This document shows, one piece after another, positions 1 to 64,000 of a stretch of 64,000 nucleotides of DNA. Source of the stretch: a virus (lineage: Duplodnaviria > Caudoviricetes). Location: the IMG/VR virus record IMGVR_UViG_3300027708_000015, one strand, 5' to 3'. The notes under the pieces were generated by a model. It was not told the DNA's origin and did no database searches. It saw nothing but the letters and a program-made list of their open reading frames with translations. Numbering within the stretch: position 1 is the first letter of the stretch; every line of letters starts with the position of its first letter. The position numbers and the translations under genes were made by a program.

Positions 1-44
1 ACACAGTGCGTATACAAAGCCTTACTGGCTTGGTAAATGTTTAA
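1..44 (+). CDS. 3' end of an upstream gene (…TVRIQSLTGLVNV*), probably structural; truncated by the window
   Basis: Open frame from nt 3 to TAA at 42-44, followed by a GGGG SD-like site and the ATG at 55. Confidence 0.5.
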   Translation, partial: TVRIQSLTGLVNV

Positions 45-54
45 GGGGCTATAG

Positions 55-2244
55 ATGACATACACAGTTTCATTTACTGACTCAACAAATCCTGCCAAAC
101 CTCCGATTACAGTTGCAGACGGTGCGCTAAACAATCAAACCAGTTTGTCACTGGTAGGTCAAAATTATTCAGGATATGGGCCTGTAATAGCAGGAAACTT
201 TTTACATCTGTTAGAAAATTTTGCCAGTGGTATTGCTCCTATCAATCCTGTTCAAGGACAATTATGGTACGACACCAATGTAAATTCCAACATACTTAGA
301 GTATACAACGGAACTCAATGGATAGAAGCAGGAGCACTGAAAAAAGCCACAGCAGCCAATCAACCTAGTGTTTCGGCCAGTGTAGCAGGAGACCTATGGG
401 TCGACACTACCAACAGTCAACTTTATCTATTTTCAGGTGCAAGCTGGTTATTGGTTGGTCCCACATACAGTGCAGGATTGCAAACAGGTCCAATAGTAGA
501 GTCTATAGTTGATACTTCGAACATAAGCCACCCAGTTATTTCGATGTATGTAACTAGTACAACAGACAATATATCTTATCGACTTGCAATAATAAGCAAA
601 GACGCATTTACTCCCAAGTCTAGCATCATCGGATATCAAACAATCAAAGAAGGTGTAAACTTATATTCAAACAGTTTAACCAAAGATTCCGCCACTATCT
701 GGGGAACTGCTGACGTGGCCAACAATTTACTGGTTGGTTCCAGCACAGTGCCAGCGGCAAATTTTTTAAGATCGGATGTAACCAGCACTTCAAACAGTGT
801 TCTAAATATTAGAAATGCAGGCGGCTTGAGTATAGGAAATGATCTCAGTTTCAATATTTCACAAGGCCCAACGGCCTTTACGCTATTTTCTAAAAATACC
901 ACAAGCAGTATTGAATTCAGTGTAAACGGAAGTACGCTGTTACATTTAGATCCATCTGGATATGTGGGCGTGGGTGCAGGAAATACATCCCCTGCCACCG
1001 CTCTCAGCGTAGCAGGAGTTGTAACTTCGGGTATAGCAGGTGCACCTGGCGGACTGATAGTGACTGATGGAGCAAGTCCTATACCAACTACAGTGTTAAC
1101 TGTCAGCACTACCGGTGGAATCACCACGTCTCTGAACATGACCTCTACAGGCAATTTGTCAGTGGGCGGTGTAGTCACAGTTGGATCTGGATCAGCTGGC
1201 GGCGCAGTAATATTACCGGCACCTTCAGTTTCGGTTCCGCTATTTGATATAGGTTCGGCCAGTCAGCCTTTTAGAAACATATATGCCAACACATTTACCG
1301 GCAGTTTTACCGGAACATTCGTTGGCTCAGTAACAGGTAATGCCAGCGGCACCGCTACCGCACTACAAAATCCTACACAATTTTCCATTACTGGCGACGT
1401 AATTACCACTGCTCCAATCAATTTTACTGGAAATTCAGGACCAGCTACATTAACTACCTTGGTCAGCAACACAATGATTTCGGGAAAGACGGCAGCTACC
1501 GGAGCCAGTGCAACAGATCAAATGTTGGTATTGCAAACAAATGCCAACACTTCAAATCTAGTCAGCATGACAAGACAGACTTTTCTATCCGGGGTAGGCA
1601 TTTTTGCAATACCGGCTGGAGTTATGATGCCGTTTGCTGGCCCAGTGTCTGCAATTCCTGTGGGATGGTTGTTATGTGATGGCAGTGAGATCAGCACAGC
1701 TACATACAATCAATTGTTTTTAGCGATAGGGTTTGTGTACAAGGCACAAATAAATCTATCGGGCGTAAACACGTTTGCTCTTCCGGATATGAGGGGTCGC
1801 ATGCCGTTGGGATTAACCAACATGAACAACTATGGAAACATTCCTGGATTTACTCAAGCTGTCAACAGTAGTGGACAAACGGTTAATACAGGCGGCCAGC
1901 GCGGCACAGTGACAGGAGTGATAACACAAAGTGCAAATCAAACTCCAGCATCTATACTAGGAGCGGTTGGTGGATCCGACGGAACAGTACTATCAGTTGG
2001 CCAGATTCCCCAGCACAAACATAAACTAAGTACTACCAATGCTCAATACTATGCTCCGGGTGTAAATGGAGGATCTCCAGACACTAATGCTTCTCAAGGA
2101 TACAGCATACCGCCAGGCGGAACAGGTTACGGATTGACCAATACCGGAGATATGACAACTGGTGGTGCCGGTGATAGTGTAAACTTGATAAATCCTTTTA
2201 TGGCAGTTAACTATATAATCTTTACTGGTGCAGGACTAAGCTAA
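55..2244 (+). CDS. Tail fibre protein with C-terminal tail-collar domain (short-tail-fibre-like)
   Basis: Collar signature IPAGVMMPFAG..GWLLCDGS..YNQLF..TFALPDMRGRMPLG; S/T/G-rich shaft; N-terminal module LVGQNYSGYG..NFLHLLENFA..GQLWYD shared with the next two genes. Confidence 0.8.
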   Translation: MTYTVSFTDSTNPAKPPITVADGALNNQTSLSLVGQNYSGYGPVIAGNFLHLLENFASGIAPINPVQGQLWYDTNVNSNILRVYNGTQWIEAGALKKATAANQPSVSASVAGDLWVDTTNSQLYLFSGASWLLVGPTYSAGLQTGPIVESIVDTSNISHPVISMYVTSTTDNISYRLAIISKDAFTPKSSIIGYQTIKEGVNLYSNSLTKDSATIWGTADVANNLLVGSSTVPAANFLRSDVTSTSNSVLNIRNAGGLSIGNDLSFNISQGPTAFTLFSKNTTSSIEFSVNGSTLLHLDPSGYVGVGAGNTSPATALSVAGVVTSGIAGAPGGLIVTDGASPIPTTVLTVSTTGGITTSLNMTSTGNLSVGGVVTVGSGSAGGAVILPAPSVSVPLFDIGSASQPFRNIYANTFTGSFTGTFVGSVTGNASGTATALQNPTQFSITGDVITTAPINFTGNSGPATLTTLVSNTMISGKTAATGASATDQMLVLQTNANTSNLVSMTRQTFLSGVGIFAIPAGVMMPFAGPVSAIPVGWLLCDGSEISTATYNQLFLAIGFVYKAQINLSGVNTFALPDMRGRMPLGLTNMNNYGNIPGFTQAVNSSGQTVNTGGQRGTVTGVITQSANQTPASILGAVGGSDGTVLSVGQIPQHKHKLSTTNAQYYAPGVNGGSPDTNASQGYSIPPGGTGYGLTNTGDMTTGGAGDSVNLINPFMAVNYIIFTGAGLS

Positions 2245-3584
2245 TGACATATTCAATTCTTTTAACCAATGGTACTACACTAGTACCCGGTGGCTTGGCC
2301 AATGCTACTATCAATCAAACCACTACCGATTTGACCTTGATCGGACAAAACACCTCGGGCTACGGCACATATATCAATCAGAATTTTGTTAAATTATTAG
2401 AAAATTTTGCCAATACAAGTCAGCCAAATCATCCTCTCAAGGGACAGTTGTGGTATGATACTAGTCAAAATTTGTTACAAATTTATAATGGCAATCAATT
2501 TACTCCAACTGGAAATACTATCGTAGCTGATTCAGCCCCCAGCGGACTGACCACAGGAGGATTATGGATCAATAGTAAAACCAGTCAACTGTACTTTAAC
2601 GATGGCACACAAACTACCCTAGCCGGACCAGCTTACACAAGACAGCAGGGACTATCTGGATTTATTGTCAGTTCAGTGCTTGACACATTGAATGTCAGCC
2701 ATACCATTGTGTCTCTTTATGTTGCCAATACACTGATGGGTATTTTTGCCAAGGAATCATTCGTTCCAGCATCAGCCATTACAGGTTTTACTGATACAGT
2801 TACAATCAACGCCTACCAAACACGTACAATATTAACAGTAGAATCTGCCTCGGCTAATACATTGATAGTAGGTCAAACAATAACTGGTGACGGAGTATTA
2901 CCAAATACAATTATCACCAGCTTGACAGTCAATGGTGTGACAGCTAACGGCGGCGTGGGGCAATACCTAGTAAGTACCAATGCCATAGTAACCTCTACAA
3001 CTATGACCGCAGTGTATGGTACTTTGCAAATCGGGTTTAATGTCAGCACTTATGGAGGCATCAAATTCAATGTTCCAGTAAGTCAAGCCAACTATTTGTT
3101 ATCGCCCACTGACGGTTCTTTGAAGAACGCTAATAGTTTTTTATCAACTACGTCGGCCTCTCAGACTACTGGCACAATCTCTATAGCTAATTCGGCAGTT
3201 GATAGTGTTGGGTCGACACCACAATTGGTGCTAGGCCAATCGGGATATACACAAATTAACACTACTTACAGTGCATTTGAAATAAAAAGTAAGATAGCTA
3301 ATCAGGATTTTCAAGTCACTTTAAACCCTGCCAATAATGCTACCCAAGCATTTTATATCAACGGCACTGTTTTACGAGTTGGAATCAACGGATTTAATGC
3401 CAGTAATCTGCCGCAGGCCACACTGGATGTCAACGGTTCCTTTAGAGTCGCTCCGGGCAATGTTCCACTGCACTATAATTCAACGGGTGTGCAAGGACAA
3501 ATTGCATGGGATTCAGGATTTATCTATGTTTGTATTGCAACAAATACCTGGGCTCGAGCACCGCTTACAAGCGTTTCTTGGTAA
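2244..3584 (+). CDS. Tail fibre/baseplate-associated structural protein (paralogue of 55..2244 N-terminus)
   Basis: Same N-terminal module (LIGQNTSGYG..NFVKLLENFA..GQLWYD); C-terminal GQIAWDSGFIYVCIATNTW motif typical of phage fibre proteins. Confidence 0.7.
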   Translation: MTYSILLTNGTTLVPGGLANATINQTTTDLTLIGQNTSGYGTYINQNFVKLLENFANTSQPNHPLKGQLWYDTSQNLLQIYNGNQFTPTGNTIVADSAPSGLTTGGLWINSKTSQLYFNDGTQTTLAGPAYTRQQGLSGFIVSSVLDTLNVSHTIVSLYVANTLMGIFAKESFVPASAITGFTDTVTINAYQTRTILTVESASANTLIVGQTITGDGVLPNTIITSLTVNGVTANGGVGQYLVSTNAIVTSTTMTAVYGTLQIGFNVSTYGGIKFNVPVSQANYLLSPTDGSLKNANSFLSTTSASQTTGTISIANSAVDSVGSTPQLVLGQSGYTQINTTYSAFEIKSKIANQDFQVTLNPANNATQAFYINGTVLRVGINGFNASNLPQATLDVNGSFRVAPGNVPLHYNSTGVQGQIAWDSGFIYVCIATNTWARAPLTSVSW

Positions 3585-3597
3585 CAGCTTAAAATAT

Positions 3598-3605
3598 GAT
3601 AAATA
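3598..3605 (+). promoter_or_regulatory. T4-like late promoter (GATAAATA)
   Basis: Variant of T4 late consensus TATAAATA, 27 nt upstream of a structural gene; the motif recurs before many late-type genes. Confidence 0.6.
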
Positions 3606-3631
3606 CACTGAAATAAGGATGAGCGACTACC

Positions 3632-5107
3632 ATGTCATATACAATTAATCATTATAACGGCACTTTGTTGGCTACTGTAGCAGATGGCACAGTTGATACA
3701 AGTACTAATCTTACGCTAGTAGGCAAAAACTATGCCGGCTATGGTCAAGCGCAAAACGACAATTTTGTCTGGTTGTTAGAAAATTTTGCCAATACTTCAA
3801 GTCCAGCAAATCCACTAGCTGGACAAATTTGGTTTGACAGCGGTAACAAGAAATTAAAATTTTGGGACGGAGCAAAATTCCGTATTGCTAGCGGAGCAGA
3901 AACTGGAACCACGGCACCTTCCGGACTAACGCTGGGCGATTTTTGGTTCAACACTCAGAGCAATCAGTTGTATGCATGGACTGGCACTACCTTTACTTTA
4001 ATTGGACCTCAACAAGTGGTAGGTGCTGGGACAACTCAGATGCAATCTGTTAGTGTACTTGATGTTAATAATGTAAGTCATGCTATTATACAAGGTGTTG
4101 TTAACGGCCAAACAGTTTTTACTATTGCAGGAAGTGATGCACCATTCAACTTAAACTCTACTACAAATCCAATTACAGGATTTGATATAATACAGCAAGG
4201 GTTAACATTGCAGTATACTATCAACGCCAATAACGGTGTAACATCGGGCAGTCAACGGTTCTGGGGAACGGCAACCAATGCAGAAAAACTAGGCGGTCAT
4301 AGTATTAGCGAGTTCGTGCTGAATACAGGAACCCCGCAGTTTACCTCTCTAGTTAATTTTAGCGATACAGGATTTACAATAGGTAGTCCTATTTCCAAGC
4401 TGGCTATATATAATGCAGGCCAAACGACTCCTACCATACAAAATATTAATGGCACTACAATACAATTTCAAACACTGGTCAACGGATCGACAGTAACTCC
4501 GTTGATATTGAATGGTAATAGTGCTACTCCTGGAAATACAATAGCTAATTTAGGATCAGCACAGTTACCGTGGGCCAACGTGTACGGTACTTATCATTGG
4601 GGTACAGCCCAGCAGGCTGATGCTCTAAACGTAAACAATGTGTATGTAACCGCAAGCACATCATCCACTCCCGGAACAATCGTAGCTAGAGATAGCAGTT
4701 CAAATATTTACGCTAATTTGTTCAACGGTACTGCAACTTCAGCACAGTATGCTGACTTGGCAGAAAAATATTTGCCAGATGCTGAATATCCAACAGGTAC
4801 AGTTGTAAGTGTTGGTGGTGATCAGGAAATAACTGCTGCCACAGATGGTGATAGAGCTATTGGTGTAATTTCTGCTAATCCAGCATATATGATGAACAGC
4901 GATCTTGAAGGCGGTGTTTATGTTGCATTGAAAGGACGAGTTCCGGTATTTGTAGTAGGTCCAATTAGCAAAGGTCAGTATTTGATATCTTGCGGAACTG
5001 GTATGGCCACCGCGGCAAATGACAGTTCAACTCCTGGAATTTTTGCTGTTAGTTTAGAAAACAGTAATCATGACGGAGTCAAACTTGTAGAATGTGTGAT
5101 TCTGTAA
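3632..5107 (+). CDS. Tail fibre protein with C-terminal intramolecular-chaperone/peptidase-like domain
   Basis: Shared N-terminal module; C-terminal AQYADLAEKY..GTVV..IGVIS..PAYMMN..VALKGRVPV segment seen at the ends of phage fibres. Confidence 0.7.
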   Translation: MSYTINHYNGTLLATVADGTVDTSTNLTLVGKNYAGYGQAQNDNFVWLLENFANTSSPANPLAGQIWFDSGNKKLKFWDGAKFRIASGAETGTTAPSGLTLGDFWFNTQSNQLYAWTGTTFTLIGPQQVVGAGTTQMQSVSVLDVNNVSHAIIQGVVNGQTVFTIAGSDAPFNLNSTTNPITGFDIIQQGLTLQYTINANNGVTSGSQRFWGTATNAEKLGGHSISEFVLNTGTPQFTSLVNFSDTGFTIGSPISKLAIYNAGQTTPTIQNINGTTIQFQTLVNGSTVTPLILNGNSATPGNTIANLGSAQLPWANVYGTYHWGTAQQADALNVNNVYVTASTSSTPGTIVARDSSSNIYANLFNGTATSAQYADLAEKYLPDAEYPTGTVVSVGGDQEITAATDGDRAIGVISANPAYMMNSDLEGGVYVALKGRVPVFVVGPISKGQYLISCGTGMATAANDSSTPGIFAVSLENSNHDGVKLVECVIL

Positions 5108-5108
5108 A

Positions 5109-5116
5109 AATAAATA
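5109..5116 (+). promoter_or_regulatory. T4-like late promoter (AATAAATA)
   Basis: TAAATA core in the short intergenic gap before 5136. Confidence 0.55.
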
Positions 5117-5135
5117 ACAAACAAAGGGATATTCA

Positions 5136-6236
5136 ATGCCAAATATAGCCGCTAACGACTATAATGCTATTCAGGGGTTAGTTGCCGGACGATTAGGCAC
5201 CGGTATTAATACATATGGTCAGACACTTTACAGCGCACAAGTGTCAACTTCTGGAAACATTACAGCACAACAGTGGCAGGCTCTTCTAACTGATATAGCC
5301 GCTCTAAACTATCACCAACTAAATGCCGGTCCGCAGTACAATGGATCACCATTAACTGTGCCTTCAAATGGCACTGGTGTATCGATAACGATTGGTACGA
5401 CTACTTATACCAATGCTCCGCCTGCAGTAAAAATTAAAGAATCAGATCGTGCGGCATATCTTGCAGTGGCAAATGCGCTGGTGAATATCAATCCATCTAC
5501 AGTTTCAGCTATAAGTTATCCGGGCGCCTTTACTACTAATATTAATGCGGCACAACGAACTACCGTTGCCGCAGGTTCTTTTATTGCACCCAGTATTAGA
5601 ACAGGCAGTGTTTCTCCTTGGGGAAGCACTATCAACGGAACAGCTCAAGCTAGTCCGGGAGGTCAACAATTGATTAGTATGATTGTTACACTCACGTTTC
5701 CAGATGCACTATCTGCTCAATATTATTTTAATACAGGCGGATCTATTCTAGTATCAGGTAATGCCACTGCCGGACAGACAGCAATTTCAAATACCAAAGA
5801 TTATTCCTGGCAAGTTTTATTGTCCAACATGGGCAATGTTGTTTTTAATTATACCGGCACTGCTTCGTCAGCTAGCAACGGCGTTGGAACTCCTTATGGC
5901 TGGAGTTATTTTAACGCGAATAGAAATACAACCAAAACAATTTATACCATAACCACATCGTCATCGTTATATGCTCCTAATCAAGCTGATATACTGTGTA
6001 ATCTAAATTCTACCGGCACTGTACTTACATTCACACTGGAGCTTCAAGATTTATCCACAGCAATTACTAAAGTTGCTAGCGGTGCGTCACCGGGTGATAC
6101 ACTGTTATATTCTATTGATACACCTGTAACAGCCACTATCTCTACCGGAATGACTATTTCATACGCTTCGGGAAATTATGTGTCAACTAGTGCATACTTG
6201 CCAGTGCCTGTGATCACTACGCCTCTCACTGCATAA
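5136..6236 (+). CDS. Virion structural protein (paralogue of 6255..7250)
   Basis: S/T/A/G-rich; shares DYN.IQ, E.DRAAYLA and YF/YFN.G motifs with the next gene; preceded by late promoter. Confidence 0.6.
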   Translation: MPNIAANDYNAIQGLVAGRLGTGINTYGQTLYSAQVSTSGNITAQQWQALLTDIAALNYHQLNAGPQYNGSPLTVPSNGTGVSITIGTTTYTNAPPAVKIKESDRAAYLAVANALVNINPSTVSAISYPGAFTTNINAAQRTTVAAGSFIAPSIRTGSVSPWGSTINGTAQASPGGQQLISMIVTLTFPDALSAQYYFNTGGSILVSGNATAGQTAISNTKDYSWQVLLSNMGNVVFNYTGTASSASNGVGTPYGWSYFNANRNTTKTIYTITTSSSLYAPNQADILCNLNSTGTVLTFTLELQDLSTAITKVASGASPGDTLLYSIDTPVTATISTGMTISYASGNYVSTSAYLPVPVITTPLTA

Positions 6237-6254
6237 GTACAAAAAGAGGATCAT

Positions 6255-7250
6255 ATGGCAGCTGGACAAGGTTCAAAAATACAAGATACTGACTATAATA
6301 CTATTCAGGCAATAGTATATAATATTTTATACAATGTATATGGCCAGAGAGATCTAAATACAGTAACACTCAACGGCGGAACAGGCCAAGTAACAAATTC
6401 TACAAATTTTAGATCTGATACTCCTACCACTGTTGCGCGAGCCCCGCAGTGGAATGCTCTTCAAAACGATATAAATCGAATACAACGACACATATACAAT
6501 ACTGTACCTAGTCTTACCACAGACACTACCACTGTCAGTATTGGTGAAGCTGACAGAGCCGCATATTTAGCCGCTGCCACAGCACTTAATAGTTCGACCA
6601 TTTGGTATGGATATCCGGCCGATGCAGTCACCCCAGCCACAGTTGGCGGCACCAATCGAAGTTTAGTCCCAGCACTAAAAACAGCAGTACACATAGTGAA
6701 TATTCCGTTTGCCAGCACCACCGCTGCCACATATTTTTTCAATGCAGGTAGTAAAATTACTATAGCATCGTCATTGACCCCTCAAGCATCAGGTCTACCA
6801 GGCGACTTTGGAACTCTGAATACTGACTGGGTAAACCTATTGGCTATTTCAGGAACCTTGTCATTTACTAGGAATACAACAACATGTGACACTTCTCCCA
6901 GTTATGTAACTAATACAAATTTTGGATTTGTCGATGTAACCAGTTCAGAGACTACCATTTTTACTAGAAACATTGCTGACAATCTGTATACTGGCGGAAG
7001 TGCTGACAGGTATTATATAACTGTAAAATATGTGGGATCGACATTGACATTTACTAGTTATTTCACCAATACATATACTAGTACAGGTTATGCTACGCCT
7101 GGATCAACTCAACCCAGTCCTGCAGTGAACTATCCAATAACTGGGACGTTGTACAACACTGTTACTGCCTACTATGCAACTGGATCAAATGTATCAGTCA
7201 GCGGATATTATCCTGCTGCCAATATTACAGATACATTCAACGTTGTTTAA
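6255..7250 (+). CDS. Virion structural protein (paralogue of 5136..6236)
   Basis: Shared motifs as above; CATAAGTA late-promoter variant at 6232-6239. Confidence 0.6.
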   Translation: MAAGQGSKIQDTDYNTIQAIVYNILYNVYGQRDLNTVTLNGGTGQVTNSTNFRSDTPTTVARAPQWNALQNDINRIQRHIYNTVPSLTTDTTTVSIGEADRAAYLAAATALNSSTIWYGYPADAVTPATVGGTNRSLVPALKTAVHIVNIPFASTTAATYFFNAGSKITIASSLTPQASGLPGDFGTLNTDWVNLLAISGTLSFTRNTTTCDTSPSYVTNTNFGFVDVTSSETTIFTRNIADNLYTGGSADRYYITVKYVGSTLTFTSYFTNTYTSTGYATPGSTQPSPAVNYPITGTLYNTVTAYYATGSNVSVSGYYPAANITDTFNVV

Positions 7251-7273
7251 TCAAATTAATTAATTCTAATCGC

Positions 7274-7302
7274 TTGACAAGCTAATTACTATAGTGTAAC
7301 AT
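7274..7302 (+). promoter_or_regulatory. Sigma70-type promoter TTGACA-17 bp-TAACAT
   Basis: Consensus -35, 17-bp spacer and near-consensus -10 upstream of the glycosyltransferase operon. Confidence 0.65.
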
Positions 7303-7322
7303 AGTACATTACGGAGTCATTC

Positions 7323-7673
7323 ATGGACGAGAGAATTGAAAAAGCATTTGCGGTAGCCAACTATTCAGCTACCTTATCAAATCAACGAAGAATTATTTCA
7401 GAGGAATATCAGCAAAAACTGGTATACTATGCCAATGGCGCAACATTCAAAGTTTCTCCAGACCTAATTGCATTTATCAAAACAGTTCTAGATTTGGGGC
7501 ACACATCAGATATACCATTTTTAGATGCTAATAATTTTCCTGTAGTTATTGAAAACGTTCAGGAATTTTTAGATAATATAGTTTCTGTATACTTTGAAGC
7601 TCTAAACGAATACACAGTAAAATATTCAGAGATCAAAAAGAAAAGAAAGATAGCTGACATAGTTGAACTATGA
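7323..7673 (+). CDS. Hypothetical protein, first gene of the glycosyltransferase operon
   Basis: 116 aa ORF with GGAG SD; ATGA-coupled to the next gene. Confidence 0.6.
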   Translation: MDERIEKAFAVANYSATLSNQRRIISEEYQQKLVYYANGATFKVSPDLIAFIKTVLDLGHTSDIPFLDANNFPVVIENVQEFLDNIVSVYFEALNEYTVKYSEIKKKRKIADIVEL

Positions 7674-8518
7674 CCACAGGTGCATTGATATTCGCCCAGA
7701 ATAACAAAGTTGTTGACTATGTCAAACTGGCAGTATTTGCGGCTAGTCGTGTTGACCAATACTTGGGCATCCCTGTTAGTCTAGTAACAGATGATAGCAT
7801 TTGGCTAGAAAAAAATTATCCCGACCACAAATTCAGCTCTGTTATTCAACTAGAGCATGCCACTATGGCGCAGAGCAGAAGATTTAATGATGGTACTATA
7901 GCAAGTAATTTTGTTGAATGGAAAAATTGGACACGGAGTCAAGTTTATGATCTTACGCCCTACGATCGCACACTGGTACTAGACAGCGATTATGTTTTAA
8001 ATTCTAAAGTATTAAAAACTGCACTAGACAATGATCACGATTTTCAAATATATCGTGACAGTTTCGATCTGGCACTAGAAAGAGATACTAGAGATTTTGT
8101 TCGTATCAATCCTTACAGTGTTCCTTTCTATTGGGCCACAGTTTTTATATTCAATAAAACAGCGTTAACAGAAAGTTTCTTTGTGTTAGTAGAGTATATA
8201 AAAAACAATTGGATTTATTTTAGGACCTTGTACAATATCAATGCGCAGACGTATAGAAACGATTTTGCATTCAGCATTGCAATACACATAATGAATGGAA
8301 AAACAGCAGGCGATTTTGCTACAGAACTTCCGGGGAAAATGGTTTATATCAGTGATCGTGATTTGTTGCTAGATGCCAAAGAAGATAAAATGAATTTTCT
8401 AGTACAGAAGCATAAATTTTATGGTGAATATACTGCTGTTAAAACTTCAGGCATTGATATTCATGTTATGAATAAATTCAGTCTAAGTAGATATATTTCT
8501 GGGGAATCTGGTGTCTAA
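7670..8518 (+). CDS. GT-A fold glycosyltransferase (GT8-like)
   Basis: PYDRTLVLDSD (DxD motif), YWATVFIFNK and RNDFAFSIA; paralogous to the next gene. Confidence 0.7.
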   Translation: MTTGALIFAQNNKVVDYVKLAVFAASRVDQYLGIPVSLVTDDSIWLEKNYPDHKFSSVIQLEHATMAQSRRFNDGTIASNFVEWKNWTRSQVYDLTPYDRTLVLDSDYVLNSKVLKTALDNDHDFQIYRDSFDLALERDTRDFVRINPYSVPFYWATVFIFNKTALTESFFVLVEYIKNNWIYFRTLYNINAQTYRNDFAFSIAIHIMNGKTAGDFATELPGKMVYISDRDLLLDAKEDKMNFLVQKHKFYGEYTAVKTSGIDIHVMNKFSLSRYISGESGV

Positions 8519-9350
8519 AGGATTTGTCGTATTTGCACAAAACACACAAAAGACAGACTATGTCAAACAGGCCTATGCACTGGCATTGAGTATCAAACAC
8601 AGTCAATCTACAACAACTTTGGTATCAATAGTTACTAATGATCCTGTTCCTAAAAAATATCACAAAGTATTCGATCAAATAATTCCTATTCCCTGGTTCA
8701 CAACAGCAGGTGATAGTCCGTTGGCCGCGGAGCATCGTTGGAAATTATATCACTGTACTCCGTATGACGAGACAATTGTATTAGACACTGATATGCTGTT
8801 GCTAGAAGATATTTCAGAATGGTGGCATTATTGTAGGAATTATGATGTTAAATTTTGCTCACGTATAAAGAATCACAAACTTGATTCAGTAGTTGACAAC
8901 ATACACAGAAAAGCATTTGTAGCGAACAAACTTACTAATCCTTATTATGCTCTACACTATTTCAAGAAGAATGATAAAGCATTGGAATTTTATCGTGTGC
9001 TAGAATTTGTATGCAACAATTGGCAATGGTGTTGGACTACGTTTGCTCCCGACTTTTACCAAAATTGGTTAAGTATGGATCTAGCTGTGGCTGTGACAAT
9101 TGAAATCGTAGGAGAGTATAATTACACAGTTGACTCGTGTAGTCCTTTAGAATTTATACACATGAAAATCCCATTGCAAGATTGGCCTGCTAGTGCAGAC
9201 AGATGGCAGGATACAGTACCTTGGATTTTAAATAATCAAGGGGAGCTGATAGTTTCTAATATTAAACAAACTAAATTATTTCACTATGTGGAAAAAGACT
9301 TTGTAACAGCGTCTATACTGAAGCAATTGGAAAAACTAAATCATGTCTAG
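8511..9350 (+). CDS. GT-A fold glycosyltransferase (GT8-like)
   Basis: YALALSIK..TPYDETIVLDTDML (DxD motif); paralogue of 7670..8518. Confidence 0.7.
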   Translation: MSKGFVVFAQNTQKTDYVKQAYALALSIKHSQSTTTLVSIVTNDPVPKKYHKVFDQIIPIPWFTTAGDSPLAAEHRWKLYHCTPYDETIVLDTDMLLLEDISEWWHYCRNYDVKFCSRIKNHKLDSVVDNIHRKAFVANKLTNPYYALHYFKKNDKALEFYRVLEFVCNNWQWCWTTFAPDFYQNWLSMDLAVAVTIEIVGEYNYTVDSCSPLEFIHMKIPLQDWPASADRWQDTVPWILNNQGELIVSNIKQTKLFHYVEKDFVTASILKQLEKLNHV

Positions 9351-9933
9351 CAAATACATAATACCTCCAAAACAACAGTATTGGGCTCACTACAATAAGA
9401 CAACAGGCGTAATCCGCAGTGCATCAAACGAGCCAACCACCCTGGATGAAGGTAGTATTGAGATTACCTATGACGAATACAAGTTATTTGCTGAAGGTCA
9501 GAAAAAATTACATGAGCATATGATAGGTTATGCTAGAACAGTGGATGGTACTACACAAAAAACTATAATACAAATAGCCGAACAACTGTATGGATTTAGG
9601 AACAATATATTTGAATGGATCAATGAACCTCCTACTCGAAATACCGAACTAACAGTGACTTGGAATAGACAAGCAAAAACATGGAATTTTACACTGAGCA
9701 AAAAGGCTAAAAAAAGAATAGCCAATGATCTGTTAACTAAGACAATATTTTTCATCATGCTTAACAATGATTTTGATTTTTTGATACGCAATATTGTTAT
9801 AGATGTATCTGAGTTGGTAGAGAAAGAAAGTATAACAGTGCCGTTTGAAAGCAAGATAGAAACAAATATTGAAAAGATCTCAGTGTCGTGCCAGATATTA
9901 TTTCAAGGTTATGGATTAAAAATAAATGGATAA
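9343..9933 (+). CDS. Hypothetical protein within the glycosyltransferase cluster
   Basis: 196 aa ORF overlapping both neighbours; no motif recognised. Confidence 0.6.
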   Translation: MSSKYIIPPKQQYWAHYNKTTGVIRSASNEPTTLDEGSIEITYDEYKLFAEGQKKLHEHMIGYARTVDGTTQKTIIQIAEQLYGFRNNIFEWINEPPTRNTELTVTWNRQAKTWNFTLSKKAKKRIANDLLTKTIFFIMLNNDFDFLIRNIVIDVSELVEKESITVPFESKIETNIEKISVSCQILFQGYGLKING

Positions 9934-10822
9934 AATTAAAATTATAGAACAAGATATTATTTTTCTCAGCTATGACGAACCTAATGCTGAAAAAAATTAT
10001 GCAGATTTATTAGCCAAAGTGCCATGGGCTAAACGTGTACACGGAGTTAAAGGTAGTGATGCCGCCCACAAAGCCTGCGCCAAACTAAGCGAAACAGAAT
10101 ACTTTGTTACTGTAGACGCAGATAACATTGTAGATCCCAAGTTTTTAGAAGTAGAAATTGATCTGGATGAATTGGGTCTGACTAAGGAAAATGTTTTCAG
10201 TTGGTGCGGCAAGATTCATGTCAATGGACTCATGTATGGTAACGGTGGCCTTAAACTATGGACACGTAAGTTTGTTAACGAAATGCGCACTCACGAAAAT
10301 TCTGTAGTAGATGATGTAAAGGGTAGAGTAGAATTTTGTTTTGATGATCGTTACTATCAATTCAATGACAATTATTCAGAGAGCTATACCAATGCAACAC
10401 CATTTCAAGCATGGCGGGCAGGATTCCGTGAAGGTGTTAAGATGAGTCTTAATCAGGGAATAAAAACAAATGATGTAAAAAAAGTGTGGTGGCAAAATTA
10501 TCATAGGCTACTTGTTTGGTGCACAGTTGGAGCAGATGTTGAACATGGTGTTTGGTCAATATTGGGAGCAAGAGAAGGGTGTTACATGACCATGTTTACA
10601 GATTGGGATTATGCCAATGTTAGAGATTTTGAATGGTTGACAAATCATTGGGAAACTACTCATGAGCAAGCAGAGCCAGAAAAAATTACAGAATATATAA
10701 ATTTTCTAGGCAAGTATCTTATGAAACATAGTGAGTTAGAAATTGCCAACCTAGATCCAGCCGGTAGTAAGTTCTTCAAGACAGTGTATCAAAACACTCC
10801 TAGGATTTTAAGAAGAAGATAA
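9926..10822 (+). CDS. GT-A (GT2-like) glycosyltransferase
   Basis: DIIFLSYDEP..AHKACA..FVTVDADN (DxD); YGNGGLKLW; AWRAGFREG. Confidence 0.7.
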   Translation: MDKIKIIEQDIIFLSYDEPNAEKNYADLLAKVPWAKRVHGVKGSDAAHKACAKLSETEYFVTVDADNIVDPKFLEVEIDLDELGLTKENVFSWCGKIHVNGLMYGNGGLKLWTRKFVNEMRTHENSVVDDVKGRVEFCFDDRYYQFNDNYSESYTNATPFQAWRAGFREGVKMSLNQGIKTNDVKKVWWQNYHRLLVWCTVGADVEHGVWSILGAREGCYMTMFTDWDYANVRDFEWLTNHWETTHEQAEPEKITEYINFLGKYLMKHSELEIANLDPAGSKFFKTVYQNTPRILRRR

Positions 10823-11502
10823 TGTACGACATAGTATTCATATCTTATAACGAACCTGATGCAGAAGAAAATTTTGCCAGTCTAAAGGCACGATTTCCTA
10901 GAGTCAAACGTGTCAGCGGAGTTAAGGGAATTCATCAAGCACACATAGCTGCCGCCAAGAAATGCTTTACTCGTATGTTTTGGGTAGTGGATGGCGATGC
11001 TGTTATTCTAAATGATTTTAATTTTGATTATAAAGTACCCGATGACGAGTTAGATGTAGTTCATGTTTGGCGCAGTATAAATCCTATTAATAGTTTGAGT
11101 TATGGATACGGTGGTGCAAAACTTCTACCAAAACAATTAACCATCAATATGGATACAACTACTACTGACATGACCATGAGCATTAGCAGTAAGTTTAAAG
11201 CAATGCCAGAGATCAGTAATATCACAGCATTTAATACAGATGCATACAGTACCTGGCGTAGCGCCTTTAGAGAGTGTTGTAAACTAGCAGTAATTAACAA
11301 TGAAGAATCGTTAGCTAGATTAGACGTATGGTGCCAACTAAATGACTCTGCTCCTTATGGATTTTATGCCTATTCAGGCGCACTTGTGGGGCAAGCATAC
11401 GGTGAAAAAAATGCCTCCGATAAAGAGGCATTATCTAAGATAAATGATTTTACTTGGCTAGAAGCTCTGTGGCTAGCGGAAAAATCTCAGCTATCACTTT
11501 AG
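10822..11502 (+). CDS. GT-A (GT2-like) glycosyltransferase, paralogue of 9926..10822
   Basis: DIVFISYNEP..AHIAAA..FWVVDGDA; YGYGGAKL; TWRSAFRE. Confidence 0.7.
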   Translation: MYDIVFISYNEPDAEENFASLKARFPRVKRVSGVKGIHQAHIAAAKKCFTRMFWVVDGDAVILNDFNFDYKVPDDELDVVHVWRSINPINSLSYGYGGAKLLPKQLTINMDTTTTDMTMSISSKFKAMPEISNITAFNTDAYSTWRSAFRECCKLAVINNEESLARLDVWCQLNDSAPYGFYAYSGALVGQAYGEKNASDKEALSKINDFTWLEALWLAEKSQLSL

Positions 11503-12118
11503 CACAAGCAATGGCAACTTCTTGATGCTCTTTCTGTGTACCATTAGCACTACGCAATTCAATAAAGTGAATCCAACTACGCAGTGTTCCGTTCATATAT
11601 AACCGACTTTCAATAAGCCCTTCTGGTAAGACAGCACGAGCTTGTTCCTTTGCTATACCATTAGCGATAGCCCACTCGTACTCTCTTTGTGCGGCATATA
11701 TAACTCTTTTTTGAGCACGTTCCCATTCGTTCTGTAGCAGTTGATCTTCGACTGGGATACTGTTTTGTCTATTGGCAGTGTCTTGGAGTCGTGCTTCTCG
11801 CAATACAAACGACAGGTCTTTAGTAGGATCAGCATATCGCTGACTGAATTCTTGAAAGCTGAAGCTACGATGTCTGAGGATCTGTCGTGCAATATCTCTG
11901 GTGGTGGTAATTTCGATACAGGCGGAGACCATTTCGAGTGGGCTCCAGTGTTGGTGTTTGACCAAGTATCTGATGAGTTTGTCGGATGTTTCTGTGTTAA
12001 GTTGATTGCTTGGATTGGACACACGGGCGCAATACGCAATGAGTTCCTGTGCATCTTCAATGCCAATATCTGCGAATTCCTGTGTGGGTTGGGAGTAACT
12101 GAGTAATCGAACATGCAT
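11450..12118 (-). CDS. thyX: Flavin-dependent thymidylate synthase
   Basis: ThyX signature RHRSFSFQEFSQRY; HWSPLE; EQARAVLP. Confidence 0.95.
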   Translation of the reverse strand: MHVRLLSYSQPTQEFADIGIEDAQELIAYCARVSNPSNQLNTETSDKLIRYLVKHQHWSPLEMVSACIEITTTRDIARQILRHRSFSFQEFSQRYADPTKDLSFVLREARLQDTANRQNSIPVEDQLLQNEWERAQKRVIYAAQREYEWAIANGIAKEQARAVLPEGLIESRLYMNGTLRSWIHFIELRSANGTQKEHQEVAIACAKVIAEIFPLATELLAK

Positions 12119-12121
12119 TAT

Positions 12122-12445
12122 TTATAACTTCTTTTTCTTTAAAAATTGTTGAGTTAGTTTTTCCATATCCTTACGAATACGATCTGTATCTAACTTGAAG
12201 TCAACATTATGTATATTGTCTTCATAGTTTTGACACACTTCGGCTAGATTTTTTTCAAAAGACCCCCATCCCTCACGGCGTGTCTTAGCTGTTATTTTTA
12301 TTTCCCAAGTTTTACCATCTTTAAAATTGACCAAAACGGTATGGAGATACCTAAGAGGCATTACATTCAAATATACCTCACCAAATACTTCTGGCCAATG
12401 TGCGATAACATCCTTGGGAAGATTTCGTCTTCCCGATTTTGTCAC
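12122..12445 (-). CDS. Hypothetical protein
   Basis: 107 aa ORF coupled to its neighbours. Confidence 0.55.
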   Translation of the reverse strand: MTKSGRRNLPKDVIAHWPEVFGEVYLNVMPLRYLHTVLVNFKDGKTWEIKITAKTRREGWGSFEKNLAEVCQNYEDNIHNVDFKLDTDRIRKDMEKLTQQFLKKKKL

Positions 12446-13059
12446 GCAGTATCTTTAACCGTTTTCTTTACTGTAGGAGCAAGTTCTTCAGCTTTACGAC
12501 GCATTGCCGCCGCCTGTTTAGCTAGAGCATCTGCTTGACTACGATAGTGTTTGGCTTCAGCTTCTGGACTATCAAATGTCAACGGAGCACTGGCTGTGAC
12601 TGTAGGTGCTACTGAAGCTTCCAATACTGGTGCTTTGGTTACATCAGCATCTTTGCTAGGAATATTGGAATCTTTCATAGCTAGATCATCTACTGCTACA
12701 CCACGTTGTTCAGCAATAATTTGATTCAATTCGGATAGTGCAATAGCAACACCCGGAGTCGGAGTCATCTCAATATTGCTAGTGGGAGCCTTGATCAAAC
12801 GACCCGATGCGTGTAACGCTGGCAACATAGTCGATCCATCTGGGAACTGTGTGCGAGCCAATGCGTCTGCAAATTCAGTTGCATCCTGACCGGTTCCACT
12901 TTCGACCAAATTAATAATGGCGTCATGATAAATGTCAGGTAAATTCTCTGTTGGGATAATCAAGCAACTATACGCATCACCTGGTAATGTACGATACGCC
13001 ACTATACATTTTTTATTAGTGGCTTTGACACGTGCCACGTGTTTGAGTTCTTTAGCCAT
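12442..13059 (-). CDS. Hypothetical protein
   Basis: 205 aa ORF with GGAG SD; C-terminal coiled-coil-like segment. Confidence 0.6.
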   Translation of the reverse strand: MAKELKHVARVKATNKKCIVAYRTLPGDAYSCLIIPTENLPDIYHDAIINLVESGTGQDATEFADALARTQFPDGSTMLPALHASGRLIKAPTSNIEMTPTPGVAIALSELNQIIAEQRGVAVDDLAMKDSNIPSKDADVTKAPVLEASVAPTVTASAPLTFDSPEAEAKHYRSQADALAKQAAAMRRKAEELAPTVKKTVKDTA

Positions 13060-13060
13060 A

Positions 13061-13318
13061 TTATGCTCCGGTAGCAGGTGCTGTAGCAGGTGCTGGTTGT
13101 TGTGTTCCGTCGGCGGGTTGTTGTTTAGCGACCAGTTCTAAGAATGCTGTCAACTTGTTGTAAGTTTGGCCAACTGCAACCATTTCATTGGGTTTGAATG
13201 CGCCACGTGAGCTAGCAATATCAATAATAACTTTCATGGCGTTAAGATCGTTAATAGTTAGATCTGTGCCAGAAGCTGTTGGATCTGCTTGCTGTGGTGT
13301 TTGTGCTGTATCAGTCAT
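13061..13318 (-). CDS. Hypothetical protein
   Basis: 85 aa ORF, AGGAG SD; Q/P/A-rich ends. Confidence 0.55.
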   Translation of the reverse strand: MTDTAQTPQQADPTASGTDLTINDLNAMKVIIDIASSRGAFKPNEMVAVGQTYNKLTAFLELVAKQQPADGTQQPAPATAPATGA

Positions 13319-13351
13319 GGTATCTCCTTAATATAATCTGTACGTATATAA

Positions 13352-13639
13352 TTATCTCTGTGATAAATGTGGACAGGCAATCGTGAAAAAACTTAATTCT
13401 TTTTCACTTTCAAAACCTATCTGTGTATTGTATACAATAGTGTTGGTGTTGTCTAAAGCAATTCCTTGCCCTATATAGTACCTATTATTTAAATGATGTC
13501 GTATCCATAGATCTATGGATTTGAGCATTGTTGGATTGTATCGATCCAAGTATGTGTACTTGAAATGCGGACAGGCAAATTCAACCCTCCGTAGACCAAA
13601 ATAGTTTAGAGGATTTGGTTTGCCTGTCTTCAGTGCCAT
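13352..13639 (-). CDS. Hypothetical protein
   Basis: 95 aa ORF, TAATG-coupled to the VWA gene. Confidence 0.55.
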   Translation of the reverse strand: MALKTGKPNPLNYFGLRRVEFACPHFKYTYLDRYNPTMLKSIDLWIRHHLNNRYYIGQGIALDNTNTIVYNTQIGFESEKELSFFTIACPHLSQR

Positions 13640-14823
13640 TACACTGATACCTTAGCTTGTTCGTAATAAGCATATTCTCCAAAAGGTGGAACAATCTTAT
13701 CATTGCCGTGGATGATGAATACTGTGTCGCAGTAATTTTCATCACCCCAACTGCCCCAGGGGTAACCGTCTGTGAACATGATAAACTTCTTAGGCTGAAT
13801 GTCGTGTTCTTTCATGTAGTCCCAGTTGACATCAAATTCAGTACCACCACCGCCCATTGGTTCGTAGTGATCGAACTCGTCCATGGAGTATCCGTCAAAA
13901 TCTGCTTCGTTGTATACACTAGTATCAAAGCACCATACTTTAATTTTAAAGTCTTGGTACTCCTGCATAATACCTTTGATCTCACTCAAGAAATCTTTGG
14001 CTTGCTCGTCACCGATTGATCCTGACATGTCAATACTTACACAGATGTCAATAGTCTCTTGGAATTGTGTGCCGGGTAATACTGCACCAATGTGCCAACC
14101 TTTACGGTTAGGGCGCATAAAAGAATAATCGTTCTTGATAATACTTTGTATTTGTTGACGAAGAATTTCACGCCAATTCATCTTTGGCTCTGTTAATTCT
14201 TTGATCATACGTTGTATACTAGCAGGAGTGTTACCAGCGCCTGCGGCCTGTGCGGCCTGAATAGTAGCTTCACGCATTTCGTCACGGATTTCTTTTAATT
14301 CTTCTTTAGTATAGCTGGGACGACCGTCCTTGCCTTCTGAACCCCAGTCGATATGTTCATCAAGCAGTTGACCCAATGCTTCAAGTTGTTTCTTATCCAT
14401 TTCATCAAAAATACGATCATACACTTCTTCTGCACCCATACCGTAGTATTTGGCATCGTGAAAGATTTTGATATCTGGAATTTGATGATCACCAATATGA
14501 TCTCGGACCAATTGTCCATTTACACAGTAGTCAGCGGCAATGTTAAAAATCTGGGGATCACGGCCTTCGCGACGCCCCATGTGATCAAACACATTGTGTA
14601 GGATTTCATGTGCAATTACAAACTCTACTTGTTTGACAGTAAGTTTTTCGAAAAACTCACGACAGAAGAAGATATGGCGTCCGTCAGTTGCGGCAGTAGG
14701 TAACCATTTTTCTGCTTCTTGTATTTTTAGGCGTGTAGCCATATTGCCAAAAAACGGATGTTTCAAAAGCAAACTAACACGAGCTACAATAATTTTGTCT
14801 ATGACCGGATCTGTATGCGACAT
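13639..14823 (-). CDS. Metallopeptidase-like plus VWA domain protein (DUF2201-type), MoxR partner
   Basis: TAATDG, HEILH (HExxH), C-terminal DMSGS MIDAS motif, GGGGTEF, FTDG. Confidence 0.85.
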   Translation of the reverse strand: MSHTDPVIDKIIVARVSLLLKHPFFGNMATRLKIQEAEKWLPTAATDGRHIFFCREFFEKLTVKQVEFVIAHEILHNVFDHMGRREGRDPQIFNIAADYCVNGQLVRDHIGDHQIPDIKIFHDAKYYGMGAEEVYDRIFDEMDKKQLEALGQLLDEHIDWGSEGKDGRPSYTKEELKEIRDEMREATIQAAQAAGAGNTPASIQRMIKELTEPKMNWREILRQQIQSIIKNDYSFMRPNRKGWHIGAVLPGTQFQETIDICVSIDMSGSIGDEQAKDFLSEIKGIMQEYQDFKIKVWCFDTSVYNEADFDGYSMDEFDHYEPMGGGGTEFDVNWDYMKEHDIQPKKFIMFTDGYPWGSWGDENYCDTVFIIHGNDKIVPPFGEYAYYEQAKVSV

Positions 14824-14852
14824 TTCTGCTCCTAATTTTTTACTATAAGTAT

Positions 14853-14881
14853 ATTATAACACCTCCCGAAGGAGGTGTCAA
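14853..14881 (-). promoter_or_regulatory. Consensus sigma70 promoter TTGACA-17-TATAAT whose spacer is a UUCG-capped hairpin
   Basis: Minus strand TTGACACCTCCTTCGGGAGGTGTTATAAT; 8-bp stem 14859-14866 / 14871-14878. Confidence 0.8.
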
Positions 14882-14887
14882 CCAATC

Positions 14888-15979
14888 TTATTTCTCTGTG
14901 GCTTGTGCAATATACTTACCAAACTTTTGGTGGAAAGCGTCAAAACATTTAATTTCATCCGGATCTAATGGCAACTTATAAGTGCTTAGTGCCAATTTAG
15001 TGCCCATAATAACCAACTCAGTTTCGAAATTGTTCATCAAGAATTCGAAAAAGTTGTTAGTCATGTCGTTCCAATTTTTGGCTTTCTTGTCACATGCGTC
15101 TTTGAGCTCGTAGCACAATGATACAGTCAATGAATACATTGCTGAAATTTCTTTCGAGTCCATTTTCTTAACCTTGCCTGACAAGATATCTTGCGGGTTA
15201 GGCATTTTGCTGGCATGTTTGCGGTGTGCCATAAACTTCACAGCCAGACCTTCACCTACAGAACCTGACACTAAATCGGTTAGTGTGTCATTGTCGCAGT
15301 CGTCATCTGTAAGCAATTCGCTAACGAACGACCAAGAGCGTGGAGTAGCAAATGAGCGTGAGCTAGATTTTGGATCAAAATCATACAAGTCTTTCTTGCT
15401 AAAGGTCAAGTATCCAATAACATCTGGATGGATATTGTTGTCTACGGCCCAGTCAAAGTAGTCATCCCAATCTACAGCCATTTCCAAGTGAACAAAACGG
15501 TTTGCCAACGGACTTGGCATACGATATGATACACCTTTGTCTGTTTCACGGTTGCCTGCGGCAACCATCACTACATTGTCTGGCAGTTCATAAGTACCGC
15601 ATTTACGATTAAGAACCAGTTGATAAGCCGCGGCTTGTACGCTGGGAGCGGCGCTGTTCAATTCATCCATGAACAAGATGATAGTTTTGTGATTTTTAGC
15701 AAACTCTTTGCTAGGCAATTCTGAAGGAGGAGCCCATTTCATTGTGCCATCGATTGAGTCAAAGTATGGAATACCTTTGATGTCTGTTGGTTCCCATAGA
15801 CTCAAACGGATATCGATAACATGGGCATCAAGTTCTGTACCCAATTGTTTGATAATATCTGACTTGCCAATACCCGGAGGACCCCAGATAAAGATAGGAC
15901 GTTTTGTATTAAACGCCTTACGAAGACTTTTCTTTGCACCCTTTGGGCCTACTGTACGGGTTACTAGTTCTGATGCCAT
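14888..15979 (-). CDS. MoxR-family AAA+ ATPase
   Basis: Walker A GPPGIGKS; Walker B LFMDELN; AAGNR; PLANRF; FATPRSW. Confidence 0.9.
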   Translation of the reverse strand: MASELVTRTVGPKGAKKSLRKAFNTKRPIFIWGPPGIGKSDIIKQLGTELDAHVIDIRLSLWEPTDIKGIPYFDSIDGTMKWAPPSELPSKEFAKNHKTIILFMDELNSAAPSVQAAAYQLVLNRKCGTYELPDNVVMVAAGNRETDKGVSYRMPSPLANRFVHLEMAVDWDDYFDWAVDNNIHPDVIGYLTFSKKDLYDFDPKSSSRSFATPRSWSFVSELLTDDDCDNDTLTDLVSGSVGEGLAVKFMAHRKHASKMPNPQDILSGKVKKMDSKEISAMYSLTVSLCYELKDACDKKAKNWNDMTNNFFEFLMNNFETELVIMGTKLALSTYKLPLDPDEIKCFDAFHQKFGKYIAQATEK

Positions 15980-16027
15980 TTTGTTTCCTATCTTAAGTTG
16001 GGATTAAATTTGTTACGCTATGTAAGT

Positions 16028-16056
16028 ATTATAGCACCAACTAGACCTTATGTCAA
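16028..16056 (-). promoter_or_regulatory. Consensus sigma70 promoter TTGACA-17-TATAAT upstream of the MoxR gene
   Basis: Perfect -35/-10 boxes with 17-bp spacer. Confidence 0.8.
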
Positions 16057-16451
16057 TTAGAATTTAGATCTTTTTCACGCTCTTTCATGGCTTTTATTAG
16101 TCCAAATTTTCTAATGTCGTCACTAAACAACATAAGCTCAAAATTCTTGCGCTCTGTGAACACAGTGATTGAAAGGGGAGTTAGATAGTAAGGACAGTCC
16201 AAATATCTTTCCAAAAATATAATAGTTTGGGGGCTCAGCTCAATTGGTTCGGTAAATGGCACTTCGTAAGCTCTAAGTTCCAAATCGTTAACCAAAAAGG
16301 CATATCCGTCGTCACTTAATCTAAATGCGGTTTGTTTGCCTGCACGATTACTTTGCCACCAGTTGCGTGAGTACAACTTTACATTTACATCGTCTGTTGT
16401 TTTGCCCCACTGCTGTAAAAATATCTTAGTGTAGGCATCCTGTGTCATCAT
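16053..16451 (-). CDS. Hypothetical protein
   Basis: 132 aa ORF coupled to 16448..16732. Confidence 0.55.
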   Translation of the reverse strand: MMTQDAYTKIFLQQWGKTTDDVNVKLYSRNWWQSNRAGKQTAFRLSDDGYAFLVNDLELRAYEVPFTEPIELSPQTIIFLERYLDCPYYLTPLSITVFTERKNFELMLFSDDIRKFGLIKAMKEREKDLNSN

Positions 16452-16732
16452 TTTAGTATAGTGCCCTGAGTAAGGGTAATCACTTGAAAATCTTCACAGC
16501 CAAACATGAGATTTAATTTTTTGGCTAGATTAAGAGCATGCCCTGGATTAGAGAATGAAACTTTTTTGTATTTTGGTCCAGGATAGGAGGTAAGACTATT
16601 GAAACTTTTCAAATTGAATGGCTCGTTCTTGTAGAACACAGCCCAAATGGCTTCAGCTTCTAAAATCTGTTCAGATTTGTAAGTTTTTTTATTTGTGTAC
16701 TCTAACAGTACTTTTGGCTTAGGTCTAGACAT
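16448..16732 (-). CDS. Hypothetical protein
   Basis: 94 aa ORF downstream of a GATAAATA motif. Confidence 0.55.
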   Translation of the reverse strand: MSRPKPKVLLEYTNKKTYKSEQILEAEAIWAVFYKNEPFNLKSFNSLTSYPGPKYKKVSFSNPGHALNLAKKLNLMFGCEDFQVITLTQGTILK

Positions 16733-16759
16733 AGTGCGTATCCTAGTAATATACGCATA

Positions 16760-16767
16760 TATTTATC
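16760..16767 (-). promoter_or_regulatory. T4-like late promoter (GATAAATA)
   Basis: Recurrent motif in an intergenic gap. Confidence 0.5.
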
Positions 16768-16769
16768 TT

Positions 16770-17342
16770 CTATTCAGTGTATAAACCAGGCTTTAATTCA
16801 GTATCCATGTTCCATGAAATAATGGTTTTACGCTTTGTACTGCTGTTAATAGGTGCTCTATGTATAACATAACTTGGGAATGTTAAAATGTCGCCTTCTT
16901 TAACATCAAACTCTCCGATAGTAGTTTGATTGTATGGATCTATGAATTGTGTTTTAGGACAATCATACGGAAGTTCTAAGAAGTATACATTAGTCCAGTT
17001 GCTTCCGTGTACATGCCAACCGTGTAATGAATTTTGTTCATACTGCTGAAACCAAATTTCTCTAAGTTTAAATTCAGCATACCCTAACATATCGGTTACT
17101 TGCTGAAGATGTGCCAATAGTGATGGCTTAATAACTTGCAACCAGGGTCGATTGTAATCCCATCGACTAGTATTCCAGTCGCATCGGGTAATATCAACGG
17201 CGTCTTCAGTTTCAACTAATCGATCAAATTCTTTTTGATTGTTAATCTCATTAAGGATTTGATTTTTAAGTTCTAAGTGGTCTTTGAATTCGCCAATAAC
17301 ATATGGGCTATTAAGATTTATTTTCTTCAAAGCCACCGCCAT
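16770..17342 (-). CDS. 2OG-Fe(II) oxygenase-like (double-stranded beta-helix) protein
   Basis: WFQQY..HGWHVH..VYFL..GDILTFPSYVIHRAP..RKTIISWN pattern. Confidence 0.75.
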   Translation of the reverse strand: MAVALKKINLNSPYVIGEFKDHLELKNQILNEINNQKEFDRLVETEDAVDITRCDWNTSRWDYNRPWLQVIKPSLLAHLQQVTDMLGYAEFKLREIWFQQYEQNSLHGWHVHGSNWTNVYFLELPYDCPKTQFIDPYNQTTIGEFDVKEGDILTFPSYVIHRAPINSSTKRKTIISWNMDTELKPGLYTE

Positions 17343-17562
17343 CTATTTCAATTTGCACTTCTTCTTGCTGTACATGACTCTTCAAAGCATTAAACATGCT
17401 TTCATAGTCTTGTCGTACCTGTTCCATCAGTTCAACAAGGGCCAAATTCATTAGTCTAGCCTGTTGAATGGGAATCTTTACTTCTTTGCTTTGTGAAAGT
17501 TCTGCGGCACGTAAGAGATGTGCAAACTGTGTAATAGGTGTTAAATTAATCTGATTTTGCAT
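17311..17562 (-). CDS. Hypothetical protein
   Basis: 83 aa ORF ending IEIDGGGFEE. Confidence 0.5.
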   Translation of the reverse strand: MQNQINLTPITQFAHLLRAAELSQSKEVKIPIQQARLMNLALVELMEQVRQDYESMFNALKSHVQQEEVQIEIDGGGFEENKS

Positions 17563-18025
17563 TGGCTAGCACCTGTTTCATCTCAAGTTCATCTTTGAAA
17601 GGACCACGATAGTCATTTCGTTCCAATGTTATTAGTTTTGGACAGAATGATTTTACCCAACCTTTATTGAATCTAATAGTGTAATAGCCTGCACAATACA
17701 AGCTCTTGCTAGCATTGCTCTTGGTAAACAGGGGTAGTTTGTTGCGTACATCATACATGGCATTGAATGGTTTACCGCTGGTTGGAAATCCATGGCATTC
17801 ATGTACGTCTGGCGCAGTAACTTTGATTTTGGTGCTGGTCAAAAAGAACCCTTCACCAAAATGTTTAGTTATGTCTTGTTTTTTATTAAACATAACTTCA
17901 CCTGTAGTACTGCTCAGTACAAATTTGTTATTTTCTTTTTTGTGTAATGTTGCGACCTTAGAGCCGTCTTGCTCCACGATCCAAAATTTACCATCCACAA
18001 TAGGCTTGGCGTGTAATTCGGTCAT
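17546..18025 (-). CDS. Hypothetical protein
   Basis: 159 aa ORF with AAGGAG SD. Confidence 0.6.
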   Translation of the reverse strand: MTELHAKPIVDGKFWIVEQDGSKVATLHKKENNKFVLSSTTGEVMFNKKQDITKHFGEGFFLTSTKIKVTAPDVHECHGFPTSGKPFNAMYDVRNKLPLFTKSNASKSLYCAGYYTIRFNKGWVKSFCPKLITLERNDYRGPFKDELEMKQVLANAKSD

Positions 18026-18083
18026 TTGTTTCTCCTTATATACTCAGCCCCGGAGGCACTTGAGTAATGTATGTATTTATCTC

Positions 18084-19070
18084 TCATTGTTGTGGATATT
18101 TGGCCTGGAATGGCTCTGCATACTGCTGAATGTTGTCTGAAATTTTCTTCATATCCCACGCATTACAGAACTTCAGCAAGCGAATTCCTACCTGATCTAC
18201 CGCCTTGGGCACAGCATTAGACTGTACAGTTTCACGTATTTTAGCCTTGATCTCATCAGGTTGTGCTGTGAGATCGCATAGTTGTACATTGCGTTGATAG
18301 TCTTCCAACACACGATGTTCTAAACCGTTGTGGTCGACCCAACGTTGGAGCATGAGATTGTTCCAATTATATCCGCGAGTCTTACGATCGGAAAATGCCT
18401 CTTGGAGACCAACTTTATTCTTTGTGCCTTTCGTTCGTACACCTGGATAAGCCGAAAAGACATTGTCACTTGTGTCACCCCGCATGCATTTCTCGAACAG
18501 CATCCATTCTGGATCTTGTGCAGGCTTAGGCTCGCCAGTCTTTTTGTCTTTAACGGGTTTACCTTTAGCATCAAAGATTCCTTCGTGTGTAATATGCAAA
18601 TCGCCAACACCATTATATTGGCTTACAGTAGGACTTACCAGCTGTGCAAAGTCTCCGTCTGTTGAGATAATAACATGTTTAGCATCTGGGTGTGCTTGGA
18701 CCCAACCAGCAATTAGATCATCTGCTTCTAGATTAGGATGTTGCATCACAGTAGCATTGGTCTTCTCTGACACGAACTTTTTAAATTCGTCAAATGCTTC
18801 CCAGAACAATTTGTCTTCTTCTTGCTGTCGCTCAGTCAGCGCATCTCTTGCTTCTTGTCTATTGGCCTTGTAGGGCTTGTAATGATCTTTACGCCATGAT
18901 CGACCTTCAAGGCAGAATACCACGTGAGTACCACCAAAGTCTTGCCATGCTTTCTTGATACTGTTAAAGGTAATATGAAAGGCCATACCCAGTTTGATGT
19001 CGCTGGAACCTTGCACCACATGTCTAGCACGAAAAAACGTGTTAGCAGTATCAACTATGATGTGTGTCAT
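18084..19070 (-). CDS. rnh: T4-type RNase H / 5'-3' (flap) exonuclease
   Basis: IIVDTAN, EADDLIA, STDGDFAQL and GDTSDNV acidic motifs of the 5' nuclease family. Confidence 0.85.
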   Translation of the reverse strand: MTHIIVDTANTFFRARHVVQGSSDIKLGMAFHITFNSIKKAWQDFGGTHVVFCLEGRSWRKDHYKPYKANRQEARDALTERQQEEDKLFWEAFDEFKKFVSEKTNATVMQHPNLEADDLIAGWVQAHPDAKHVIISTDGDFAQLVSPTVSQYNGVGDLHITHEGIFDAKGKPVKDKKTGEPKPAQDPEWMLFEKCMRGDTSDNVFSAYPGVRTKGTKNKVGLQEAFSDRKTRGYNWNNLMLQRWVDHNGLEHRVLEDYQRNVQLCDLTAQPDEIKAKIRETVQSNAVPKAVDQVGIRLLKFCNAWDMKKISDNIQQYAEPFQAKYPQQ

Positions 19071-19480
19071 TCTATTTGTGCCCTACCATTTGGTAATCTA
19101 CTTACATTAATATAACCACCGATTGTACGACTTGGGTTAGTCTGTCCAGCTTCGGCTAGCATATTGCCTGCCAAATCTCTAAACCAACGATCTACAATCT
19201 CTTCTTCTGGATCACCTTCAAATCCGTATCCAGCTTCCCTTAATTGTACTATAAACTCTGGGTTCCAGTCAAGTTCAAAAAAGCCATTCCGTACATTATC
19301 CTTGTTGACATGTGTGTCCAGCACAGCAACCCACGGCTCGCCTCGCTGTGTGGCACGTTCTTTCGGACCCATTTTAGCATTTTCTTCTGCTTTCTTTGCT
19401 TCAGCGGCTCCGGCCAGTGCCACTTCTTTTTCTTTTAGAATATCATCGATACCTAGCCATTTTCTTAATAATTGTTTCAT
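19067..19480 (-). CDS. Hypothetical protein
   Basis: 137 aa ORF, coupled at both ends. Confidence 0.6.
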   Translation of the reverse strand: MKQLLRKWLGIDDILKEKEVALAGAAEAKKAEENAKMGPKERATQRGEPWVAVLDTHVNKDNVRNGFFELDWNPEFIVQLREAGYGFEGDPEEEIVDRWFRDLAGNMLAEAGQTNPSRTIGGYINVSRLPNGRAQIE

Positions 19481-19614
19481 TTGGTGTCCTTACAATCACA
19501 ATCTCTACCTTGTCTACAATTCCCAGTACAGGCACTGTTGATATTTTTTGGCCATCTTAGGCATAATGCTATCAATATAGCCCAACCAACTATAAAGCAA
19601 AATAGAAAAAACAT
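19477..19614 (-). CDS. Small membrane protein with Cys cluster (MFFLFCFIVGWAILIALCLRWPKNINSACTGNCRQGRDCDCKDTK), below the ORF-track cut-off
   Basis: Read manually: AAGGAG SD, N-terminal hydrophobic helix, CxxxCxxxxxCxC, ATGA overlap with the next gene. Confidence 0.6.
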   Translation of the reverse strand: MFFLFCFIVGWAILIALCLRWPKNINSACTGNCRQGRDCDCKDTK

Positions 19615-19791
19615 TTTCATCTCCTTATATGCCCAATCGGCCTATAAACCATTTTTTGGCAAATTTACTATAGCGAACTAGATAAATTTTTTTATTCCAT
19701 TTTAGTCTTAAACCAATACTGCTCATACTAGACAAAGGATAAAAATTTATGCCGTTATCTAATTTATCACCCTCATGTCTAAAGTATATCA

Positions 19792-20646
19792 TTAGGTTCC
19801 CCATTCGTTCTTGAATAACGGCACTTGTAAACGGTCGCTGTAACGCAGTCCGTGTTTCATAGCCGCCACTGCTACTGCACGATTGTTCAATGCGTATACG
19901 CTTTCAACTCCGCCAATGGGCATTAGATAACAATGTCCTGTAAAGCCGTTTTCTCGATAGATATCCAATGTTTCAATTGCTTCTTCAATATCGTCTTCGG
20001 TAGCAACTACAAATTTGAGATAAGTGTGTCCTATATCTTGATATTGCAACAGTACTTCTGGTTTGATAGCTTCATCTCTACTTTCGCCTGAACAACTTAA
20101 TTTGGCACTGACACTAAATGTAACTTCACGAACTTTAAAATCTTCAGGAAATTGCCACTTCATTAAGTAGTCTTCAAATTCTTTAGTCAAAGATTGAGTG
20201 CCATTTGTTTCAAATGTAATTTCTTGTAAGTCTGCCATGCGAGGATGATCTAATAAATCTGGATAAGCCTTTTGCCAACCCAGCAACGGTTCACCGCCAG
20301 TTATAACAAGATGTGCATCTTGCCATTTGTTTTCGGGAAGTATCTCCATTGTGCGTTCTACAATAGCATCAGTAGTCAGCATTGGGCTAAGATTCTTAAA
20401 GCGTGGATCCCAACTGGCATAGCTGTCACATCCTGTACTAACAAGCGGTAGTTCTTTGTAGTCATTGAACATGTGTACAACTTCAGCAATATCTTCAACT
20501 TCTTTGCTTAGTTCACCTTTGGGCATACCAAAGCCTGCACATTTAAAATTACAACCAAATGTACGCAAGAAAACAGACGGTACACCCATGTAACGTCCTT
20601 CACCTTGGATACTATAAAATAATTCTGCTATTTTAATTTTACTCAT
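19792..20646 (-). CDS. queE: 7-carboxy-7-deazaguanine synthase (radical SAM)
   Basis: ELFYSIQGEG..SVFLRTFGCNFKC..CDS; ITGGEPLL; ETNGT. Confidence 0.9.
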   Translation of the reverse strand: MSKIKIAELFYSIQGEGRYMGVPSVFLRTFGCNFKCAGFGMPKGELSKEVEDIAEVVHMFNDYKELPLVSTGCDSYASWDPRFKNLSPMLTTDAIVERTMEILPENKWQDAHLVITGGEPLLGWQKAYPDLLDHPRMADLQEITFETNGTQSLTKEFEDYLMKWQFPEDFKVREVTFSVSAKLSCSGESRDEAIKPEVLLQYQDIGHTYLKFVVATEDDIEEAIETLDIYRENGFTGHCYLMPIGGVESVYALNNRAVAVAAMKHGLRYSDRLQVPLFKNEWGT

Positions 20647-21041
20647 TCACAATCACCTTGTTCTGCTAATTTTGTTACTTTAGCACGTTCTGCCTTGTTT
20701 TGTCTAGTATTACGAAAAGATTCTACATCTTCCACTGCACTTAGTAATGTATTAGCATAATTGAATGCCTGTTGTCGACTCATTATCACAGTGGATTCTG
20801 TGTCAATATAGCCTTTGGTCAACAATGTCCAAACAGCATGCCAGCGAGTTTTACTCCACCAGTTGCTTTTTACAGTTGTATAGATAGTAACACTAACTTC
20901 GTGATCATCAGCTTCTACCCATACATGATGATCGTGATCCGATGCACCGCAGTTACATGTAACACGATAAACTTTTGAGTCTCCCCAATCGTTTGTTTGC
21001 ATTATGCCTTCGGCAGGTACTTGTATTTCTAATGATTTCAT
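20643..21041 (-). CDS. Hypothetical protein (CxC..H motif)
   Basis: 132 aa ORF coupled between folE and queE. Confidence 0.55.
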   Translation of the reverse strand: MKSLEIQVPAEGIMQTNDWGDSKVYRVTCNCGASDHDHHVWVEADDHEVSVTIYTTVKSNWWSKTRWHAVWTLLTKGYIDTESTVIMSRQQAFNYANTLLSAVEDVESFRNTRQNKAERAKVTKLAEQGDCE

Positions 21042-21793
21042 CTCGGAGCAAACTCCTGTTGCATTTTGATATTGTCAAAAAATTCTTTCTTTGTTCCTGG
21101 ATCGGTATTAAAAGCACCTTTGAGTACTGTAGTCTGTGTTAGACTAGAGTGCGCCATAATGCCACGATTCTCACAGCATCCGTGTACAGCTTGAATGTAC
21201 ACACCTAGGTCTGTGGCTCCTGTGGCTTTAGCAATTTCTCTTGCGATGTCGTTGCACAGTTCTTCCTGTAAAGTACCACGCCGAGCACACCACTGAGCAA
21301 TGCGAGTATACTTAGACAAACCAATGAGCTTCTCGGCAGCGATGATTCCAATATATGCAACTCCGCTAACTGGTTGATGATGATGAGAACACATACTGCG
21401 GAGTTCACTGCGAACAACGAGCATGCCTTCATAACGGTCTGCCGAATCATTTGGAAATGCTGTTGCGTCTGGTGCTGATTCATATCTTCCTGCCATTATT
21501 TCATTAAAGTACATCTTGGCCAAGCGTCGGGCTGTGCCTTTGCTGTTAGGATCGTTTTCACGATCAATTAACAAGCAATCTAACACTTTTTCAAATGCTA
21601 GAGTTGTTTCATTAATTAAATCTTCTTTCATTTTATCATCAATATATTCACTGATGTTATCTCCAGCCCAGAACCTTTTACCATTACGTTTCATTACAAA
21701 ACCTAAATAGTTGTGTGCAGTGCCTTCTTGATATCCGCTATCGCCGTACATGGCGTCAAGTGCTGTTTCGTTGTATGTTCTTGATTCTGTCAA
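21038..21793 (-). CDS. folE: GTP cyclohydrolase I (TTG start)
   Basis: SMCSHHHQP, GLSKYTRI, LQEEL and HGCCENRG motifs. Confidence 0.92.
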   Translation of the reverse strand: MTESRTYNETALDAMYGDSGYQEGTAHNYLGFVMKRNGKRFWAGDNISEYIDDKMKEDLINETTLAFEKVLDCLLIDRENDPNSKGTARRLAKMYFNEIMAGRYESAPDATAFPNDSADRYEGMLVVRSELRSMCSHHHQPVSGVAYIGIIAAEKLIGLSKYTRIAQWCARRGTLQEELCNDIAREIAKATGATDLGVYIQAVHGCCENRGIMAHSSLTQTTVLKGAFNTDPGTKKEFFDNIKMQQEFAPR

Positions 21794-21832
21794 TTTTATT
21801 CTCCGAGTTAGTGACGTGGATGTCTTAGTACT

Positions 21833-21861
21833 ACTATATAGGTTTATTTAGGTTTTTGCAA
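21833..21861 (-). promoter_or_regulatory. Sigma70-like promoter TTGCAA-17-TATAGT with CTAAATA late motif inside the spacer (dual promoter) for folE
   Basis: Boxes and spacing read directly from the sequence. Confidence 0.55.
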
Positions 21862-21872
21862 ATATTTTGTGT

Positions 21873-22130
21873 TCAAATTTTTTCTGATATCAGTACTTTG
21901 CATAAAGTAGCATCTATCTCTGACTTGAAGTAAAAATCCATTTTGTCATGACTGGGGTGACTGGTGTATCTATTTCCAGGTAATCCAAAGACGTCTAATA
22001 CATCTGCGCAGGTATCGTTCCACCAGTATTCTTTCTGTCCACGCCATGGGATACTTACAACATGTGTGTATCCTGCATCACGTGCAGGAATACGACTGTC
22101 CCAATTGCGATGTTTTTTACTGCCCTTCAT
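21873..22130 (-). CDS. Hypothetical protein (likely start MKGSKK)
   Basis: ORF track 21873..22169; downstream ATG chosen from the overlap pattern. Confidence 0.45.
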   Translation of the reverse strand: MKGSKKHRNWDSRIPARDAGYTHVVSIPWRGQKEYWWNDTCADVLDVFGLPGNRYTSHPSHDKMDFYFKSEIDATLCKVLISEKI

Positions 22131-22275
22131 GCTTCTTGGCCTCTGCAATTTCGTACTGCAGATATTCAATGTAGGACATCAATGCTTCGCGCCCTCTTTC
22201 AGTAGGCATTTTTAAAGTGTCTTCAGTAGCTTGTTTGAGTTTATCTTCAAGCTCTTGTACAGATAAACTTTTCAT
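22117..22275 (-). CDS. Small hypothetical protein, 52 aa (MKSLSVQELEDKLK…)
   Basis: Read manually; fills the gap and overlaps the upstream stop. Confidence 0.45.
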   Translation of the reverse strand: MKSLSVQELEDKLKQATEDTLKMPTERGREALMSYIEYLQYEIAEAKKHEGQ

Positions 22276-22481
22276 TTTCTAGTTCCAAGTTTAATAATAC
22301 TGCTACCGCCAAACAAGATATTAAAAGCCAACCAAGTTTGCCAAGTCAACTGTATATTTAGGTACTGCGGAAACAAAGTGTTCAACGCCCAAATACCTAT
22401 GATAGGTCCAAAAGCAACGGCAACTACAATTAATGCAATACCAAAGCCAAGTTTAATTAGTGATCCAGTTAATGATGTCAT
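22272..22481 (-). CDS. Small membrane protein
   Basis: Two hydrophobic segments; ATGA-coupled to the PRTase gene. Confidence 0.55.
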   Translation of the reverse strand: MTSLTGSLIKLGFGIALIVVAVAFGPIIGIWALNTLFPQYLNIQLTWQTWLAFNILFGGSSIIKLGTRK

Positions 22482-22966
22482 TTCCAAAATTCCTCCCAAG
22501 GATAAACGAGCCAGCAATCTTCTTCTGCTTTATTGACTTCCCAATAGGTATAATCAACATCCTGGTTGCTAGATAGATTGTTGGTCAATGTAGCAAACCG
22601 AACATTTTGTCCCCAGATATTGTTCCATTTGGGATCATCGGGAAGCGCACTGGATTGCCAATCGTGCTTGATCCATTCAATTGTGCTGCCTTGGTCATTG
22701 ATATCGTCAACAACCAAAATGTTTACACCATTGAATGCATCTTCTGCCATTCCACAATCACTTACACAAATGCCGCCGTCTCTCAGGCTGACCATAAGTG
22801 TGGCCATGGGAATATCTAAATATTGACTGATCAAGTTAGCGGGTACTAGCCCACCTCGATTAAGACCAACTATGTATTTTGGTAACCAATTATCTTGAAC
22901 CATTTGACGAGAAAGGTCTAAACAACCACCTTCTACTTGTTGCCAAGTGTAGTATATTTTCTTCAT
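22478..22966 (-). CDS. Type I phosphoribosyltransferase (xanthine/guanine PRT-like)
   Basis: VGLNRGGLVPA and PRPP-binding loop ILVVDDINDQGST; C-terminal WLVYPWE. Confidence 0.85.
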   Translation of the reverse strand: MKKIYYTWQQVEGGCLDLSRQMVQDNWLPKYIVGLNRGGLVPANLISQYLDIPMATLMVSLRDGGICVSDCGMAEDAFNGVNILVVDDINDQGSTIEWIKHDWQSSALPDDPKWNNIWGQNVRFATLTNNLSSNQDVDYTYWEVNKAEEDCWLVYPWEEFWK

Positions 22967-23181
22967 TGCAGTATCGCTGGTGTAAATTTTTTAACTTGTG
23001 TTCTACTAGCTGAAATATTGTCAACCATTGCATTGTAGTCAATTTCGTCTAGCCCTGATTTGTATATGCTTAAAGAAATAGCCATCATAACAGCGGCAAC
23101 TTCCATAGCACCGTATTTCTCAACCATACCGTCGGCAATACCCAAATATAAATCGTATAATTCTTGTAAATTATCGCTCAT
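22963..23181 (-). CDS. Hypothetical protein (likely start MSDNLQ)
   Basis: ATGA coupling at both ends. Confidence 0.5.
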   Translation of the reverse strand: MSDNLQELYDLYLGIADGMVEKYGAMEVAAVMMAISLSIYKSGLDEIDYNAMVDNISASRTQVKKFTPAILQ

Positions 23182-23408
23182 GCTGTCAATGCCTGTGCAA
23201 GAGTTGCCATTTCTTCTTTGGTCATAAAGAAATTGTATACAGCAGTATCTGTGATTTTGCCGTCTTTCAAACATTGCTGTTCCATATCAACACTGAACAA
23301 GCCTTTAGGCATGAGTACTTCATGTTTTTTCAACACAAGGCGGAACCCTTCGTGTTCTTTAATAATTGTTTCTGTGTAGGTATCTTTGATCGATTCATGT
23401 AGTTTCAT
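23178..23408 (-). CDS. Hypothetical protein (likely start MKLHES)
   Basis: ORF track 23178..23450, start adjusted. Confidence 0.5.
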   Translation of the reverse strand: MKLHESIKDTYTETIIKEHEGFRLVLKKHEVLMPKGLFSVDMEQQCLKDGKITDTAVYNFFMTKEEMATLAQALTA

Positions 23409-23820
23409 TGTCAGTTCCTTTAATTGCATGCCACATTCTGTATTTGGCAAGTTCGTTTATATAATCGTAGTACATTTTTTGTAGCTTGGGATGCTTCTTT
23501 TCAAGTATAACATCTCGTTCTGGAATTTGCAATACCTTTTCGATTGTGTTTAACCGTTCTTCTAAATTTCGTCCGTTAATTACTAGATCACCTTTGACGT
23601 CAAGTGTAGGCTGACTTTTGCCTGCATTAACAGTCAACACTTGGTCGTAGTTGTTGAGTGTCGCCCAATTGACAGTACCGGTTCCTGTAGTTGTGTAAAC
23701 TTGTCCGCTCAACTGCGGAGGTACGGCTCCGTATCCAGATAAAGTAGTGGCAACGGTATTAACCGTTTTGTTTACGGGAAGCGAGATAGTTGTCATTGTG
23801 TATCCATTTATTATCGACAA
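23395..23820 (-). CDS. Hypothetical protein with T/S-rich N-terminus
   Basis: 141 aa ORF; C-terminal K(K)HPKLQKMY resembles KEYPALKIAF in 24204..24575. Confidence 0.55.
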   Translation of the reverse strand: MSIINGYTMTTISLPVNKTVNTVATTLSGYGAVPPQLSGQVYTTTGTGTVNWATLNNYDQVLTVNAGKSQPTLDVKGDLVINGRNLEERLNTIEKVLQIPERDVILEKKHPKLQKMYYDYINELAKYRMWHAIKGTDNETT

Positions 23821-24238
23821 GGAATCCCCATTGTCGTTTGTGTGGGCCCGGCATAAACAATGTCCATGCTGTAACGCCTGGTTTTAATTCTACTCGATGA
23901 TAGCTGTTGGGCCTGCATATACGGAAATGCCCAGGACCACGCCATTTACGAATTTCACAACTTTTAGTTCCATCTGGATTGAATTGGGGGATCCATTCAT
24001 AATAACCGCCAGCTAAAATAAATGTAGCATATGACCATGGGTGATCATGCACATCGTCTGGATCGCCTTTTAGAAACTTGTGAATGTAGATATTGAATCC
24101 AGTGTGGTATCTGGTATTGAATAATGGATAGTAACGTTCCAAGTATGGCTCGTTATCCACACGATCCATGATCACACGTTTACGGCCTTTGCTATCAAGC
24201 CAATTAAGGAAGCGGTCTCTGATCTTCTGGAGTATCAT
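23759..24238 (-). CDS. Cupin-fold metal-binding protein
   Basis: IHKF..DVHDHPW..ILAGGYYE..YHRVEL..WTLF cupin motifs. Confidence 0.7.
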   Translation of the reverse strand: MILQKIRDRFLNWLDSKGRKRVIMDRVDNEPYLERYYPLFNTRYHTGFNIYIHKFLKGDPDDVHDHPWSYATFILAGGYYEWIPQFNPDGTKSCEIRKWRGPGHFRICRPNSYHRVELKPGVTAWTLFMPGPHKRQWGFLVDNKWIHNDNYLASRKQNG

Positions 24239-24575
24239 AATGGTCTTTTACTAGTTTATATGTTGTCTTAAATTTATCAAATGCTATTTTTAATGCTGGG
24301 TATTCTTTACACATTGTCTGGATTCTATTCCAGTCGGGAAAACAGCCATCCCATTCTTCAGGTGCACTCCAACTGAATCCACTACCGGCACCACCAATAG
24401 TGAATCCTGTACTAGAACTGCTAGTACCGCCACTACTGATAGTTATTGTACCACTGTTGGACCCACCCATACCTGCACCTGTAGTATAATAGTAGCTGTC
24501 ACTGGTACTATTACTAATGGTGATAGTATCAGTTGATGTGATCGAGTAATTTGTTAGCACTGAAGAAGTTGTCAT
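24204..24575 (-). CDS. Hypothetical protein with S/T/G low-complexity N-terminus
   Basis: 123 aa ORF. Confidence 0.55.
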   Translation of the reverse strand: MTTSSVLTNYSITSTDTITISNSTSDSYYYTTGAGMGGSNSGTITISSGGTSSSSTGFTIGGAGSGFSWSAPEEWDGCFPDWNRIQTMCKEYPALKIAFDKFKTTYKLVKDHYDTPEDQRPLP

Positions 24576-25629
24576 GCAGATCCCTTGTCTGTTTACGTAT
24601 GGCAGGTATCCTTGTAGAATAATTGTCCATATGTTCTATAATCTTACGGCACAAATCTGGGCGATACACAGTGTATGTATCATAATCATTTGTCCATACG
24701 CTGGGATATTTGAATGTGTCGTAATACATTTCACTGTAACTAAGTCTATCTGGAACCATTGGTATAGCATCTACTACTGCACCTTCGTAACAACTGATGC
24801 CCAGCGTTTCTTGCAGATTGGCACTGAATACCATTTTTGCTTCGCCTAACAAGTTGTGATATTCATTTTTTGTTAACTGTTGATCCTGACACACTACAAA
24901 TTCATACTGAGGCAAATGATGTGCTAAGTCTCTAAAAATCTCAACTTGTTTTTCTGGGGCAATACGATGTGGAAAAAGAATAAGGTCACGTTTGGGCATA
25001 TTCTTGTACATGGTCAAGGTATCGTCCATATACTCCATGGGCCAACCTGTGCGTACAAATTTATCACTAAATGTGCCAGCACGTAGTTCTGCTAGATCGT
25101 CCTCAAACCAAGGATTCTCTGTTGGATAATCATTTAATAGATTGGTAAAGAATAATTCAATGTGAAACTGTGTAGCAAAGTAATTATAATCAAATGCGTA
25201 GAAGAAACTCTTCTCTGCATGACGTACCCAGGGTTTAGCACCAACCAGTCGACCCAAGAAGTCTTGAGGATCATAACTACCAGCATGCCATAGGCCATGC
25301 GTAGTTACTGGTATATTCAGCAACTCACTCATGTACTTTAAGTTTATGATGCCAGGGTGCCAAGCATCAGTAAAGATGAAGTGATCATTAGGATTAATTG
25401 ATCCGGAGCAAAATAAGCGGCCAATCTTCTCAACTTGACTAGCCTTGTAAATATTGGTGCCGCCAAAATTAAGAAAAGCACCAGGAGTAGTGGCTTTAGG
25501 AATATCCTCAGGGCCAGAGATAATTTGAACATTGTGTCCTGCCTTGCGTAAGAGATTAGGTACATGGCGTTTCCATTCGCCAGTGTACCGTGTGTCAACA
25601 GCTTCTAGATCAACTAGGAATACGGTCAT
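24529..25629 (-). CDS. GT-B (GT4-like) glycosyltransferase (likely start MTVFLV)
   Basis: LFPHRIAPEKQ and FSANLQETLGISCYEG..PMVPDRLSYSE match the C-terminal GT-B donor-binding motif. Confidence 0.75.
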   Translation of the reverse strand: MTVFLVDLEAVDTRYTGEWKRHVPNLLRKAGHNVQIISGPEDIPKATTPGAFLNFGGTNIYKASQVEKIGRLFCSGSINPNDHFIFTDAWHPGIINLKYMSELLNIPVTTHGLWHAGSYDPQDFLGRLVGAKPWVRHAEKSFFYAFDYNYFATQFHIELFFTNLLNDYPTENPWFEDDLAELRAGTFSDKFVRTGWPMEYMDDTLTMYKNMPKRDLILFPHRIAPEKQVEIFRDLAHHLPQYEFVVCQDQQLTKNEYHNLLGEAKMVFSANLQETLGISCYEGAVVDAIPMVPDRLSYSEMYYDTFKYPSVWTNDYDTYTVYRPDLCRKIIEHMDNYSTRIPAIRKQTRDLHDNFFSANKLLDHIN

Positions 25630-25870
25630 TGCTATTGTACCGTGGATTCTTACCGAGGTAAGGTTTACGTTCGCCTGTGAACGGCTTTTTAGGACGACGA
25701 CTCTTGTCGAAGTTGCGCCACTGCCAGCTTTCTCTATTGTAGAGATGACCTTCGTTAAACTCACAAAGTTCTGAACGGCACCAGTTATGGAATGCCTCTA
25801 GATCTTCGAACAGTTTTACAATGTCCGGACGAGTTGAAAAGTAACTGACTTCTTTGTAATTCTTAGCCAT
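25610..25870 (-). CDS. Hypothetical protein (likely start MAKNYK)
   Basis: GAGG SD; basic C-terminus. Confidence 0.5.
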   Translation of the reverse strand: MAKNYKEVSYFSTRPDIVKLFEDLEAFHNWCRSELCEFNEGHLYNRESWQWRNFDKSRRPKKPFTGERKPYLGKNPRYNSNDRIPS

Positions 25871-25883
25871 AATAGCCTCTATT

Positions 25884-26279
25884 TTAATATTTGATAAATG
25901 AACCATTTTCTCCATCTTCGGAGACCTCAATCCAAACCTCACGGCCTGGATACTTTGCTGAGATAGCGTCAAACAAATCGCCTGACATCATCTCACAACT
26001 TTTGTAGTCTAACGCCAGTATACTATCTTTATAAAGATTTAGCAACCATCGTTTGAACTGAATAAACTCAATATCACGATCGTCATGTGTAACACTTATC
26101 CATACTTTGAAATGGAATATATGACGATGCGGAGAAGCCAAAAACGACACATCATATTCATCCCCTGTTGCTAGGGTAGGATCGGTAGCTGCCGCTGGAT
26201 ATGCATGGATTCCTTCTTTGCTAAATGTGACCCAAATCATTTTGTTAGGTCTAATGTCTTGTCGTATTGTAATGTTCAT
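25884..26279 (-). CDS. QueD-paralogue T-fold protein (DpdL-like; candidate CDG decarboxylase)
   Basis: LASPHRHIF = LxxxHRHxF rather than canonical QueD CxxxHGH; DIEFIQ; SCEMM; VEVSEDGENG-type C-terminus. Confidence 0.7.
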   Translation of the reverse strand: MNITIRQDIRPNKMIWVTFSKEGIHAYPAAATDPTLATGDEYDVSFLASPHRHIFHFKVWISVTHDDRDIEFIQFKRWLLNLYKDSILALDYKSCEMMSGDLFDAISAKYPGREVWIEVSEDGENGSFIKY

Positions 26280-26695
26280 TGTGCAGGTTCCCATAGTGAG
26301 CCAGGTAGTTCAATTTCGTAAGAATATCTGTTTAGATGATGTTTACTTTGTATTGTAACATGAGCATGACAGTTTTTGCAAAGTATTTCTTTATTGGCTG
26401 GATCATTGTTATGACGATTTCCGTCTATATGATTTATGTCCAACTGTTCAGGATACATGATGGTTGCTGTACACTTGAATCCGTGATGTGCATCTACGTT
26501 TGAACACCCTTGTTTTAATTTCCAATTATCCACTTCTGATTTCCTTTCATTTCTATGAGACTCACAACAGTTTTTCCATTTGATATTTGCAGACCCATCT
26601 TTTCCTTTATCTAAGTTATGATAACTTACTTTTGATGCACAGTCTGGTGCCGAGCATACTGGTGCATAGTTGTTGTATGGAGACCGTTTTCTCAT
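26276..26695 (-). CDS. HNH endonuclease-like protein
   Basis: DINHIDGNRHNNDPANKEILCKNCHAH (HNH core with CxxC); N-terminal CxxxxC. Confidence 0.8.
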   Translation of the reverse strand: MRKRSPYNNYAPVCSAPDCASKVSYHNLDKGKDGSANIKWKNCCESHRNERKSEVDNWKLKQGCSNVDAHHGFKCTATIMYPEQLDINHIDGNRHNNDPANKEILCKNCHAHVTIQSKHHLNRYSYEIELPGSLWEPAQ

Positions 26696-27243
26696 TTTAT
26701 AATCTCGTCTTTCGTATATTCATCCCAATTGGTAAAATACTTGCGTTGTGTGACAGCACCAATTGGTACACACCACACCCCTGGATTAGTTGCATCAAAG
26801 TCTTTGTCATCGATCTTGATTGTAGCATTATATCCTAGCTGATTTAGATAAGGCAATTTTACACTAATTTGTGGAATAAATCTACGATGTTCGGTTAAAC
26901 CACTTTCTAAAAGACCTTCATGTTCACGTATATCAAAGTCCAAGGTACACCAATATCCAGCTTCTAAACAGTCCTGGATCATGTATTCCCATGGGCGCCA
27001 AGTGTCTACATCATTCACGCCATTAGTTTTGAAACTTTGATTAGCACCAAAATAGATATGTTTGATACGTTTGCTCTCGTCTAACAGTGCTTGGGTATCG
27101 TTAACAATATGTAACACAGTCTTAGGATCATGTACACCTACTACAAACAGAGTTTTCATTCCGTATGCAGGAGTGCGTTCAATTTCAGTACCAACAAAGA
27201 ATGTTACATCTTCGCTAGTACCACTAGTATATTCACGTTTCAT
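26692..27243 (-). CDS. Uncharacterised protein of the deazaguanine cluster (possibly DpdM-like; unverified)
   Basis: 183 aa; FFVGTEIE..KTLFVVG; HIYFGANQS; TIKIDD..NPGVWC; position next to the dpdA-like gene. Confidence 0.4.
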   Translation of the reverse strand: MKREYTSGTSEDVTFFVGTEIERTPAYGMKTLFVVGVHDPKTVLHIVNDTQALLDESKRIKHIYFGANQSFKTNGVNDVDTWRPWEYMIQDCLEAGYWCTLDFDIREHEGLLESGLTEHRRFIPQISVKLPYLNQLGYNATIKIDDKDFDATNPGVWCVPIGAVTQRKYFTNWDEYTKDEIIK

Positions 27244-27493
27244 TTGTAAATTTTTTCCCTTCTTCCCAGTATTTGATCATACGTTGTACATCTTCCATGC
27301 GTTCTGTTACAACCTCTGGAGCGGCACGTTCCAATTCTTTCATGTTGTGATAACTGGGATAGTGACGTAAACACCAACGTGCTCGTTCACGGATTTCTTT
27401 AGGCAGACGCGGGGTTTTTTGAGGATTCATTAGATCCTGTAAAAACTCTTCTGTTTTTTGTATGCTTCGAAATCTTTCATCTGGTAATGTCAT
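27233..27493 (-). CDS. Hypothetical protein
   Basis: 86 aa; MTLPDER..TPRLPKEIR..LRHYP. Confidence 0.55.
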   Translation of the reverse strand: MTLPDERFRSIQKTEEFLQDLMNPQKTPRLPKEIRERARWCLRHYPSYHNMKELERAAPEVVTERMEDVQRMIKYWEEGKKFTNET

Positions 27494-29200
27494 TTAAACC
27501 TCAAATAGTGATTCGTTTAAGATTGGTTTTGTAGGTTCTTTGACAACTTTTTCCATAGTCAAGTCTCCTTCAAATTCGATATGCACATTGGCCATGGTGG
27601 TTGCATTAGTGATACGATCACCAGTATTGCCTCTAGTACCGATAATACGATCAAAATAGCCTTCGTAGTGTTCTACTACATCCATTGCATCTTTTCTATT
27701 ATCCATGCTAAAGATCAAATCAACAATGTCTTTGAACTTGTTGGGTAATGGACTATAGTCCATAGTTCTACCTTCTGCTGTGGTAGCACTCATCATTGCT
27801 GGAATACAACCTAGGTCGCTTTGACGATTGGCTTCTTGTACAGCATTAATATGCATCCAAACATTATGCCCCATCATGATAGCATAAGTGAAGCTATCCC
27901 AACTGGTACGTCCTTCTTTACCAACTTTGTTTACATCGCCTGGTGCGTAGATACAAATTTCCTTCATTTGTATTTGATCCATGATAGGACTAGATTCAAA
28001 CTTGTCAAATATGCCATCTTGTACCACTGCATCTTTGAACAGTCTAGTATCCGACGAATACTTTTTATCATCAGCTGATGCTTGCATACGATACACCCAT
28101 TTGTCTGCTGGCGGCGTTTCTGTAGCCATATAAATCTGTCCATTGGCAGTTGCTAAGAATGGACTAGCACAGTCGAAACTGATAGTAAAGTCTGGATTAT
28201 GATACTTGCGTACAGCACGTTGGATATCTGTTAGTAGCACTGCCCATTCTAATTTACTGGTACCTAAAAAGTGCATCCAATCTTGGTGTCCTTGTTCCAA
28301 CAATCCATCAAAGCGCAGTGCTACTAATCGTTTGAGAATCAAGTGAACATCACACATGTTTTGTCCACCCATACCCCAACCGTTGAATGGCTTGTCGTAT
28401 TTGGTTGGATCGCAAAAGTCTTTCATTTGCTGATACCAATCTTCTGCTTGTGTGTGACTCTCACCTTGTAGCACGTTCAAAAACTTACATGCACCTGTAC
28501 GATTTTTAATAAAGTATTCATTATTGTACTTGGTAGCATCTGCGGCCTGCTGATATGTTTCTATGCCTGTGGCCTTGCGTCCTTCTGGACTGCGTTCTAC
28601 CCAAGCTGGAATATCAAGAACCATTCCGTATTCCATGTAAGCATCCATCCATGCCAGCACTTGTTCACGTTTTTTCTGTGCGGCATCGAGTCTGGCTTGA
28701 TACAGTTTAGGATGATCTACTTTGGTAAATTTAGGATTACCATTTTTATCAGTCTTTGGATGGCCTGTAGGATGTAATTGCGGAACCAGTTCAACACCTA
28801 AGGCATTAACTTCGGCCCACTTAGCGGCAACTTCGGGTCCAGTAGGGTCTCGCCATTCGCCTTCCCACACACCTTTACCAATCTGGAATCCGCCTGAATC
28901 TCCAACTACCCAACTAGTGGAGCGATCTCGATTACGGAACATATCTTCACTGTCGTCCTTCTTAGTCATGTCTAAGTTAGCATGACCTGCTGAGTACAAG
29001 CAATGATCATAGTAGAATATCGCATTGGGATTGAGATAGTTCATAGCTTCAATTCCTAACGGTCCAAAACTTGCCGGAATACGAGCTGGATCTACATACG
29101 GTCCAAAACGTTGTTTGCCTATGAACGTACTATAAAACCCAGACGTAGCTGGCAAAAAGTACGCATAGTCCGATTGAGTTGCTGTTAAATTTTTATTCAT
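27494..29200 (-). CDS. dpdA: tRNA-guanine-transglycosylase-like protein, probable DNA 7-deazaguanine insertase
   Basis: TGT catalytic motifs GDSGGFQIG, MVLD, VLQG, G.GMGG, HFLG, FDCAS; no clear CxCxxC Zn site; clustered with folE, queE and QueD-like genes. Confidence 0.75.
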   Translation of the reverse strand: MNKNLTATQSDYAYFLPATSGFYSTFIGKQRFGPYVDPARIPASFGPLGIEAMNYLNPNAIFYYDHCLYSAGHANLDMTKKDDSEDMFRNRDRSTSWVVGDSGGFQIGKGVWEGEWRDPTGPEVAAKWAEVNALGVELVPQLHPTGHPKTDKNGNPKFTKVDHPKLYQARLDAAQKKREQVLAWMDAYMEYGMVLDIPAWVERSPEGRKATGIETYQQAADATKYNNEYFIKNRTGACKFLNVLQGESHTQAEDWYQQMKDFCDPTKYDKPFNGWGMGGQNMCDVHLILKRLVALRFDGLLEQGHQDWMHFLGTSKLEWAVLLTDIQRAVRKYHNPDFTISFDCASPFLATANGQIYMATETPPADKWVYRMQASADDKKYSSDTRLFKDAVVQDGIFDKFESSPIMDQIQMKEICIYAPGDVNKVGKEGRTSWDSFTYAIMMGHNVWMHINAVQEANRQSDLGCIPAMMSATTAEGRTMDYSPLPNKFKDIVDLIFSMDNRKDAMDVVEHYEGYFDRIIGTRGNTGDRITNATTMANVHIEFEGDLTMEKVVKEPTKPILNESLFEV

Positions 29201-29438
29201 CTTTTGTCTTTACCCACATTTCGTAGTATGGATCATATCTCCACCCTTCTGGCGGTTCACACGGATCATAGTTTTGTGGATGTGTAAATGGCGTTTTCGC
29301 AGGTGAGTGTCGTTTTTTATATCCTGTTCGAATATAGTCACGCACTAACTCGTCTGCGTATTGATCCGCCCAAGTGCTTTCCTGTATAATCATTTGATCC
29401 AGTGCTGTGCTAGAACCATTAAGCTCAACCATGCCCAC
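29193..29438 (-). CDS. Hypothetical protein
   Basis: C-terminal PPEGWRYDPYYEMWV; start uncertain. Confidence 0.45.
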   Translation of the reverse strand: MGMVELNGSSTALDQMIIQESTWADQYADELVRDYIRTGYKKRHSPAKTPFTHPQNYDPCEPPEGWRYDPYYEMWVKTKDE

Positions 29439-29743
29439 ATGGTATTAAATCCTACCAGCGTGGGCAATGCTTTTTTACGGCTTGCCCAAATAAGTGTTAC
29501 GCTGGTTAGCAGTGTTAGGTAATACAATTCCCATATTTGAATACCAAAGATTAAACCTGGGATAATGATGATGGCTTTGGCCAACCAACTGACAAATTCT
29601 ACAGTATTATATCCTGTCCAGTATTCTCGTGTAAACCACATACCGTAACATTCTCTCATATTGCGCCATCCAGTATGCGTATAGCAAATAGCCATCAATA
29701 CTAACCATACACCTACTGCTAAAAAAATTTGATCTTGTGTCAT
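29390..29743 (-). CDS. Small multi-pass membrane protein
   Basis: 117 aa with 3-4 hydrophobic helices. Confidence 0.6.
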   Translation of the reverse strand: MTQDQIFLAVGVWLVLMAICYTHTGWRNMRECYGMWFTREYWTGYNTVEFVSWLAKAIIIIPGLIFGIQIWELYYLTLLTSVTLIWASRKKALPTLVGFNTMWAWLSLMVLAQHWIK

Positions 29744-29943
29744 TCTATTTTACCCCATTTAATTTTAAGCCAGATTCTTTCATGTATATAATAATCTATA
29801 CTTAGGAGAATATGTAGCACAGTGGCAAATCCTGTAGCACTTCCTAAGTCTCCTGTGAACAAGTATGTCCACAGGATTGTGAATACCCATGCTGTTAAGC
29901 GATAGGTAATCATTCTCACAACTGTTCGTTTACGTGTTTCCAT
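29740..29943 (-). CDS. DUF2061-like small membrane protein
   Basis: MET.KRT..R.ITYR…YYIHERIW.KIKWG pattern. Confidence 0.7.
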   Translation of the reverse strand: METRKRTVVRMITYRLTAWVFTILWTYLFTGDLGSATGFATVLHILLSIDYYIHERIWLKIKWGKIE

Positions 29944-30674
29944 TATTTGCTTTGCGCTGGCAGGATATATTCGTATACAGCAACTCCACTGTCAATAGTG
30001 ATAGCCAATGCACCTGCATCTGCAATCTTCATAGTGATATCGCCTGACAGTGCCAAAATTGCTTGCACAGCATTAACTGGCCATGACCATGTTTGCTTTA
30101 GCTTGCCTGTAATCCCACTTTGGAAAGTAAATGATCCTGCGTGTGTGCTGGCGTCGCCGAAACTAAACACTAGATTGCTACCATTCGTGGACACTTGGAA
30201 CACCTGTTCTTCAGTATGTGCCGCCGCCTGATACTTCAAGCGTTGGATACTTGATACAGTAGGCTCAAATTCAACTTCCCAACTTGTTCCTTTGAACTTG
30301 ACAGTCTTGAGTTTTTCATTGATCACATCTTGATTCATAAAACGATAGTCGTTTTCAAAGTCACCAGTTGCATTTTGAAAATGCAAACCTGTTGGAATAT
30401 CTTCACCATTGCGTTGTTGTTTTACAACCTTGATGCCGGCACCTTCTTTGTATTCTGGACATTTCAAATGCAAGTCTAGCTTGTTCAAATTAGGCATACC
30501 AAATGTGCCTTCAAGTCCGTCGATTGGATTGTGTGATTTGGCATTAAGGATAACTGAACGGTCTTCAGCAAGCGATTCTATAGTGGTTGCTTTTGAGCTG
30601 GATGTTACCTTGACCAAAGGTAAGAAGCCCAAACTGTGTGTATGTGCTACTAGGTCTTGTAAAAAGTCTTTCAT
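29943..30674 (-). CDS. Probable DNA sliding clamp (gp45-like)
   Basis: 243 aa, beta-rich two-domain pattern ending YEYILPA; next to the DNA polymerase; clamp loader at 55225. Confidence 0.55.
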   Translation of the reverse strand: MKDFLQDLVAHTHSLGFLPLVKVTSSSKATTIESLAEDRSVILNAKSHNPIDGLEGTFGMPNLNKLDLHLKCPEYKEGAGIKVVKQQRNGEDIPTGLHFQNATGDFENDYRFMNQDVINEKLKTVKFKGTSWEVEFEPTVSSIQRLKYQAAAHTEEQVFQVSTNGSNLVFSFGDASTHAGSFTFQSGITGKLKQTWSWPVNAVQAILALSGDITMKIADAGALAITIDSGVAVYEYILPAQSK

Positions 30675-30694
30675 ATGATTCTCCGTGTTTAATG

Positions 30695-30723
30695 ATTATA
30701 TAGGGTTTGTGTGACTATGTCAA
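30695..30723 (-). promoter_or_regulatory. Consensus sigma70 promoter TTGACA-17-TATAAT
   Basis: Perfect boxes upstream of the clamp gene, overlapping the dehydrogenase stop. Confidence 0.8.
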
Positions 30724-31491
30724 TGTTTTTCTTATCTTCTTGTTGTATTTTATTGCCGATTCTACCAGGGTATTTGATACAGATAGCTTATCGGCGTACT
30801 GTATAAATGCGTTTATGTCTTTGGGAAAGCAAGCACCCCCAAATCCTCGAGCTCCGTCTGGTCCCGGAACTTGCATATGACTACGTCCAATTCGATCGTC
30901 TAATTGTAGTAGACCAACAACAGTGGCATAATCTATATTGTCTGCTTGACACATATCATATAGTTGATTAAAAAATGTAACTTTGATACTGAGAAACGCA
31001 TTAATGGTATATTTCATCATGGCCGCTTCACCCAATGTGCAATAGAACGCTGTTTTCAACTTTGGCAGAGACTGTCTGAATAGGCTGTGCCAAAATCCAT
31101 TAGGATCATCACCGCCTAGAATCATATTTTGTTGATTAGCAAAGTCTTGATCGGCAGTGGCCGCACGTAGAAATTCTGGACTGTAACATATTTTATGATT
31201 GGGGTAGTCTTTGACCAGTTTATTTAGGTAATCCGGCCTCACAGTGGATTTAATCAGTACAGGTATATGACTGGGTGTTTGATCCATTACATCATAAATT
31301 TGGCTAGTATCACAATCACCCAGTACTGTACTGGGTGTGCTGACACAAATTATAACGCCATCGGCATCTGGATAATCTTTTACTGTTTGCGTACTTATTT
31401 TTGGATCAACAACATATACTGTGTTTGTTTTATCTATAGCAGTAGCAACTGCTTTGCCCACAAATCCATAACCTGCAATTATAATTTTCAT
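30715..31491 (-). CDS. Short UDP-glucose/GDP-mannose dehydrogenase-family protein (lacks the usual C-terminal domain)
   Basis: MKIIIAGYGFVG Rossmann motif, ICVSTP, IKSTV, YSPEFL, KYTINAFL, catalytic GFGGACFPKD. Confidence 0.8.
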   Translation of the reverse strand: MKIIIAGYGFVGKAVATAIDKTNTVYVVDPKISTQTVKDYPDADGVIICVSTPSTVLGDCDTSQIYDVMDQTPSHIPVLIKSTVRPDYLNKLVKDYPNHKICYSPEFLRAATADQDFANQQNMILGGDDPNGFWHSLFRQSLPKLKTAFYCTLGEAAMMKYTINAFLSIKVTFFNQLYDMCQADNIDYATVVGLLQLDDRIGRSHMQVPGPDGARGFGGACFPKDINAFIQYADKLSVSNTLVESAIKYNKKIRKTLT

Positions 31492-31492
31492 A

Positions 31493-34162
31493 TTAGAACT
31501 CAAATAATGAATTAAAAGTATTCTTTTCTTCTGTACTGGCAACATCCCATTTGAGAACACCAATCAAGTTATCTAGTTTATTATCAATAATGGTCTGTTC
31601 CATTTCTGCATGATCAAACGGCAAGTCTTTGAACCATTGTGGCAGTCGTAGTTCATCTACAGGATATGCAACTGATGTAAAGCCCAGGGGGTTGGGTTTG
31701 AGTTTACACACAATAACCTTGGCACCGTCGGTAATGGCCATTGAATACTTGTCATCATACATGCGCTTGAGTGTGTTCCAGTTGATACTGGCACGAACAT
31801 GTCCAGGCATGTTGGCTTTGCCCTGTTTCTTTTCCTTGGCCTGATACTCTGTGATGTTGTTGGCACGTTTAGGACTACCTTTTTCCCAACCTGGTCGAGC
31901 TTTGAATTTGATACGGAATTCGCTGATATGGTCAAGCACTTCCTGTTCAGGCTTGCCCATCAATACCATTTCAAGAACATCGCTTAAAAAGTTTTGAATA
32001 AATTCCGGAGTGTCACTGCGCTTCAAATCCAAGCCCATGGCTTTGATCTTGCCAGGCTTGCCATCTATATCCTGACGTTTACCTTCTTTGTCATATGACA
32101 GCACTGCATAACGCTTCTTGGTAATAAACAAGCCTTTGAGAGCAACAATCTCGCGACCAGCTTTGATAACATCACCACGCGATTTAGGCACATGAAATGC
32201 GTCCAGCATAAACTGCGGGAATGTTTGATTGACTTCGTCACCTATTTGATCATACAGTTGGATCACAGTTTCTTTTGTCCAAGGAATCAGTCCAGCTTCG
32301 ATGTCTTTTTGTAGTGTTTTGTAAGCTGAGAAGTAACAGGAGTCAGTGTCACCATAGATAACTGCCTTACCTATGTGATTGTATTCGCCTGTTACAATTT
32401 CATTTACTTTACTCGCCATATGTTTTGCGATTTGGCGCCCGACCAGCGTTGTTGATTGTCCGATTCGTTTATCAAAGAATCTGCAACCGCTGTTAAGAAT
32501 AGCACCGTACAGGCTATTAAGATTAATTTTCTTAACAAGCTGTCGCTTATCCCAGTATTCTTCTTCGACTTTGTTTCCTGCATTGATAGACTCCTTTAGT
32601 TTGGCCTGCATCTCTTTACGTTCTGCATACCAGCGTTTAAGTAGCCCCGGAATGATACCTTCATTTTCGTGACTGAAGATAGTGCCATTACTTGAAAGCA
32701 TCCAGGGCTGATTGCTTTCAAATATCAATCTATATACTTCTGCGGCACTGATCACATCGACATCACCGTTTTCCCAATCAATAGTGATGTCAGTGCCAAT
32801 TTCTTGATTCATCACTGATTCGTATTCATGTGTGCCGAACTTGCCTTCCCACGCGGCCGCAAAACTCTTGTTCTGCGCCATCTTGAGTTCAATGTATTCG
32901 TCAGTGCGTGTTTGACGTAGCTGTCCAATAATGGTTTCTGGACCCATGTTGAGTGCTCTAATGGCGCTGGGATAAAGACTGTTGATGTCTAGTGAGCCGA
33001 TCCAATCTTGCAATCCTTCTTTGGGATGTGCCACATAAGCACCAGCTGCCGCTGTGTTCTCATCTCTATCGTCTTTCTTGATACGATTGGGAACAACAAA
33101 TCCTCTGCGGTGAGCTTCATTGATAATGGCCTGCTCGGTCACAGCCACAGCACCCATTGTGGTTTGTAGCAACACAGTATTTTCATGTGCCAATGTATTG
33201 GCTAGATCCATGAACTTGAGTTTCTTATCTAATTTTTCAAGAAGCATACAGTCGTTGATGTTGTATTCAACGAACGTTTTAAAATCGTTGTTGTACAGTT
33301 GATCCAGTGTGCCTTCGTACTGTGTTTTGCGCTCACCCAGTTCATATTCTGCGATAGCATCTAGCCTGTAGGTGTGACGTTCTTCATAGGTGTACTTGCG
33401 ATACAGTTCAAGGTAGTCTAGATGTACACGACCAATGTAGTCATAGGTCACACTGTCACGACCGTATTTTTCATATTCTCTGCGTTTGGGAAATTGATCG
33501 AATAAACAAAACCTACGTGTGTCTTCTTTGCTCAGTGCTTTGACTACACGGTTAGTGGTATAGGGAATATCAAAGCCTTCCGAGTTCCAGCCACTGATAA
33601 CATCTGCATCTTTGATCAGATCCAAAAACATGTCCAGCAAGTCAGCTTCTTTTTCAAACAGGTACGTGTTGGGAAAGTCTTTGACCATCTCCTTGGCATC
33701 TTCCATCTTGAGACCCTTGGGCGGAATAGCTAGACAAACCATAGTTTCCATCCATTGTAGGTAAACCGCAATGGCAGTAATGGGCATAAATGCATCATCT
33801 GGCGATGCATAGCCACGCTCGGGATCAAAGTCTACCTCAATATCGAAAAATGCCACATTGAGTTTGGGAGGATCTGCGTTGAGATAATTTTCTGACAGGG
33901 TAACAAATATGGGATTGATGTCTGCTTCATACAGAGTCTTGCCACTGTTGATGGCTTGTTCTTTACGAAGTTCTTTGGTATTTTTACAAACGATCCGTTG
34001 TACAGGATCTCCGTATATGGAGGTGTGTTTGCCTCTAGGATCTTTTACATAGAAAGTGTGACGAACAGGAATATCACGGAACTCCCTTTCACCTTTCTTG
34101 TTGCGTTCAACGATCTTGATGATGTCGTTGTCGCGGTCAAACCATGCGTCTACGTAAGACAT
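31493..34162 (-). CDS. polB: Family B DNA polymerase with 3'-5' exonuclease
   Basis: FFDIEV (ExoI), WNSEGFDIPY (ExoII), SLDINSLYPS, KINLNSLYG, YGDTDS, KKRYA. Confidence 0.97.
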   Translation of the reverse strand: MSYVDAWFDRDNDIIKIVERNKKGEREFRDIPVRHTFYVKDPRGKHTSIYGDPVQRIVCKNTKELRKEQAINSGKTLYEADINPIFVTLSENYLNADPPKLNVAFFDIEVDFDPERGYASPDDAFMPITAIAVYLQWMETMVCLAIPPKGLKMEDAKEMVKDFPNTYLFEKEADLLDMFLDLIKDADVISGWNSEGFDIPYTTNRVVKALSKEDTRRFCLFDQFPKRREYEKYGRDSVTYDYIGRVHLDYLELYRKYTYEERHTYRLDAIAEYELGERKTQYEGTLDQLYNNDFKTFVEYNINDCMLLEKLDKKLKFMDLANTLAHENTVLLQTTMGAVAVTEQAIINEAHRRGFVVPNRIKKDDRDENTAAAGAYVAHPKEGLQDWIGSLDINSLYPSAIRALNMGPETIIGQLRQTRTDEYIELKMAQNKSFAAAWEGKFGTHEYESVMNQEIGTDITIDWENGDVDVISAAEVYRLIFESNQPWMLSSNGTIFSHENEGIIPGLLKRWYAERKEMQAKLKESINAGNKVEEEYWDKRQLVKKINLNSLYGAILNSGCRFFDKRIGQSTTLVGRQIAKHMASKVNEIVTGEYNHIGKAVIYGDTDSCYFSAYKTLQKDIEAGLIPWTKETVIQLYDQIGDEVNQTFPQFMLDAFHVPKSRGDVIKAGREIVALKGLFITKKRYAVLSYDKEGKRQDIDGKPGKIKAMGLDLKRSDTPEFIQNFLSDVLEMVLMGKPEQEVLDHISEFRIKFKARPGWEKGSPKRANNITEYQAKEKKQGKANMPGHVRASINWNTLKRMYDDKYSMAITDGAKVIVCKLKPNPLGFTSVAYPVDELRLPQWFKDLPFDHAEMEQTIIDNKLDNLIGVLKWDVASTEEKNTFNSLFEF

Positions 34163-34238
34163 ATACTTTCTTCTCCATGCAATTTACGGCTTGCAAACAC
34201 CATCTTTGCTGTTTATGGCCAGCGGGCCTTACATTTAT

Positions 34239-34823
34239 TTACTCTGCAAATCCAGCAGTGAATTTTTCTGGCAATGTGTTGAATGAAATAGTAATTCTAG
34301 TAGCATTGCCGTAATGTCCGTCTGTATAGTGTTGTACATAACTTGGAAAAATCACCATTAACCCCTGCTTTGGTGTTATAGTAAGTCTATCAAAATTATT
34401 GACAATTGGAATCTCTATACTTGACAAGCTTCTAGCGTACACTGGGTCTAGGAATTTAGTATCTGCACCTTCACTGATGTAAATTATTCCACTCCACAAC
34501 GAGTTAGGATGTCTGTGTACTGAATGCCCACCACCACTTCCGGCTAGTGAAATATTTGCCCACATTCTAGAAATTTTAATTTTTCCAAAATTTTGATCAT
34601 GTATTTCATAATCTTGAATCTCTTGCAAACATAAATTCACCCAATCGACCAAAAACTTCCAACTAGGATCTTTGTGCAATTCTTGATTATATGTTTGATT
34701 CAAACTGGGGTAGTTATGACTAATGCCGTTAGGCTCCGAAGCCAGTTTAATGTTAACTGCCTCGGAAATTTCAGGATTAGTGAAAGAATAAAATGATACA
34801 GGAAAACAGTTACTAACTTCCAT
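34239..34823 (-). CDS. 2OG-Fe(II) oxygenase-like protein
   Basis: MWAN..HSVHRHPNSLWSGIIY..MVIFPSYVQH..RITISFN. Confidence 0.8.
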   Translation of the reverse strand: MEVSNCFPVSFYSFTNPEISEAVNIKLASEPNGISHNYPSLNQTYNQELHKDPSWKFLVDWVNLCLQEIQDYEIHDQNFGKIKISRMWANISLAGSGGGHSVHRHPNSLWSGIIYISEGADTKFLDPVYARSLSSIEIPIVNNFDRLTITPKQGLMVIFPSYVQHYTDGHYGNATRITISFNTLPEKFTAGFAE

Positions 34824-35080
34824 TAGATTTTTTTGGTAATATCTAAAATAGCTTCAATTTCTGCCCAGTCTTCATTGTGACTGGTCCAATCGCCTTTGTG
34901 TGCAATCTTGATAGCACGGTTGATAACTGATGGCTTGATTTGTAATTCTTCTGCCACTGCCTTGACTGTTTCTTTTAGGCCTTCTGATAGGTCTTCTACT
35001 TCACGAAGTACTGTAGATCCTTCGTTGATCAATCGTTCTAGTTTTGCCTTTTCTTCTGGCCCGTAATTGCGTCCTGACAT
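34823..35080 (-). CDS. Small helical protein, possibly dsDNA-binding (DsbA/GapR-like)
   Basis: 85 aa, LKETVKAVAEELQIKPSVINRAIKIA pattern; assignment from recall. Confidence 0.45.
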   Translation of the reverse strand: MSGRNYGPEEKAKLERLINEGSTVLREVEDLSEGLKETVKAVAEELQIKPSVINRAIKIAHKGDWTSHNEDWAEIEAILDITKKI

Positions 35081-35101
35081 GAATTATCTCCTATATTGCC
35101 T

Positions 35102-35130
35102 ATTATATACTAATTATCTGTACTTGTCAA
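35102..35130 (-). promoter_or_regulatory. Consensus sigma70 promoter TTGACA-17-TATAAT heading the replication operon
   Basis: Perfect boxes. Confidence 0.8.
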
Positions 35131-35143
35131 ATTTTAGAGGTGG

Positions 35144-35169
35144 AAATGGCAGAAATTAATCTGCCATTT
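35144..35169 (-). terminator. Hairpin (10-bp stem AAATGGCAGA/TCTGCCATTT) after the 844-aa gene
   Basis: Perfect inverted repeat 5 nt after the stop; weak U tail. Confidence 0.55.
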
Positions 35170-35173
35170 GACT

Positions 35174-37708
35174 TTAACCGCGAGCTATTTTGAGCCAGCG
35201 ATTTAGTTCTGCATCAGCTGATTCGGCTTGTTGCATGTAATTGCCCGACGGACCACCGTCCATTCTCATACCTGATTTTACGTTGCCCGGTAAACTTACA
35301 GTACCACTCATATTGACACCTGCTGGTGCTGGATTAGCATTTTGTTCACTACCTGTTGGTTGAGTACAACCGGCCAACGCCGCGTCCATAACTTCTTGTG
35401 CTCGGGCAAGAGCTTGCGCAACTGCCGCATCTTGTACCTCACCGCCCATCGGCCCACCGCCATTTTCTTTGTTCAATGCAGTCATTTCGTCTTTGATCTG
35501 TCTAATTAGATCCATTTGTTCTAGACTACACATAGGTTTAGCATCAGGTGCTGGATTAGGATTCACAACTGTGCTGTCTGGTACACAGCTCTTGCCATCT
35601 GTGCCTAGTTTGTATCCTGGCGGACATTTGCCATCCGGACCTGGGGGAATTGTTGTTGTAGTTGTAGTTGTTGTGTTATCGTTTTCGTGTCCACCAGCTA
35701 GTAGACCACCTATTCCGATTAAACCTAGCAGTCCGAGAAGGCCTGTTGACCATTTTGCTCGACCTTTGTTACGTTCCCACCATGTACCAATGGCTTTCTT
35801 GTCACCAGTTTTTACAGCGGCATCTAATTCTTTAGCAACAACTGGACTTACTTCTTTTTCCACTTGAGCAATCACTTTTGGCGCAGCCGTTTTTTCTGCG
35901 GCTGTTATTGGGCCAGCACCATTGACATGTATGTTAATTACCGGATTGGCATTTTGTGTTATGTTTCCGCCGTTGACTGAAGAACTGCTGTTATTGCTGA
36001 CGTTATTTCTTACTGTTGGTTCTTTTGGCGCAGGAATCCTTTTCTCTACTTTAGATATGTTCTTATTCAGCGCCGCCGAAAATGCCGCATCAAACTCTTT
36101 CTGGGTCATTTTCATTACATCGGCGGCACCTATGCCTAGCATTTTTTCGATGAATTTGGCACTAGCGTCACTTCCTGGTACACGTGACGCTTCGTCTAAT
36201 CTACTCAGACGTTTTTTCAGCTCAGACATCTTTTCAGATTCAGTTAATGGAACTTGTTTAGCATTATCGAATGCTTCATTGATCTCCATAATTTTACCCA
36301 TAAAATCTAGTGTTGCTGGATCCAGCTTGCCGGTTTGCGGTAGCCCTGCTTTGGCCTGACTTTGTTTTATGATGGCTGGATTCATGTTAATAAGTTTATC
36401 TACCAATGGCTGTGTAACACCGGTAGTGGCTTTATCGTGAATGGCCTTGGTTATATCTGCAACCACCGCAGTACCAAAGTTGACTCCAGCGTCGATACCT
36501 AAACGAGCCATACCTTTTAGTAAACCGCCGCCCCTTACTAATCCGTTAGCGACCAGTCCTCCGGGGATAGGTGCGCCAATGGTTCCTGCAATATCACCTA
36601 CGTCGTAGGCGTTGACTTTGAATGTTTTGTCAGCACCCAGCTTGTCACCTAACCATGTTTGATATAATGGGTTATTAAATTCAGCGGAGCTTGATTGTGA
36701 TTTGGCTCTAGCAGTATTGGCCATCTCTTTGCCCAATGCTGTTTTATAATCTTTCTCAATACCCAATCCTGCTTTGGCACCAGCAAGTATGTTGTCGCCA
36801 TAACCGAATGTCAACCCGTTGCCAAGCCCTCGAGCGCCTGCTCCCACATCAGTGGTAAATTGATTCATGCTGTATTCATCTAGATCAGTTTCGTATCCGA
36901 AACTTTCTACCAGTGCGTTACCTAGTCCTAAGCTGAATGACTCTGCCTGTGTTGAGCTGTTGGCATTATTTTGAACATTCGCATTTGCCTGTGTAGCGGA
37001 TTTTCCAACATTGGGGAACTGTTTGGCAATGTCGGGATATTTTTGCATTGCGCCAATAGTTTCTGGCCCTAGCTTACCATCTGCATGATATTTGGGCAAT
37101 GCATTGGGATCCTTTTGTAGGATAGCGTTTTGCATCTTTTGTACTTCGGCATCAAATTTCAAGTTGGGTTGTGGCACAGTACCAGTATTAGTACCAGCAT
37201 TAGGGTCAGCTTGACCAGTTGTACTAGTTGGAGGTGGTTTTACAACATCTGGTTGTTTGACCGGATCTGGTTTGGCTACCTTCAGTTTTGATAACAGCTC
37301 ACCCAGTTTTGCGATATGCTCTTGATTGAATTCACGATGATCTTCAGCTGTATTGTATTGCGCACTTTGATCACGGATTTGCTTGTCATACGTGTCGCCA
37401 CTTACGCCACTTATTCTTCCTAGGAAAGATGAACTGTGTGAATTAGGAGGAATAAGTCCTTTTGATTGAAGTTTCATGTCAACGTCTTTGCTAGGAACAC
37501 TGCCACGACTACCTGAGCTGGTGACAAATTCACCGTCGACCGGATCATACAATCCTGGCAACTGATTCTTAACTGCTAGGTCAGCAATAATTTTTGCTCG
37601 AGCATTGGGATCAGTATTTTGCCCAACTGCGGCCTGAACATCTTTTAGACGAAATTCGTCCAACTGCTCAATACTTTCTAATCTTGTCATTAGGTCTCTA
37701 ATATTCAT
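35174..37708 (-). CDS. Probable internal virion/ejection protein with two peptidoglycan-binding-like repeats and a transmembrane helix
   Basis: VQKMQ..ADGKLGPET..AM and KQSQ..GLPQTGKLDPAT (PG-binding-like); WSTGLLGLLGLIGIGGLLAGG TM helix; many (I/L)xE sites. Confidence 0.55.
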   Translation of the reverse strand: MNIRDLMTRLESIEQLDEFRLKDVQAAVGQNTDPNARAKIIADLAVKNQLPGLYDPVDGEFVTSSGSRGSVPSKDVDMKLQSKGLIPPNSHSSSFLGRISGVSGDTYDKQIRDQSAQYNTAEDHREFNQEHIAKLGELLSKLKVAKPDPVKQPDVVKPPPTSTTGQADPNAGTNTGTVPQPNLKFDAEVQKMQNAILQKDPNALPKYHADGKLGPETIGAMQKYPDIAKQFPNVGKSATQANANVQNNANSSTQAESFSLGLGNALVESFGYETDLDEYSMNQFTTDVGAGARGLGNGLTFGYGDNILAGAKAGLGIEKDYKTALGKEMANTARAKSQSSSAEFNNPLYQTWLGDKLGADKTFKVNAYDVGDIAGTIGAPIPGGLVANGLVRGGGLLKGMARLGIDAGVNFGTAVVADITKAIHDKATTGVTQPLVDKLINMNPAIIKQSQAKAGLPQTGKLDPATLDFMGKIMEINEAFDNAKQVPLTESEKMSELKKRLSRLDEASRVPGSDASAKFIEKMLGIGAADVMKMTQKEFDAAFSAALNKNISKVEKRIPAPKEPTVRNNVSNNSSSSVNGGNITQNANPVINIHVNGAGPITAAEKTAAPKVIAQVEKEVSPVVAKELDAAVKTGDKKAIGTWWERNKGRAKWSTGLLGLLGLIGIGGLLAGGHENDNTTTTTTTTIPPGPDGKCPPGYKLGTDGKSCVPDSTVVNPNPAPDAKPMCSLEQMDLIRQIKDEMTALNKENGGGPMGGEVQDAAVAQALARAQEVMDAALAGCTQPTGSEQNANPAPAGVNMSGTVSLPGNVKSGMRMDGGPSGNYMQQAESADAELNRWLKIARG

Positions 37709-37732
37709 GTCTTTTTCCTATATCGTACAATG

Positions 37733-37740
37733 TACTTATT
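37733..37740 (-). promoter_or_regulatory. T4-like late promoter variant (AATAAGTA)
   Basis: Upstream of 37708; same family as the GATAAATA/CATAAGTA sites. Confidence 0.45.
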
Positions 37741-39815
37741 TATTCTAAGTGTTTACTGATTTGAGAGCGACGCTTGGGAGCTACACCCTTGCCGGTTTGC
37801 CTAGCTTGCTTTAGCTGTTCTATCCCGTGTGCTATCTGTGCCGCACGTCCGGCCAGTGTTTGCATAACTCCGCCAGTGGTAAATTCCTGCGCGATACGTT
37901 GCCATAACAGCAGTTTGCTGGACAAGTCCATGTTCTGCATACTTTTAACGTCATCAGCCAGTCTAATTATGTCATGGTTGGCCATGTTGATCACAGTTTC
38001 CAACGGATGTGTATTGGCTTTGCCGTGGCTAACGTCGGGATTATGTACATCTCTATCAGGTTGATCGAACATAGGACTTTCTGTTAATCCATGTTGTTTG
38101 TACAAGTGATGCAGTTCGTCATCTGTTGCATGCTCTAGATCGCTGAGATCTATACCTGCTCGTTTGCTTATACGACGCATCATACGATATCGTTTCATTG
38201 GCTCCATAGTGCTTGGCGCTTCCTCTAATCCCAGCTGATCACGACCGTCATGATCTAGCACATTGTCCTGTGGACCAGGGCCTGTACTTAATATTTTGGC
38301 ATGTGATAATTCACGTGTGGTGTATTCGTTGAATGGCATTTCACCCTGCAGAGGTAGACTTTGTTGTGATGTAGGCACTGGTGCTTTGAGAAATCCCCTT
38401 AATGATCCGGGATCATGTATGATGTCGTTTTCAATAGCGGTGCGCATTTCGGGAGTACCATGCATGTGATGTGTTATCAGTTTGCCTATTTCGTTTCTCG
38501 GGATAGTCAGTTCGTATCCTGTGGGATATTGAACTATTGCTGCCTGCGATCCTTTTGAATAGGATGCTACTAGATCTTTCCACAAGGCAGAACCAGCTTT
38601 GATAACTGCTCCTGCAATAGCACTGCGAGCATCTTCAGCTACGGTATCTGCTGTATTAGGCACGCCTTTTTTGATATTGTTGAGATGGTTACTGGTTTTT
38701 TCATGCCCGGCCAATAGACTTTGAATGTATGCAGATGCAGGATTATCAGGATGGTGCAGATTAGCTAGATCATTGTTGGGTGAAGATGCTACTCGAGACC
38801 TTGTCGGTAATCCTTTGATATTGGGAATAGCATGCTGTCCAGTCATTTGTGCAACAGTTTGTGCAAACGGATTCACAGCTGGCGTCTCGGGCTGACTAGT
38901 AGTAGGTGTTGGAACTGTTGCTTTCACAGCACGTGGTGCCGTCGCCGGTTGAGAGCTAGCAGTAGTTTGTGTTACTGCTCTAGGTTGTGCTGTTGCTGTG
39001 GTCTTTGGTTTGGCTTTGGGTTGTGCGGCTACTGCGGCTACTGCGGGTGATTGGGTTGATGATTGGGTCGGCTCAGCATGTCGCATCTTTTCAGGCTCAA
39101 CATCGTGTTTATGTTGTTTAGCTATCTCACCTTTTTCAGTGTCATGGTGTCGCTCTATCTCTTGTGCCGCTACTGCCGCATCTTGCTGTGTAACTTCGCC
39201 ACTGGCAACCTTGGCATTTAGATCACGGAATCTTTCCTCAGTATTGGCCAGCAGGTCCTGTAGCTGGGTATACATATCCATCTGGCGATCTATAGTTACC
39301 TGTTGCTGTTTAGCAGTATCTGCCAGTTCGCTGGCAGCGGCAGCCATTGCTTCTATATCTCCTTCGTCTCCGGGACTCATCTGATGAGCCTGTTGTAGGA
39401 AACGATTTGCCTTAACACTTAATTTATTTGTATTGAGTTTGTGTCCGTGTTCTTTATCGTCATGGTCACGTTCTTTGAACTCGCGCATCAGTACACGTTC
39501 AGCTATAGTTTGACTATACTGTCTTAATAGCTGTTGTTTGTTGGTTTTTTCTTCTGCAACTTCTTGTTCAACCTCGTGGAAAAACTTACGAATACCGGTA
39601 TTTGTAAACTTTTTCTTTTCTATTTGGGGAGTTTGCTGATAGTGTTGCATTGCCATTTGTACTGGCAAAGACACTTTGTGAGGATTAGTTGCTTCGTTGA
39701 GAATCTCGACATCGTTTTTATCAATCACTGATAGAAACTTGGCCATGCTGTCAGCACCTACTACAGGCTTTGTAGCAACTCCATCCATCGCCTGTAGTAT
39801 GCGCTTCATGTCCAC
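37740..39815 (-). CDS. Large low-complexity protein, probable internal head protein
   Basis: 691 aa; Q/A/P/T-rich linker; modules begin after ILNE, VAE, FNE and LTE. Confidence 0.5.
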   Translation of the reverse strand: MDMKRILQAMDGVATKPVVGADSMAKFLSVIDKNDVEILNEATNPHKVSLPVQMAMQHYQQTPQIEKKKFTNTGIRKFFHEVEQEVAEEKTNKQQLLRQYSQTIAERVLMREFKERDHDDKEHGHKLNTNKLSVKANRFLQQAHQMSPGDEGDIEAMAAAASELADTAKQQQVTIDRQMDMYTQLQDLLANTEERFRDLNAKVASGEVTQQDAAVAAQEIERHHDTEKGEIAKQHKHDVEPEKMRHAEPTQSSTQSPAVAAVAAQPKAKPKTTATAQPRAVTQTTASSQPATAPRAVKATVPTPTTSQPETPAVNPFAQTVAQMTGQHAIPNIKGLPTRSRVASSPNNDLANLHHPDNPASAYIQSLLAGHEKTSNHLNNIKKGVPNTADTVAEDARSAIAGAVIKAGSALWKDLVASYSKGSQAAIVQYPTGYELTIPRNEIGKLITHHMHGTPEMRTAIENDIIHDPGSLRGFLKAPVPTSQQSLPLQGEMPFNEYTTRELSHAKILSTGPGPQDNVLDHDGRDQLGLEEAPSTMEPMKRYRMMRRISKRAGIDLSDLEHATDDELHHLYKQHGLTESPMFDQPDRDVHNPDVSHGKANTHPLETVINMANHDIIRLADDVKSMQNMDLSSKLLLWQRIAQEFTTGGVMQTLAGRAAQIAHGIEQLKQARQTGKGVAPKRRSQISKHLE

Positions 39816-39821
39816 GGAGGA

Positions 39822-41468
39822 TTACCCCAATAGACGTTGTGTCAATGCACGGATTTGATCAACTTCGCGGTTTTCAACTAGAGCTGGAGTTTCATTACGA
39901 TTTAAACGAGCCAGTTGTTCTTGCATGCGAGTAAAATCTGTTGACTCTGGAATTGGCTTTCCTGGTTTAACTGGTAGGGTTTTACCGCCTACATTCATTG
40001 TGGTGTCGCCATTTTCACGAGCGGCTTTCAACTTACCGGTCAACTCATTGCCGCCTTCGTCGGCCATCTTGTCGCCTTTGGACAACTTGTCTTTCTTTTC
40101 AATAGCTTTCTTCTCGGCCATGTAAGCTGTAGTTTCTTTGATATTCTTCCACATAGCGGCAGCGGCAATCTTCTTGCCTTTTTCACCACCGCCTGCACTC
40201 TTGGCCACTTTGTCAAAACTCTTACCTGGTTTGCCGATGTCACCACCTGCTTTAGCTTTTTTAACTACTGCTGATTTCTTAGCGGCACTTAGACCTGCAC
40301 TTGGCTTACCTTCTGCCATTGGTGCTGGCATCATTGATGGACTGCACTCATACATCTGTCCACCTTGGATAGCTGGGTGGCTGTGATAGCATTCACCCAT
40401 TGCACCGTGACTAATCTTTCCACCACACTTTTGGCACTCATCTTTGTGATGTTTCATCAAATCAATATTGCCTGCTTTATGATGTTTGGAATATTCACTA
40501 GCATGATGATGAGCCAGTTCAGCTGGACTCATGTCTTCCTTTAGCTTCTTTTTGGTCAAATCATTTTTGCCCTTGCCATCTGCCGCAAATGCTGGCACAC
40601 TTTTGCCATTGACTTTCTTCATTGGCATGCTGCCTTCTGGGATCAATTCATCATCACTGCTTTTGTTCATGCGTTTGATGGCGGCTTGCGTGGCCTTCAT
40701 CTTGGTATGGTATGCTTCTGCTTTGGCAACTGCCGATGGGTGCGCACGATCTCTTGCAGGAGCTTTGGCCACATGACCTTCTCCACCGCAATGTGGGCAT
40801 GGCTCTGACATGCCTTCACCTAGATCTTTGTCTTTGCTGGCACCGTGACCTTTGAAGCTGTCTGAATATTGTTTTTCGTGACGTTTGCTGTCGTCTTTGT
40901 TGTTGAGTTTGGTCACTTTGCCGCCTTTGGCAGTTTTATAAGTGTCACCTTCTTTGGCACGATTGTCAAAATCATCTTTGTTATCGTGTTCTTTGCCTTC
41001 TTTCATATCGTCACATGTGCATTTCTTAGCTGGTTTATGACAGCCTGAACATGTACTTTCCATCTTCATTTTTTCAGCTTGAGTCTTTTTAAGGTCTTTC
41101 ATTTTATCTTTGGCTTCACTCAATAGATTGATAAGATGATTTCGTTGGCCTTCACTTAGAGTGTGCATGGTTTCAGCATCGCTTAGATGTTTGCTGTAGT
41201 CATTGAATTTCATTTCGTACTCAAGATAGTGATATACTGATGCAATATAGTCAGCTGCCTTGGTTACCTTAGCTTGAACCCATGATTCTAATTGATCATC
41301 ATCATGAAGCTGTTCGAACAACTTTTTACTGTAGCTCGCTAGTTTGTATAGATCTGCTTTAGCCATTTTACCCTGTTGCTCCTTTTCTTCTGGTGATAAT
41401 TCTAAATGATGATTTGCAACATCATCTTGACCGCCCATTGCTGGGTCCATATTATCTAAATCTGCCAT
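39822..41468 (-). CDS. K/H/C-rich modular protein, probable internal head protein
   Basis: 548 aa; CxxC pairs, His clusters, basic repeats; modules start after xxE-G/D/S junctions. Confidence 0.5.
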   Translation of the reverse strand: MADLDNMDPAMGGQDDVANHHLELSPEEKEQQGKMAKADLYKLASYSKKLFEQLHDDDQLESWVQAKVTKAADYIASVYHYLEYEMKFNDYSKHLSDAETMHTLSEGQRNHLINLLSEAKDKMKDLKKTQAEKMKMESTCSGCHKPAKKCTCDDMKEGKEHDNKDDFDNRAKEGDTYKTAKGGKVTKLNNKDDSKRHEKQYSDSFKGHGASKDKDLGEGMSEPCPHCGGEGHVAKAPARDRAHPSAVAKAEAYHTKMKATQAAIKRMNKSSDDELIPEGSMPMKKVNGKSVPAFAADGKGKNDLTKKKLKEDMSPAELAHHHASEYSKHHKAGNIDLMKHHKDECQKCGGKISHGAMGECYHSHPAIQGGQMYECSPSMMPAPMAEGKPSAGLSAAKKSAVVKKAKAGGDIGKPGKSFDKVAKSAGGGEKGKKIAAAAMWKNIKETTAYMAEKKAIEKKDKLSKGDKMADEGGNELTGKLKAARENGDTTMNVGGKTLPVKPGKPIPESTDFTRMQEQLARLNRNETPALVENREVDQIRALTQRLLG

Positions 41469-41493
41469 GTTAAACTCCGTGTTTATCTTTATG

Positions 41494-41501
41494 TATTTAG
41501 C
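41494..41501 (-). promoter_or_regulatory. T4-like late promoter (GCTAAATA)
   Basis: Upstream of 41468. Confidence 0.5.
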
Positions 41502-41718
41502 GTCGTTTGATGATCGCTGCCTTCTTACCGGGCTTGCTCTTTATGTTTTCCATAGGTGCGCCAAACAAACTTACTTCGTCTTGATCCAATGCGTTAACGC
41601 TTTTTACCGGCTTATTATTGGCATTGTTAGCATAATCTGGGTTGACCACGGTGGCTATGTTGGCACTACTGGTAGCACCCATACTGGCTGATTCATCTAT
41701 TATTTCTTTGAATCTCAT
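41497..41718 (-). CDS. Small protein with MRFKEII N-terminal motif
   Basis: 73 aa; N-terminal motif shared with neighbours. Confidence 0.55.
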   Translation of the reverse strand: MRFKEIIDESASMGATSSANIATVVNPDYANNANNKPVKSVNALDQDEVSLFGAPMENIKSKPGKKAAIIKRR

Positions 41719-41945
41719 CGCTTTCTTCCTCTAAACCCAGGACCTATTGCTGTTTCGCCGCCCATGAATTTGGGCAAACTGAACCATAGTTTAAACCATT
41801 CTTCTGTACCGGGTTGTATGTTTTGTTCACGTTCGATAATCTTTTTTTCTGTACCAGTTATGCTGATGTTACTGCCGCCATAAGGTTTCAAACCTGCATA
41901 TTCTGTTATGCCTGCCAGTTTCCTAAGACGTGCTAGGTCATCCAT
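41715..41945 (-). CDS. Small protein (likely start MDDLARLRKLAG)
   Basis: TAATG coupling with the dps stop. Confidence 0.55.
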   Translation of the reverse strand: MDDLARLRKLAGITEYAGLKPYGGSNISITGTEKKIIEREQNIQPGTEEWFKLWFSLPKFMGGETAIGPGFRGRKR

Positions 41946-42388
41946 TACTTCAAACTCGAGCGTAGCATCCAACTGTGCTTCTTGTGTGCATCTTGTCGAT
42001 CAGCTAGAAAATTACTCAGTCCGTGATCTCCGTGTGCTTCAGCCATATCAAATGTTATACGGAATATCTCCGCCATTTTTTCGCTGTCTGTTAGCAATTC
42101 TTGTAGCATACCCGTCCAGTCTGGCACATGATTTTCATCTTCCACTGCTGTAAGCAGACTAAATCTTTGTAGGCTAGCAGGTGTGTAAACTTGCAGTGCT
42201 CGTAGATGCTCGGCAAATGGATCTATAGCACCGTATACTTCTTCATATATGGTCTGAAACAATTCATGCAGTTGGCCAAACAACGGTCCTTCCACATTCC
42301 AGTGGAAGTTGTGTGCTTTTAGATAGAAACTAAATTCACTGGCAAATGCTGTTTTCAAACTCAAATGATATTTGTTATCGTCTTCCAT
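41945..42388 (-). CDS. dps: Dps/ferritin-like DNA protection protein
   Basis: YLKAHNFHWNVEG..QLHELF..YEE..D..AE; C-terminal H.KH.WML. Confidence 0.92.
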   Translation of the reverse strand: MEDDNKYHLSLKTAFASEFSFYLKAHNFHWNVEGPLFGQLHELFQTIYEEVYGAIDPFAEHLRALQVYTPASLQRFSLLTAVEDENHVPDWTGMLQELLTDSEKMAEIFRITFDMAEAHGDHGLSNFLADRQDAHKKHSWMLRSSLK

Positions 42389-42804
42389 TATACACCGTAT
42401 CTATTCTTTTTCTTTTGGGCCACAATGCTAGTAGTATTTGTTTCTTTTGGCTCTTGGCTACCTTTTTTAGTAATAGCTTTCAATTTAACACCCAGTGCTT
42501 TGGCACTGTGATTGATCATATCAGTGTCTACTTCGGTAAATTGCGTTAGAACCATTTCGTTAGAGGCATAGCCTTGATGCTCTGATTGATTGTGCGGACT
42601 GCCGGCCATGTGTACACCCAAACGATACATGTCATAGTAGTGACCAGGCCAATCTGGTATTGATACCATACCGGGTATAGCGGCTTCGTGGTGATCGTGT
42701 ATTTTATTGCGTTTGCCGTTGTGAACATGTCCGGGGTGAGTACCGCTTCCGTCTGTTACACCGCCGTCATCCTCTTTGAGTATTATAAATTCTTTTGCTC
42801 GCAT
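42388..42804 (-). CDS. Small protein paralogous to the C-terminal module of the 1105-aa protein
   Basis: Starts MRAKEF and ends SQEPKETN.TS…NRYGV, like the last 130 aa of 42804..46121. Confidence 0.65.
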   Translation of the reverse strand: MRAKEFIILKEDDGGVTDGSGTHPGHVHNGKRNKIHDHHEAAIPGMVSIPDWPGHYYDMYRLGVHMAGSPHNQSEHQGYASNEMVLTQFTEVDTDMINHSAKALGVKLKAITKKGSQEPKETNTTSIVAQKKKNRYGV

Positions 42805-45800
42805 TATACACCATACCTATTGCGCTTGGGCTTGTTTACAGGACTAGTTTTATTCGTATCCTTGGGTTCTTGACTCTTGCCGCGTTTATCTAATTCTCCA
42901 GCATCACTTGGAATCGTAGCAAGAGCTTGGTACATCATCATCTGCTCTTCATCTGTGTATGGAAAAGCCACATTGTATTTTTCAACAAAACTACTGGCCG
43001 GCATATCTACAGCTTTTTTGCTCTTGCCATCGGCCATAGCAGCCGCCATCATAATACGATTTAGATGATATGTGCGATCATACCCGCCCACATCTCGCAT
43101 CAAAACGCCACCGCCCTGCCCAGCATCAACTGCATGGTCGTGACGGTTATCGGTAGGCTTTGTACTTAATTCTGCTAAAAACTCTTTTGCTCGCATTTTT
43201 CTAATCCAGCTGTTGGCTTCTTTTATATTTAGCGGATCTGCAGGCGGCTGTTCTTGTTTGTCGTGTAGTCCCATACCTTGTCTGGTTAGATTCATCAAGT
43301 GCTCAATCCATTCTTTACCTAATTTTGCCTCATCAAATCCGTGTTTCCAAATTTGATATTGTTGTTCGGGAGTACCTGATTTCAATGCGTTTCTTAAATT
43401 ACTAAAACTTATACCAGTTCCCCCTGCAGCCTCGTCACGCTCTGTGATATACGGAGTTACTTTCACATGTTCATAGCCTTGGAATTTATTAACAGCCTTC
43501 ATCAGGGCCGCAGCCATATTTGTTGCCATTTTAGCGCGATCTTTGCCCACTGCGATAACAATATTATCATAACGCGGGGATTTTCCTGGCAAAGGATTAA
43601 TTAGTTCATGTTTGATTTTTTGTATTAATGCACCACCCTGTATCACTGTACCTATGTTGTTTGCATATTCTGGATACAGTTTATGCCATGTTTGTACTTT
43701 TACTGCTGGGGGAATAGGATCATCTTTGCCTTCAGCATTGCCAATAAACAAATAAGGATCCCCTCCCAATGATTTAGCCAAGGTAACAGTGTGATTCCAT
43801 AATTGTTCATGCCCTTTATGCCCAACAAAACTGCCAACAGCAACTACCGCAGTTTTGACATTGCCTCTCGGACGTTCTGTACGAGCGCTGGCCTTGGCAG
43901 CATTTTTACCTGCAATGACTGCACGTTGCTCAGCACTGGTAACTTTGATAGGGCCTAATCTGCTGTTGATAACTATACCTTCGTAGTCTTGCCCTAATAG
44001 GTCTTTGCCTAAAATGTTGGGATCGTTAATGATAGCCTTTTCTAATTCCAATGCAATCGGCTGTAGAATTTCTTTGGCTTCACGTTTTAGTGCCAGTTTG
44101 CCGCTGGACAGCATCGCTTTGATCTGTTCAATGTTTTCCATCGGCGGAACAATAGCAGTAACATCCAATGCTTGGCTTTGTGTTAAACTGTTGTTAATAA
44201 ACATCACACTGCCTTGTTGTCCAAGCCCTGTTAATTTCTTAACCACTTGGTTGCTATCGGGCAGTGCTTCCCCGGTTGATGCATCGCTGACATGGAAAGG
44301 AACAAGCGCCAGCTGTATACCGTCTGGCAATCGATCATATTCGATACCTACAAATCTCAATTTACCTTCTGGAGTTTCTGTAGCAAATGGCAGAAATAAT
44401 ACTTCGCAGGTCACTTGCTTGTTGACTAAAAAATCTTGCCCTAATTTACTGTCAACTAGCTCAACTGCTTTCATCATTTCGTTAAACAAATCATCAAACA
44501 TTTTTGCACGGCCCAGTATGTCCGTATCTTGTGTGCCTTTTTCTTGATGATACTTTAAGAATGTTGCTTCATAGCGCGGAGGAGTTCGACTAGTACCCAT
44601 AAAAGGTTTGCCATCTGAATTTTTACCAAATCGACCACCGAAGCCGTCTACTTTTACATTCAATGGAATATTTTGCAATTTAAAGTTTCCGTTGCCGTCG
44701 TGAATCTCATCTAGGAGATCTAACAAATCCATTGGTTTTAAATCACGAAGATGTGGCATGCCTTTACGCAGTTGTGCCTGTACTTCTGCTTCGTTCAACT
44801 GTTGCCCACCGTGCCAATCTGGCCAAGTACCATTGGCTACAGCAATCTTTCTTTCACGACCATACTGTATCTTTTTACCTGCTTGATCTGGTCTAGGTTT
44901 ATATTGGCGTTTAAAGTTTTCTAAGTCTAAATAATCTCCCTCGTATTCTCTAGCCATTTCAACAGCCATGGGCCTTAGATTTGTTAGTTTTAGTTTTTCT
45001 AACATCTGATCAATAGCGGCGAATTTGATATCCCCATCAGCCTTAGGATCGTCGCGTTCGATCATTTGACTACCGGGCTCGAAACATATTTCAAAGAAAC
45101 GTTGCATGGTTTCTTGTTTTTGTCTTTCAGTTAGGTATTTGCCTACTAGATCAACAGTGCCTAAAAAAGTCCATTGTAGTTTGCTATCTTCCGGAGTAGG
45201 CTCGTGACCAAATAGTTTTGCAAACTGACTTTGCAAATTTTGATCGTATGGTCTATCTTTAACTTCAACAGGCTTTACTACCGGCAGTTCCTCTTTGGAA
45301 TTATCTGGATGCGGCAAATGTCGTTGTTCACCAGTCTTTTCATCGTTAACTGGCCCATATGGCTCACTTAGTCCGCCGCCTTGTTTACCCGATACACCGA
45401 ATGAATATTTTTGAACCCAGTCCGGAGCTACAACGTCGACCTTGTTCTTGCCTCTTCCGGTACCAGTTTGCACTTGAGCATGTATTTTTATAGCACCAGC
45501 TAGGGCTCTATAGAGATATTTGTGGAACACACCTTTGATACCAGCTGTCAAGTCACTCCACTCTGAGCTGTGACTAAATCTAAACCAATCAGTGGGTTTA
45601 CCATCTTGGTACTCGCCGAACTCAAAATCTATCTGTATTTTTATTGGAGGATTACTAAACTGAAATAGACCATTATACTGTTCGTTACCACTACCAAACC
45701 CTAAAAATACAGTATCACCAATTTGTTTATTTGTGTGGCTTGTTAAGAAATCTCTAACTTGCGGTTCTAAATCTCTATCTACTTGTGTATCAATATCACC

Positions 45801-46121
45801 GACCTTGGGTTTATACTGTGTAAATTCCTCATCACTAACACCTTCTGTATTAAAAAAGTGTAAACTGCTACCACTTAGGAATTCTCTGCTGGTCAATAAG
45901 TCAGGTTCCCATAAGTTCTTTCTTGTCTGTTTATGAAATGCTAGATTGATATCGTGCAGTAACTTATTTAAAAGTCCAACCATAAAGGTGCGGTTATGCA
46001 CTTTTAAATCTATCTTGTCAGCATAATGTACTGGTTCGCCTTTCTCAGCATCTCCGATACTTAGGTTACCACCTTCGATAATAATTCGTCTGGGACTGAT
46101 AAACAGCTCGCGTAGTAGCAT
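42804..46121 (-). CDS. Multidomain protein: Pol-beta-type nucleotidyltransferase + ligase-like (KxDG) domain + HxGH cytidylyltransferase-like domain + MRAKEF module
   Basis: KVGDIDTQVD; NVKVDG..CEVL..DYEGIVI..IKV; AVGSFVGHKGHEQL..VIAVGKDR..ISFSNLR. Confidence 0.65.
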   Translation of the reverse strand: MLLRELFISPRRIIIEGGNLSIGDAEKGEPVHYADKIDLKVHNRTFMVGLLNKLLHDINLAFHKQTRKNLWEPDLLTSREFLSGSSLHFFNTEGVSDEEFTQYKPKVGDIDTQVDRDLEPQVRDFLTSHTNKQIGDTVFLGFGSGNEQYNGLFQFSNPPIKIQIDFEFGEYQDGKPTDWFRFSHSSEWSDLTAGIKGVFHKYLYRALAGAIKIHAQVQTGTGRGKNKVDVVAPDWVQKYSFGVSGKQGGGLSEPYGPVNDEKTGEQRHLPHPDNSKEELPVVKPVEVKDRPYDQNLQSQFAKLFGHEPTPEDSKLQWTFLGTVDLVGKYLTERQKQETMQRFFEICFEPGSQMIERDDPKADGDIKFAAIDQMLEKLKLTNLRPMAVEMAREYEGDYLDLENFKRQYKPRPDQAGKKIQYGRERKIAVANGTWPDWHGGQQLNEAEVQAQLRKGMPHLRDLKPMDLLDLLDEIHDGNGNFKLQNIPLNVKVDGFGGRFGKNSDGKPFMGTSRTPPRYEATFLKYHQEKGTQDTDILGRAKMFDDLFNEMMKAVELVDSKLGQDFLVNKQVTCEVLFLPFATETPEGKLRFVGIEYDRLPDGIQLALVPFHVSDASTGEALPDSNQVVKKLTGLGQQGSVMFINNSLTQSQALDVTAIVPPMENIEQIKAMLSSGKLALKREAKEILQPIALELEKAIINDPNILGKDLLGQDYEGIVINSRLGPIKVTSAEQRAVIAGKNAAKASARTERPRGNVKTAVVAVGSFVGHKGHEQLWNHTVTLAKSLGGDPYLFIGNAEGKDDPIPPAVKVQTWHKLYPEYANNIGTVIQGGALIQKIKHELINPLPGKSPRYDNIVIAVGKDRAKMATNMAAALMKAVNKFQGYEHVKVTPYITERDEAAGGTGISFSNLRNALKSGTPEQQYQIWKHGFDEAKLGKEWIEHLMNLTRQGMGLHDKQEQPPADPLNIKEANSWIRKMRAKEFLAELSTKPTDNRHDHAVDAGQGGGVLMRDVGGYDRTYHLNRIMMAAAMADGKSKKAVDMPASSFVEKYNVAFPYTDEEQMMMYQALATIPSDAGELDKRGKSQEPKDTNKTSPVNKPKRNRYGV

Positions 46122-46123
46122 GT

Positions 46124-46498
46124 TTAGTCCTTGTACTTGCCTTCGGCGTGGTGTTGATCGTGCTCGTCGTATAACAGTTCACATACTTGCTTAACAGTAT
46201 CTTCGTCCAGTTCGTCTGGTAATTCACGGATAGGAAATTTTCTGACATACACTCTGTATGCATCTTTTACTGCTTCGCTGAAAATTGCAGGTTTAGGATG
46301 ACCTTTGCCTTCCTTCATATCGAGGAATTTAGCCAGGGCCGGATATGTGTAACGACGATAGCAATGATCATCGTGGTCCATGTAATGTGCTATGTCTTCG
46401 GCTAGATCGTAATCGATAACTCGTTGTCCATCGTCTTCGTGTTTTACGAAGTCTGTATCTTTGAAGAAATTACCTTCTAATAGTTCTCTTAAGCGCAT
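46124..46498 (-). CDS. Acidic small protein with MRLRELLE N-terminal motif
   Basis: 124 aa; first gene after the late promoter at 46545. Confidence 0.55.
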   Translation of the reverse strand: MRLRELLEGNFFKDTDFVKHEDDGQRVIDYDLAEDIAHYMDHDDHCYRRYTYPALAKFLDMKEGKGHPKPAIFSEAVKDAYRVYVRKFPIRELPDELDEDTVKQVCELLYDEHDQHHAEGKYKD

Positions 46499-46544
46499 TT
46501 TTAAGCCCGTTTAAATAAATCAGCAGAAGACTCTGCAGTTAGAG

Positions 46545-46552
46545 TATTTATC
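46545..46552 (-). promoter_or_regulatory. T4-like late promoter (GATAAATA) heading the 35-46.5 kb block
   Basis: Recurrent motif. Confidence 0.6.
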
Positions 46553-46555
46553 GCT

Positions 46556-47164
46556 TTAGCTTTTAACAATGCGTTCTATTTTGGAGATACTTTCGCCTAG
46601 ATGCATCTTGACTATCAAAAGATTGTTATCACCTGTGACATAGCAGTGTGTGCCACCCCAACTGCGCTGTTTTCCTAGATCTCTTATACAGCTTTTGGTC
46701 AGTTTGCACTTGGGACTAGTTTCAGCCCACTCAACAAACGCAGGGTTAGGATGCAGTGTTCGCCCAAGTGTGATACGATAATCGTAATCCATCTTGGGCA
46801 TAACAATGGTATTTTCTGCTAGGGTAGTATTTGCAGATGGCTGACTTATATACTTGACTTTGCTTTTATCCAGCTTGATCAGTTTATCTATCTGTTTGCG
46901 ATCATTGGTGTAGACCGTGATCCAAGGTGCTTCTACTCTGATATCAATATCTGGTATCTTTTGCAAAGTTGATGCTAACAGTAGGGCGTAGTCTAAATCT
47001 TCTTGATCTCTTACTGTGTTTACACCACCATTGGAACTGATAGATAATTTAGATATCTTTTCAAAAAAATCTCCGCTACGAAACCAGCTGGCGCCAGCAA
47101 TGGCCAACACTATCTTGTATTGGTACTTGCTTTTGAATAGTTTTGTAGTTGTTTTAACCTGCAT
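46556..47164 (-). CDS. Hypothetical protein (likely start MQVKTT)
   Basis: ORF track 46556..47176; overlaps the clpA end. Confidence 0.55.
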   Translation of the reverse strand: MQVKTTTKLFKSKYQYKIVLAIAGASWFRSGDFFEKISKLSISSNGGVNTVRDQEDLDYALLLASTLQKIPDIDIRVEAPWITVYTNDRKQIDKLIKLDKSKVKYISQPSANTTLAENTIVMPKMDYDYRITLGRTLHPNPAFVEWAETSPKCKLTKSCIRDLGKQRSWGGTHCYVTGDNNLLIVKMHLGESISKIERIVKS

Positions 47165-49439
47165 CTGGTATCTCAACCAACGAAGCGGCAGAATCCACAG
47201 TCAGCAAAGGAACATTTTTAGATTCTTTTCCTTTGCTCACTATTACCAACTGATCTGCATTTCTGCTGATAGTGGCCCAACCACCATTCTTTAAATCACC
47301 AAACAGCATGAGTTTGGCCAACGGACGTTTGATTTCTTTGTCAATAACACGTTGTAGAGGACGAGCACCCATCTTAGGGTCAAACCCTTTCTCAATAAGA
47401 TACTCTATAGCATCTTTGTTGATCTTGATACGAATAGCTTTGTCCTTGACCTGCTCACGTAGTTCATCCATAAACTTGCCCACAATCTTGACCATGGTAT
47501 CTTTGCTGAGCTTGCTAAATGTAACAACCCCATCTAAACGATTGCGGAACTCTGGAGTAAAGAACTTTTTCAAATCTTTATCGCTATAGTCCTTTTCTTG
47601 ACCACCAAAGCCGATTGCATTCTTTTCAGCATCGGCAGCACCGGCATTGGTTGTTAGAATTAGGATCAAGTTGCGACAGTCGGCTCGTTTGCCATTGCTA
47701 CCGGTTATAGAGCCATTATCCATCAGCTGTAGTAACACAGTCATTACATCTGGATGAGCCTTTTCAACTTCGTCTAGAAGCAAAACAGCATTTGGGGCTT
47801 CTTGGATCTGTGTAATCAGTTGTCCAGCATCTTCTTCAAACCCAACATAGCCCGGTGGACTACCAATCAGCTTACTGATACTGTGTTTCTCTTGATACTC
47901 ACTCATATCAAAACGTAGCAGTTTTACACCTAGATTCTTGGCCAACTGTTTGGCAGTTTCAGTTTTGCCAGTACCCGTTGGACCCATGAATACAAATGAT
48001 CCGATCGGTTTGTTTTCTGATTTAAGTCCTGCTTGTGCCACCATGATCTTATCTACAACTTCTGTTATAGCTAAGTCTTGACCATACACCACCTGTTCAA
48101 GATTTTCTTGTAGGTTACTGAGATTTGCACTTTCAGTCTCCATGATCTTTTCTTCGGGCATGTTAATCATCTTGGCCAGCTCATACTGTACTTCACGTTC
48201 AGTGATGATTCGCTCATCTGCAAGTTTGAGATTGAAACGACTACATGCTAGGTCGATCAGATCGATTGCCTTGTCAGGTAGTTTCTTATCTGTCTGATAC
48301 TTGACCGACAGTTTGATAGCCGCTTGTAATGCATCATCACGGATTTTGGTATTATGAAATCCTTCGTAGTATTTCTTAATACCTTTAAGGATCTGCAGAG
48401 TCACTTCAATTGTGGGTTCGTCAACAGTGATACGTTGGAAACGACGCATCAGCGCACGATCCTTTTCAAAGTGCTTGCGATATTCTTCCCAGGTAGTCGA
48501 TGCTACAACTTTGATGTTGCCTTTGCTTAGAGCCGGTTTCATCATGTTAGCGAGATCGTTAGCTGAGTTGCTAGCAGATCCTGCGCCACTGATCATGTGT
48601 GCCTCGTCGATGAACAGCACAGTCTTACCTTTCTTTTGCAGTGCTTTGATAACTTGTTTGAAACGTTCTTCAAAGTCACCGCGATACTTACTACCGGCCA
48701 ACATGGCACTGATATCTAAACTATAGACTTTATATTCTTTCAAAAACTCCGGAACTGAACCGTTTACAATATTAAAGGCAAGTCCTTCTGCAATAGCAGT
48801 CTTACCAACACCTGGATCTCCTACGAGAATCACATTGTTTTTATTGCGACGACCCAGTGCTAGGGCAATATTTTCTAGTTCATCAATACGACCAATTACT
48901 GGATCAATCTTCTTTTTAACTACTAGATCATTTAGGTTGCTTGTAAATTGATTTAAAGCTCGATCGCTATTCATGTCGGCGCCGCCTGTTTCTTCTTCAG
49001 CGTCTTCAGTGCTGTTGTTAATGTAATCAGCAAATTTATCTTTGTCAATATTTGCCTGTTGGATATAAAACACAGCCCAGCTACGCTTCTCGCCCATCAT
49101 AGCAAGGAATACATCTGTTGGTTCAATACGTTGCCGTCCATTGAACAACACTTGAGTGAATGCACGATTAAGTACACGCTCTACACTTTGTGTCTTTTTG
49201 GGTTTGACTACCACATCCGGAACAGTAATTTCACCGCATTTGTTTTGCAAGTAGTCTGTTAAACTATTCTTAAGCAAACTGGGATCACTGCCGTATCCTT
49301 GTATAGAACTAGTAAAAGTTTCATCAGACAACATAGCCGCCAGCAAGTGTTCTATTGTTAGATATTCATGATGCAGTTTTTTAGCAGTTTCGATAGCCTG
49401 TTCAAAAACTGCTTGTAAGTTGTCGCTGGGTTCAACCAT
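47154..49439 (-). CDS. clpA: ATP-dependent Clp protease ATP-binding subunit ClpA
   Basis: Clp N domain, two AAA modules (GDPGVGKT, LFIDEAH; GPTGTGKT, LLDEVEK), IGF loop (NAIGFGG), MGARPL. Confidence 0.92.
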   Translation of the reverse strand: MVEPSDNLQAVFEQAIETAKKLHHEYLTIEHLLAAMLSDETFTSSIQGYGSDPSLLKNSLTDYLQNKCGEITVPDVVVKPKKTQSVERVLNRAFTQVLFNGRQRIEPTDVFLAMMGEKRSWAVFYIQQANIDKDKFADYINNSTEDAEEETGGADMNSDRALNQFTSNLNDLVVKKKIDPVIGRIDELENIALALGRRNKNNVILVGDPGVGKTAIAEGLAFNIVNGSVPEFLKEYKVYSLDISAMLAGSKYRGDFEERFKQVIKALQKKGKTVLFIDEAHMISGAGSASNSANDLANMMKPALSKGNIKVVASTTWEEYRKHFEKDRALMRRFQRITVDEPTIEVTLQILKGIKKYYEGFHNTKIRDDALQAAIKLSVKYQTDKKLPDKAIDLIDLACSRFNLKLADERIITEREVQYELAKMINMPEEKIMETESANLSNLQENLEQVVYGQDLAITEVVDKIMVAQAGLKSENKPIGSFVFMGPTGTGKTETAKQLAKNLGVKLLRFDMSEYQEKHSISKLIGSPPGYVGFEEDAGQLITQIQEAPNAVLLLDEVEKAHPDVMTVLLQLMDNGSITGSNGKRADCRNLILILTTNAGAADAEKNAIGFGGQEKDYSDKDLKKFFTPEFRNRLDGVVTFSKLSKDTMVKIVGKFMDELREQVKDKAIRIKINKDAIEYLIEKGFDPKMGARPLQRVIDKEIKRPLAKLMLFGDLKNGGWATISRNADQLVIVSKGKESKNVPLLTVDSAASLVEIPDAG

Positions 49440-49920
49440 TTAATTTCCTTTGCTTTTTACGTGCCATACTTAGTTTTAAATCACTTACATATTCTGTAAA
49501 TGTAATTCCGTCTAAATGATCCAACTCATGCTGGAAACACCTACTATCAATGCCTTCAAGTTCTATTATACACTGTTTTCCAGTGCTGTCAAGATAGCTG
49601 GCGGTAATTTTGTTGTGGCGAGGAACTTTGAGCCATAGATTGGGAAAACTTAAACAACCTTCATTGCCTTCTATTTTATCGTTATCACCAAACATGATCC
49701 ATGGATTAAAGCAGCCAAACTCACGTCCGTCAGTGGTACGCATAACAAACACTCTGCGTAGCAAACCAACTTGATTTCCGGCAAGCCCTATACCACCAGA
49801 GGCTTTCATAACTTCTAGCATGTCACGTTCTACAACTGCGGCATCAACATGTTTAACAAAGTCCCAATGTTCTGCCTTTTGTTTTAAAATTGGATCAGGC
49901 TCTTTTACTAAGTTCAGCAT
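49432..49920 (-). CDS. def: Peptide deformylase
   Basis: GIGLAGNQVG, EGCLS and HELDH motifs. Confidence 0.95.
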   Translation of the reverse strand: MLNLVKEPDPILKQKAEHWDFVKHVDAAVVERDMLEVMKASGGIGLAGNQVGLLRRVFVMRTTDGREFGCFNPWIMFGDNDKIEGNEGCLSFPNLWLKVPRHNKITASYLDSTGKQCIIELEGIDSRCFQHELDHLDGITFTEYVSDLKLSMARKKQRKLNG

Positions 49921-50758
49921 CTAGAGTTCTCAACCGTTCTATTAAATTTGGATTAGTTACTGCGGGAGTCTTAATTTTGATTATGCTTACAAATCTGCCC
50001 TTGTACCCAGTGTTCACATTGGGAAATCCTGAACCGTTGCTGGCAAATTCTGTACCATGCTCTACCCCAGCTCGTATATCTAGATCCAACTGCTGTCCTG
50101 TTAAACTTGTTATTTTTTTCTTTACACCGATCATAGCTTCTATAGCACTGATCTCAACGTATTGATATAAGTCGTCACCTCTGCGTTCGTAGTTAGGGTC
50201 AGGCAGTACTAGGATAGTAACATTTAAATTACCTCTTGGAACTCCGGGCATACCGTCATCTCCAAGACCAGGATAGCGTATAGTGTCACCATGGCTAACA
50301 CCAGCTGGTACATTGATAACCACGTTCTGATTGCGACCACTTGGCAGTCTATAATTGGCTTCTAGTTGTTTACCGTGATAGCTATCGACAAAACTTACAG
50401 AACATTGAATATTTAAATCTCTATTTCTACGTATCTGCTGTCTATGCATCTGTCCAAAAATATCACCAAATGGATGCCCGCCACCGAACATACCTCCAAA
50501 TGGATCAGCACCGGGTTGGAATGGATTTCCAGTATTAAAATGGAATTGTGTTCCGTTACCAAATTGTCGTTGCTGGTCATATTCAGCTCGCTTTTGCGGA
50601 TCACTTAGTATATCGTTAGCAACACTGATATCTTTGAACTTGGCTTGATCACCGCCTTTGTCCGGATGATGTTTATTAGCCAAGCTTCTATACGCTTTCT
50701 TTATTTCTTCAGGGCTAGCCGATTCGCTAACACCTAGTGTTTGGTAATAATCAGTCAT
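49895..50758 (-). CDS. dnaJ: DnaJ/CbpA-class J-domain co-chaperone (no Zn finger)
   Basis: DYYQTLGV..HHPDKGG J domain, G/F-rich region, C-terminal PGLGD..GNL..RRGDDL. Confidence 0.9.
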   Translation of the reverse strand: MTDYYQTLGVSESASPEEIKKAYRSLANKHHPDKGGDQAKFKDISVANDILSDPQKRAEYDQQRQFGNGTQFHFNTGNPFQPGADPFGGMFGGGHPFGDIFGQMHRQQIRRNRDLNIQCSVSFVDSYHGKQLEANYRLPSGRNQNVVINVPAGVSHGDTIRYPGLGDDGMPGVPRGNLNVTILVLPDPNYERRGDDLYQYVEISAIEAMIGVKKKITSLTGQQLDLDIRAGVEHGTEFASNGSGFPNVNTGYKGRFVSIIKIKTPAVTNPNLIERLRTLDAELSKRA

Positions 50759-50770
50759 AGTCGTAAAAAA

Positions 50771-50817
50771 GCTCCATTAATAATAGTAATTATACTATCT
50801 TTAATGGAGCCTGTCAA
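50771..50817 (-). promoter_or_regulatory. Consensus sigma70 promoter TTGACA-17-TATAAT (50789-50817) embedded in a long imperfect inverted repeat followed by T6
   Basis: Minus strand GCTCCATTAA-AG-ATAGTA-TAAT-TACTAT-TA-TTAATGGAGC-TTTTTT. Confidence 0.75.
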
Positions 50818-50830
50818 GTTTTTGAATTAC

Positions 50831-51031
50831 TTACTTTTTCTTTTTTGGTGCCACTGTGTCTGGTTTTGTACCCGCAACTTTAGTGCCATCTGCTTTTTTA
50901 TGTTTTTTGACTTCTTTTTTAGCTGGCGCTTTCTTTTCAGCTACTGGTTTCTTAGGAGTTTCGGCATGTGCTAACTGAACACACACAATACTCCAAATCA
51001 CAATGTTTAATGCAATTAAAAACTTTTTCAT
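50831..51031 (-). CDS. Secreted Lys-rich peptide (signal peptide ending AHA)
   Basis: MKKFLIALNIVIWSIVCVQLAHA followed by a K/A/P-rich tail; directly after the holin. Confidence 0.6.
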   Translation of the reverse strand: MKKFLIALNIVIWSIVCVQLAHAETPKKPVAEKKAPAKKEVKKHKKADGTKVAGTKPDTVAPKKKK

Positions 51032-51041
51032 AATATTTTCC

Positions 51042-51599
51042 TTATAGTGCTGGTTGATCAAAAGTTGGAATAACTTTTTTACCACTTGTGCTTACTGCTG
51101 GGGTTGCCACTGGAGTTGTACCCCAGCTTGGTGCTGGTGTAAAACTTGTTGTTGAAGCTGGGGTACCAAAGCCACTTGCTGGTGCGCCGAATCCTGCTGA
51201 AGGTACGCTAGGTGCTGTAGACCCGCTTGATGGTACATTGGTTGTTGCATTTCCAAATCCTCCGATTATAGGTGTTGGTGGAGTGTATGAAGTTCCAACT
51301 GCGCCACCATTGTTGGCCCCTGCTAATTTTTCTTGTGTGCGACCGTATGCCGCAAGTCCTAGTACAGCACCCATACTGATATGGAATAAACCTGCACCTT
51401 GTAGTGTCAGTGGTTGCCATTGTACATTGACGCCACCGTGAAACAATGCTTGTATCAAAGACCATAATACAGGTGCGATAACAAAGTCAAATATACATAC
51501 ACCCATGTACATCCAACCCATCATCGGACGCCACTTGGAGTTCATCCAATCTTCTTTTTTCTTTTCACTTGCGCTCATTTCTACTGTTTCTTCTGACAT
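51042..51599 (-). CDS. Holin (GTA 3TM-holin-like) with long S/T/P/G tail
   Basis: KWRPMMGW..FDFVIAP..LTLQGAGLFH..GAVLG..GRTQEK. Confidence 0.75.
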   Translation of the reverse strand: MSEETVEMSASEKKKEDWMNSKWRPMMGWMYMGVCIFDFVIAPVLWSLIQALFHGGVNVQWQPLTLQGAGLFHISMGAVLGLAAYGRTQEKLAGANNGGAVGTSYTPPTPIIGGFGNATTNVPSSGSTAPSVPSAGFGAPASGFGTPASTTSFTPAPSWGTTPVATPAVSTSGKKVIPTFDQPAL

Positions 51600-51629
51600 A
51601 GTTTTCGCTCCTTTGTCGTTGTTACGTAT

Positions 51630-51893
51630 TTATTTTATGCTGTTGAATATCTTCTTCTGATGAGTATACCAATCAATCCAAGTGTCTACTTTGATCTGAC
51701 ACTCTTGATATTGCCCGTAGTTGCCAGCTACAACACCAATAACTTCGCTTAATTTGGTAGTAGCAGGGTCTACAAGTTTTAAATCGGGACATGCAACTAA
51801 CAGCTCTGCAGGAACTTCGGGAAAAGTTTCTGCAACTGGTGTAGTCAAACATCCGGCTAGTAATAAAGGTAATAATAAAATCGCTATTCTCAT
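51630..51893 (-). CDS. Outer-membrane spanin lipoprotein (Rz1-like)
   Basis: Lipobox LLAGC; P..PAELL..CP pattern; directly after the i-spanin. Confidence 0.75.
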   Translation of the reverse strand: MRIAILLLPLLLAGCLTTPVAETFPEVPAELLVACPDLKLVDPATTKLSEVIGVVAGNYGQYQECQIKVDTWIDWYTHQKKIFNSIK

Positions 51894-52342
51894 TTTTTAC
51901 CCTTTGGCATAGCTGCCGCGTTTAAATCTAAAATAACTTCTGGAGCCAGTTTACATTCTGCATCAATTACTGTGCTGTCTTTAACAATACGGTCTTGTAT
52001 TTGCACTTGTAGTTCTTTGACAGTTTTTACACGATCAATATATTCTTTTTGTATTACTACGTTTACTTCTTTACTTTTAGCTTCTGCGGCTTGGATGCGA
52101 GCATTGGCTTCCTTTATCTGCGCTTGCCATATACTAGTGACACCGTCACCTCCGCACATGAATGTGCCACCTAGGCAAATAACTATGAAAGCAATCTTAA
52201 CTGGTTCTTTATAAGGCATCAAAAATGGTATCATGGTAATGATGCCAGAAAAGAAGTAGCCTATCCCACCGGTACAGGCAATGGCCAACCAAACCCAAAA
52301 AGGTACTATCCCGATGATGTTGGCAATTAACCAGCTGAACAT
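51890..52342 (-). CDS. Inner-membrane spanin (Rz-like)
   Basis: N-terminal TM segments, coiled coil, C-terminal Cys; between endolysin and o-spanin. Confidence 0.7.
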   Translation of the reverse strand: MFSWLIANIIGIVPFWVWLAIACTGGIGYFFSGIITMIPFLMPYKEPVKIAFIVICLGGTFMCGGDGVTSIWQAQIKEANARIQAAEAKSKEVNVVIQKEYIDRVKTVKELQVQIQDRIVKDSTVIDAECKLAPEVILDLNAAAMPKGKK

Positions 52343-52343
52343 G

Positions 52344-52973
52344 TTAACCTTGTAATACCTGTAGTGCGTGAGTGTAATGCTTTTGACGATCTTCTAAACC
52401 AAGTGTACCACCGTTGATACGTTTGGTCATGGTCAGGATGTCGCCTGTGTCAGCATACTGATTCAAATTGTTGCTTTCCCAGAACCAGCAGGCACTTTGT
52501 ACAGCTCCCTCAAATGTTCCCAAGAACTCTGGAATTTGATCTAATGGAGTGTCGATACTTTCAGCAAATTTGGTGTAGTTTTGTTTACCAGTCAACTGTA
52601 TTAGGCCACGACCGCAATAACGAAATCCGTCACCTGACTCTTCTGGGCCATTGCCCATACGTCCGCCGTAAGCACGGTTGGCAATCTTTTCTGGATTATG
52701 TGCATATTGGTTAGCAATATCCATGTTGGGAAAATAATGCGGCCATACTTTACACAAACTTTCTGCTTTGTAATTTAAATTTTCTACCAGTGCTCTGTAC
52801 CCGCCGCTTTCGTGCATGGTTTGCGCTAGGAATGCCGCCACACGTTCCGGTGTGTTGATATCGTAGTCAGGCAACACTTTGCACAATGCTTCGTGCCAAT
52901 GCTCGCTGTATTGATTATTTTCTAATATTGCTGTGCATTTTTCTTGTGAAAAATCAAATGTAAAATCTGTCAT
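52344..52973 (-). CDS. GH19 chitinase-like endolysin
   Basis: AAFLAQTMHESGG..ENLNY..ANRAYG.RMGNG..GDG.RYCGRGLIQLTGKQNY; TKRINGG. Confidence 0.9.
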   Translation of the reverse strand: MTDFTFDFSQEKCTAILENNQYSEHWHEALCKVLPDYDINTPERVAAFLAQTMHESGGYRALVENLNYKAESLCKVWPHYFPNMDIANQYAHNPEKIANRAYGGRMGNGPEESGDGFRYCGRGLIQLTGKQNYTKFAESIDTPLDQIPEFLGTFEGAVQSACWFWESNNLNQYADTGDILTMTKRINGGTLGLEDRQKHYTHALQVLQG

Positions 52974-53707
52974 TACTGTTTCCTTTTTAGTGACACGGCC
53001 CAGCCGTTGTTTTCAAATATAAATGTATCACCGATCTTGTTGATATTATAGTTTCCGATGACTTTGGTCAAGAACATTACCTCTGCCATATCTTTGTTTG
53101 CCATCATGATAGGACCTTTGACAGATTCATGGATTATTTCTTTACTGCCACTATTTATGATATCAAATGTTACACTACCGCTAAATTTTCGTTGGAAGCA
53201 AATACTTTCGTCAAGCACTGTCATTTTATCTGCATAGCTACGTTTGAAGAACTCACTAAAGTTATTTAATTTGTTTTCTTCAGTAGCAACATTGTATGAA
53301 TTCTTATCCTTGGGAACTATACTAGTCAAATTTTCTTCAGTGGCTTCCTGGCTTTTAAAACTCTTAAAATAACGAAAACGCATTTCGTCATAGCCTGTTA
53401 TTTTTTTAATACCTTCTATGATTTCAAAGATTTGTCTACCAATGTGCCTACTTCGTTCTATTTCAACATAGACTCTGTAATTACCATCATCAAGCTCGCC
53501 AGGAGTACAGTCTGCATCTAGTACAAAATTGTAACCCATCTCAATAAAGTTCTCTAGGTCTTTAGCAGGGTCCTGTTCATCTACGGTGAAACTTAGTACA
53601 CAGATATCCTCATCATTACCGATATTGCTTCTGAAACTGTCTATCTCGAATACTTTTTTAACGAGATTTTTTAGATCGCCGGCTTTTAGACTTTCGGTTA
53701 GCTTCAT
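52973..53707 (-). CDS. Hypothetical protein (MKLTES N-terminus)
   Basis: 244 aa ORF, coupled to neighbours. Confidence 0.55.
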   Translation of the reverse strand: MKLTESLKAGDLKNLVKKVFEIDSFRSNIGNDEDICVLSFTVDEQDPAKDLENFIEMGYNFVLDADCTPGELDDGNYRVYVEIERSRHIGRQIFEIIEGIKKITGYDEMRFRYFKSFKSQEATEENLTSIVPKDKNSYNVATEENKLNNFSEFFKRSYADKMTVLDESICFQRKFSGSVTFDIINSGSKEIIHESVKGPIMMANKDMAEVMFLTKVIGNYNINKIGDTFIFENNGWAVSLKRKQ

Positions 53708-54291
53708 GCAGGTGCTCCTGTGGGTGCGGAAGGCATTCCTCCTGCTGGTGCCGCACCTGGTGCTCCTGTAGGTGCAGGCGGAGGCATACCACCAGCGATT
53801 GGTGCTGGCGCAGGCGGTTTTGCAACTGCTCCATCATTCAACATGGCTTCTTTATCATCGCCTCTCATCTTGTCCATATATCCTTTGTAGATATCAAACG
53901 CAATTTTCTTTGGCATCTGCACTTCTACAACCCAAATAGGCTTGCGGTCTATGCGACCTTTTTTGCTGTTGGGACGTAGGTCGTCTGGGCTCTTGATTTT
54001 ACGAGGCTCTAGTAAATGTGTCTCTTGATACAGAACTTTACAACCTAGCTCGGTCAAACGCTTGGCGGCTGTTGGATTAGGCATCTTTTCACGCGGCCAC
54101 ATAAAGCCAGCTGTGATCCAATGACGATCTACTTTTGGTCCGTAGGCCAGTTCGCCATCTTCCCAGTTTTCATAAGCATACATGTCCATCTCGTCTAGAA
54201 CACGTTCAAAATCCTTTAATACAGCAAGGCCTGAATTGTTTTCGTAAAGTTCTTGAATGTTGCGAATAACGTCTAAAATGTCATGATGCAT
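53704..54291 (-). CDS. Hypothetical protein with P/A/G-rich C-terminus
   Basis: 195 aa; downstream of the GCTAAATA motif. Confidence 0.55.
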   Translation of the reverse strand: MHHDILDVIRNIQELYENNSGLAVLKDFERVLDEMDMYAYENWEDGELAYGPKVDRHWITAGFMWPREKMPNPTAAKRLTELGCKVLYQETHLLEPRKIKSPDDLRPNSKKGRIDRKPIWVVEVQMPKKIAFDIYKGYMDKMRGDDKEAMLNDGAVAKPPAPAPIAGGMPPPAPTGAPGAAPAGGMPSAPTGAPA

Positions 54292-54317
54292 AGTGGTGTC
54301 CTAGATGATCTTATACT

Positions 54318-54376
54318 TATTTAGCTGGTTTTAAACGATAACTGATAAGTTTATTATTCTGTACAACGGTTAAATA
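54318..54376. promoter_or_regulatory. Divergent late-promoter pair: GCTAAATA (-, 54318-54325) and GTTAAATA (+, 54369-54376)
   Basis: Both TAAATA cores lie in the divergent gap between 54291 and phoH. Confidence 0.5.
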
Positions 54377-54451
54377 ATAGTGTAGGACCTCTGTAGTTAT
54401 CAAGGGCGGTCACTACAAGTCTTACTTTTTTATAAGAGTAGGAGCAACTAG

Positions 54452-55171
54452 ATGAGTAAACAACGAGTGAAAAAGCGTTTTACATCAGAAGTTAATATCA
54501 TTGATTTTCAGCCGTATCTTCCGGCAAAAAAGCAACGTGTGAGCATTAATGCACGTAACGCTAATCAGAAACTATATCTCAGTAAACTGTATGCAGAGAA
54601 CACTAGCATAGTACTTGCTATTGGTCCTGCCGGCACGGGTAAAACCATGTTGGCTGTACAGTATGGTGTCAAATTGTTTCAGGAAGGTAAAGTTGATAAG
54701 ATCGTGGTAACCAGACCCGCCGTGTCCGTAGATGAAGATTTGGGATTTTTACCAGGTGACTTAAATGAAAAGATGGCACCATGGACCCGTCCTATATTTG
54801 ATGTCTTGGGCGAATATTATCAGAAAAAAGAAATAGCAAGTATGCTAGAGGAAGGTACTATTGAAATAAGCCCACTGGCCTATATGCGAGGACGTACATT
54901 TAAAAACGCATACATAGTTGCAGATGAAATGCAAAATGCCACGCAGAATCAAATGAAAATGCTACTGACCCGACTAGGAGAAGGGTCCAAGATGGTAGTG
55001 ACAGGCGATCTAGCACAAGCAGACCGAGTGAGCGATAATGGTCTGATTGATTTTTGCAATCTACTCGAACAAAAAGAATATTTGGAACATATCGACATTA
55101 TTCGATTTGACGCCAAGGACATCGAACGCCATAATGCCGTGAAGGAGGTGCTTGCGGTTTATGGAGAATAA
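54452..55171 (+). CDS. phoH: PhoH-family ATPase
   Basis: GPAGTGKT, TRPAV..LGFLPG, PLAYMRGRTF, ADEMQNAT, TGDLAQ. Confidence 0.95.
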   Translation: MSKQRVKKRFTSEVNIIDFQPYLPAKKQRVSINARNANQKLYLSKLYAENTSIVLAIGPAGTGKTMLAVQYGVKLFQEGKVDKIVVTRPAVSVDEDLGFLPGDLNEKMAPWTRPIFDVLGEYYQKKEIASMLEEGTIEISPLAYMRGRTFKNAYIVADEMQNATQNQMKMLLTRLGEGSKMVVTGDLAQADRVSDNGLIDFCNLLEQKEYLEHIDIIRFDAKDIERHNAVKEVLAVYGE

Positions 55172-55197
55172 AGCGGAAACGCTTTAGATTGTCATCG

Positions 55198-55222
55198 AAA
55201 AAGGGCCTTAACGGCCCTTTTT
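55198..55222. terminator. Bidirectional intrinsic terminator
   Basis: AAAAAGGGCC-TTAAC-GGCCCTTTTT between the convergent phoH and clamp-loader genes. Confidence 0.8.
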
Positions 55223-55224
55223 TA

Positions 55225-56139
55225 TTATAAGTGACTTAGTCTAATAAGTGTACTGGCCAGATTAATTTCTGGATCTATAACTAATGCGTGATCAACCAGT
55301 CCTTGCTTGATGATCATAATAGCTTTTTCTTGTTTGGTATCATCACCGAATACTTCGATATTATCGTATAACCAACGATAAATTTCACCCATCTCTTCAG
55401 GAAGAGCCTGCCCGCAAACTAGCTTACGTGCTTCACTTATTTTACCTGCTTTGAACAAATCTACCATGGCCACACGATAATCTGTACTCGAATCTGTAGT
55501 TTCAGGATTGTGTAATTTGCCATCCAAACTGTTTTGTTGTAGATTATTAATACATTTTCGCAGGTCCGGATATGTGCCTTTGACATATGTATCTAACGTA
55601 TCCAAGTCAAACTCAATATCTTCCGTGACAAGTATTGTAGCCACCCGTGCAGTAAATTCTGTCAAGTCTGTTTTTTCAATGTGCAGTTTTTGGCAACGAC
55701 TATGTAATGCTGGCAGTATCTTGTTAGGGTAGTTACAGGTTAAAATAAATCTAACTGAGTTGCTGTAATCTTCCATTAGGTTACGTAGCGCAGGTTGCAC
55801 CGAATTTACGTTCATAAAGTCAGCCTCGTCGATCAGCACAATCTTGAAATCACCAAACGGCATAGTCTGGCAAAATCCAATCAGTTTGTCAACCCATTCA
55901 ACCTTACGTGCTTCTTTGGATCCGTTAGCAAATAGTACATCGTGGTCTTCTACGCCCAGCTTGTTGATCAATATCTTGGCTAGAGTTGTTTTGCCTACCC
56001 CAGCATTGCCACTGAACAGCAGATGAGGAATTGATCCTTCTTTGATCCAATTCTCAATTTGTGCTTTTTGATGATCATCAGCAAACACGTACCCGTCTAG
56101 TGTGTCTGGTCTATATTTTTCTACCCACAATTCTTTCAT
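55225..56139 (-). CDS. Clamp loader small subunit (RFC/gp44-like)
   Basis: LWVEKYRP, GNAGVGKT, LIDEAD, TCNY..ALHSRC (SRC motif), DLRKCIN. Confidence 0.9.
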   Translation of the reverse strand: MKELWVEKYRPDTLDGYVFADDHQKAQIENWIKEGSIPHLLFSGNAGVGKTTLAKILINKLGVEDHDVLFANGSKEARKVEWVDKLIGFCQTMPFGDFKIVLIDEADFMNVNSVQPALRNLMEDYSNSVRFILTCNYPNKILPALHSRCQKLHIEKTDLTEFTARVATILVTEDIEFDLDTLDTYVKGTYPDLRKCINNLQQNSLDGKLHNPETTDSSTDYRVAMVDLFKAGKISEARKLVCGQALPEEMGEIYRWLYDNIEVFGDDTKQEKAIMIIKQGLVDHALVIDPEINLASTLIRLSHL

Positions 56140-56160
56140 AGCGATTCCTTAGTTGTTACT

Positions 56161-56199
56161 AGTATACAGATGAAAACAGGGCTAGTCAATAGCCCTGTT
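56161..56199 (-). promoter_or_regulatory. Intrinsic terminator of groES whose loop carries the -35 (TTGACT) of a sigma70 promoter (17 bp, TATACT) for the clamp loader
   Basis: Minus strand AACAGGGCTA-TTGAC-TAGCCCTGTT-TTC-ATCTG-TATACT. Confidence 0.7.
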
Positions 56200-56215
56200 G
56201 CTCGTTTATTGTAGA

Positions 56216-56617
56216 TCAATGCTCGAAGCTGGGTCTTGCGAATGTGCTTGGATCAACAGTTGCATGTGTAACAGTTGCGTGGGCACCGTAGATGATTTGA
56301 TTGGGTTTCTCGTCTGTGACCATTAAGATAGCCTTGACCTCGGCACGACGAATGATAATTTCTGTGCCGTCCTCTTCAACTACTGTAACGCCGCGTGTCC
56401 AACGTCCGTGTTCAAGTAAGATCCATTCACCCACTTTAACATCTTTTTGTTCAGGACCAACAGCCCAAACCCGCCCCCAGCGTGATTTGACACCTTCGCT
56501 TTTGCCGTCATCGCTGAGTAGCACTAGACCACCGGCTGTCTTTTGTTCACCAAATTCCATATCTGTGATCAATACATTATCACGTATGGGGATTAGTTTA
56601 CCTGTTACTTTTGACAT
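56216..56617 (-). CDS. groES: GroES/Cpn10 co-chaperonin
   Basis: LIPIRDNVL..EQKTAGGLVL..GRVWAVGP..VKVGEWIL; C-terminal extension. Confidence 0.85.
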   Translation of the reverse strand: MSKVTGKLIPIRDNVLITDMEFGEQKTAGGLVLLSDDGKSEGVKSRWGRVWAVGPEQKDVKVGEWILLEHGRWTRGVTVVEEDGTEIIIRRAEVKAILMVTDEKPNQIIYGAHATVTHATVDPSTFARPSFEH

Positions 56618-56904
56618 TATTCTTTACCTTCTGGATCCATTTTAGTTACATCTTTTTTACTAGATGCTGACTGTACTACAACTACTGGAGCAGGTTCTTC
56701 TGCCACTGGAGCCGATACTGATGCCAGTCTTTCTGATAAGATTTCTTCTCGAGTCTTTACAATTTGTCCATCCGGACCTAATTTATCTCCTCGAGCATTA
56801 ACACCAGCATTGCCCACAGCCACGGTCATTTCATTTTGTTTGACCAATTTCATCATGTCAACTTCTTTGCCACGTGCTGTTCTATAAATTTGTTTAGCTG
56901 CCAT
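56617..56904 (-). CDS. Hypothetical protein
   Basis: 95 aa; AGGAG SD; downstream of the GATAAGTA motif at 56930-56937. Confidence 0.55.
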   Translation of the reverse strand: MAAKQIYRTARGKEVDMMKLVKQNEMTVAVGNAGVNARGDKLGPDGQIVKTREEILSERLASVSAPVAEEPAPVVVVQSASSKKDVTKMDPEGKE

Positions 56905-56932
56905 TTTAATTCTCCTTGAACTATGCTATTAC

Positions 56933-57442
56933 TTATCTCAGGAATTCCTGCCAGTCTAAATTATATTTGACCGAATCTATCTGATGCACACCCAATAAAA
57001 ACAGCACAAAGCTGGCCACACTGCTTCCGCGTCCTACTCCCCATACAATACCATTTTCGTTGCAGGTATCTACAAAGTGTTTGGTCCATTGTAGTAATGG
57101 AATCATGCCTCGCTCGTTGTATGCCGCCATTTCTGCGGTAACGCGAGCAATTTGCTCTGGAGTAGTGCATCGAAGCAAACACCAATCTTCTACATCAAAA
57201 TCTTTGTATTCCTGCGGCATGAACCAATCACTTTGCAGTGCGGAATCAAAGTCTTCAATAGTGATAGTGTCTAATTGTTCGTTGAATTTTTGAAAGGTAA
57301 ATCCAGCAACATGTTCTAATTGTTCAATATCTTCGGTGTAGTCTACTGTGATATCTTTAAGATTGGAAATTTTTCCTTGGTAAAGGAATTTGAATATATC
57401 TTGTGAATTGAAAATGGGATTACTGAATTTGTCTAGGCGCAT
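56933..57442 (-). CDS. Stand-alone fragment resembling part of DNA polymerase III alpha (DnaE)
   Basis: GIVWGVGRGSSVASFVLFLLGVHQIDSVKYNLDWQEFLR matches DnaE GRGS..S…LGI..DP..Y.L.FERF, but the ORF stops before the catalytic PDID motif. Confidence 0.7.
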   Translation of the reverse strand: MRLDKFSNPIFNSQDIFKFLYQGKISNLKDITVDYTEDIEQLEHVAGFTFQKFNEQLDTITIEDFDSALQSDWFMPQEYKDFDVEDWCLLRCTTPEQIARVTAEMAAYNERGMIPLLQWTKHFVDTCNENGIVWGVGRGSSVASFVLFLLGVHQIDSVKYNLDWQEFLR

Positions 57443-57448
57443 GACCTT

Positions 57449-57477
57449 AGTTTAACTTATATTGATAAGTTTGTCAA
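57449..57477 (-). promoter_or_regulatory. Sigma70-like promoter TTGACA-17-TAAACT with a 7-bp inverted repeat in the spacer
   Basis: Minus strand TTGACA AACTTAT-CAAT-ATAAGTT AAACT, inside the last codons of 57452..57685. Confidence 0.6.
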
Positions 57478-57685
57478 GGCCTTTATCTTTATTGTTGTCC
57501 ATTAGTTTCTTCAAGGCCAGTTGTTGACGATTTCGCTGTTCTTGTTTGTAAGTATCCAAAAGTGCAGAAATTTGTGATCGGACTCCGGGATTTGAAGTCA
57601 TGAAGTATTTTTTAGTAAGATCTGAAATCTTGCTGTCAACTTCGCTGTCTTTGAGATTGGTAAAATCCCCGGCTAGTGGGTGCAT
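57452..57685 (-). CDS. Hypothetical protein
   Basis: 77 aa, coupled to the structural gene. Confidence 0.55.
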   Translation of the reverse strand: MHPLAGDFTNLKDSEVDSKISDLTKKYFMTSNPGVRSQISALLDTYKQEQRNRQQLALKKLMDNNKDKGLDKLINIS

Positions 57686-59265
57686 CAGTATTGACCCATG
57701 TATCTTAGATTAACAGTGGTACCTGCGTTTGTAGTAAAGGCATAGATTACTTTGGTCTTGCTTGCTGTACCGCTGGTCAGTGTTGTAATAGCAGATGCAA
57801 CAGTACCTGGATTAGCACCTGTGATAGTAACTGACGGTGGAGTAGAAGTATACCCAATACCTGGACTTGTAATAGTCAATGCACCAATTCCGCAACTGAG
57901 CACAGCTCTTGCTCCGCTACCTGTACCGGTAATAGTTTGTATTTGATAAAGTGCCGCAGATAAAGGATTAGTAAACGTACCACATGGTGTGCCAGTAAAC
58001 GTACCAATTGGGCCTGTAGTGCTGGTGTATGTGACTGTTATAGTTTGAGTAACAGCACCTGTAGCATTTAGGTTAACACCACCGCTATCTCCCATTACTA
58101 TAGAAAATATTCCGGCACCTATTGTACCAATACTCTTTATTTGAGCCCCAACCGGTATCGTAGTTCCACTAAGTGGCATGCCAATTGATAGCAGACTAAA
58201 ATAGCTAGCAGGAATATTGCCAATGTTTGGTTGACCTCCTACTATTTGACCTGGGAATGTAGTAGATAGTGTGGCCACTTGCAAGTATGTGTTGGGATAA
58301 CCAACAACACTGACAAGGTCACCGACAGCGTATCCGCTGCCAGCTATGCCACCCTGTATGGTGCCACCTGATGCATAATTTGCAGTTGCAGGACAAGTAA
58401 CAGTGACACTGGTTTGTGTACGACCAGTAATGACCCATACACCGTTATATGCCGACGGGGTAACTCCTGTAACCAAAATACTTTGTGTGTTTACAAAAGG
58501 TATAACATTATTAGTCCCGCTATACTGACTGGTAAACGTAAATGTAGTACTAGTTCCACTTCCGGCATTGTTAGTTATACCTGTTATTGTTATAGGCGTA
58601 GGTGCCAAGTTGGCCACACTGGCAGATACAACTGTGTAGCTAGGAGTAGCTGAAGGAGTGACAGCACCTGTTTGTGGACTGCCCCCACTGAATCCCACTA
58701 CCACTGCACTGGTATATCCAGTCCCGGTCCCGGTAACAGAAACAGATGCTACACTTTCGCCACCCACACTCAATGGTGATGGAAACGAAGTATCATATTT
58801 TATTGAGCCGTTTGTGGTAGCAAATGTAGGAGTCCATACTCCGTTGGTGTCGCTAGTAATAAGAATGATGGCATCTGAAAACACGCTGGTTGCGTTGTAT
58901 GCAGGCCAATTGGTAAATGTCAATGTAGCATTACCAGCCAAGGTGAATTTTTGTACAGCACCGATAGATAGGTCAATATTGGTTGCCGATGCAACTCCAC
59001 TGGCGCTGTATAACGATCCTGAAAATTGTTGGTAAAGCCCGTTACTGAGTGTACTGCCCAGTAGGTTGTTAACCACAGGTAATGTCTGCGTGGCTAGGTC
59101 AGCTTTGAGTATCGTGGACGATTGTAAGGCCGATATCTCGCTGGCCGCAGTGGTAAAATCAGCTACGATGGCAGCAAAATTACTACGAAAGCCTTGACTA
59201 TCGTTGTCTTGCCCTGCTACAGGGAAAGTGGTTGAAATTGTTGAGGGGTTTATTGCACTTGTCAT
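57685..59265 (-). CDS. Virion structural protein (tail/baseplate-associated) with S/T/G-rich beta repeats
   Basis: N-terminal FPVAGQDNDSQGFRSNF, short coiled coil, repeated G.GYT/A beta motifs; late promoter upstream. Confidence 0.6.
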   Translation of the reverse strand: MTSAINPSTISTTFPVAGQDNDSQGFRSNFAAIVADFTTAASEISALQSSTILKADLATQTLPVVNNLLGSTLSNGLYQQFSGSLYSASGVASATNIDLSIGAVQKFTLAGNATLTFTNWPAYNATSVFSDAIILITSDTNGVWTPTFATTNGSIKYDTSFPSPLSVGGESVASVSVTGTGTGYTSAVVVGFSGGSPQTGAVTPSATPSYTVVSASVANLAPTPITITGITNNAGSGTSTTFTFTSQYSGTNNVIPFVNTQSILVTGVTPSAYNGVWVITGRTQTSVTVTCPATANYASGGTIQGGIAGSGYAVGDLVSVVGYPNTYLQVATLSTTFPGQIVGGQPNIGNIPASYFSLLSIGMPLSGTTIPVGAQIKSIGTIGAGIFSIVMGDSGGVNLNATGAVTQTITVTYTSTTGPIGTFTGTPCGTFTNPLSAALYQIQTITGTGSGARAVLSCGIGALTITSPGIGYTSTPPSVTITGANPGTVASAITTLTSGTASKTKVIYAFTTNAGTTVNLRYMGQY

Positions 59266-62200
59266 ACTGTTATCCTATCGTCTCTGAATACAAGATATTT
59301 ATCGCTTGTGTAACCGGTGACAGCAGAGATCGTGAATCTGTCTACGGTGTAGTCTATAGTGTTGAAATCAAATCCACTATGCTTGATATTAAGGGCTATG
59401 CCGGCACTAGTTCCTGGTTTACAGAAGCAAATTGGCACACAAAGTACATATCCCGGCTGTGCTTTAGATCCTTTAGGGATACTGCGCATCCAAAGCGGCA
59501 AGTAATTGCGCTCGGTTAATCCAACAGTACCTATACGTTTTTGCCAATTAGTGATACTGTTGTTGTAATAGGTGTTTGTGTTCGGGTTGCTGACTTCATA
59601 ACCTGTACTGTCCACGGTTATCTCATAAGCAGGTCGCACATTCGAAGGTGCGCTAGCAGTCAAGTCGCTAAGATTAGTTGACCATATGCTGTTGCTATCA
59701 TCCACTGTGATGGTTTGCGGTGCTGAACTACCTGTATTGAATGAAGCAGAGGGATGCAGGTTGTCTGGCTCAGACGGATCAAGCATCTGTATATACACCA
59801 CTTCGTACACATTGCTATTGGAGTTGGGATCAACTGCAATAGCTGTTTTAACACTGCCGAATTTGAATCTTTTTCTCTTTACTCCTAGCCCTATTGCACC
59901 AACATAAGCTGCCGCTGATTCTGTTTGGATACCAGCATATACTAACATCTTTAGATTGGGTTGTAAGCCAAATGATGGATCGTTAGTTCTATAGATACTG
60001 TTGGGAGTGAATATGGCTGTGTTATTTACAAATGCCTTCCATGCATTGCGTTGTGTTGGTGCCAAGAATGGTTGAGTGTACACGTTGCTGTATGGAACTG
60101 TATTTGGTGTAGTTACAGATATGGTAAATGTTTTTGGCAGTGCGCTGTATTGATAGGAGTCACTGGCAGTTACAGTAAATTGGAATGATCGGTTAAAAGT
60201 AGTCAGATTCTTGTCAAAGGTAGTGTCACTGTTATTGAAGGTGGTCAATCCCAGCAAACCTGTAGTGCCATTATAGTATTGATTCGGAGTGCCAATAATC
60301 TCGCCATCGGAGGTCAACTGTAAACCAGGTGGCAAACTTCCACTAGTTATTGTGTACAACACTGTAGTGTTGATCACATTACTACTGGCAGATATACTCA
60401 AGGTAGATGGATAAGCCGCCGGTATAGAACCGATATTGGAAGGTGTATTCCAAGTTATCTGGCTAGTGACACTGCCTAGTATCAAAATGTTAAAGGTTTT
60501 AAAACTGATTACAGTTTCTGTACTTAGTAATGATGCTGAAGATCTAACAGCAGTCACAGTAAAGGTATACGATGTTGTGATAGCTGGAGTATAGGGCACA
60601 CGACCAAAAATTTCACCAGTGTTGACATCGAAACTGGTTCCCAGTGGCAGTTTGGTCAACGACCCTATGTAAAATACACTAAGGTCCGGTGGTGCTAGAT
60701 CTAATGGACGATTGAGAGTTAATCTGTACGATCCAGATCCTAAACTGGCTACTTTGGATATTTGATATAGAGTTTCCGTAGCACCTGCTATGTAGTTGTT
60801 AAATGTAAAATATTGTCCCACTAGTGGAGTGCCGCTGGCATTGATTATGCTGAGAGTGGTACCGCCATAGATAATGATAGTAGAAGCTATGGAAGATATG
60901 GTACAATTATTAGACAGTGTTACAGTATATGCATTAGATGTGAATACTACACCCGAAGGTGTACCGGCAACGGTGACAACAGCACTGCCATCGCGTTTTG
61001 TGGACAAGGTAAATTGAGTAAATCCGTTGGTAGCAATGACATAGTATACCGATGATGTGGTTGCATTGGTATAGTTTGAAATCATTTGTGGTATAGAAAA
61101 TTGTCCCGATACAGTGATTCGTTGTCCCACATACAGTTGTTGGCTAGTATAAGCGCAAGAAAATGTTCCTCTAACTCCAGTGATCACAACAGAGGCTAAT
61201 GTTAAATCACTGCTCACACTGTTGATCAAAGTTCCTGGTGGAATACCGTCTGATTGGACACTTTGCCCTACCTGATACACATTGGCATTATTGACATCAG
61301 TTATGATATTGCTACCTGCTGTGATATTGCCGCGTATGCTCAGTGACTGTATATTGTCAGTCAACGCTATTCTTTTGGTTTGGGCATAAACTTCACAATT
61401 GGTGGTTTCTAAACGGAATATCACGTCCTTGCGGTCATACAGTAGAACAGGAACAGTTAGATAGTTATTGGCTCTGAATGTACCAAGATTAGACTTTGAC
61501 AGCCAAACTGGGTTTCTGAGAAAACTAGAGTCTGCAGTAAATGCACCCGCGAACCCGTCAGTGCTGGTTGAGTCAGCTCGAAACTGATCAGTTCCCAGTA
61601 CAAATATCTTAAAGATACGTTGAGCACTGGTTACTCCGTCTGATACTGTAACTTTAAATTGATAGTTTTGATTAAGAGTGCTAGGTACACGCACATTAGA
61701 ACTGTAGTCCCACGTTACATCATCGTACTGATAACTGTCAAAACCGTCCGTAGGAACAACAGCAAAGTCGTAGCCGGCATTATCAAAATAGGTATCATCA
61801 AATGCACCACTTCCGTCTGATACTGAGATCACAGTTTGTGGATTAGGTAGTACATAACCACTGATCAACCCGTCATCACTTAGTGTAAGTCCCGGAGGAA
61901 GATTACCATCACCACTTGCTATAAAGTATTTTAAATGAGCACCTAATACAGTATTTAGATCAAATGCTTCTATCTGATAAGCAACAAAGTTGCTGTCTAA
62001 GGTGTATAACTGTTGATGAACTCCTACTGGTAAATTACCTGCGGGAGTTAAAAATACAGGAGCATTGGCTCCGTTTATCTGCATGGTAAACGTACGATCA
62101 GCAAATCCTGAGCCGTTTGTTGCAACACTGGTGATATTTTTTGTGATGTTTACGGCGAATGTACCGTCACCGTTGGGCGATACTATGTAAGTTCCTACAG

Positions 62201-64000
62201 GAATGCCAGGTCCAGACAAGACCATTCCTTGCAAAAATGTGCCAGTGGTAGTTCCGCCTGGTATAAATTTGCCAGCATTGAATCTGGCGGCAGTTGACTT
62301 GGCAGTACTGCTGGCTCTAATGCAGAAATTGTAAGTGGGCGTTCCTTGTGTGACAAATGGACTTCCAATGATTGTACTACCTTGCAATATCAATCCAGGC
62401 GGTAATGATCCACTAACCACCGTAAATGTTATTCCAGCAGTATCGGACAATGGAGGAGGACTAGTGCTAGGTGATCGAGCAACTATGCTTGGAACAGCGC
62501 CTGAAATAAGGTCTGCACGTTCTACTGCTACAAATGCATCAGTCTGCATGTGTACTGTATCAGTATTACGTAAAATTATATCAGATAAAGTAGTGTTATT
62601 AATCCAGGTTAAATCTGTTGGATTCCATGGTTGATTTTGATACCAAGATTGATCGCCATCTCGTAATCGACTCATTTGATCTGCTATGATGGCACGGAAT
62701 GTTGGACCTACCATTGCTCCTGGATAGCGATCCTCTGCAAGACCGCCAACCCATAAATCTATGTCATTAATATTAACATAAGCTGAATGTAATGCATTGG
62801 CTGTAGTTGCATCGCTAGTAATTTGACTAAAGCTAGTATATGCTGAAAACCCTAATGCTACACGCATTTGATTTAAACTTGGAAGGCCTAAATCACGCCC
62901 ACGTTGTATGTTTGTTGCGGCAAGATCTAACGCTGCCGGAGGATCGTTAAGCAAGTTACGTAAGTCTTCAATAATGTATACATCTAATTTGTTAGATATA
63001 TCGCTGGCTAATTTTCTTAAGAATCCGTTTGCGCCACCGTTGCGTTCATACTGTGCAGGTGTTAAGAAAAACGCTTGTCCTAAAGTTAAAGATTCTGTAA
63101 TGTTGCCCGCTTCATCTACACGATCTTGTGCGCCAGACACTATGCTATGGCCAAAGCGTAGTGCCGCGGCAGCAAATTCTATTTTTATACTTGCATCGAC
63201 TTCAGGTTTAAATCCAGTGTAAGCAGATATCGCATCATTACCGATAATCTTTGGTAACCATTCTTTGTAAGTAATGACTTGTTCTTCTGCAATAACAATA
63301 TTGCGGGCACGTTGATATAACTGTTCACCCGTCCAAGATGGATTAGCCGCACGTAGCTGATCAACATGCCAGTTGTGTTCTCTAATGAATAATGTTTGTA
63401 TAGACGTTAAATCCGGATTTTCAGTTCCACGGGGATCTCCAAACAAAAATGATCCATTAACAATGGGACCATATTGTCCGTTGCTAGATGTTAACAATTT
63501 GCCAGTAGTGGCGATTGAACCGCCTTCTCGCAATAATACTGGGTTAGTAAATCCACTAACTGGTGTAACACCGGGAGGGTATGCAATACCATAAACTACA
63601 CTACCATCGATCCATCCAGTTACATCGTTGATTGGTAGTGCAACAATGCCATTGATCCCAGTACCTGCGGCAACCTGCGCACGAGATACAGGAATATGAC
63701 TACCTGGTGTTAGGTTAGTATCTCCAGCAGGTACTATAACATCGATATTAGCACCGCCAGTTCTTTCACTAGCTAGTTCATGAGTTATGAATTGACCCCA
63801 TGCATACATGAATCCACTATAGCCAGTTGGATCAACAGTTTCACCTTCATTTACTTGATCCCATACTACTAAATTACTAACTGTGCGAGCATTGGCTAGA
63901 TCAGTACGCATAGCATGTAAGCCATCTGTATAGCTGTTTACTGCATTTCGAGCAAATGGTGCTCCTGCACTATTGCGTAACGGTGCTGTAGGATGGTGCC
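59262..64000 (-). CDS. Large baseplate-wedge-like structural protein with Ig-like repeats and an N-proximal animal-type heme peroxidase domain; 5' end lies outside the window
   Basis: Frame stays open from 63911 to the window edge (HHPTAPLRNSAGAPFARNAVNSYTDGLHAM…); peroxidase motifs WGQFITHE, IDGSVVYG, GDPRGTEN, REHN, RFGHS, NIQRGRD; SGSLPPGL Ig-like repeats; acidic FD-rich segment. Confidence 0.8.
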   Translation of the reverse strand, partial: HHPTAPLRNSAGAPFARNAVNSYTDGLHAMRTDLANARTVSNLVVWDQVNEGETVDPTGYSGFMYAWGQFITHELASERTGGANIDVIVPAGDTNLTPGSHIPVSRAQVAAGTGINGIVALPINDVTGWIDGSVVYGIAYPPGVTPVSGFTNPVLLREGGSIATTGKLLTSSNGQYGPIVNGSFLFGDPRGTENPDLTSIQTLFIREHNWHVDQLRAANPSWTGEQLYQRARNIVIAEEQVITYKEWLPKIIGNDAISAYTGFKPEVDASIKIEFAAAALRFGHSIVSGAQDRVDEAGNITESLTLGQAFFLTPAQYERNGGANGFLRKLASDISNKLDVYIIEDLRNLLNDPPAALDLAATNIQRGRDLGLPSLNQMRVALGFSAYTSFSQITSDATTANALHSAYVNINDIDLWVGGLAEDRYPGAMVGPTFRAIIADQMSRLRDGDQSWYQNQPWNPTDLTWINNTTLSDIILRNTDTVHMQTDAFVAVERADLISGAVPSIVARSPSTSPPPLSDTAGITFTVVSGSLPPGLILQGSTIIGSPFVTQGTPTYNFCIRASSTAKSTAARFNAGKFIPGGTTTGTFLQGMVLSGPGIPVGTYIVSPNGDGTFAVNITKNITSVATNGSGFADRTFTMQINGANAPVFLTPAGNLPVGVHQQLYTLDSNFVAYQIEAFDLNTVLGAHLKYFIASGDGNLPPGLTLSDDGLISGYVLPNPQTVISVSDGSGAFDDTYFDNAGYDFAVVPTDGFDSYQYDDVTWDYSSNVRVPSTLNQNYQFKVTVSDGVTSAQRIFKIFVLGTDQFRADSTSTDGFAGAFTADSSFLRNPVWLSKSNLGTFRANNYLTVPVLLYDRKDVIFRLETTNCEVYAQTKRIALTDNIQSLSIRGNITAGSNIITDVNNANVYQVGQSVQSDGIPPGTLINSVSSDLTLASVVITGVRGTFSCAYTSQQLYVGQRITVSGQFSIPQMISNYTNATTSSVYYVIATNGFTQFTLSTKRDGSAVVTVAGTPSGVVFTSNAYTVTLSNNCTISSIASTIIIYGGTTLSIINASGTPLVGQYFTFNNYIAGATETLYQISKVASLGSGSYRLTLNRPLDLAPPDLSVFYIGSLTKLPLGTSFDVNTGEIFGRVPYTPAITTSYTFTVTAVRSSASLLSTETVISFKTFNILILGSVTSQITWNTPSNIGSIPAAYPSTLSISASSNVINTTVLYTITSGSLPPGLQLTSDGEIIGTPNQYYNGTTGLLGLTTFNNSDTTFDKNLTTFNRSFQFTVTASDSYQYSALPKTFTISVTTPNTVPYSNVYTQPFLAPTQRNAWKAFVNNTAIFTPNSIYRTNDPSFGLQPNLKMLVYAGIQTESAAAYVGAIGLGVKRKRFKFGSVKTAIAVDPNSNSNVYEVVYIQMLDPSEPDNLHPSASFNTGSSAPQTITVDDSNSIWSTNLSDLTASAPSNVRPAYEITVDSTGYEVSNPNTNTYYNNSITNWQKRIGTVGLTERNYLPLWMRSIPKGSKAQPGYVLCVPICFCKPGTSAGIALNIKHSGFDFNTIDYTVDRFTISAVTGYTSDKYLVFRDDRITV
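59296..59303 (-). promoter_or_regulatory. T4-like late promoter (GATAAATA) inside the 3' end of the baseplate gene
   Basis: Recurrent motif 31 nt upstream of 59265. Confidence 0.55.

Follow-up and report, generated by a model that had tools for sequence, protein, structure and literature searches.

A candidate head-targeted polyprotein of a giant T4-type lake phage joins PolX-like, ligase-type and HxGH nucleotidyltransferase modules

In phage T4, the internal proteins IPI-III and the Alt protein are directed to the head by a capsid-targeting sequence (CTS), processed by gp21, and ejected together with the DNA. The gp21 protease cleaves at L/I-x-E sites, and Alt, which is also an enzyme, is trimmed at both ends (PMC9026906). 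The polyprotein discussed here is encoded in a 64,000-nucleotide stretch of DNA (the window; IMG/VR record IMGVR_UViG_3300027708_000015) from a giant (jumbo) T4-type lake phage. It resembles the T4 proteins in its short N-terminal leader, similar to MKTYQEFIAE and ending in (L/I)xE, in its apparently late expression, and in the presence of gp21-type proteases on the contigs of its relatives. The T4 cargo is either a small basic protein or an ADP-ribosyltransferase, whereas the polyprotein is a 125-kDa chain of three nucleotidyltransferases with internal junction sites, and its packaging is something we infer.

The polyprotein is built from four modules: A is PolX-like, B is a lysine nucleotidyltransferase of ligase type, C is a nucleotidyltransferase with an HxGH motif, and D is a small module at the tail. 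The order B then C is shared with a cyanomyovirus pair, a DUF6267 (PF19782) protein and a "cytidylyltransferase" (Syn33_181/182; S-CREM2 gp154); in cyanophage Syn33, the DUF6267 gene is followed by the cytidylyltransferase gene. Syn33_181 has a KWDG motif I, and the module C profile matches Syn33_182 (E 2e-20) and S-CREM2 gp154 (E 2e-16), both of which have CTS-like leaders. Unlike the polyprotein, the cyanophage pair is encoded by separate genes and lacks a fused A module. RlaP (PF10127) modules are similar in that they genetically link a Pol-beta nucleotidyltransferase with an ATP-dependent enzyme of RNA-ligase type, but the A module of the polyprotein has a PolX-like thumb, there is an extra HxGH domain, putative head-targeting signals are present, and the RtcB, Pnkp and Hen1 partners are absent. 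Finally, polyvalent proteins of phages and conjugative elements (Iyer et al. 2017, PMC5512222) also combine several unrelated enzymatic domains in one polypeptide with predicted early delivery alongside the DNA, and their module swapping resembles that among homologues of the polyprotein. However, the text of that paper does not mention ligase-type or HxGH domains for such proteins (PMC5512222), while their hub domains (zincin peptidase, ArdC-N) are absent from the polyprotein, in which the A-B-C order is fixed.

The gene occupies positions 42804-46121 on the minus strand, is open throughout, and encodes 1105 amino acids. The first-pass annotation had described this reading frame and its nucleotidyl-transfer motifs, and all of them are where it placed them. 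The motifs seen in the protein are SGSS (aa 83), GDID (aa 108, codon at 45800) and QIDFE (aa 163) in module A, KVDG (aa 490, 44654), CEVL (aa 572), EGIV (aa 714, 43982) and IKVT (aa 725) in module B, and GHKGH (aa 767, 43823), GKDR (aa 859) and ISFSNLR (aa 904) in module C. In the family alignments A1, A2 and A3, the catalytic residues occupy columns that are invariant or nearly so, and the motifs are therefore not chance strings. They are kept across hundreds of relatives. One polypeptide joins three nucleotidyl-transfer folds that are unrelated to each other, each with its catalytic motifs intact. The architecture, originally reported as unrecognised, is not a one-off. More than 660 relatives were found, on contigs of up to 357 kb, and the same fusion is present in more than 600 metagenomic phage relatives; it belongs to a large family that is conserved among uncultured T4-type phages, and its B-C half has the cyanomyovirus counterpart described above. 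In all relatives examined, module A is fused or adjacent to a ligase-like B, and the Xanthomonas phages X1 and BUDD encode the three modules in neighbouring separate genes, in the order A-B-C. The fixed order, also found in operon form, suggests a single pathway rather than a mixed toolkit. Additional modules are swapped among homologues (HD, amidoligase, a second nucleotidyltransferase, DUF6321), with a RelA/SpoT-type HD domain on one of them.

Module A (aa 17-444; 44790..46073, minus strand) is predicted to consist of a PolX-like palm and thumb followed by a C-terminal helical bundle (AF2 model, pLDDT 93.6). In the A1 alignment of 60 diverse sequences, G84, S85, D109, D111, D165 and E167 are invariant; the spacing from GS to DxD is 24 residues, outside the usual range of 9-13. 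Foldseek returns Pol beta, lambda and mu at a probability of 0.99. With VIA, the best superfamily match is TUT7 (Z 7.8, rmsd 2.8, 100 aa), a Z score that is middling by the tool's own standard, and the longest alignments are to family X DNA polymerases, namely TdT (Z 7.3 over 189 aa), Pol lambda (186 aa) and ASFV PolX (Z 6.9 across 158 of 176 aa). Trf4, OAS2, GLD-2, Pol beta and mu, PAP and ANT(2'') also appear, as do CdnG (Z 6.1) and cGLR (Z 6.6) as weak matches. Roughly half of the first 50 VIA rows belong to the superfamily, including every row that aligns the catalytic region, and the others are helical proteins resembling the C-terminal bundle. The Atlas search points to minimal viral PolX (TM 0.66 by row) and also to giant-virus ligase-PolX fusions, and BFVD to giant-virus PolX. 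At the sequence level, none of the 60 A members matches the Pfam PolX models PF14791/PF14792, and a helix-hairpin-helix (HhH) or 8-kDa domain is not recognisable in module A. The confident model of module A fits no superfamily but Pol-beta, with a PolX palm and thumb as the best description. Module A looks closer to PolX than to RlaP or to CCA-adding enzymes; the RlaP model PF10127 detects 0 of 60 A members at E<=0.1, and hhalign with T4 NrdC.11 gives a probability of 0.2.

Module B (aa 445-745; 43887..44789, minus strand) begins directly after the conserved junction site LNE444|A. It has the motifs of a covalent (lysyl-NMP) nucleotidyltransferase in the expected order, namely K490-V-D492-G493 (I), E573 (III), F590/Y595 (IIIa), E714-G715 (IV) and K726 (V). 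In the A2 alignment, K490, D492, G493, E573, F590 and Y595 are invariant, and E714, G715 and K726 nearly so (>=90%). The model (residues 430-745 folded) has a pLDDT of 91.9. The first 44 VIA rows consist entirely of ligases, capping enzymes and other proteins of the same fold (snurportin, poxvirus A22), and unrelated rows are at Z 4 or below; Foldseek gives 26 matches at E<=1e-3. Seven of the ten best VIA neighbours are RNA ligases, and DNA ligases follow at Z 8-9, at most 2 units below the best RNA ligase. The module shares the Lys, Asp, Glu, Glu, Lys set with Naegleria gruberi RNA ligase (Rnl5 or NgrRnl, 5cot; Z 10.8, rmsd 3.4, 189 aa), T. brucei REL1 (Z 9.5) and archaeal Rnl3 (Z 9.4), with 189-204 residues aligned at 11-15% sequence identity. 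Three features set it apart from these enzymes, namely a helical insertion (about 110 residues) separating motifs IIIa and IV, the fused HxGH domain, and the lack of a flanking OB or dimerisation domain: the model of residues 430-745 contains no OB domain, and a 25-residue helix and a linker lead directly to the HxGH domain. DUF6267 clusters, some of them fused to CTP_transf_like, match in the Atlas at TM 0.63-0.67, yet Pfam DUF6267 (PF19782) detects 0 of 28 B members at E<=0.05, which makes B a sister group of DUF6267 rather than a member. With Syn33_181, hhalign aligned motif I alone (E 0.026). Judging from the model, module B is a ligase-type lysine nucleotidyltransferase domain without an OB domain, with predicted lysyl-NMP chemistry.

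Module C (aa 746-984; 43170..43886, minus strand) is an HxGH (HIGH) nucleotidyltransferase of FAD-synthetase/cytidylyltransferase type according to sequence profiles. H768, G770, H771, G859, D861 and R910 are invariant in the A3 alignment, and S905/S907 precede R910 (I904-S-F-S-N-L-R910). We take G859-x-D861 to be the GxD motif of FAD synthetase. The phrog_3041 "cytidyltransferase" profile matches aa 740-959 (E 4e-12), PDB RibF chains match at E 4e-4, and the Atlas features are CTP_transf_like. Pfam FAD_syn and NCBIfam RibF recognise 23 and 21 of 28 C members, respectively, all under the curated cut-offs, and the matches to FAD synthetase are confined to the surroundings of the HxGH motif. By its sequence, module C is an HxGH transferase with FAD synthetase as nearest relative, rather than NMNAT. 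The proposal of three folds holds for A and B by structure prediction and fold search, and is supported for C by sequence profiles. Module C is always fused to B, without a cleavage motif between them.

Module D (aa 985-1105; 42807..43169, minus strand; alignment A4) is small and basic. An internal CTS-like string, (K)MRAKEFLAE984|, precedes it, and it ends in a conserved tail, KSxEPxDTNKxSPVxKPKxNxYGV. Module D belongs to a small family that also occurs standalone and fused to other proteins, and relatives were found in none of PDB, Pfam and Atlas. The next gene encodes a standalone D paralogue of 138 aa (42388..42804, minus strand; D profile E 7e-25, BLASTP E 2e-8), which begins with MRAKEFIILKE and ends with KKKNRYGV; the tail motif occurs only these two times in the window. 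On the other side lies a conserved ORF of 124 aa (46124..46498, minus strand) with the CTS-like N-terminus MRLRELLE|G. Most related loci have this gene ahead of the polyprotein, and the encoded N-termini include MRIRELFEGN, MKLYEFF and MLLNEFF; it is probably co-transcribed head cargo. The transcription unit of the polyprotein also contains a Dps/ferritin gene, with synteny kept in relatives.

The polyprotein had been suspected to be tagged for packaging, and comparative data now support this idea, with indirect support from proteomics. Residues 1-16 (MLLRELFISPRRIIIE; 46074..46121, minus strand) form a putative capsid-targeting propeptide, which ends in I-I-E and directly adjoins the GGN of module A (leader|GGN). 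It is similar to the leader MKTYQEFIAE of T4 IPII and IPIII (read from NC_000866) and is unstructured in the AF2 model (pLDDT 42, residues 1-10). Across the A family, leaders differ in sequence and length, but in 184 of 207 proteins the leader is at most 30 aa long and has [LIVMFA]-x-E as its last three residues, immediately adjoining the invariant GGN. Ten of the 207 start with M-GGN, which indicates that module A can fold without the Glu. The A homologue of the Xanthomonas phages is of this leaderless type, and the enzymes can thus exist without the tag. Of 138 A/B junctions, 87% have [LI]xE immediately in front of module B, compared with 1 of 141 for B/C. The whole protein contains 10 [LI]xE tripeptides, the number expected from composition, so that the packaging argument rests on the conserved position alone. 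Only 4 of the 78 window genes have such N-termini, and all four lie inside the 11-kb block of the polyprotein.

Expression signals and relatives point in the same direction. The consensus of T4 late promoters is TATAAATA, and a similar element, GATAAATA (46545..46552, minus strand), is found 54 nt upstream of the 124-aa ORF. Of 32 related loci, 21 have an ATAAATA element 29-69 nt ahead of the equivalent gene, compared with 12.8% of background genes. The contigs of five relatives, which are 40-62% complete, encode a gp21-type protease in three cases (PF03420, 89-91 bits) and a gp55-like late sigma factor in four. Moreover, homologues of two single modules, A and C, have been reported in virion proteomes. 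The A homologue, encoded by gene 1-56 of Campylobacter phage vB_CcoM-IBB_35, was present in purified virions with 17% coverage (PMC3322345 Table S2), and gp154 of cyanophage S-CREM2, which is homologous to C, was identified in virions by authors who caution that abundant cytoplasmic proteins may co-purify (PMC10665884). The N-terminus of gp154 reads MKNFSSFLTE|A. A putative T4-type head-loading leader together with candidate cutting sites suggests that the polyprotein is probably packaged into the head and injected with the DNA.

It is conceivable, but unlikely, that the phage never packages the protein and that it works as an ordinary enzyme in the cytoplasm. The E-GGN and junction motifs would then be structural or catalytic, and the AT-rich codons of the leader would merely help translation. 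The neighbouring genes (chaperone, lysis and replication genes, with no head genes among them) count against packaging, as do the chance-level [LI]xE count, the homologues without a leader and the possible contaminants in virion preparations. This explanation is difficult to reconcile with variable leaders that nonetheless always end in [LIV]xE exactly at GGN, with M-GGN variants that do not need the Glu, with a leader that is unstructured in the model, and with the clustering of such N-termini in one 11-kb block. In addition, virions of two cultured T4-type phages, unrelated to each other, were found to contain a different module each. With a similarly low probability, the cargo could be packaged and processed as proposed, but act on the incoming DNA of the phage itself. 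A would act as a gap-filling or end-extending polymerase of PolX type, with B sealing nicks in the DNA, much as ASFV virions carry PolX and a ligase for repair. If so, damage built up in long-lived environmental virions would be mended. The long family X alignments of A, its viral PolX and ligase-PolX matches in Atlas and BFVD, the narrow gap between RNA and DNA ligases in the comparisons with B, and the syntenic Dps/ferritin gene would fit. Against a DNA substrate stand the missing OB domain and the predominance of RNA ligases around B, as well as the missing helix-hairpin-helix and 8-kDa domains and PolX Pfam matches of A.

A counter-defence role in nucleotide metabolism appears very improbable. 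Here, C would rebuild NAD+ or another dinucleotide cofactor, or A would make or destroy nucleotide signals, and B would carry out a non-ligase adenylylation. The HxGH clan does include NMNAT and FAD synthetase, Pol-beta nucleotidyltransferases include signal synthases of the cGAS/CD-NTase type (compare the weak CdnG and cGLR hits), one homologue carries the RelA/SpoT-type HD domain, and NAD salvage genes do occur in jumbo phages (PMC7824862). However, C matches FAD synthetase around the HxGH motif only, an NMNAT alone is unable to remake NAD+ from the ADP-ribose and nicotinamide left by an NADase, and a NadV or phosphoribosyltransferase partner is seen neither in the locus nor fused to the polyprotein. 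A is nearer to PolX and TUTases than to CD-NTases, and the strict A-B-C linkage suits a polynucleotide pathway better. Of the functions first proposed for the protein, NAD+ restoration and signal interference are thus ones to which no result points.

By analogy, we favour a role in nucleic-acid end repair, and the combination of a Pol-beta nucleotidyltransferase with an RNA ligase makes tRNA repair, another of the initial suggestions, plausible. RlaP-type Pol-beta nucleotidyltransferases add 1-2 nt to damaged RNA 3' ends, which are then ligated (bioRxiv 10.64898/2025.12.29.696909; PMC7824862). The RNA ligase neighbours of B and its lack of a DNA-ligase OB domain speak for RNA repair. The polyprotein contains no kinase or phosphatase domain for end healing, and module A is closest to family X DNA polymerases without matching the RlaP model; both observations count against repair, as does the role of C, which has no explanation under this reading. 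On balance, we give an even chance to a late-expressed, head-targeted polyprotein that is processed, packaged, and mends nucleic-acid ends after injection. The 16-residue leader would serve as a T4-like capsid-targeting sequence, and a gp21-type prohead protease would cut after E16, E444 and E984, possibly also after E968, releasing A (~49 kDa, with GGN as the new N-terminus), B-C as one unit (~60 kDa) and D (~13 kDa), which would be retained in the head and reach the cell together with the DNA. Module A may then extend 3'-OH ends by nucleotide addition, and module B may join 3'-OH/5'-phosphate breaks via a K490-AMP intermediate, with RNA, for example tRNA cut by host nucleases, as a more likely substrate than DNA. 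Module C might move an NMP onto a partner that bears a phosphate, and the fact that it is obligately joined to B points to a coupling of their two steps. The injected pieces would thus act on broken nucleic-acid ends ahead of any phage gene expression.

The open reading frame at 42804-46121 (minus strand) is intact and encodes a fusion protein of 1105 residues (P0001). The motifs from which a first-pass annotation had proposed three nucleotidyl-transfer folds in a single protein are all present, at the positions where it had placed them. The identical protein sequence is found on nine metagenomic contigs, the longest of 241 kb, and more than 660 proteins of like length, none with an informative name, can be aligned to most of it. 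An exhaustive search yielded 945 representatives, and partial matches make the module boundaries visible. Module A (residues 1-444) often occurs as a separate protein of about 365 amino acids. Modules B (445-745) and C (746-984) are joined in nearly all cases, and module D (985-1105) is also found alone or attached to other proteins. One alignment was used per module (A1-A4 for A, B, C and D). Direct sequence searches of whole P0001 against Pfam and the PDB gave no match, profiles of A, B and D produced only chance-level matches in the PDB, and Pfam searches with members of the A and B families returned nothing consistent. Ten of 13 longer homologues had no Pfam match either, and the other three matched DUF6321, HD_4, Amidoligase_2, NTP_transf_2 and DUF6934. 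In these homologues (P0120, P0161 and P0047), the extra C-terminal modules are HD_4, a RelA/SpoT-type HD domain, Amidoligase_2 with a second NTP_transf_2 and DUF6934, or DUF6321, which in the related locus L002 is a separate gene downstream.

The AlphaFold2 model of module A has a pLDDT of 93.6, with residues 1-10 disordered. A Foldseek search of the PDB returned DNA polymerases beta, lambda and mu together with MenT4 at a probability of 0.99, but with E-values of only about 2e-3. When 48,161 chains were scanned exhaustively by structure, the catalytic part of A matched the Pol-beta superfamily (TUT7 with a Z-score of 7.8, Trf4, TUT1, OAS2, GLD-2, PAP and ANT(2'')), and the longest alignments were to family X polymerases, with 189 residues for TdT and 158/176 for ASFV PolX. 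The ESM Atlas contained a minimal viral PolX (TM 0.66 by target), and BFVD uncharacterised phage proteins and giant-virus PolX. The GDID region, earlier read as Pol-beta-like, is thus placed in this superfamily by predicted structure. Residues G84, S85, D109, D111 and D165/E167 are invariant in the alignment. No A-family member matched any Pfam model, RlaP (PF10127) included, and an hhalign comparison of A with T4 NrdC.11 was negative. Together, the structural matches and the invariant residues mark module A as a genuine enzyme of the Pol-beta fold whose thumb resembles that of PolX; it appears to stand outside any described family. One of the BFVD matches, A0A6J5TD12, has an A-like domain within a 1096-residue uncultured-phage protein annotated as ParB/Sulfiredoxin, which connects module A with the repertoire of classical polyvalent proteins.

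For module B (pLDDT 91.9), the best 44 structural matches consist entirely of ligases, capping enzymes and further proteins of that fold, in agreement with Foldseek and with the earlier assignment of KVDG, CEVL, EGIV and IKV to a covalent nucleotidyltransferase. RNA ligases rank highest (Naegleria Rnl5 Z 10.8, TbREL1 9.5, archaeal Rnl3 9.4, T4 Rnl2 8.7 and T4 Rnl1 8.3); DNA ligases score 8-9, versus at most 4 for unrelated chains. Motifs I, III, IIIa, IV and V correspond to K490, D492, G493, E573, F590, Y595, E714-G715 and K726. The model lacks an OB domain. Its matches in the Atlas are phage clusters that have Pfam DUF6267, in some cases with CTP_transf_like fused to it, and an hhalign comparison of B with Syn33_181 was uninformative.

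Module C was matched by phrog_3041 'cytidyltransferase' (E 4e-12) and, around the HxGH motif, by RibF chains in the PDB (E 4e-4). FAD_syn matched 23 of 28 C members and NCBIfam RibF models 21 of 28, and the Atlas feature neighbours of C are CTP_transf_like. With H768, H771, G859, D861 and R910 invariant, the profile evidence is consistent with an HxGH transferase, as the first-pass annotation had suggested for this domain.

The three enzymes also keep company outside the fusion. Xanthomonas phages X1 and BUDD have four separate adjacent genes in the same order, encoding A, another KVDGER protein, B and a cytidylyltransferase-family protein. In X1 (L007), the KVDGER protein is a hypothetical of 334 residues (WEM34318, 3919-4923) whose ligase motif I points to a possible second ligase-type gene in the operon. 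Cyanophage Syn33 encodes a DUF6267 protein (E 2e-92) containing KWDG, and the gene after it specifies a cytidylyltransferase with a C-profile match of E 2e-20. A conserved functional module therefore underlies the fusion.

The opening residues of module D, (K)MRAKEFLAE984|, resemble the T4 leader. The next gene after the fusion, at 42388-42804, encodes a standalone D protein, and such proteins start with MRAKEF. M976 was considered as an internal translation start for D; the sequence 10 nt before it offers no more than a weak GGA. The Atlas feature search found no relative of module D (best score 0.83). Both P0001 and the standalone protein end in a conserved tail, KSxEPxDTNKxSPVxKPKxNxYGV-COOH (42807-42875 and 42391-42460), in which S, E, S, K, N, Y and G are invariant, and which is confined to D-family proteins. 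The tail may serve for docking or as a second propeptide. Its invariant S-x-E was considered as a phiKZ-type cleavage site and rejected as a misfit with the T4 L/I-x-E rule.

The capsid-targeting sequence of T4 consists of the first ten residues, and the prohead protease gp21 cleaves after L/I-x-E (PMC9026906); in IPII and IPIII these residues are MKTYQEFIAE. In the A family, 184 of 207 members have a variable leader, no longer than 30 residues, whose last three positions fit [LIVMFA]-x-E and immediately precede an invariant GGN. Another ten start directly with M-GGN, so that the mature end would be identical. The Campylobacter phage protein CP220 gp100 begins with MKLSELMFILE|GGN. At the A/B junction, 87% of 138 distinct linkers carry [LI]xE immediately ahead of the point where the conserved part of B begins (LNE444|AEVQAQLRKG in P0001); at the B/C junction it is found in only 1 of 141. 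The overall number of [LI]xE motifs in P0001 is ten, equal to the expectation from composition, and the packaging argument therefore rests on their conserved position.

Only 4 of the 78 genes in the window have CTS-like N-termini, and all lie in a minus-strand late-gene block at 35174-46498. The starts in this block are MNIRDLM (844 residues), MRFKEII (73), MRAKEFI (138), MLLRELF (1105) and MRLRELL (124). The large products of the block (548, 691 and 844 residues) had no PHROG match and are candidates for further head cargo. The small gene in front of the fusion is itself preceded, at a distance of 54 nt, by the element GATAAATA, and elements of this type occur at 21 of 32 related loci, compared to 12.8% of background genes. 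Contigs of relatives carry a gp21-type protease in three of five cases and a gp55-like late sigma factor in four of five.

Two homologues have been detected in virions. Gene 1-56 of Campylobacter phage vB_CcoM-IBB_35 (HM246720, 39251-40417), whose 44.4 kDa product is annotated as having 'no homologs', is a homologue of A (tblastn E 6e-27, profile E 5e-94) and among the 38 proteins of purified virions identified by MS/MS, with 17% coverage (PMC3322345). In cyanophage S-CREM2, gp154 was also found in virions. It is a cytidylyltransferase with an E-value of 1.8e-16 against the C profile, and its sequence begins with MKNFSSFLTE|A; the authors describe cytidylyltransferases as frequent in cyanophage virion proteomes, but caution about co-purification (PMC10665884). 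The fusion can accordingly be viewed as a putative head cargo that is targeted and processed in the T4 manner or, in other terms, as a polyvalent protein that is injected.

The window derives from a T4-type jumbo phage that is uncultured; its genes include tail-fibre-like ones and one for a T4-like DNA polymerase of family B. INPHARED contains no near-identical cultured phage and none that is close at the DNA level. The fusion is surrounded by ClpB-like, peptide deformylase, DnaJ and Dps genes. The chaperone set directly upstream of the fusion region (47154-50758), also present in relatives, comprises a two-ring ClpA/ClpB-like AAA+ protein of 761 residues, a peptide deformylase and a full DnaJ. 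The Dps/ferritin gene (41945-42388, Pfam Ferritin E 3e-22) belongs to the apparent late transcription unit of the fusion and is syntenic downstream of it in the related loci L002 and L003. Distant relatives keep the order lysozyme, holin, DnaJ, deformylase, ClpB, two small genes, fusion, D paralogues, Dps and DNA polymerase. In a metagenomic relative (L004, 1685-4952), a ClpP-type protease, a 719-residue protein with a ubiquitin-domain match and a staphylococcal-nuclease-like protein are encoded near the fusion gene.

What the cargo would do after delivery can be approached by analogy. RlaP extends the 3' ends of damaged RNA by one or two nucleotides (bioRxiv 10.64898/2025.12.29.696909; PMC7824862), and the coupling of a Pol-beta nucleotidyltransferase to an RNA-ligase-type enzyme recalls repair modules of RlaP and a ligase. 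Modules A and B may act in RNA end repair, and both the proximity of B to RNA ligases and its lack of an OB domain speak for this. However, A is nearest to family X DNA polymerases, a Dps gene shares the apparent transcription unit, and a kinase or phosphatase domain for end healing is not present, all of which argues against a role restricted to RNA. For NAD+ restoration or signal interference, the other functions put forward in the first-pass annotation, we found no support. The obligate fusion of C to B suggests that their chemistry is coupled. A more far-reaching interpretation, which we consider improbable, is that T4-type jumbo capsids carry a preformed three-enzyme machine, made up of an end-extending polymerase, a ligase and an HxGH transferase and activated by prohead-protease cleavage, in which the ligase-HxGH unit performs an undescribed polynucleotide chemistry rather than simple nick sealing. 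It might, for example, build or remove a dinucleotide-type 5' cap or an adenylylated end on RNA or DNA.

The phage head proteins known to be injected are nuclease inhibitors, ADP-ribosyltransferases, RNA polymerases and the like. The literature searched contained no description of a polymerase-plus-ligase nucleic-acid kit inside a phage head and no mention of DUF6267, and the A-B-C architecture is absent from the work on polyvalent proteins (PMC5512222). The B-C unit is a compact candidate tool for joining or modifying RNA or DNA ends. If the fusion is indeed head cargo, this would account for the recurrent 'cytidylyltransferases' in cyanophage virion proteomes, tell what function to seek in the widespread DUF6267 family, and offer a possible role for an abundant virion protein of Campylobacter phages. 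It would also mean that phages can put repair or end-modifying enzymes in place beforehand, to counter defences acting ahead of phage gene expression.

Follow-up and report, generated by a model that had tools for sequence, protein, structure and literature searches.

The window, by which we mean the whole 64,000-nucleotide stretch of DNA that was analysed, comes from an uncultured, myovirus-like freshwater jumbo phage. On its minus strand a single uninterrupted open reading frame, stop codon (59262-59264) included, reaches the window edge and encodes a haem peroxidase domain together with Ig-like domains and a conserved C-terminal domain. The features of this gene and of the gene that follows it are listed below.

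59262-63998, minus strand: peroxidase gene, part inside the window (open reading frame call)
62532..63983, minus strand: An_peroxidase domain (PF03098), residues 6-489 of the window part (Pfam, E 3.4e-114)
63777-63800, minus strand: WGQFITHE, distal Gln and His, with Thr in place of the haem-ester Asp (alignment to solved peroxidases)
63588-63620, minus strand: TGWIDGSVVYG, Ca site (alignment to solved peroxidases)
63417-63440, minus strand: GDPRGTEN, distal Arg and haem-linking Glu (alignment; equivalent to DdPoxA Glu-236, PMC5787809)
63372-63383, minus strand: REHN (motif location)
63144-63158, minus strand: RFGHS, proximal haem-ligand His (alignment to solved peroxidases)
62892-62912, minus strand: NIQRGRD, Asn partner of the proximal His (alignment to solved peroxidases)
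62433..62531, minus strand: return linker from peroxidase to Ig-like domain, VAVERADLISGAVPSIVARSPSTSPPPLSDTAG (sequence; bridging contigs)
62055..62432, minus strand: C-terminal part of the first He_PIG/cadherin-like domain, ITFTVVSGSLPPGL...FCIRAS...DRTFTMQING (orthologue comparison, AF2)
60483..62054, minus strand: middle region with further He_PIG-like domains, GNLPPGL at 61887-61907 (alignment A1; Pfam He_PIG)
60111..60482, minus strand: cadherin-like (He_PIG) domain ahead of the C-terminal domain (AF2; Foldseek and VIA)
59265..60110, minus strand: conserved C-terminal alpha/beta domain (24 orthologues; structure matches)
57685..59265, minus strand: downstream fibre-like partner gene, 526 aa (ATGA overlap; 21 related loci)

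The true start of the gene, which the earlier note had proposed to retrieve, was found as an ATG 47 codons past the window edge in an overlapping contig (L033, the start of an IMG/VR contig); the two sequences share 743 nt at 100% identity with no mismatch. The full-length protein is about 1625 aa, with no stops in about 1625 codons. As the window ends within the gene, the first 47 residues of the protein and the first residues of the peroxidase domain lie outside it. No signal-peptide-like stretch was seen in the N-terminus (MPLNIWTQPTGYSFG...) on inspection by eye.

The peroxidase-cyclooxygenase domain of about 490 aa that had been read from its motifs was confirmed by Pfam (382.8 bits; the family cut-off is 25 bits). 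It is about 48% identical to a peroxidase of Cyanobacterium TDX16 (8s6c_A, E 1e-82) and also matches DdPoxA (6erc, E 9e-62). All of the motifs, from WGQFITHE to NIQRGRD, were found in the order given earlier, and alignment to 8s6c, DdPoxA, EPO and MPO bore out their roles, including the Thr at the position of MPO Asp94. Among the copies aligned there, this position is Thr in 14/14 of the phage type and Asp in all 11 bacterial relatives. None of the catalytic or Ca-site residues varies among the phage copies, which share as little as about 73% identity, and dN/dS across the domain is 0.08-0.22. Judged by these comparisons, the domain is genuine, its active site is apparently intact, and purifying selection has maintained the insert.

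The P/S-rich linker SPSTSPPPLSDTAG lies within 62433-62531 and is in frame with the Ig-like domains (He_PIG was matched by Pfam at three stretches of the window protein), so that both of these elements of the earlier description are present in the sequence. However, the peroxidase is not a terminal fusion, and on this point the description needs correcting. In orthologues that lack the peroxidase, MxLNVWTQPSGYSFG..LPLPV continues directly into xTFxVISGxLPxGL, and the first strands of the first He_PIG domain are the N-terminal ~30 aa of the protein, beyond the window. The peroxidase is therefore nested, in the loop that follows the first strands of the N-terminal He_PIG domain. The AF2 model of residues 1-640 of an orthologue with the insert (L007) agrees with this: single cadherin-like domains align over model range 1..631 (for example 4m02_A, Z 9.4, rmsd 2.6 Å, 86 residues aligned), the peroxidase part of this nested region being of low confidence (mean pLDDT 57.5). 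The C-terminal part of the same He_PIG domain holds a further, lineage-specific sub-insert of about 56 aa. For the comparison suggested earlier, close orthologues exist both with the insert and without it. The same combination of peroxidase and scaffold recurs in more than ten other metagenome contigs (among them L001, L004, L005, L007-L011, L014 and L017), and contigs from independent runs in three other studies span the junction at 62433-62531 (X6 record 20, X7 record 28 and X16 record 5, the last from a metatranscriptome, or RNA-library, run). Thus, the junction has been checked and the earlier doubt that it might be an assembly chimera is contradicted.

The scaffold into which the peroxidase is inserted belongs to a family of structural-type phage proteins that is very large (1257 clusters), and all members with a visible source are from viral contigs or phages. 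In this family, an array of cadherin-like (He_PIG) domains is followed by a conserved alpha/beta domain at the C-terminus. Of the 17 sequences in alignment A1, just L001 and L002 could be aligned over some 200 aa of the middle region (residues ~886-1089). Further along, AF2 (model m21dab81a03f2) gave one confident cadherin-like domain in 60111..60482, the rest of the interval being less confident, and Foldseek and VIA matched cadherin and SraP modules over model residues 6-130. The C-terminal domain carries the family signature ERNYLPLWMRS and a CxC motif. No PDB sequence match was found for it in PDB profile searches; in structure searches it matched Usb1 (6pfq_C, Z 10.3, rmsd 3.7 Å, 173 aligned) and a viral LigT/Acb1-type cluster (TM 0.73, 167 aligned), and none of the columns invariant among 24 orthologues is His. 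Its predicted fold thus resembles a degenerate 2H-phosphoesterase, without the catalytic His residues. The C-terminus had been likened to a baseplate wedge, and the whole protein to a catalytic baseplate, but Pfam, PHROGs, PDB profile searches and two structure searches returned no baseplate match, and no solved baseplate or fibre protein resembling the scaffold was found by sequence or fold. Other members of the family bear different modules: a YHYH module in the loop that holds the peroxidase here, a CBM_5_12 (CBM5/12) module and, in gp329 of Agrobacterium phage Atu_ph07, a Peptidase_S8 (subtilase) module at the N-terminal end. The accessory modules would accordingly occupy an outward-facing, variable N-terminal end of the scaffold.

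The surroundings of the gene are those of a structural block. Three open reading frames upstream of it carry gp9/gp10 N-domains, very large fibre-like structural genes lie nearby, among them an open frame of 4416 aa, and further fibre-like genes are found at 55-5107 of the window. The ATG of the downstream gene overlaps the peroxidase gene stop (ATGA), as it does in 20 of 21 related loci, the exception (L039) having a 46-nt gap. Its N-terminus (MTSxINxSxIxTxYPVAGQDNDSQGFRDNF) recurs in all 21 loci: after about 50 conserved N-terminal residues the sequences vary, their C-terminal parts being 187-621 aa long. An Atlas structure search with the downstream protein gave weak rows of the tail-fibre/Mtd_N type, and over its first 52 aa this protein shares 46% identity with gp328 of Atu_ph07, whose gene follows that of gp329. 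In Atu_ph07, gp329 shares a block with a tail-fibre gene and a tail-sheath gene. It was detected weakly in purified virions by mass spectrometry (three peptides, 2.08% coverage), and gp328 was also detected in virions by this method (PMC6102473). This homologue is only 24% identical to the window scaffold (tblastn, 93% of the query, E 5e-10; Foldseek E 6.5e-20). We consider the scaffold to be a widespread and probably tail-associated virion protein. The virion display assumed in the earlier note is favoured by the gp9/gp10 N-domain neighbours, by the translationally coupled fibre-like gene and by the weak detection of gp329, evidence that is indirect for the peroxidase protein itself.

The phage peroxidases form one group relative to the nearest bacterial peroxidases (SH-aLRT 97), and the insert is a complete bacterial-type domain carried by one clade of the scaffold family. 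Its presence on the scaffold tree requires at least six changes, and close scaffold relatives (L002, P0123 and P0138) are without it. Genes whose scaffolds share only 55-60% identity have peroxidase parts that are 96-97% identical; the peroxidase therefore behaves as a mobile, selected module.

Taken together, the reading that we favour, with a probability of roughly 0.55, is that of a haem peroxidase, catalytically active and with its haem held by one ester bond, that sits distally on an appendage of the tail and acts on the host surface or matrix. The conserved C-terminal domain would anchor the protein on the tail periphery, in the region of the baseplate or fibres and beside the product of the overlapping fibre gene downstream, and the variable N-terminal end would point outward and display the peroxidase. 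Haem b would be loaded in the host cytoplasm during assembly and attached to the conserved Glu by one ester bond; the place of the Asp partner is taken by Thr here and by Ile in DdPoxA. A peroxidase with a single ester bond oxidizes iodide and thiocyanate, and not chloride or bromide (PMC5787809); the replacement of Asp by Thr thus predicts DdPoxA-like chemistry. Outside the cell, ambient or host-derived H2O2 might be used to oxidize iodide, thiocyanate, phenolics or tyrosines, chloride and bromide not being among the proposed substrates. As a result, the surface layer or matrix of the host would be locally damaged by oxidation, or covalently coupled, at adsorption, a role parallel to that of hydrolytic virion-associated depolymerases and of the subtilase on the same scaffold in Atu_ph07. 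In lake water, iodide and thiocyanate are scarce and H2O2 is sub-micromolar, and turnover could therefore be low. Of the proposed roles, an oxidative attack on host-surface material, or a cross-link to it, is still the most plausible, cross-linking of the particle is ranked only as a rival, and bulk detoxification of peroxide seems physically unconvincing for a few enzyme molecules on a particle of about 100 nm. To our knowledge, the virion-associated enzymes described to date attack polysaccharide or peptidoglycan as hydrolases or lyases. Our literature search turned up neither a redox or haem enzyme among them nor any account of a phage haem peroxidase from the peroxidase-cyclooxygenase family; in line with the earlier note, it gave no virion-displayed haem peroxidase. 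To judge from this search, no oxidative enzyme on a phage particle has been described so far.

The peroxidase could instead serve the particle, by cross-linking or hardening fibres or other virion proteins or by shielding them from H2O2. Dityrosine or similar bonds, as made by peroxidasin for collagen IV, and H2O2 shielding in sunlit water are variants of this idea. The very large fibre-like genes around it (the 4416-aa frame and those at 55-5107), the conserved active site and a likeness of the Ig and peroxidase architecture to peroxidasin are in keeping with such a role. However, we think it unlikely, because nearly identical scaffolds (L002, P0123 and P0138) lack the domain, which is therefore unnecessary for assembly or stability, and because the subtilase and CBM5/12 modules at the same position suggest targets outside the particle. 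Furthermore, a few enzyme molecules would scarcely lower the ambient H2O2 around a virion. Peroxidasin has two ester bonds and bromide-dependent sulfilimine chemistry; the Thr variant predicts poor oxidation of the bromide that such chemistry requires.

Slightly less probable is a protein outside the particle, an intracellular or lysis-released enzyme that would handle peroxide while the host is infected or would alter the surroundings; its scaffold would in that case be an adhesin array of the secreted or cell-surface type. The bacterial relatives stand alone, at 650-750 aa, and some contain RTX repeats of the kind typical for secreted proteins, and the mass spectrometric support for gp329 is weak. 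Yet the gene sits in a conserved structural block, coupled to a fibre-like gene, its family has viral sources wherever these are visible, gp329 and gp328 were both found in Atu_ph07 particles, and the N-terminus shows no signal-peptide-like stretch by eye. We also doubt that the domain serves for binding and not for catalysis, be it as a peroxinectin-like adhesin or as a receptor-recognition domain at the fibre tip that binds haem/porphyrin or a ligand. Its placement at the outward, variable end, the carbohydrate-binding module on the same scaffold elsewhere and the union of adhesion and peroxidase fold in peroxinectins (PMC4420034) would fit, but binding alone would not need an invariant distal Gln/His/Arg, Glu, proximal His-Asn pair and Ca site, nor does the low dN/dS favour it. 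Finally, an assembly chimera or decaying pseudogene can be set aside as a negligible prospect: the window does terminate inside the gene and depth increases over the peroxidase part in one run, the latter because several co-occurring strains share a near-identical module, but the in-frame architecture is repeated in contigs of more than ten other samples, the junction is spanned in three other studies, the mismatch-free overlap supplies the ATG, and the reading frame has no stops and a dN/dS well below 1.

Several known systems resemble parts of the displayed peroxidase that we propose. Peroxidasin and peroxinectin (animal Families 2 and 3; PMC4420034) also join a peroxidase to Ig-like or adhesion modules, in the setting of the extracellular matrix. 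However, these are animal proteins with tandem domains, whereas the phage domain is nested, and an evolutionary link is not implied, as the phage domain groups with bacterial peroxidases. The bacterial enzymes (8s6c and the LspPOX-type 'peroxidockerin' Family 6; PMC4420034) share its fold and Pfam family, together with the distal Gln-His-Arg, the proximal His-Asn and the Ca site, and uncultured representatives of 650-750 aa are 50-54% identical to it. They are free-standing and keep the ester Asp, whereas the phage copies have Thr and sit inside an Ig-like domain of a phage structural protein. DdPoxA (6erc; PMC5787809) has likewise lost the ester Asp and kept the Glu, giving one haem-protein ester bond, and all other haem-pocket residues are conserved between it and the phage domain. 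It is a secreted eukaryotic enzyme with Ile at the Asp position, and its activity is known (iodide and thiocyanate at more than 1e8 M-1 s-1, no chloride and very poor bromide oxidation; PMC5787809), whereas the single bond and substrate range of the phage domain are predictions.

Tail-displayed depolymerases, lysins and esterases (review PMC5380687) share the concept of a displayed enzyme that modifies host-surface barriers at adsorption. A further parallel is gp329 of Atu_ph07, annotated as an 'extracellular serine proteinase' or protease (PMC6102473), a protein of a 490-kb soil/creek phage that is related only very distantly. It has the same scaffold of He_PIG and C-terminal domains, with an enzyme module at its N-terminal end, and the gene directly after it shares the conserved N-terminus of the downstream gene in the window. 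In gp329 the subtilase is a plain N-terminal fusion without a leading Ig strand, whereas in the window protein the peroxidase is nested.

On the minus strand, a single open frame of 1578 codons runs from the window edge at 63998 down to a stop codon at 59262-59264. The earlier note had claimed that this frame carries an animal-type haem peroxidase domain, with its motifs in order and in frame with Ig-like domains, and both a Pfam match covering profile positions 14-530 of 530 and alignments to solved peroxidases bear this out. The features concerned are:

62532-63983, minus strand: haem peroxidase domain (An_peroxidase, PF03098), residues 6-489, E 3.4e-114, 382.8 bits against a cut-off of 25
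62433-62531, minus strand: peroxidase/Ig junction, a Pro/Ser-rich stretch, SPSTSPPPLSDTAG, well inside the window and in frame into the Ig-like domains

We were also able to retrieve the true start, which the note had called for. The ATG lies 47 codons beyond the window edge and was read from IMGVR_UViG_3300027749_003047 (133,387 bp; G001, or L033 as a locus), which overlaps the last 743 nt of the window without a mismatch and then extends upstream; only 11 nt separate the preceding ORF from this ATG. With 1578 codons in the window and 47 upstream, the full protein is thus about 1625 aa. G001 is linear according to IMG/VR and 36% complete according to CheckV, implying a genome of roughly 350-400 kb, and the related contigs that carry orthologues include some of 345 kb (94% complete) and 400 kb (100% complete). 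The same in-frame architecture recurs in more than 10 other metagenomes (loci L001, L004, L005, L006, L007/L008, L009/L010 and L011/L014/L017), in proteins of 1343-1639 aa. Furthermore, near-identical DNA is present in freshwater metagenomes from 13 studies, and Logan contigs of three other studies bridge the junction (run X6, record 20; X7, record 28; X16, record 5). The junction is therefore real, and an assembly chimera is ruled out by the shared architecture, the mismatch-free 743-nt overlap and the independent bridging contigs. One of the bridging contigs derives from a lake metatranscriptome library, and such RNA-library contigs suggest, but cannot prove, transcription. In sequencing run X2, one contig joins 61748 to 62357, skipping 608 nt with a shorter side of only 28 letters; it probably comes from another strain in the sample whose first Ig-domain region differs or is shorter, as in L007, which lacks a 56-aa sub-insert. 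Summed contig depth in the same run rises over the peroxidase module.

Several other genes of the window form a set that is typical of aquatic jumbo or T4-like phages:

14888-15979: MoxR/CobS-like ATPase
47154-49439: ClpA-like ATP-dependent protease ATPase (phrog_4871)
54452-55171: PhoH
56216-56617: GroES/gp31-like co-chaperonin

Agrobacterium phage Atu_ph07 likewise encodes ClpA. In addition, a 169-aa ORF at 56933-57442 matches the DNA polymerase PHROG phrog_11127 (E 2e-37) and lies 23 kb from an 889-aa family-B polymerase at 31493-34162; it could be part of a split polymerase or an extra fragment. Among 50,697 cultured-phage records, tblastn with the whole 1578-aa protein gave no match, nor did megablast with 20 kb of the window, and Atu_ph07 was found by tblastn only when the C-terminal 409 aa served as the query.

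By sequence, the closest solved relative of the peroxidase domain is 8s6c, a peroxidase of Cyanobacterium TDX16, at about 48% identity and E 1e-82. Peroxidase A of Dictyostelium discoideum (DdPoxA, 6erc) matches at E 9e-62, and further solved relatives include mammalian EPO, MPO and LPO and the DUOX1 peroxidase domain. Similarly, the peroxidase part of an AlphaFold2 (AF2) model of the orthologue L007 matches DUOX1, MPO, 8s6c and DdPoxA at Z 22-26. In alignment with 8s6c, DdPoxA, EPO and MPO, the distal Gln-x3-His is found in WGQFITHE, the distal Arg and haem-linking Glu in GDPRGTEN, the proximal His in RFGHS and its Asn partner in NIQRGRD. The distal Ca2+ motif T-x-[FW]-x-D-x-S is kept as TGWIDGS (within TGWIDGSVVYG), and at the position of the Asp that follows the distal His, the window protein has Glu and its relatives have Asp or Glu. 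All catalytic and Ca-site residues are invariant in the phage copies, although identity among these falls to about 73%, and dN/dS over the domain is 0.08-0.22. In LPO, MPO and 8s6c, the distal His is preceded by an Asp that forms an ester bond; the window protein has Thr there. All 14 phage-type copies aligned at this motif have Thr, whereas all 11 bacterial relatives aligned there have Asp, and the substitution reads as a signature of the phage clade rather than a random lesion. Judged by its sequence, the domain belongs to the peroxidase-cyclooxygenase superfamily and has every sequence-defined feature except the second ester residue. It departs from the two-ester-bond type (LPO/EPO/LspPOX) in having the Glu but not the Asp, and we therefore assign it to the DdPoxA-like one-ester type.

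This assignment allows some prediction of the chemistry. DdPoxA is the one characterised enzyme without the ester Asp, although it has Ile at that position where the phage domain has Thr. It forms a single ester bond via the equivalent Glu, has a lower Fe(III)/Fe(II) potential, and oxidises iodide and thiocyanate at >1e8 M-1 s-1, but bromide very poorly and chloride not at all (PMC5787809). By analogy, the phage enzyme should have one ester bond and be adapted to oxidising I-, SCN- and, by one-electron steps, phenolic or tyrosine donors, and chlorinating or brominating activity would not be expected of it.

The earlier note had described a fusion to Ig-like repeats and proposed comparing orthologues with and without the insert. 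Both kinds were found, and although the in-frame joining stands, the placement has to be revised, as the peroxidase is inserted within one Ig-like domain. In orthologues without the peroxidase (789-1092 aa), the N-terminal motif MxLNVWTQPSGYSFGTFxExxxxxLPLPV runs directly into xTFxVISGxLPxGL...FCIRAS...DRTF, which together make up one He_PIG domain. Proteins with the peroxidase begin with the same stretch of about 30 residues, continue with the peroxidase of about 490 aa and its two linkers, and only then take up the remainder of the same Ig-like domain, so that the insert splits it. The window protein matches He_PIG (PF05345) in three stretches (E 1.2e-8). The L007 model (residues 1-640) has a complete N-terminus and a peroxidase domain 88% identical to that of the window; as its mean pLDDT is low (57.5, with 69-79 in the N-terminal strands and 75-83 in the post-insert segment), it was used for topology only, namely the co-alignment of these two parts to single Ig domains. 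In a search of 48,161 PDB representatives, single cadherin-like domains align over the model range 1..631 with 82-100 residues (for example SraP, 4m02_A: Z 9.4, rmsd 2.6 Å, 86 aligned). These alignments must take in the N-terminal strands, since the post-insert segment alone has only about 60 residues. Overall, the models match SraP and cadherin modules at Z 8-9.4 and rmsd 2.3-2.7 Å, and the predicted topology fits a true domain-in-domain insertion.

The non-peroxidase part of the protein, which we call the scaffold, belongs to a large family. An exhaustive HMMER search with residues 490-1578 against 50% identity representatives gave 1257 clusters at E<=1e-3 and 498 at E<=1e-30, with lengths from about 450 to 1644 aa, and most representatives keep the N-terminal motif. 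The peroxidase is present in three of the best 150 representatives (P0125, P0127 and P0268). A YHYH domain (PF14240), on which full-text literature searches gave nothing relevant, occurs in 5 of the 13 long members scanned (P0152, P0163, P0190, P0165 and P0204), and in the first three it follows the same leading strand and thus occupies the same loop as the peroxidase. CBM_5_12 scores above the Pfam cut-off in one long member (P0225), and Atu_ph07 gp329 (L051:9442-13194), the one cultured-phage relative, has a subtilase (Peptidase_S8) at its N-terminus. The N-terminal end of the scaffold is therefore variable and module-bearing, and across these sequences the Ig-domain loop appears to behave as a general insertion socket. 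The most conserved part is the C-terminal 280 aa or so, with ERNYLPLWMRS and a CxC pair; an alignment of the C-terminal 409 aa of 24 orthologues has 51 invariant columns. The sole PHROGs match of the window protein is phrog_29085, of unknown function (E 2.6e-5). This family of more than 1200 clusters at 50% identity is essentially undescribed and appears to be a modular platform for outward-facing effector domains, and locating it on a virion would aid the annotation of many jumbo-phage genomes.

Outside the phage family, the proteins nearest to the peroxidase share 50-54% identity with it. They are peroxidases of uncultured bacteria, 650-750 aa long, some labelled as Mycobacterium sp. MAGs and some with RTX repeats; for the unnamed ones, the label 'bacterial' rests on architecture. 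In the domain tree, 15 phage-type domains fall on one side of a branch (SH-aLRT 97), which fits a single capture by phages. On the scaffold tree (C-terminal 420 aa), presence of the peroxidase needs nine changes, at least six of them forced by well-supported branches. L002, the closest scaffold relative of the window (81% identity), has no peroxidase, and the window peroxidase (62532-63983) shares 96-97% identity with the L004 and L005 peroxidases (dS 0.13-0.29), whereas the C-terminal scaffolds (window 59265-60482) are 55-60% identical with dS saturated. Thus, the module has recombined, been lost repeatedly, or both, and the sequences point to a recent recombinational spread. Exchange or loss of this kind is common among those modules of tail genes that interact with the host. 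Genes that have the peroxidase keep it intact under purifying selection, and its presence is polymorphic among close relatives.

Next, we consider where the protein resides. Its neighbourhood includes the following genes:

Just upstream of the peroxidase gene: three ORFs, itemised in the next two lines, that begin with a T4_gp9_10_N domain (PF07880; phrog_677, 'baseplate wedge tail fiber protein connector'); two score above the Pfam cut-off
G001:C1, about 1922-15168 (L033:2-8818 and L046): giant open frame of 4416 aa with a T4 gp9/gp10 N-terminal domain
L033:8818-9072 and 9012-9848: two small ORFs with a T4 gp9/gp10 N-terminal domain, 84-100 aa and 278-295 aa
57685-59265: downstream fibre-like gene, 526 aa, whose ATG overlaps the stop of the peroxidase gene (ATGA)

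The three upstream ORFs look like paralogous modules for attachment whose payloads differ greatly. Together with the fibre gene, these gp9/gp10-type genes form a neighbourhood like that of the T4-type baseplate periphery (gp9-gp12 region); this is a matter of synteny only and not of homology of the peroxidase protein itself. Of the 21 related loci tabulated, 20 have the ATGA overlap, and L039 has a 46-nt gap instead. In all 21, the downstream protein begins with a strongly conserved MTSxINxSxIxTxYPVAGQDNDSQGFRDNF and continues into a variable 187-621 aa; its almost invariant N-terminal 50 aa or so (YPVAGQDNDSQGFRDNF), which match no Pfam family, are also present in Atu_ph07 gp328. Fibres that attach through a conserved end typically show this pattern of constant N-terminus and variable remainder, and this protein would be one of them. 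Atu_ph07 has the same pairing of gp329 and then gp328, the first 52 residues of gp328 being 46% identical to the window's downstream protein, and beyond gp328 lie a tail-fibre gene (gp327) and a tail-sheath-like gene. In purified Atu_ph07 particles, gp329 was detected weakly (3 peptides, 2.08% coverage) and gp328 with 8 peptides and 12.74% coverage (PMC6102473). Structural look-alikes of the C-terminal part come from the jumbo phages Klebsiella phage K64-1 and Erwinia phage pEa_SNUABM_47. A complex predicted between the C-terminal 409 aa and residues 1-120 of the downstream protein scored 0.02, which speaks neither for nor against binding. The neighbourhood, the downstream gene, the Atu_ph07 pairing and proteomics, and the structural look-alikes are indirect but agree with one another, and the protein is probably associated with the virion.

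The C-terminus had been called baseplate-wedge-like, a description that found no support in Pfam, PHROGs, the PDB profile search or the structure search. Neither Pfam nor PHROGs gave a baseplate family match in the window protein, and two scaffold alignments used as profiles (A1 and A2) against all PDB chains, a set presumed to include the solved T4 baseplate chains, gave a chance-level Ig match only. Membership of the scaffold in any baseplate wedge family, the T4-type proteins compared being gp6, gp7, gp8, gp10, gp11, gp25 and gp53, is thus not demonstrable. Baseplate_J had no match in four related phage records (near-complete genomes), which therefore offered no landmark for placing the core baseplate relative to the gene. 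For residues 1170-1578, an AF2 model (pLDDT 72.6) comprises a confident cadherin-like domain followed by an alpha/beta domain. Foldseek of this model against the PDB returned cadherin/Ig matches only, because the Ig domains dominate it, and an ESM Atlas feature search with the C-terminal domain gave no usable match. Against the 48,161 PDB representatives (VIA-align), the alpha/beta domain is structurally closest to 2H phosphoesterases at Z 8-10, including Usb1 (6pfq_C: Z 10.3, rmsd 3.7 Å, 173 aligned), CPDase, LigT and AKAP18, and the top 50 matches include no phage baseplate chain. A viral LigT/Acb1-type Atlas cluster also matches (TM 0.73, rmsd 3.2 Å, 167 aligned); these scores for the two-lobed 2H fold are moderate. 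No His occurs among the invariant or nearly invariant columns of the 24 orthologues, the two H-x-T/S-x motifs are absent, and no Pfam 2H family has a match in the window protein. An active 2H phosphoesterase is ruled out by this lack of a conserved His, and the domain can be no more than a degenerate 2H fold with a structural use. The C-terminal domain (59265-60110; residues 1297-1578) thus resembles an enzyme fold that has lost its activity and now serves for structure or anchoring.

As the most likely mechanism, we propose that the C-terminal domain fixes the protein next to the fibre encoded with it, and that the peroxidase, nested in a distal Ig-like domain, would face outward. Haem would be taken up in the host cytoplasm, and ambient or host-derived H2O2 would be used to oxidise small donors or surface tyrosines, the outcome being local damage to the host surface layer or matrix, or a coupling of phage to host. 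The subtilase and the carbohydrate-binding module at the same position support an outward, host-directed role. We put the probability at roughly 0.4 that, in this freshwater jumbo-phage clade, an active, covalently haem-linked peroxidase sits at the outer tip of a tail appendage and, with environmental or host-released H2O2, drives chemical attack on the host envelope or a covalent tether to it during adsorption, as the first redox virion enzyme, in a loop serving as a general socket for peroxidase, YHYH, protease and carbohydrate-binding modules. On physical reasoning alone, bulk detoxification of H2O2 by the phage peroxidase is unlikely. The strongest rival, that the enzyme protects or cross-links the particle itself, we consider improbable: close relatives do without the domain, which speaks against cross-linking and makes the peroxidase an accessory rather than an assembly requirement. 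Slightly less probable is that the peroxidase-bearing protein is not in the particle, a reading to be weighed against its tail-like neighbourhood and the Atu_ph07 proteomics. The invariant catalytic residues argue against a purely binding role, and a non-catalytic adhesin is less probable again. An artefactual fusion can be given practically no weight.

If the proposed virion peroxidase is real, an oxidative haem enzyme on the particle would be a new chemistry in phage entry and would tie infection success to lake peroxide and light conditions. A compact, nested peroxidase with a predicted single haem ester bond would also be of interest for enzymology and display engineering. A 2015 review of the superfamily does not mention viruses (PMC4420034), and our full-text searches for phage or viral haem peroxidases of the peroxidase-cyclooxygenase superfamily found nothing relevant.

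In summary, the phage domain is closest to the bacterial Family 6-type enzymes and, in its predicted function, most like DdPoxA. Phage particles carry hydrolases and lyases that open a way through capsules, slime and cell walls. Virion-associated enzymes are already known, and what would be new is a haem peroxidase among them, housed in an Ig-domain 'socket' that accepts other modules.
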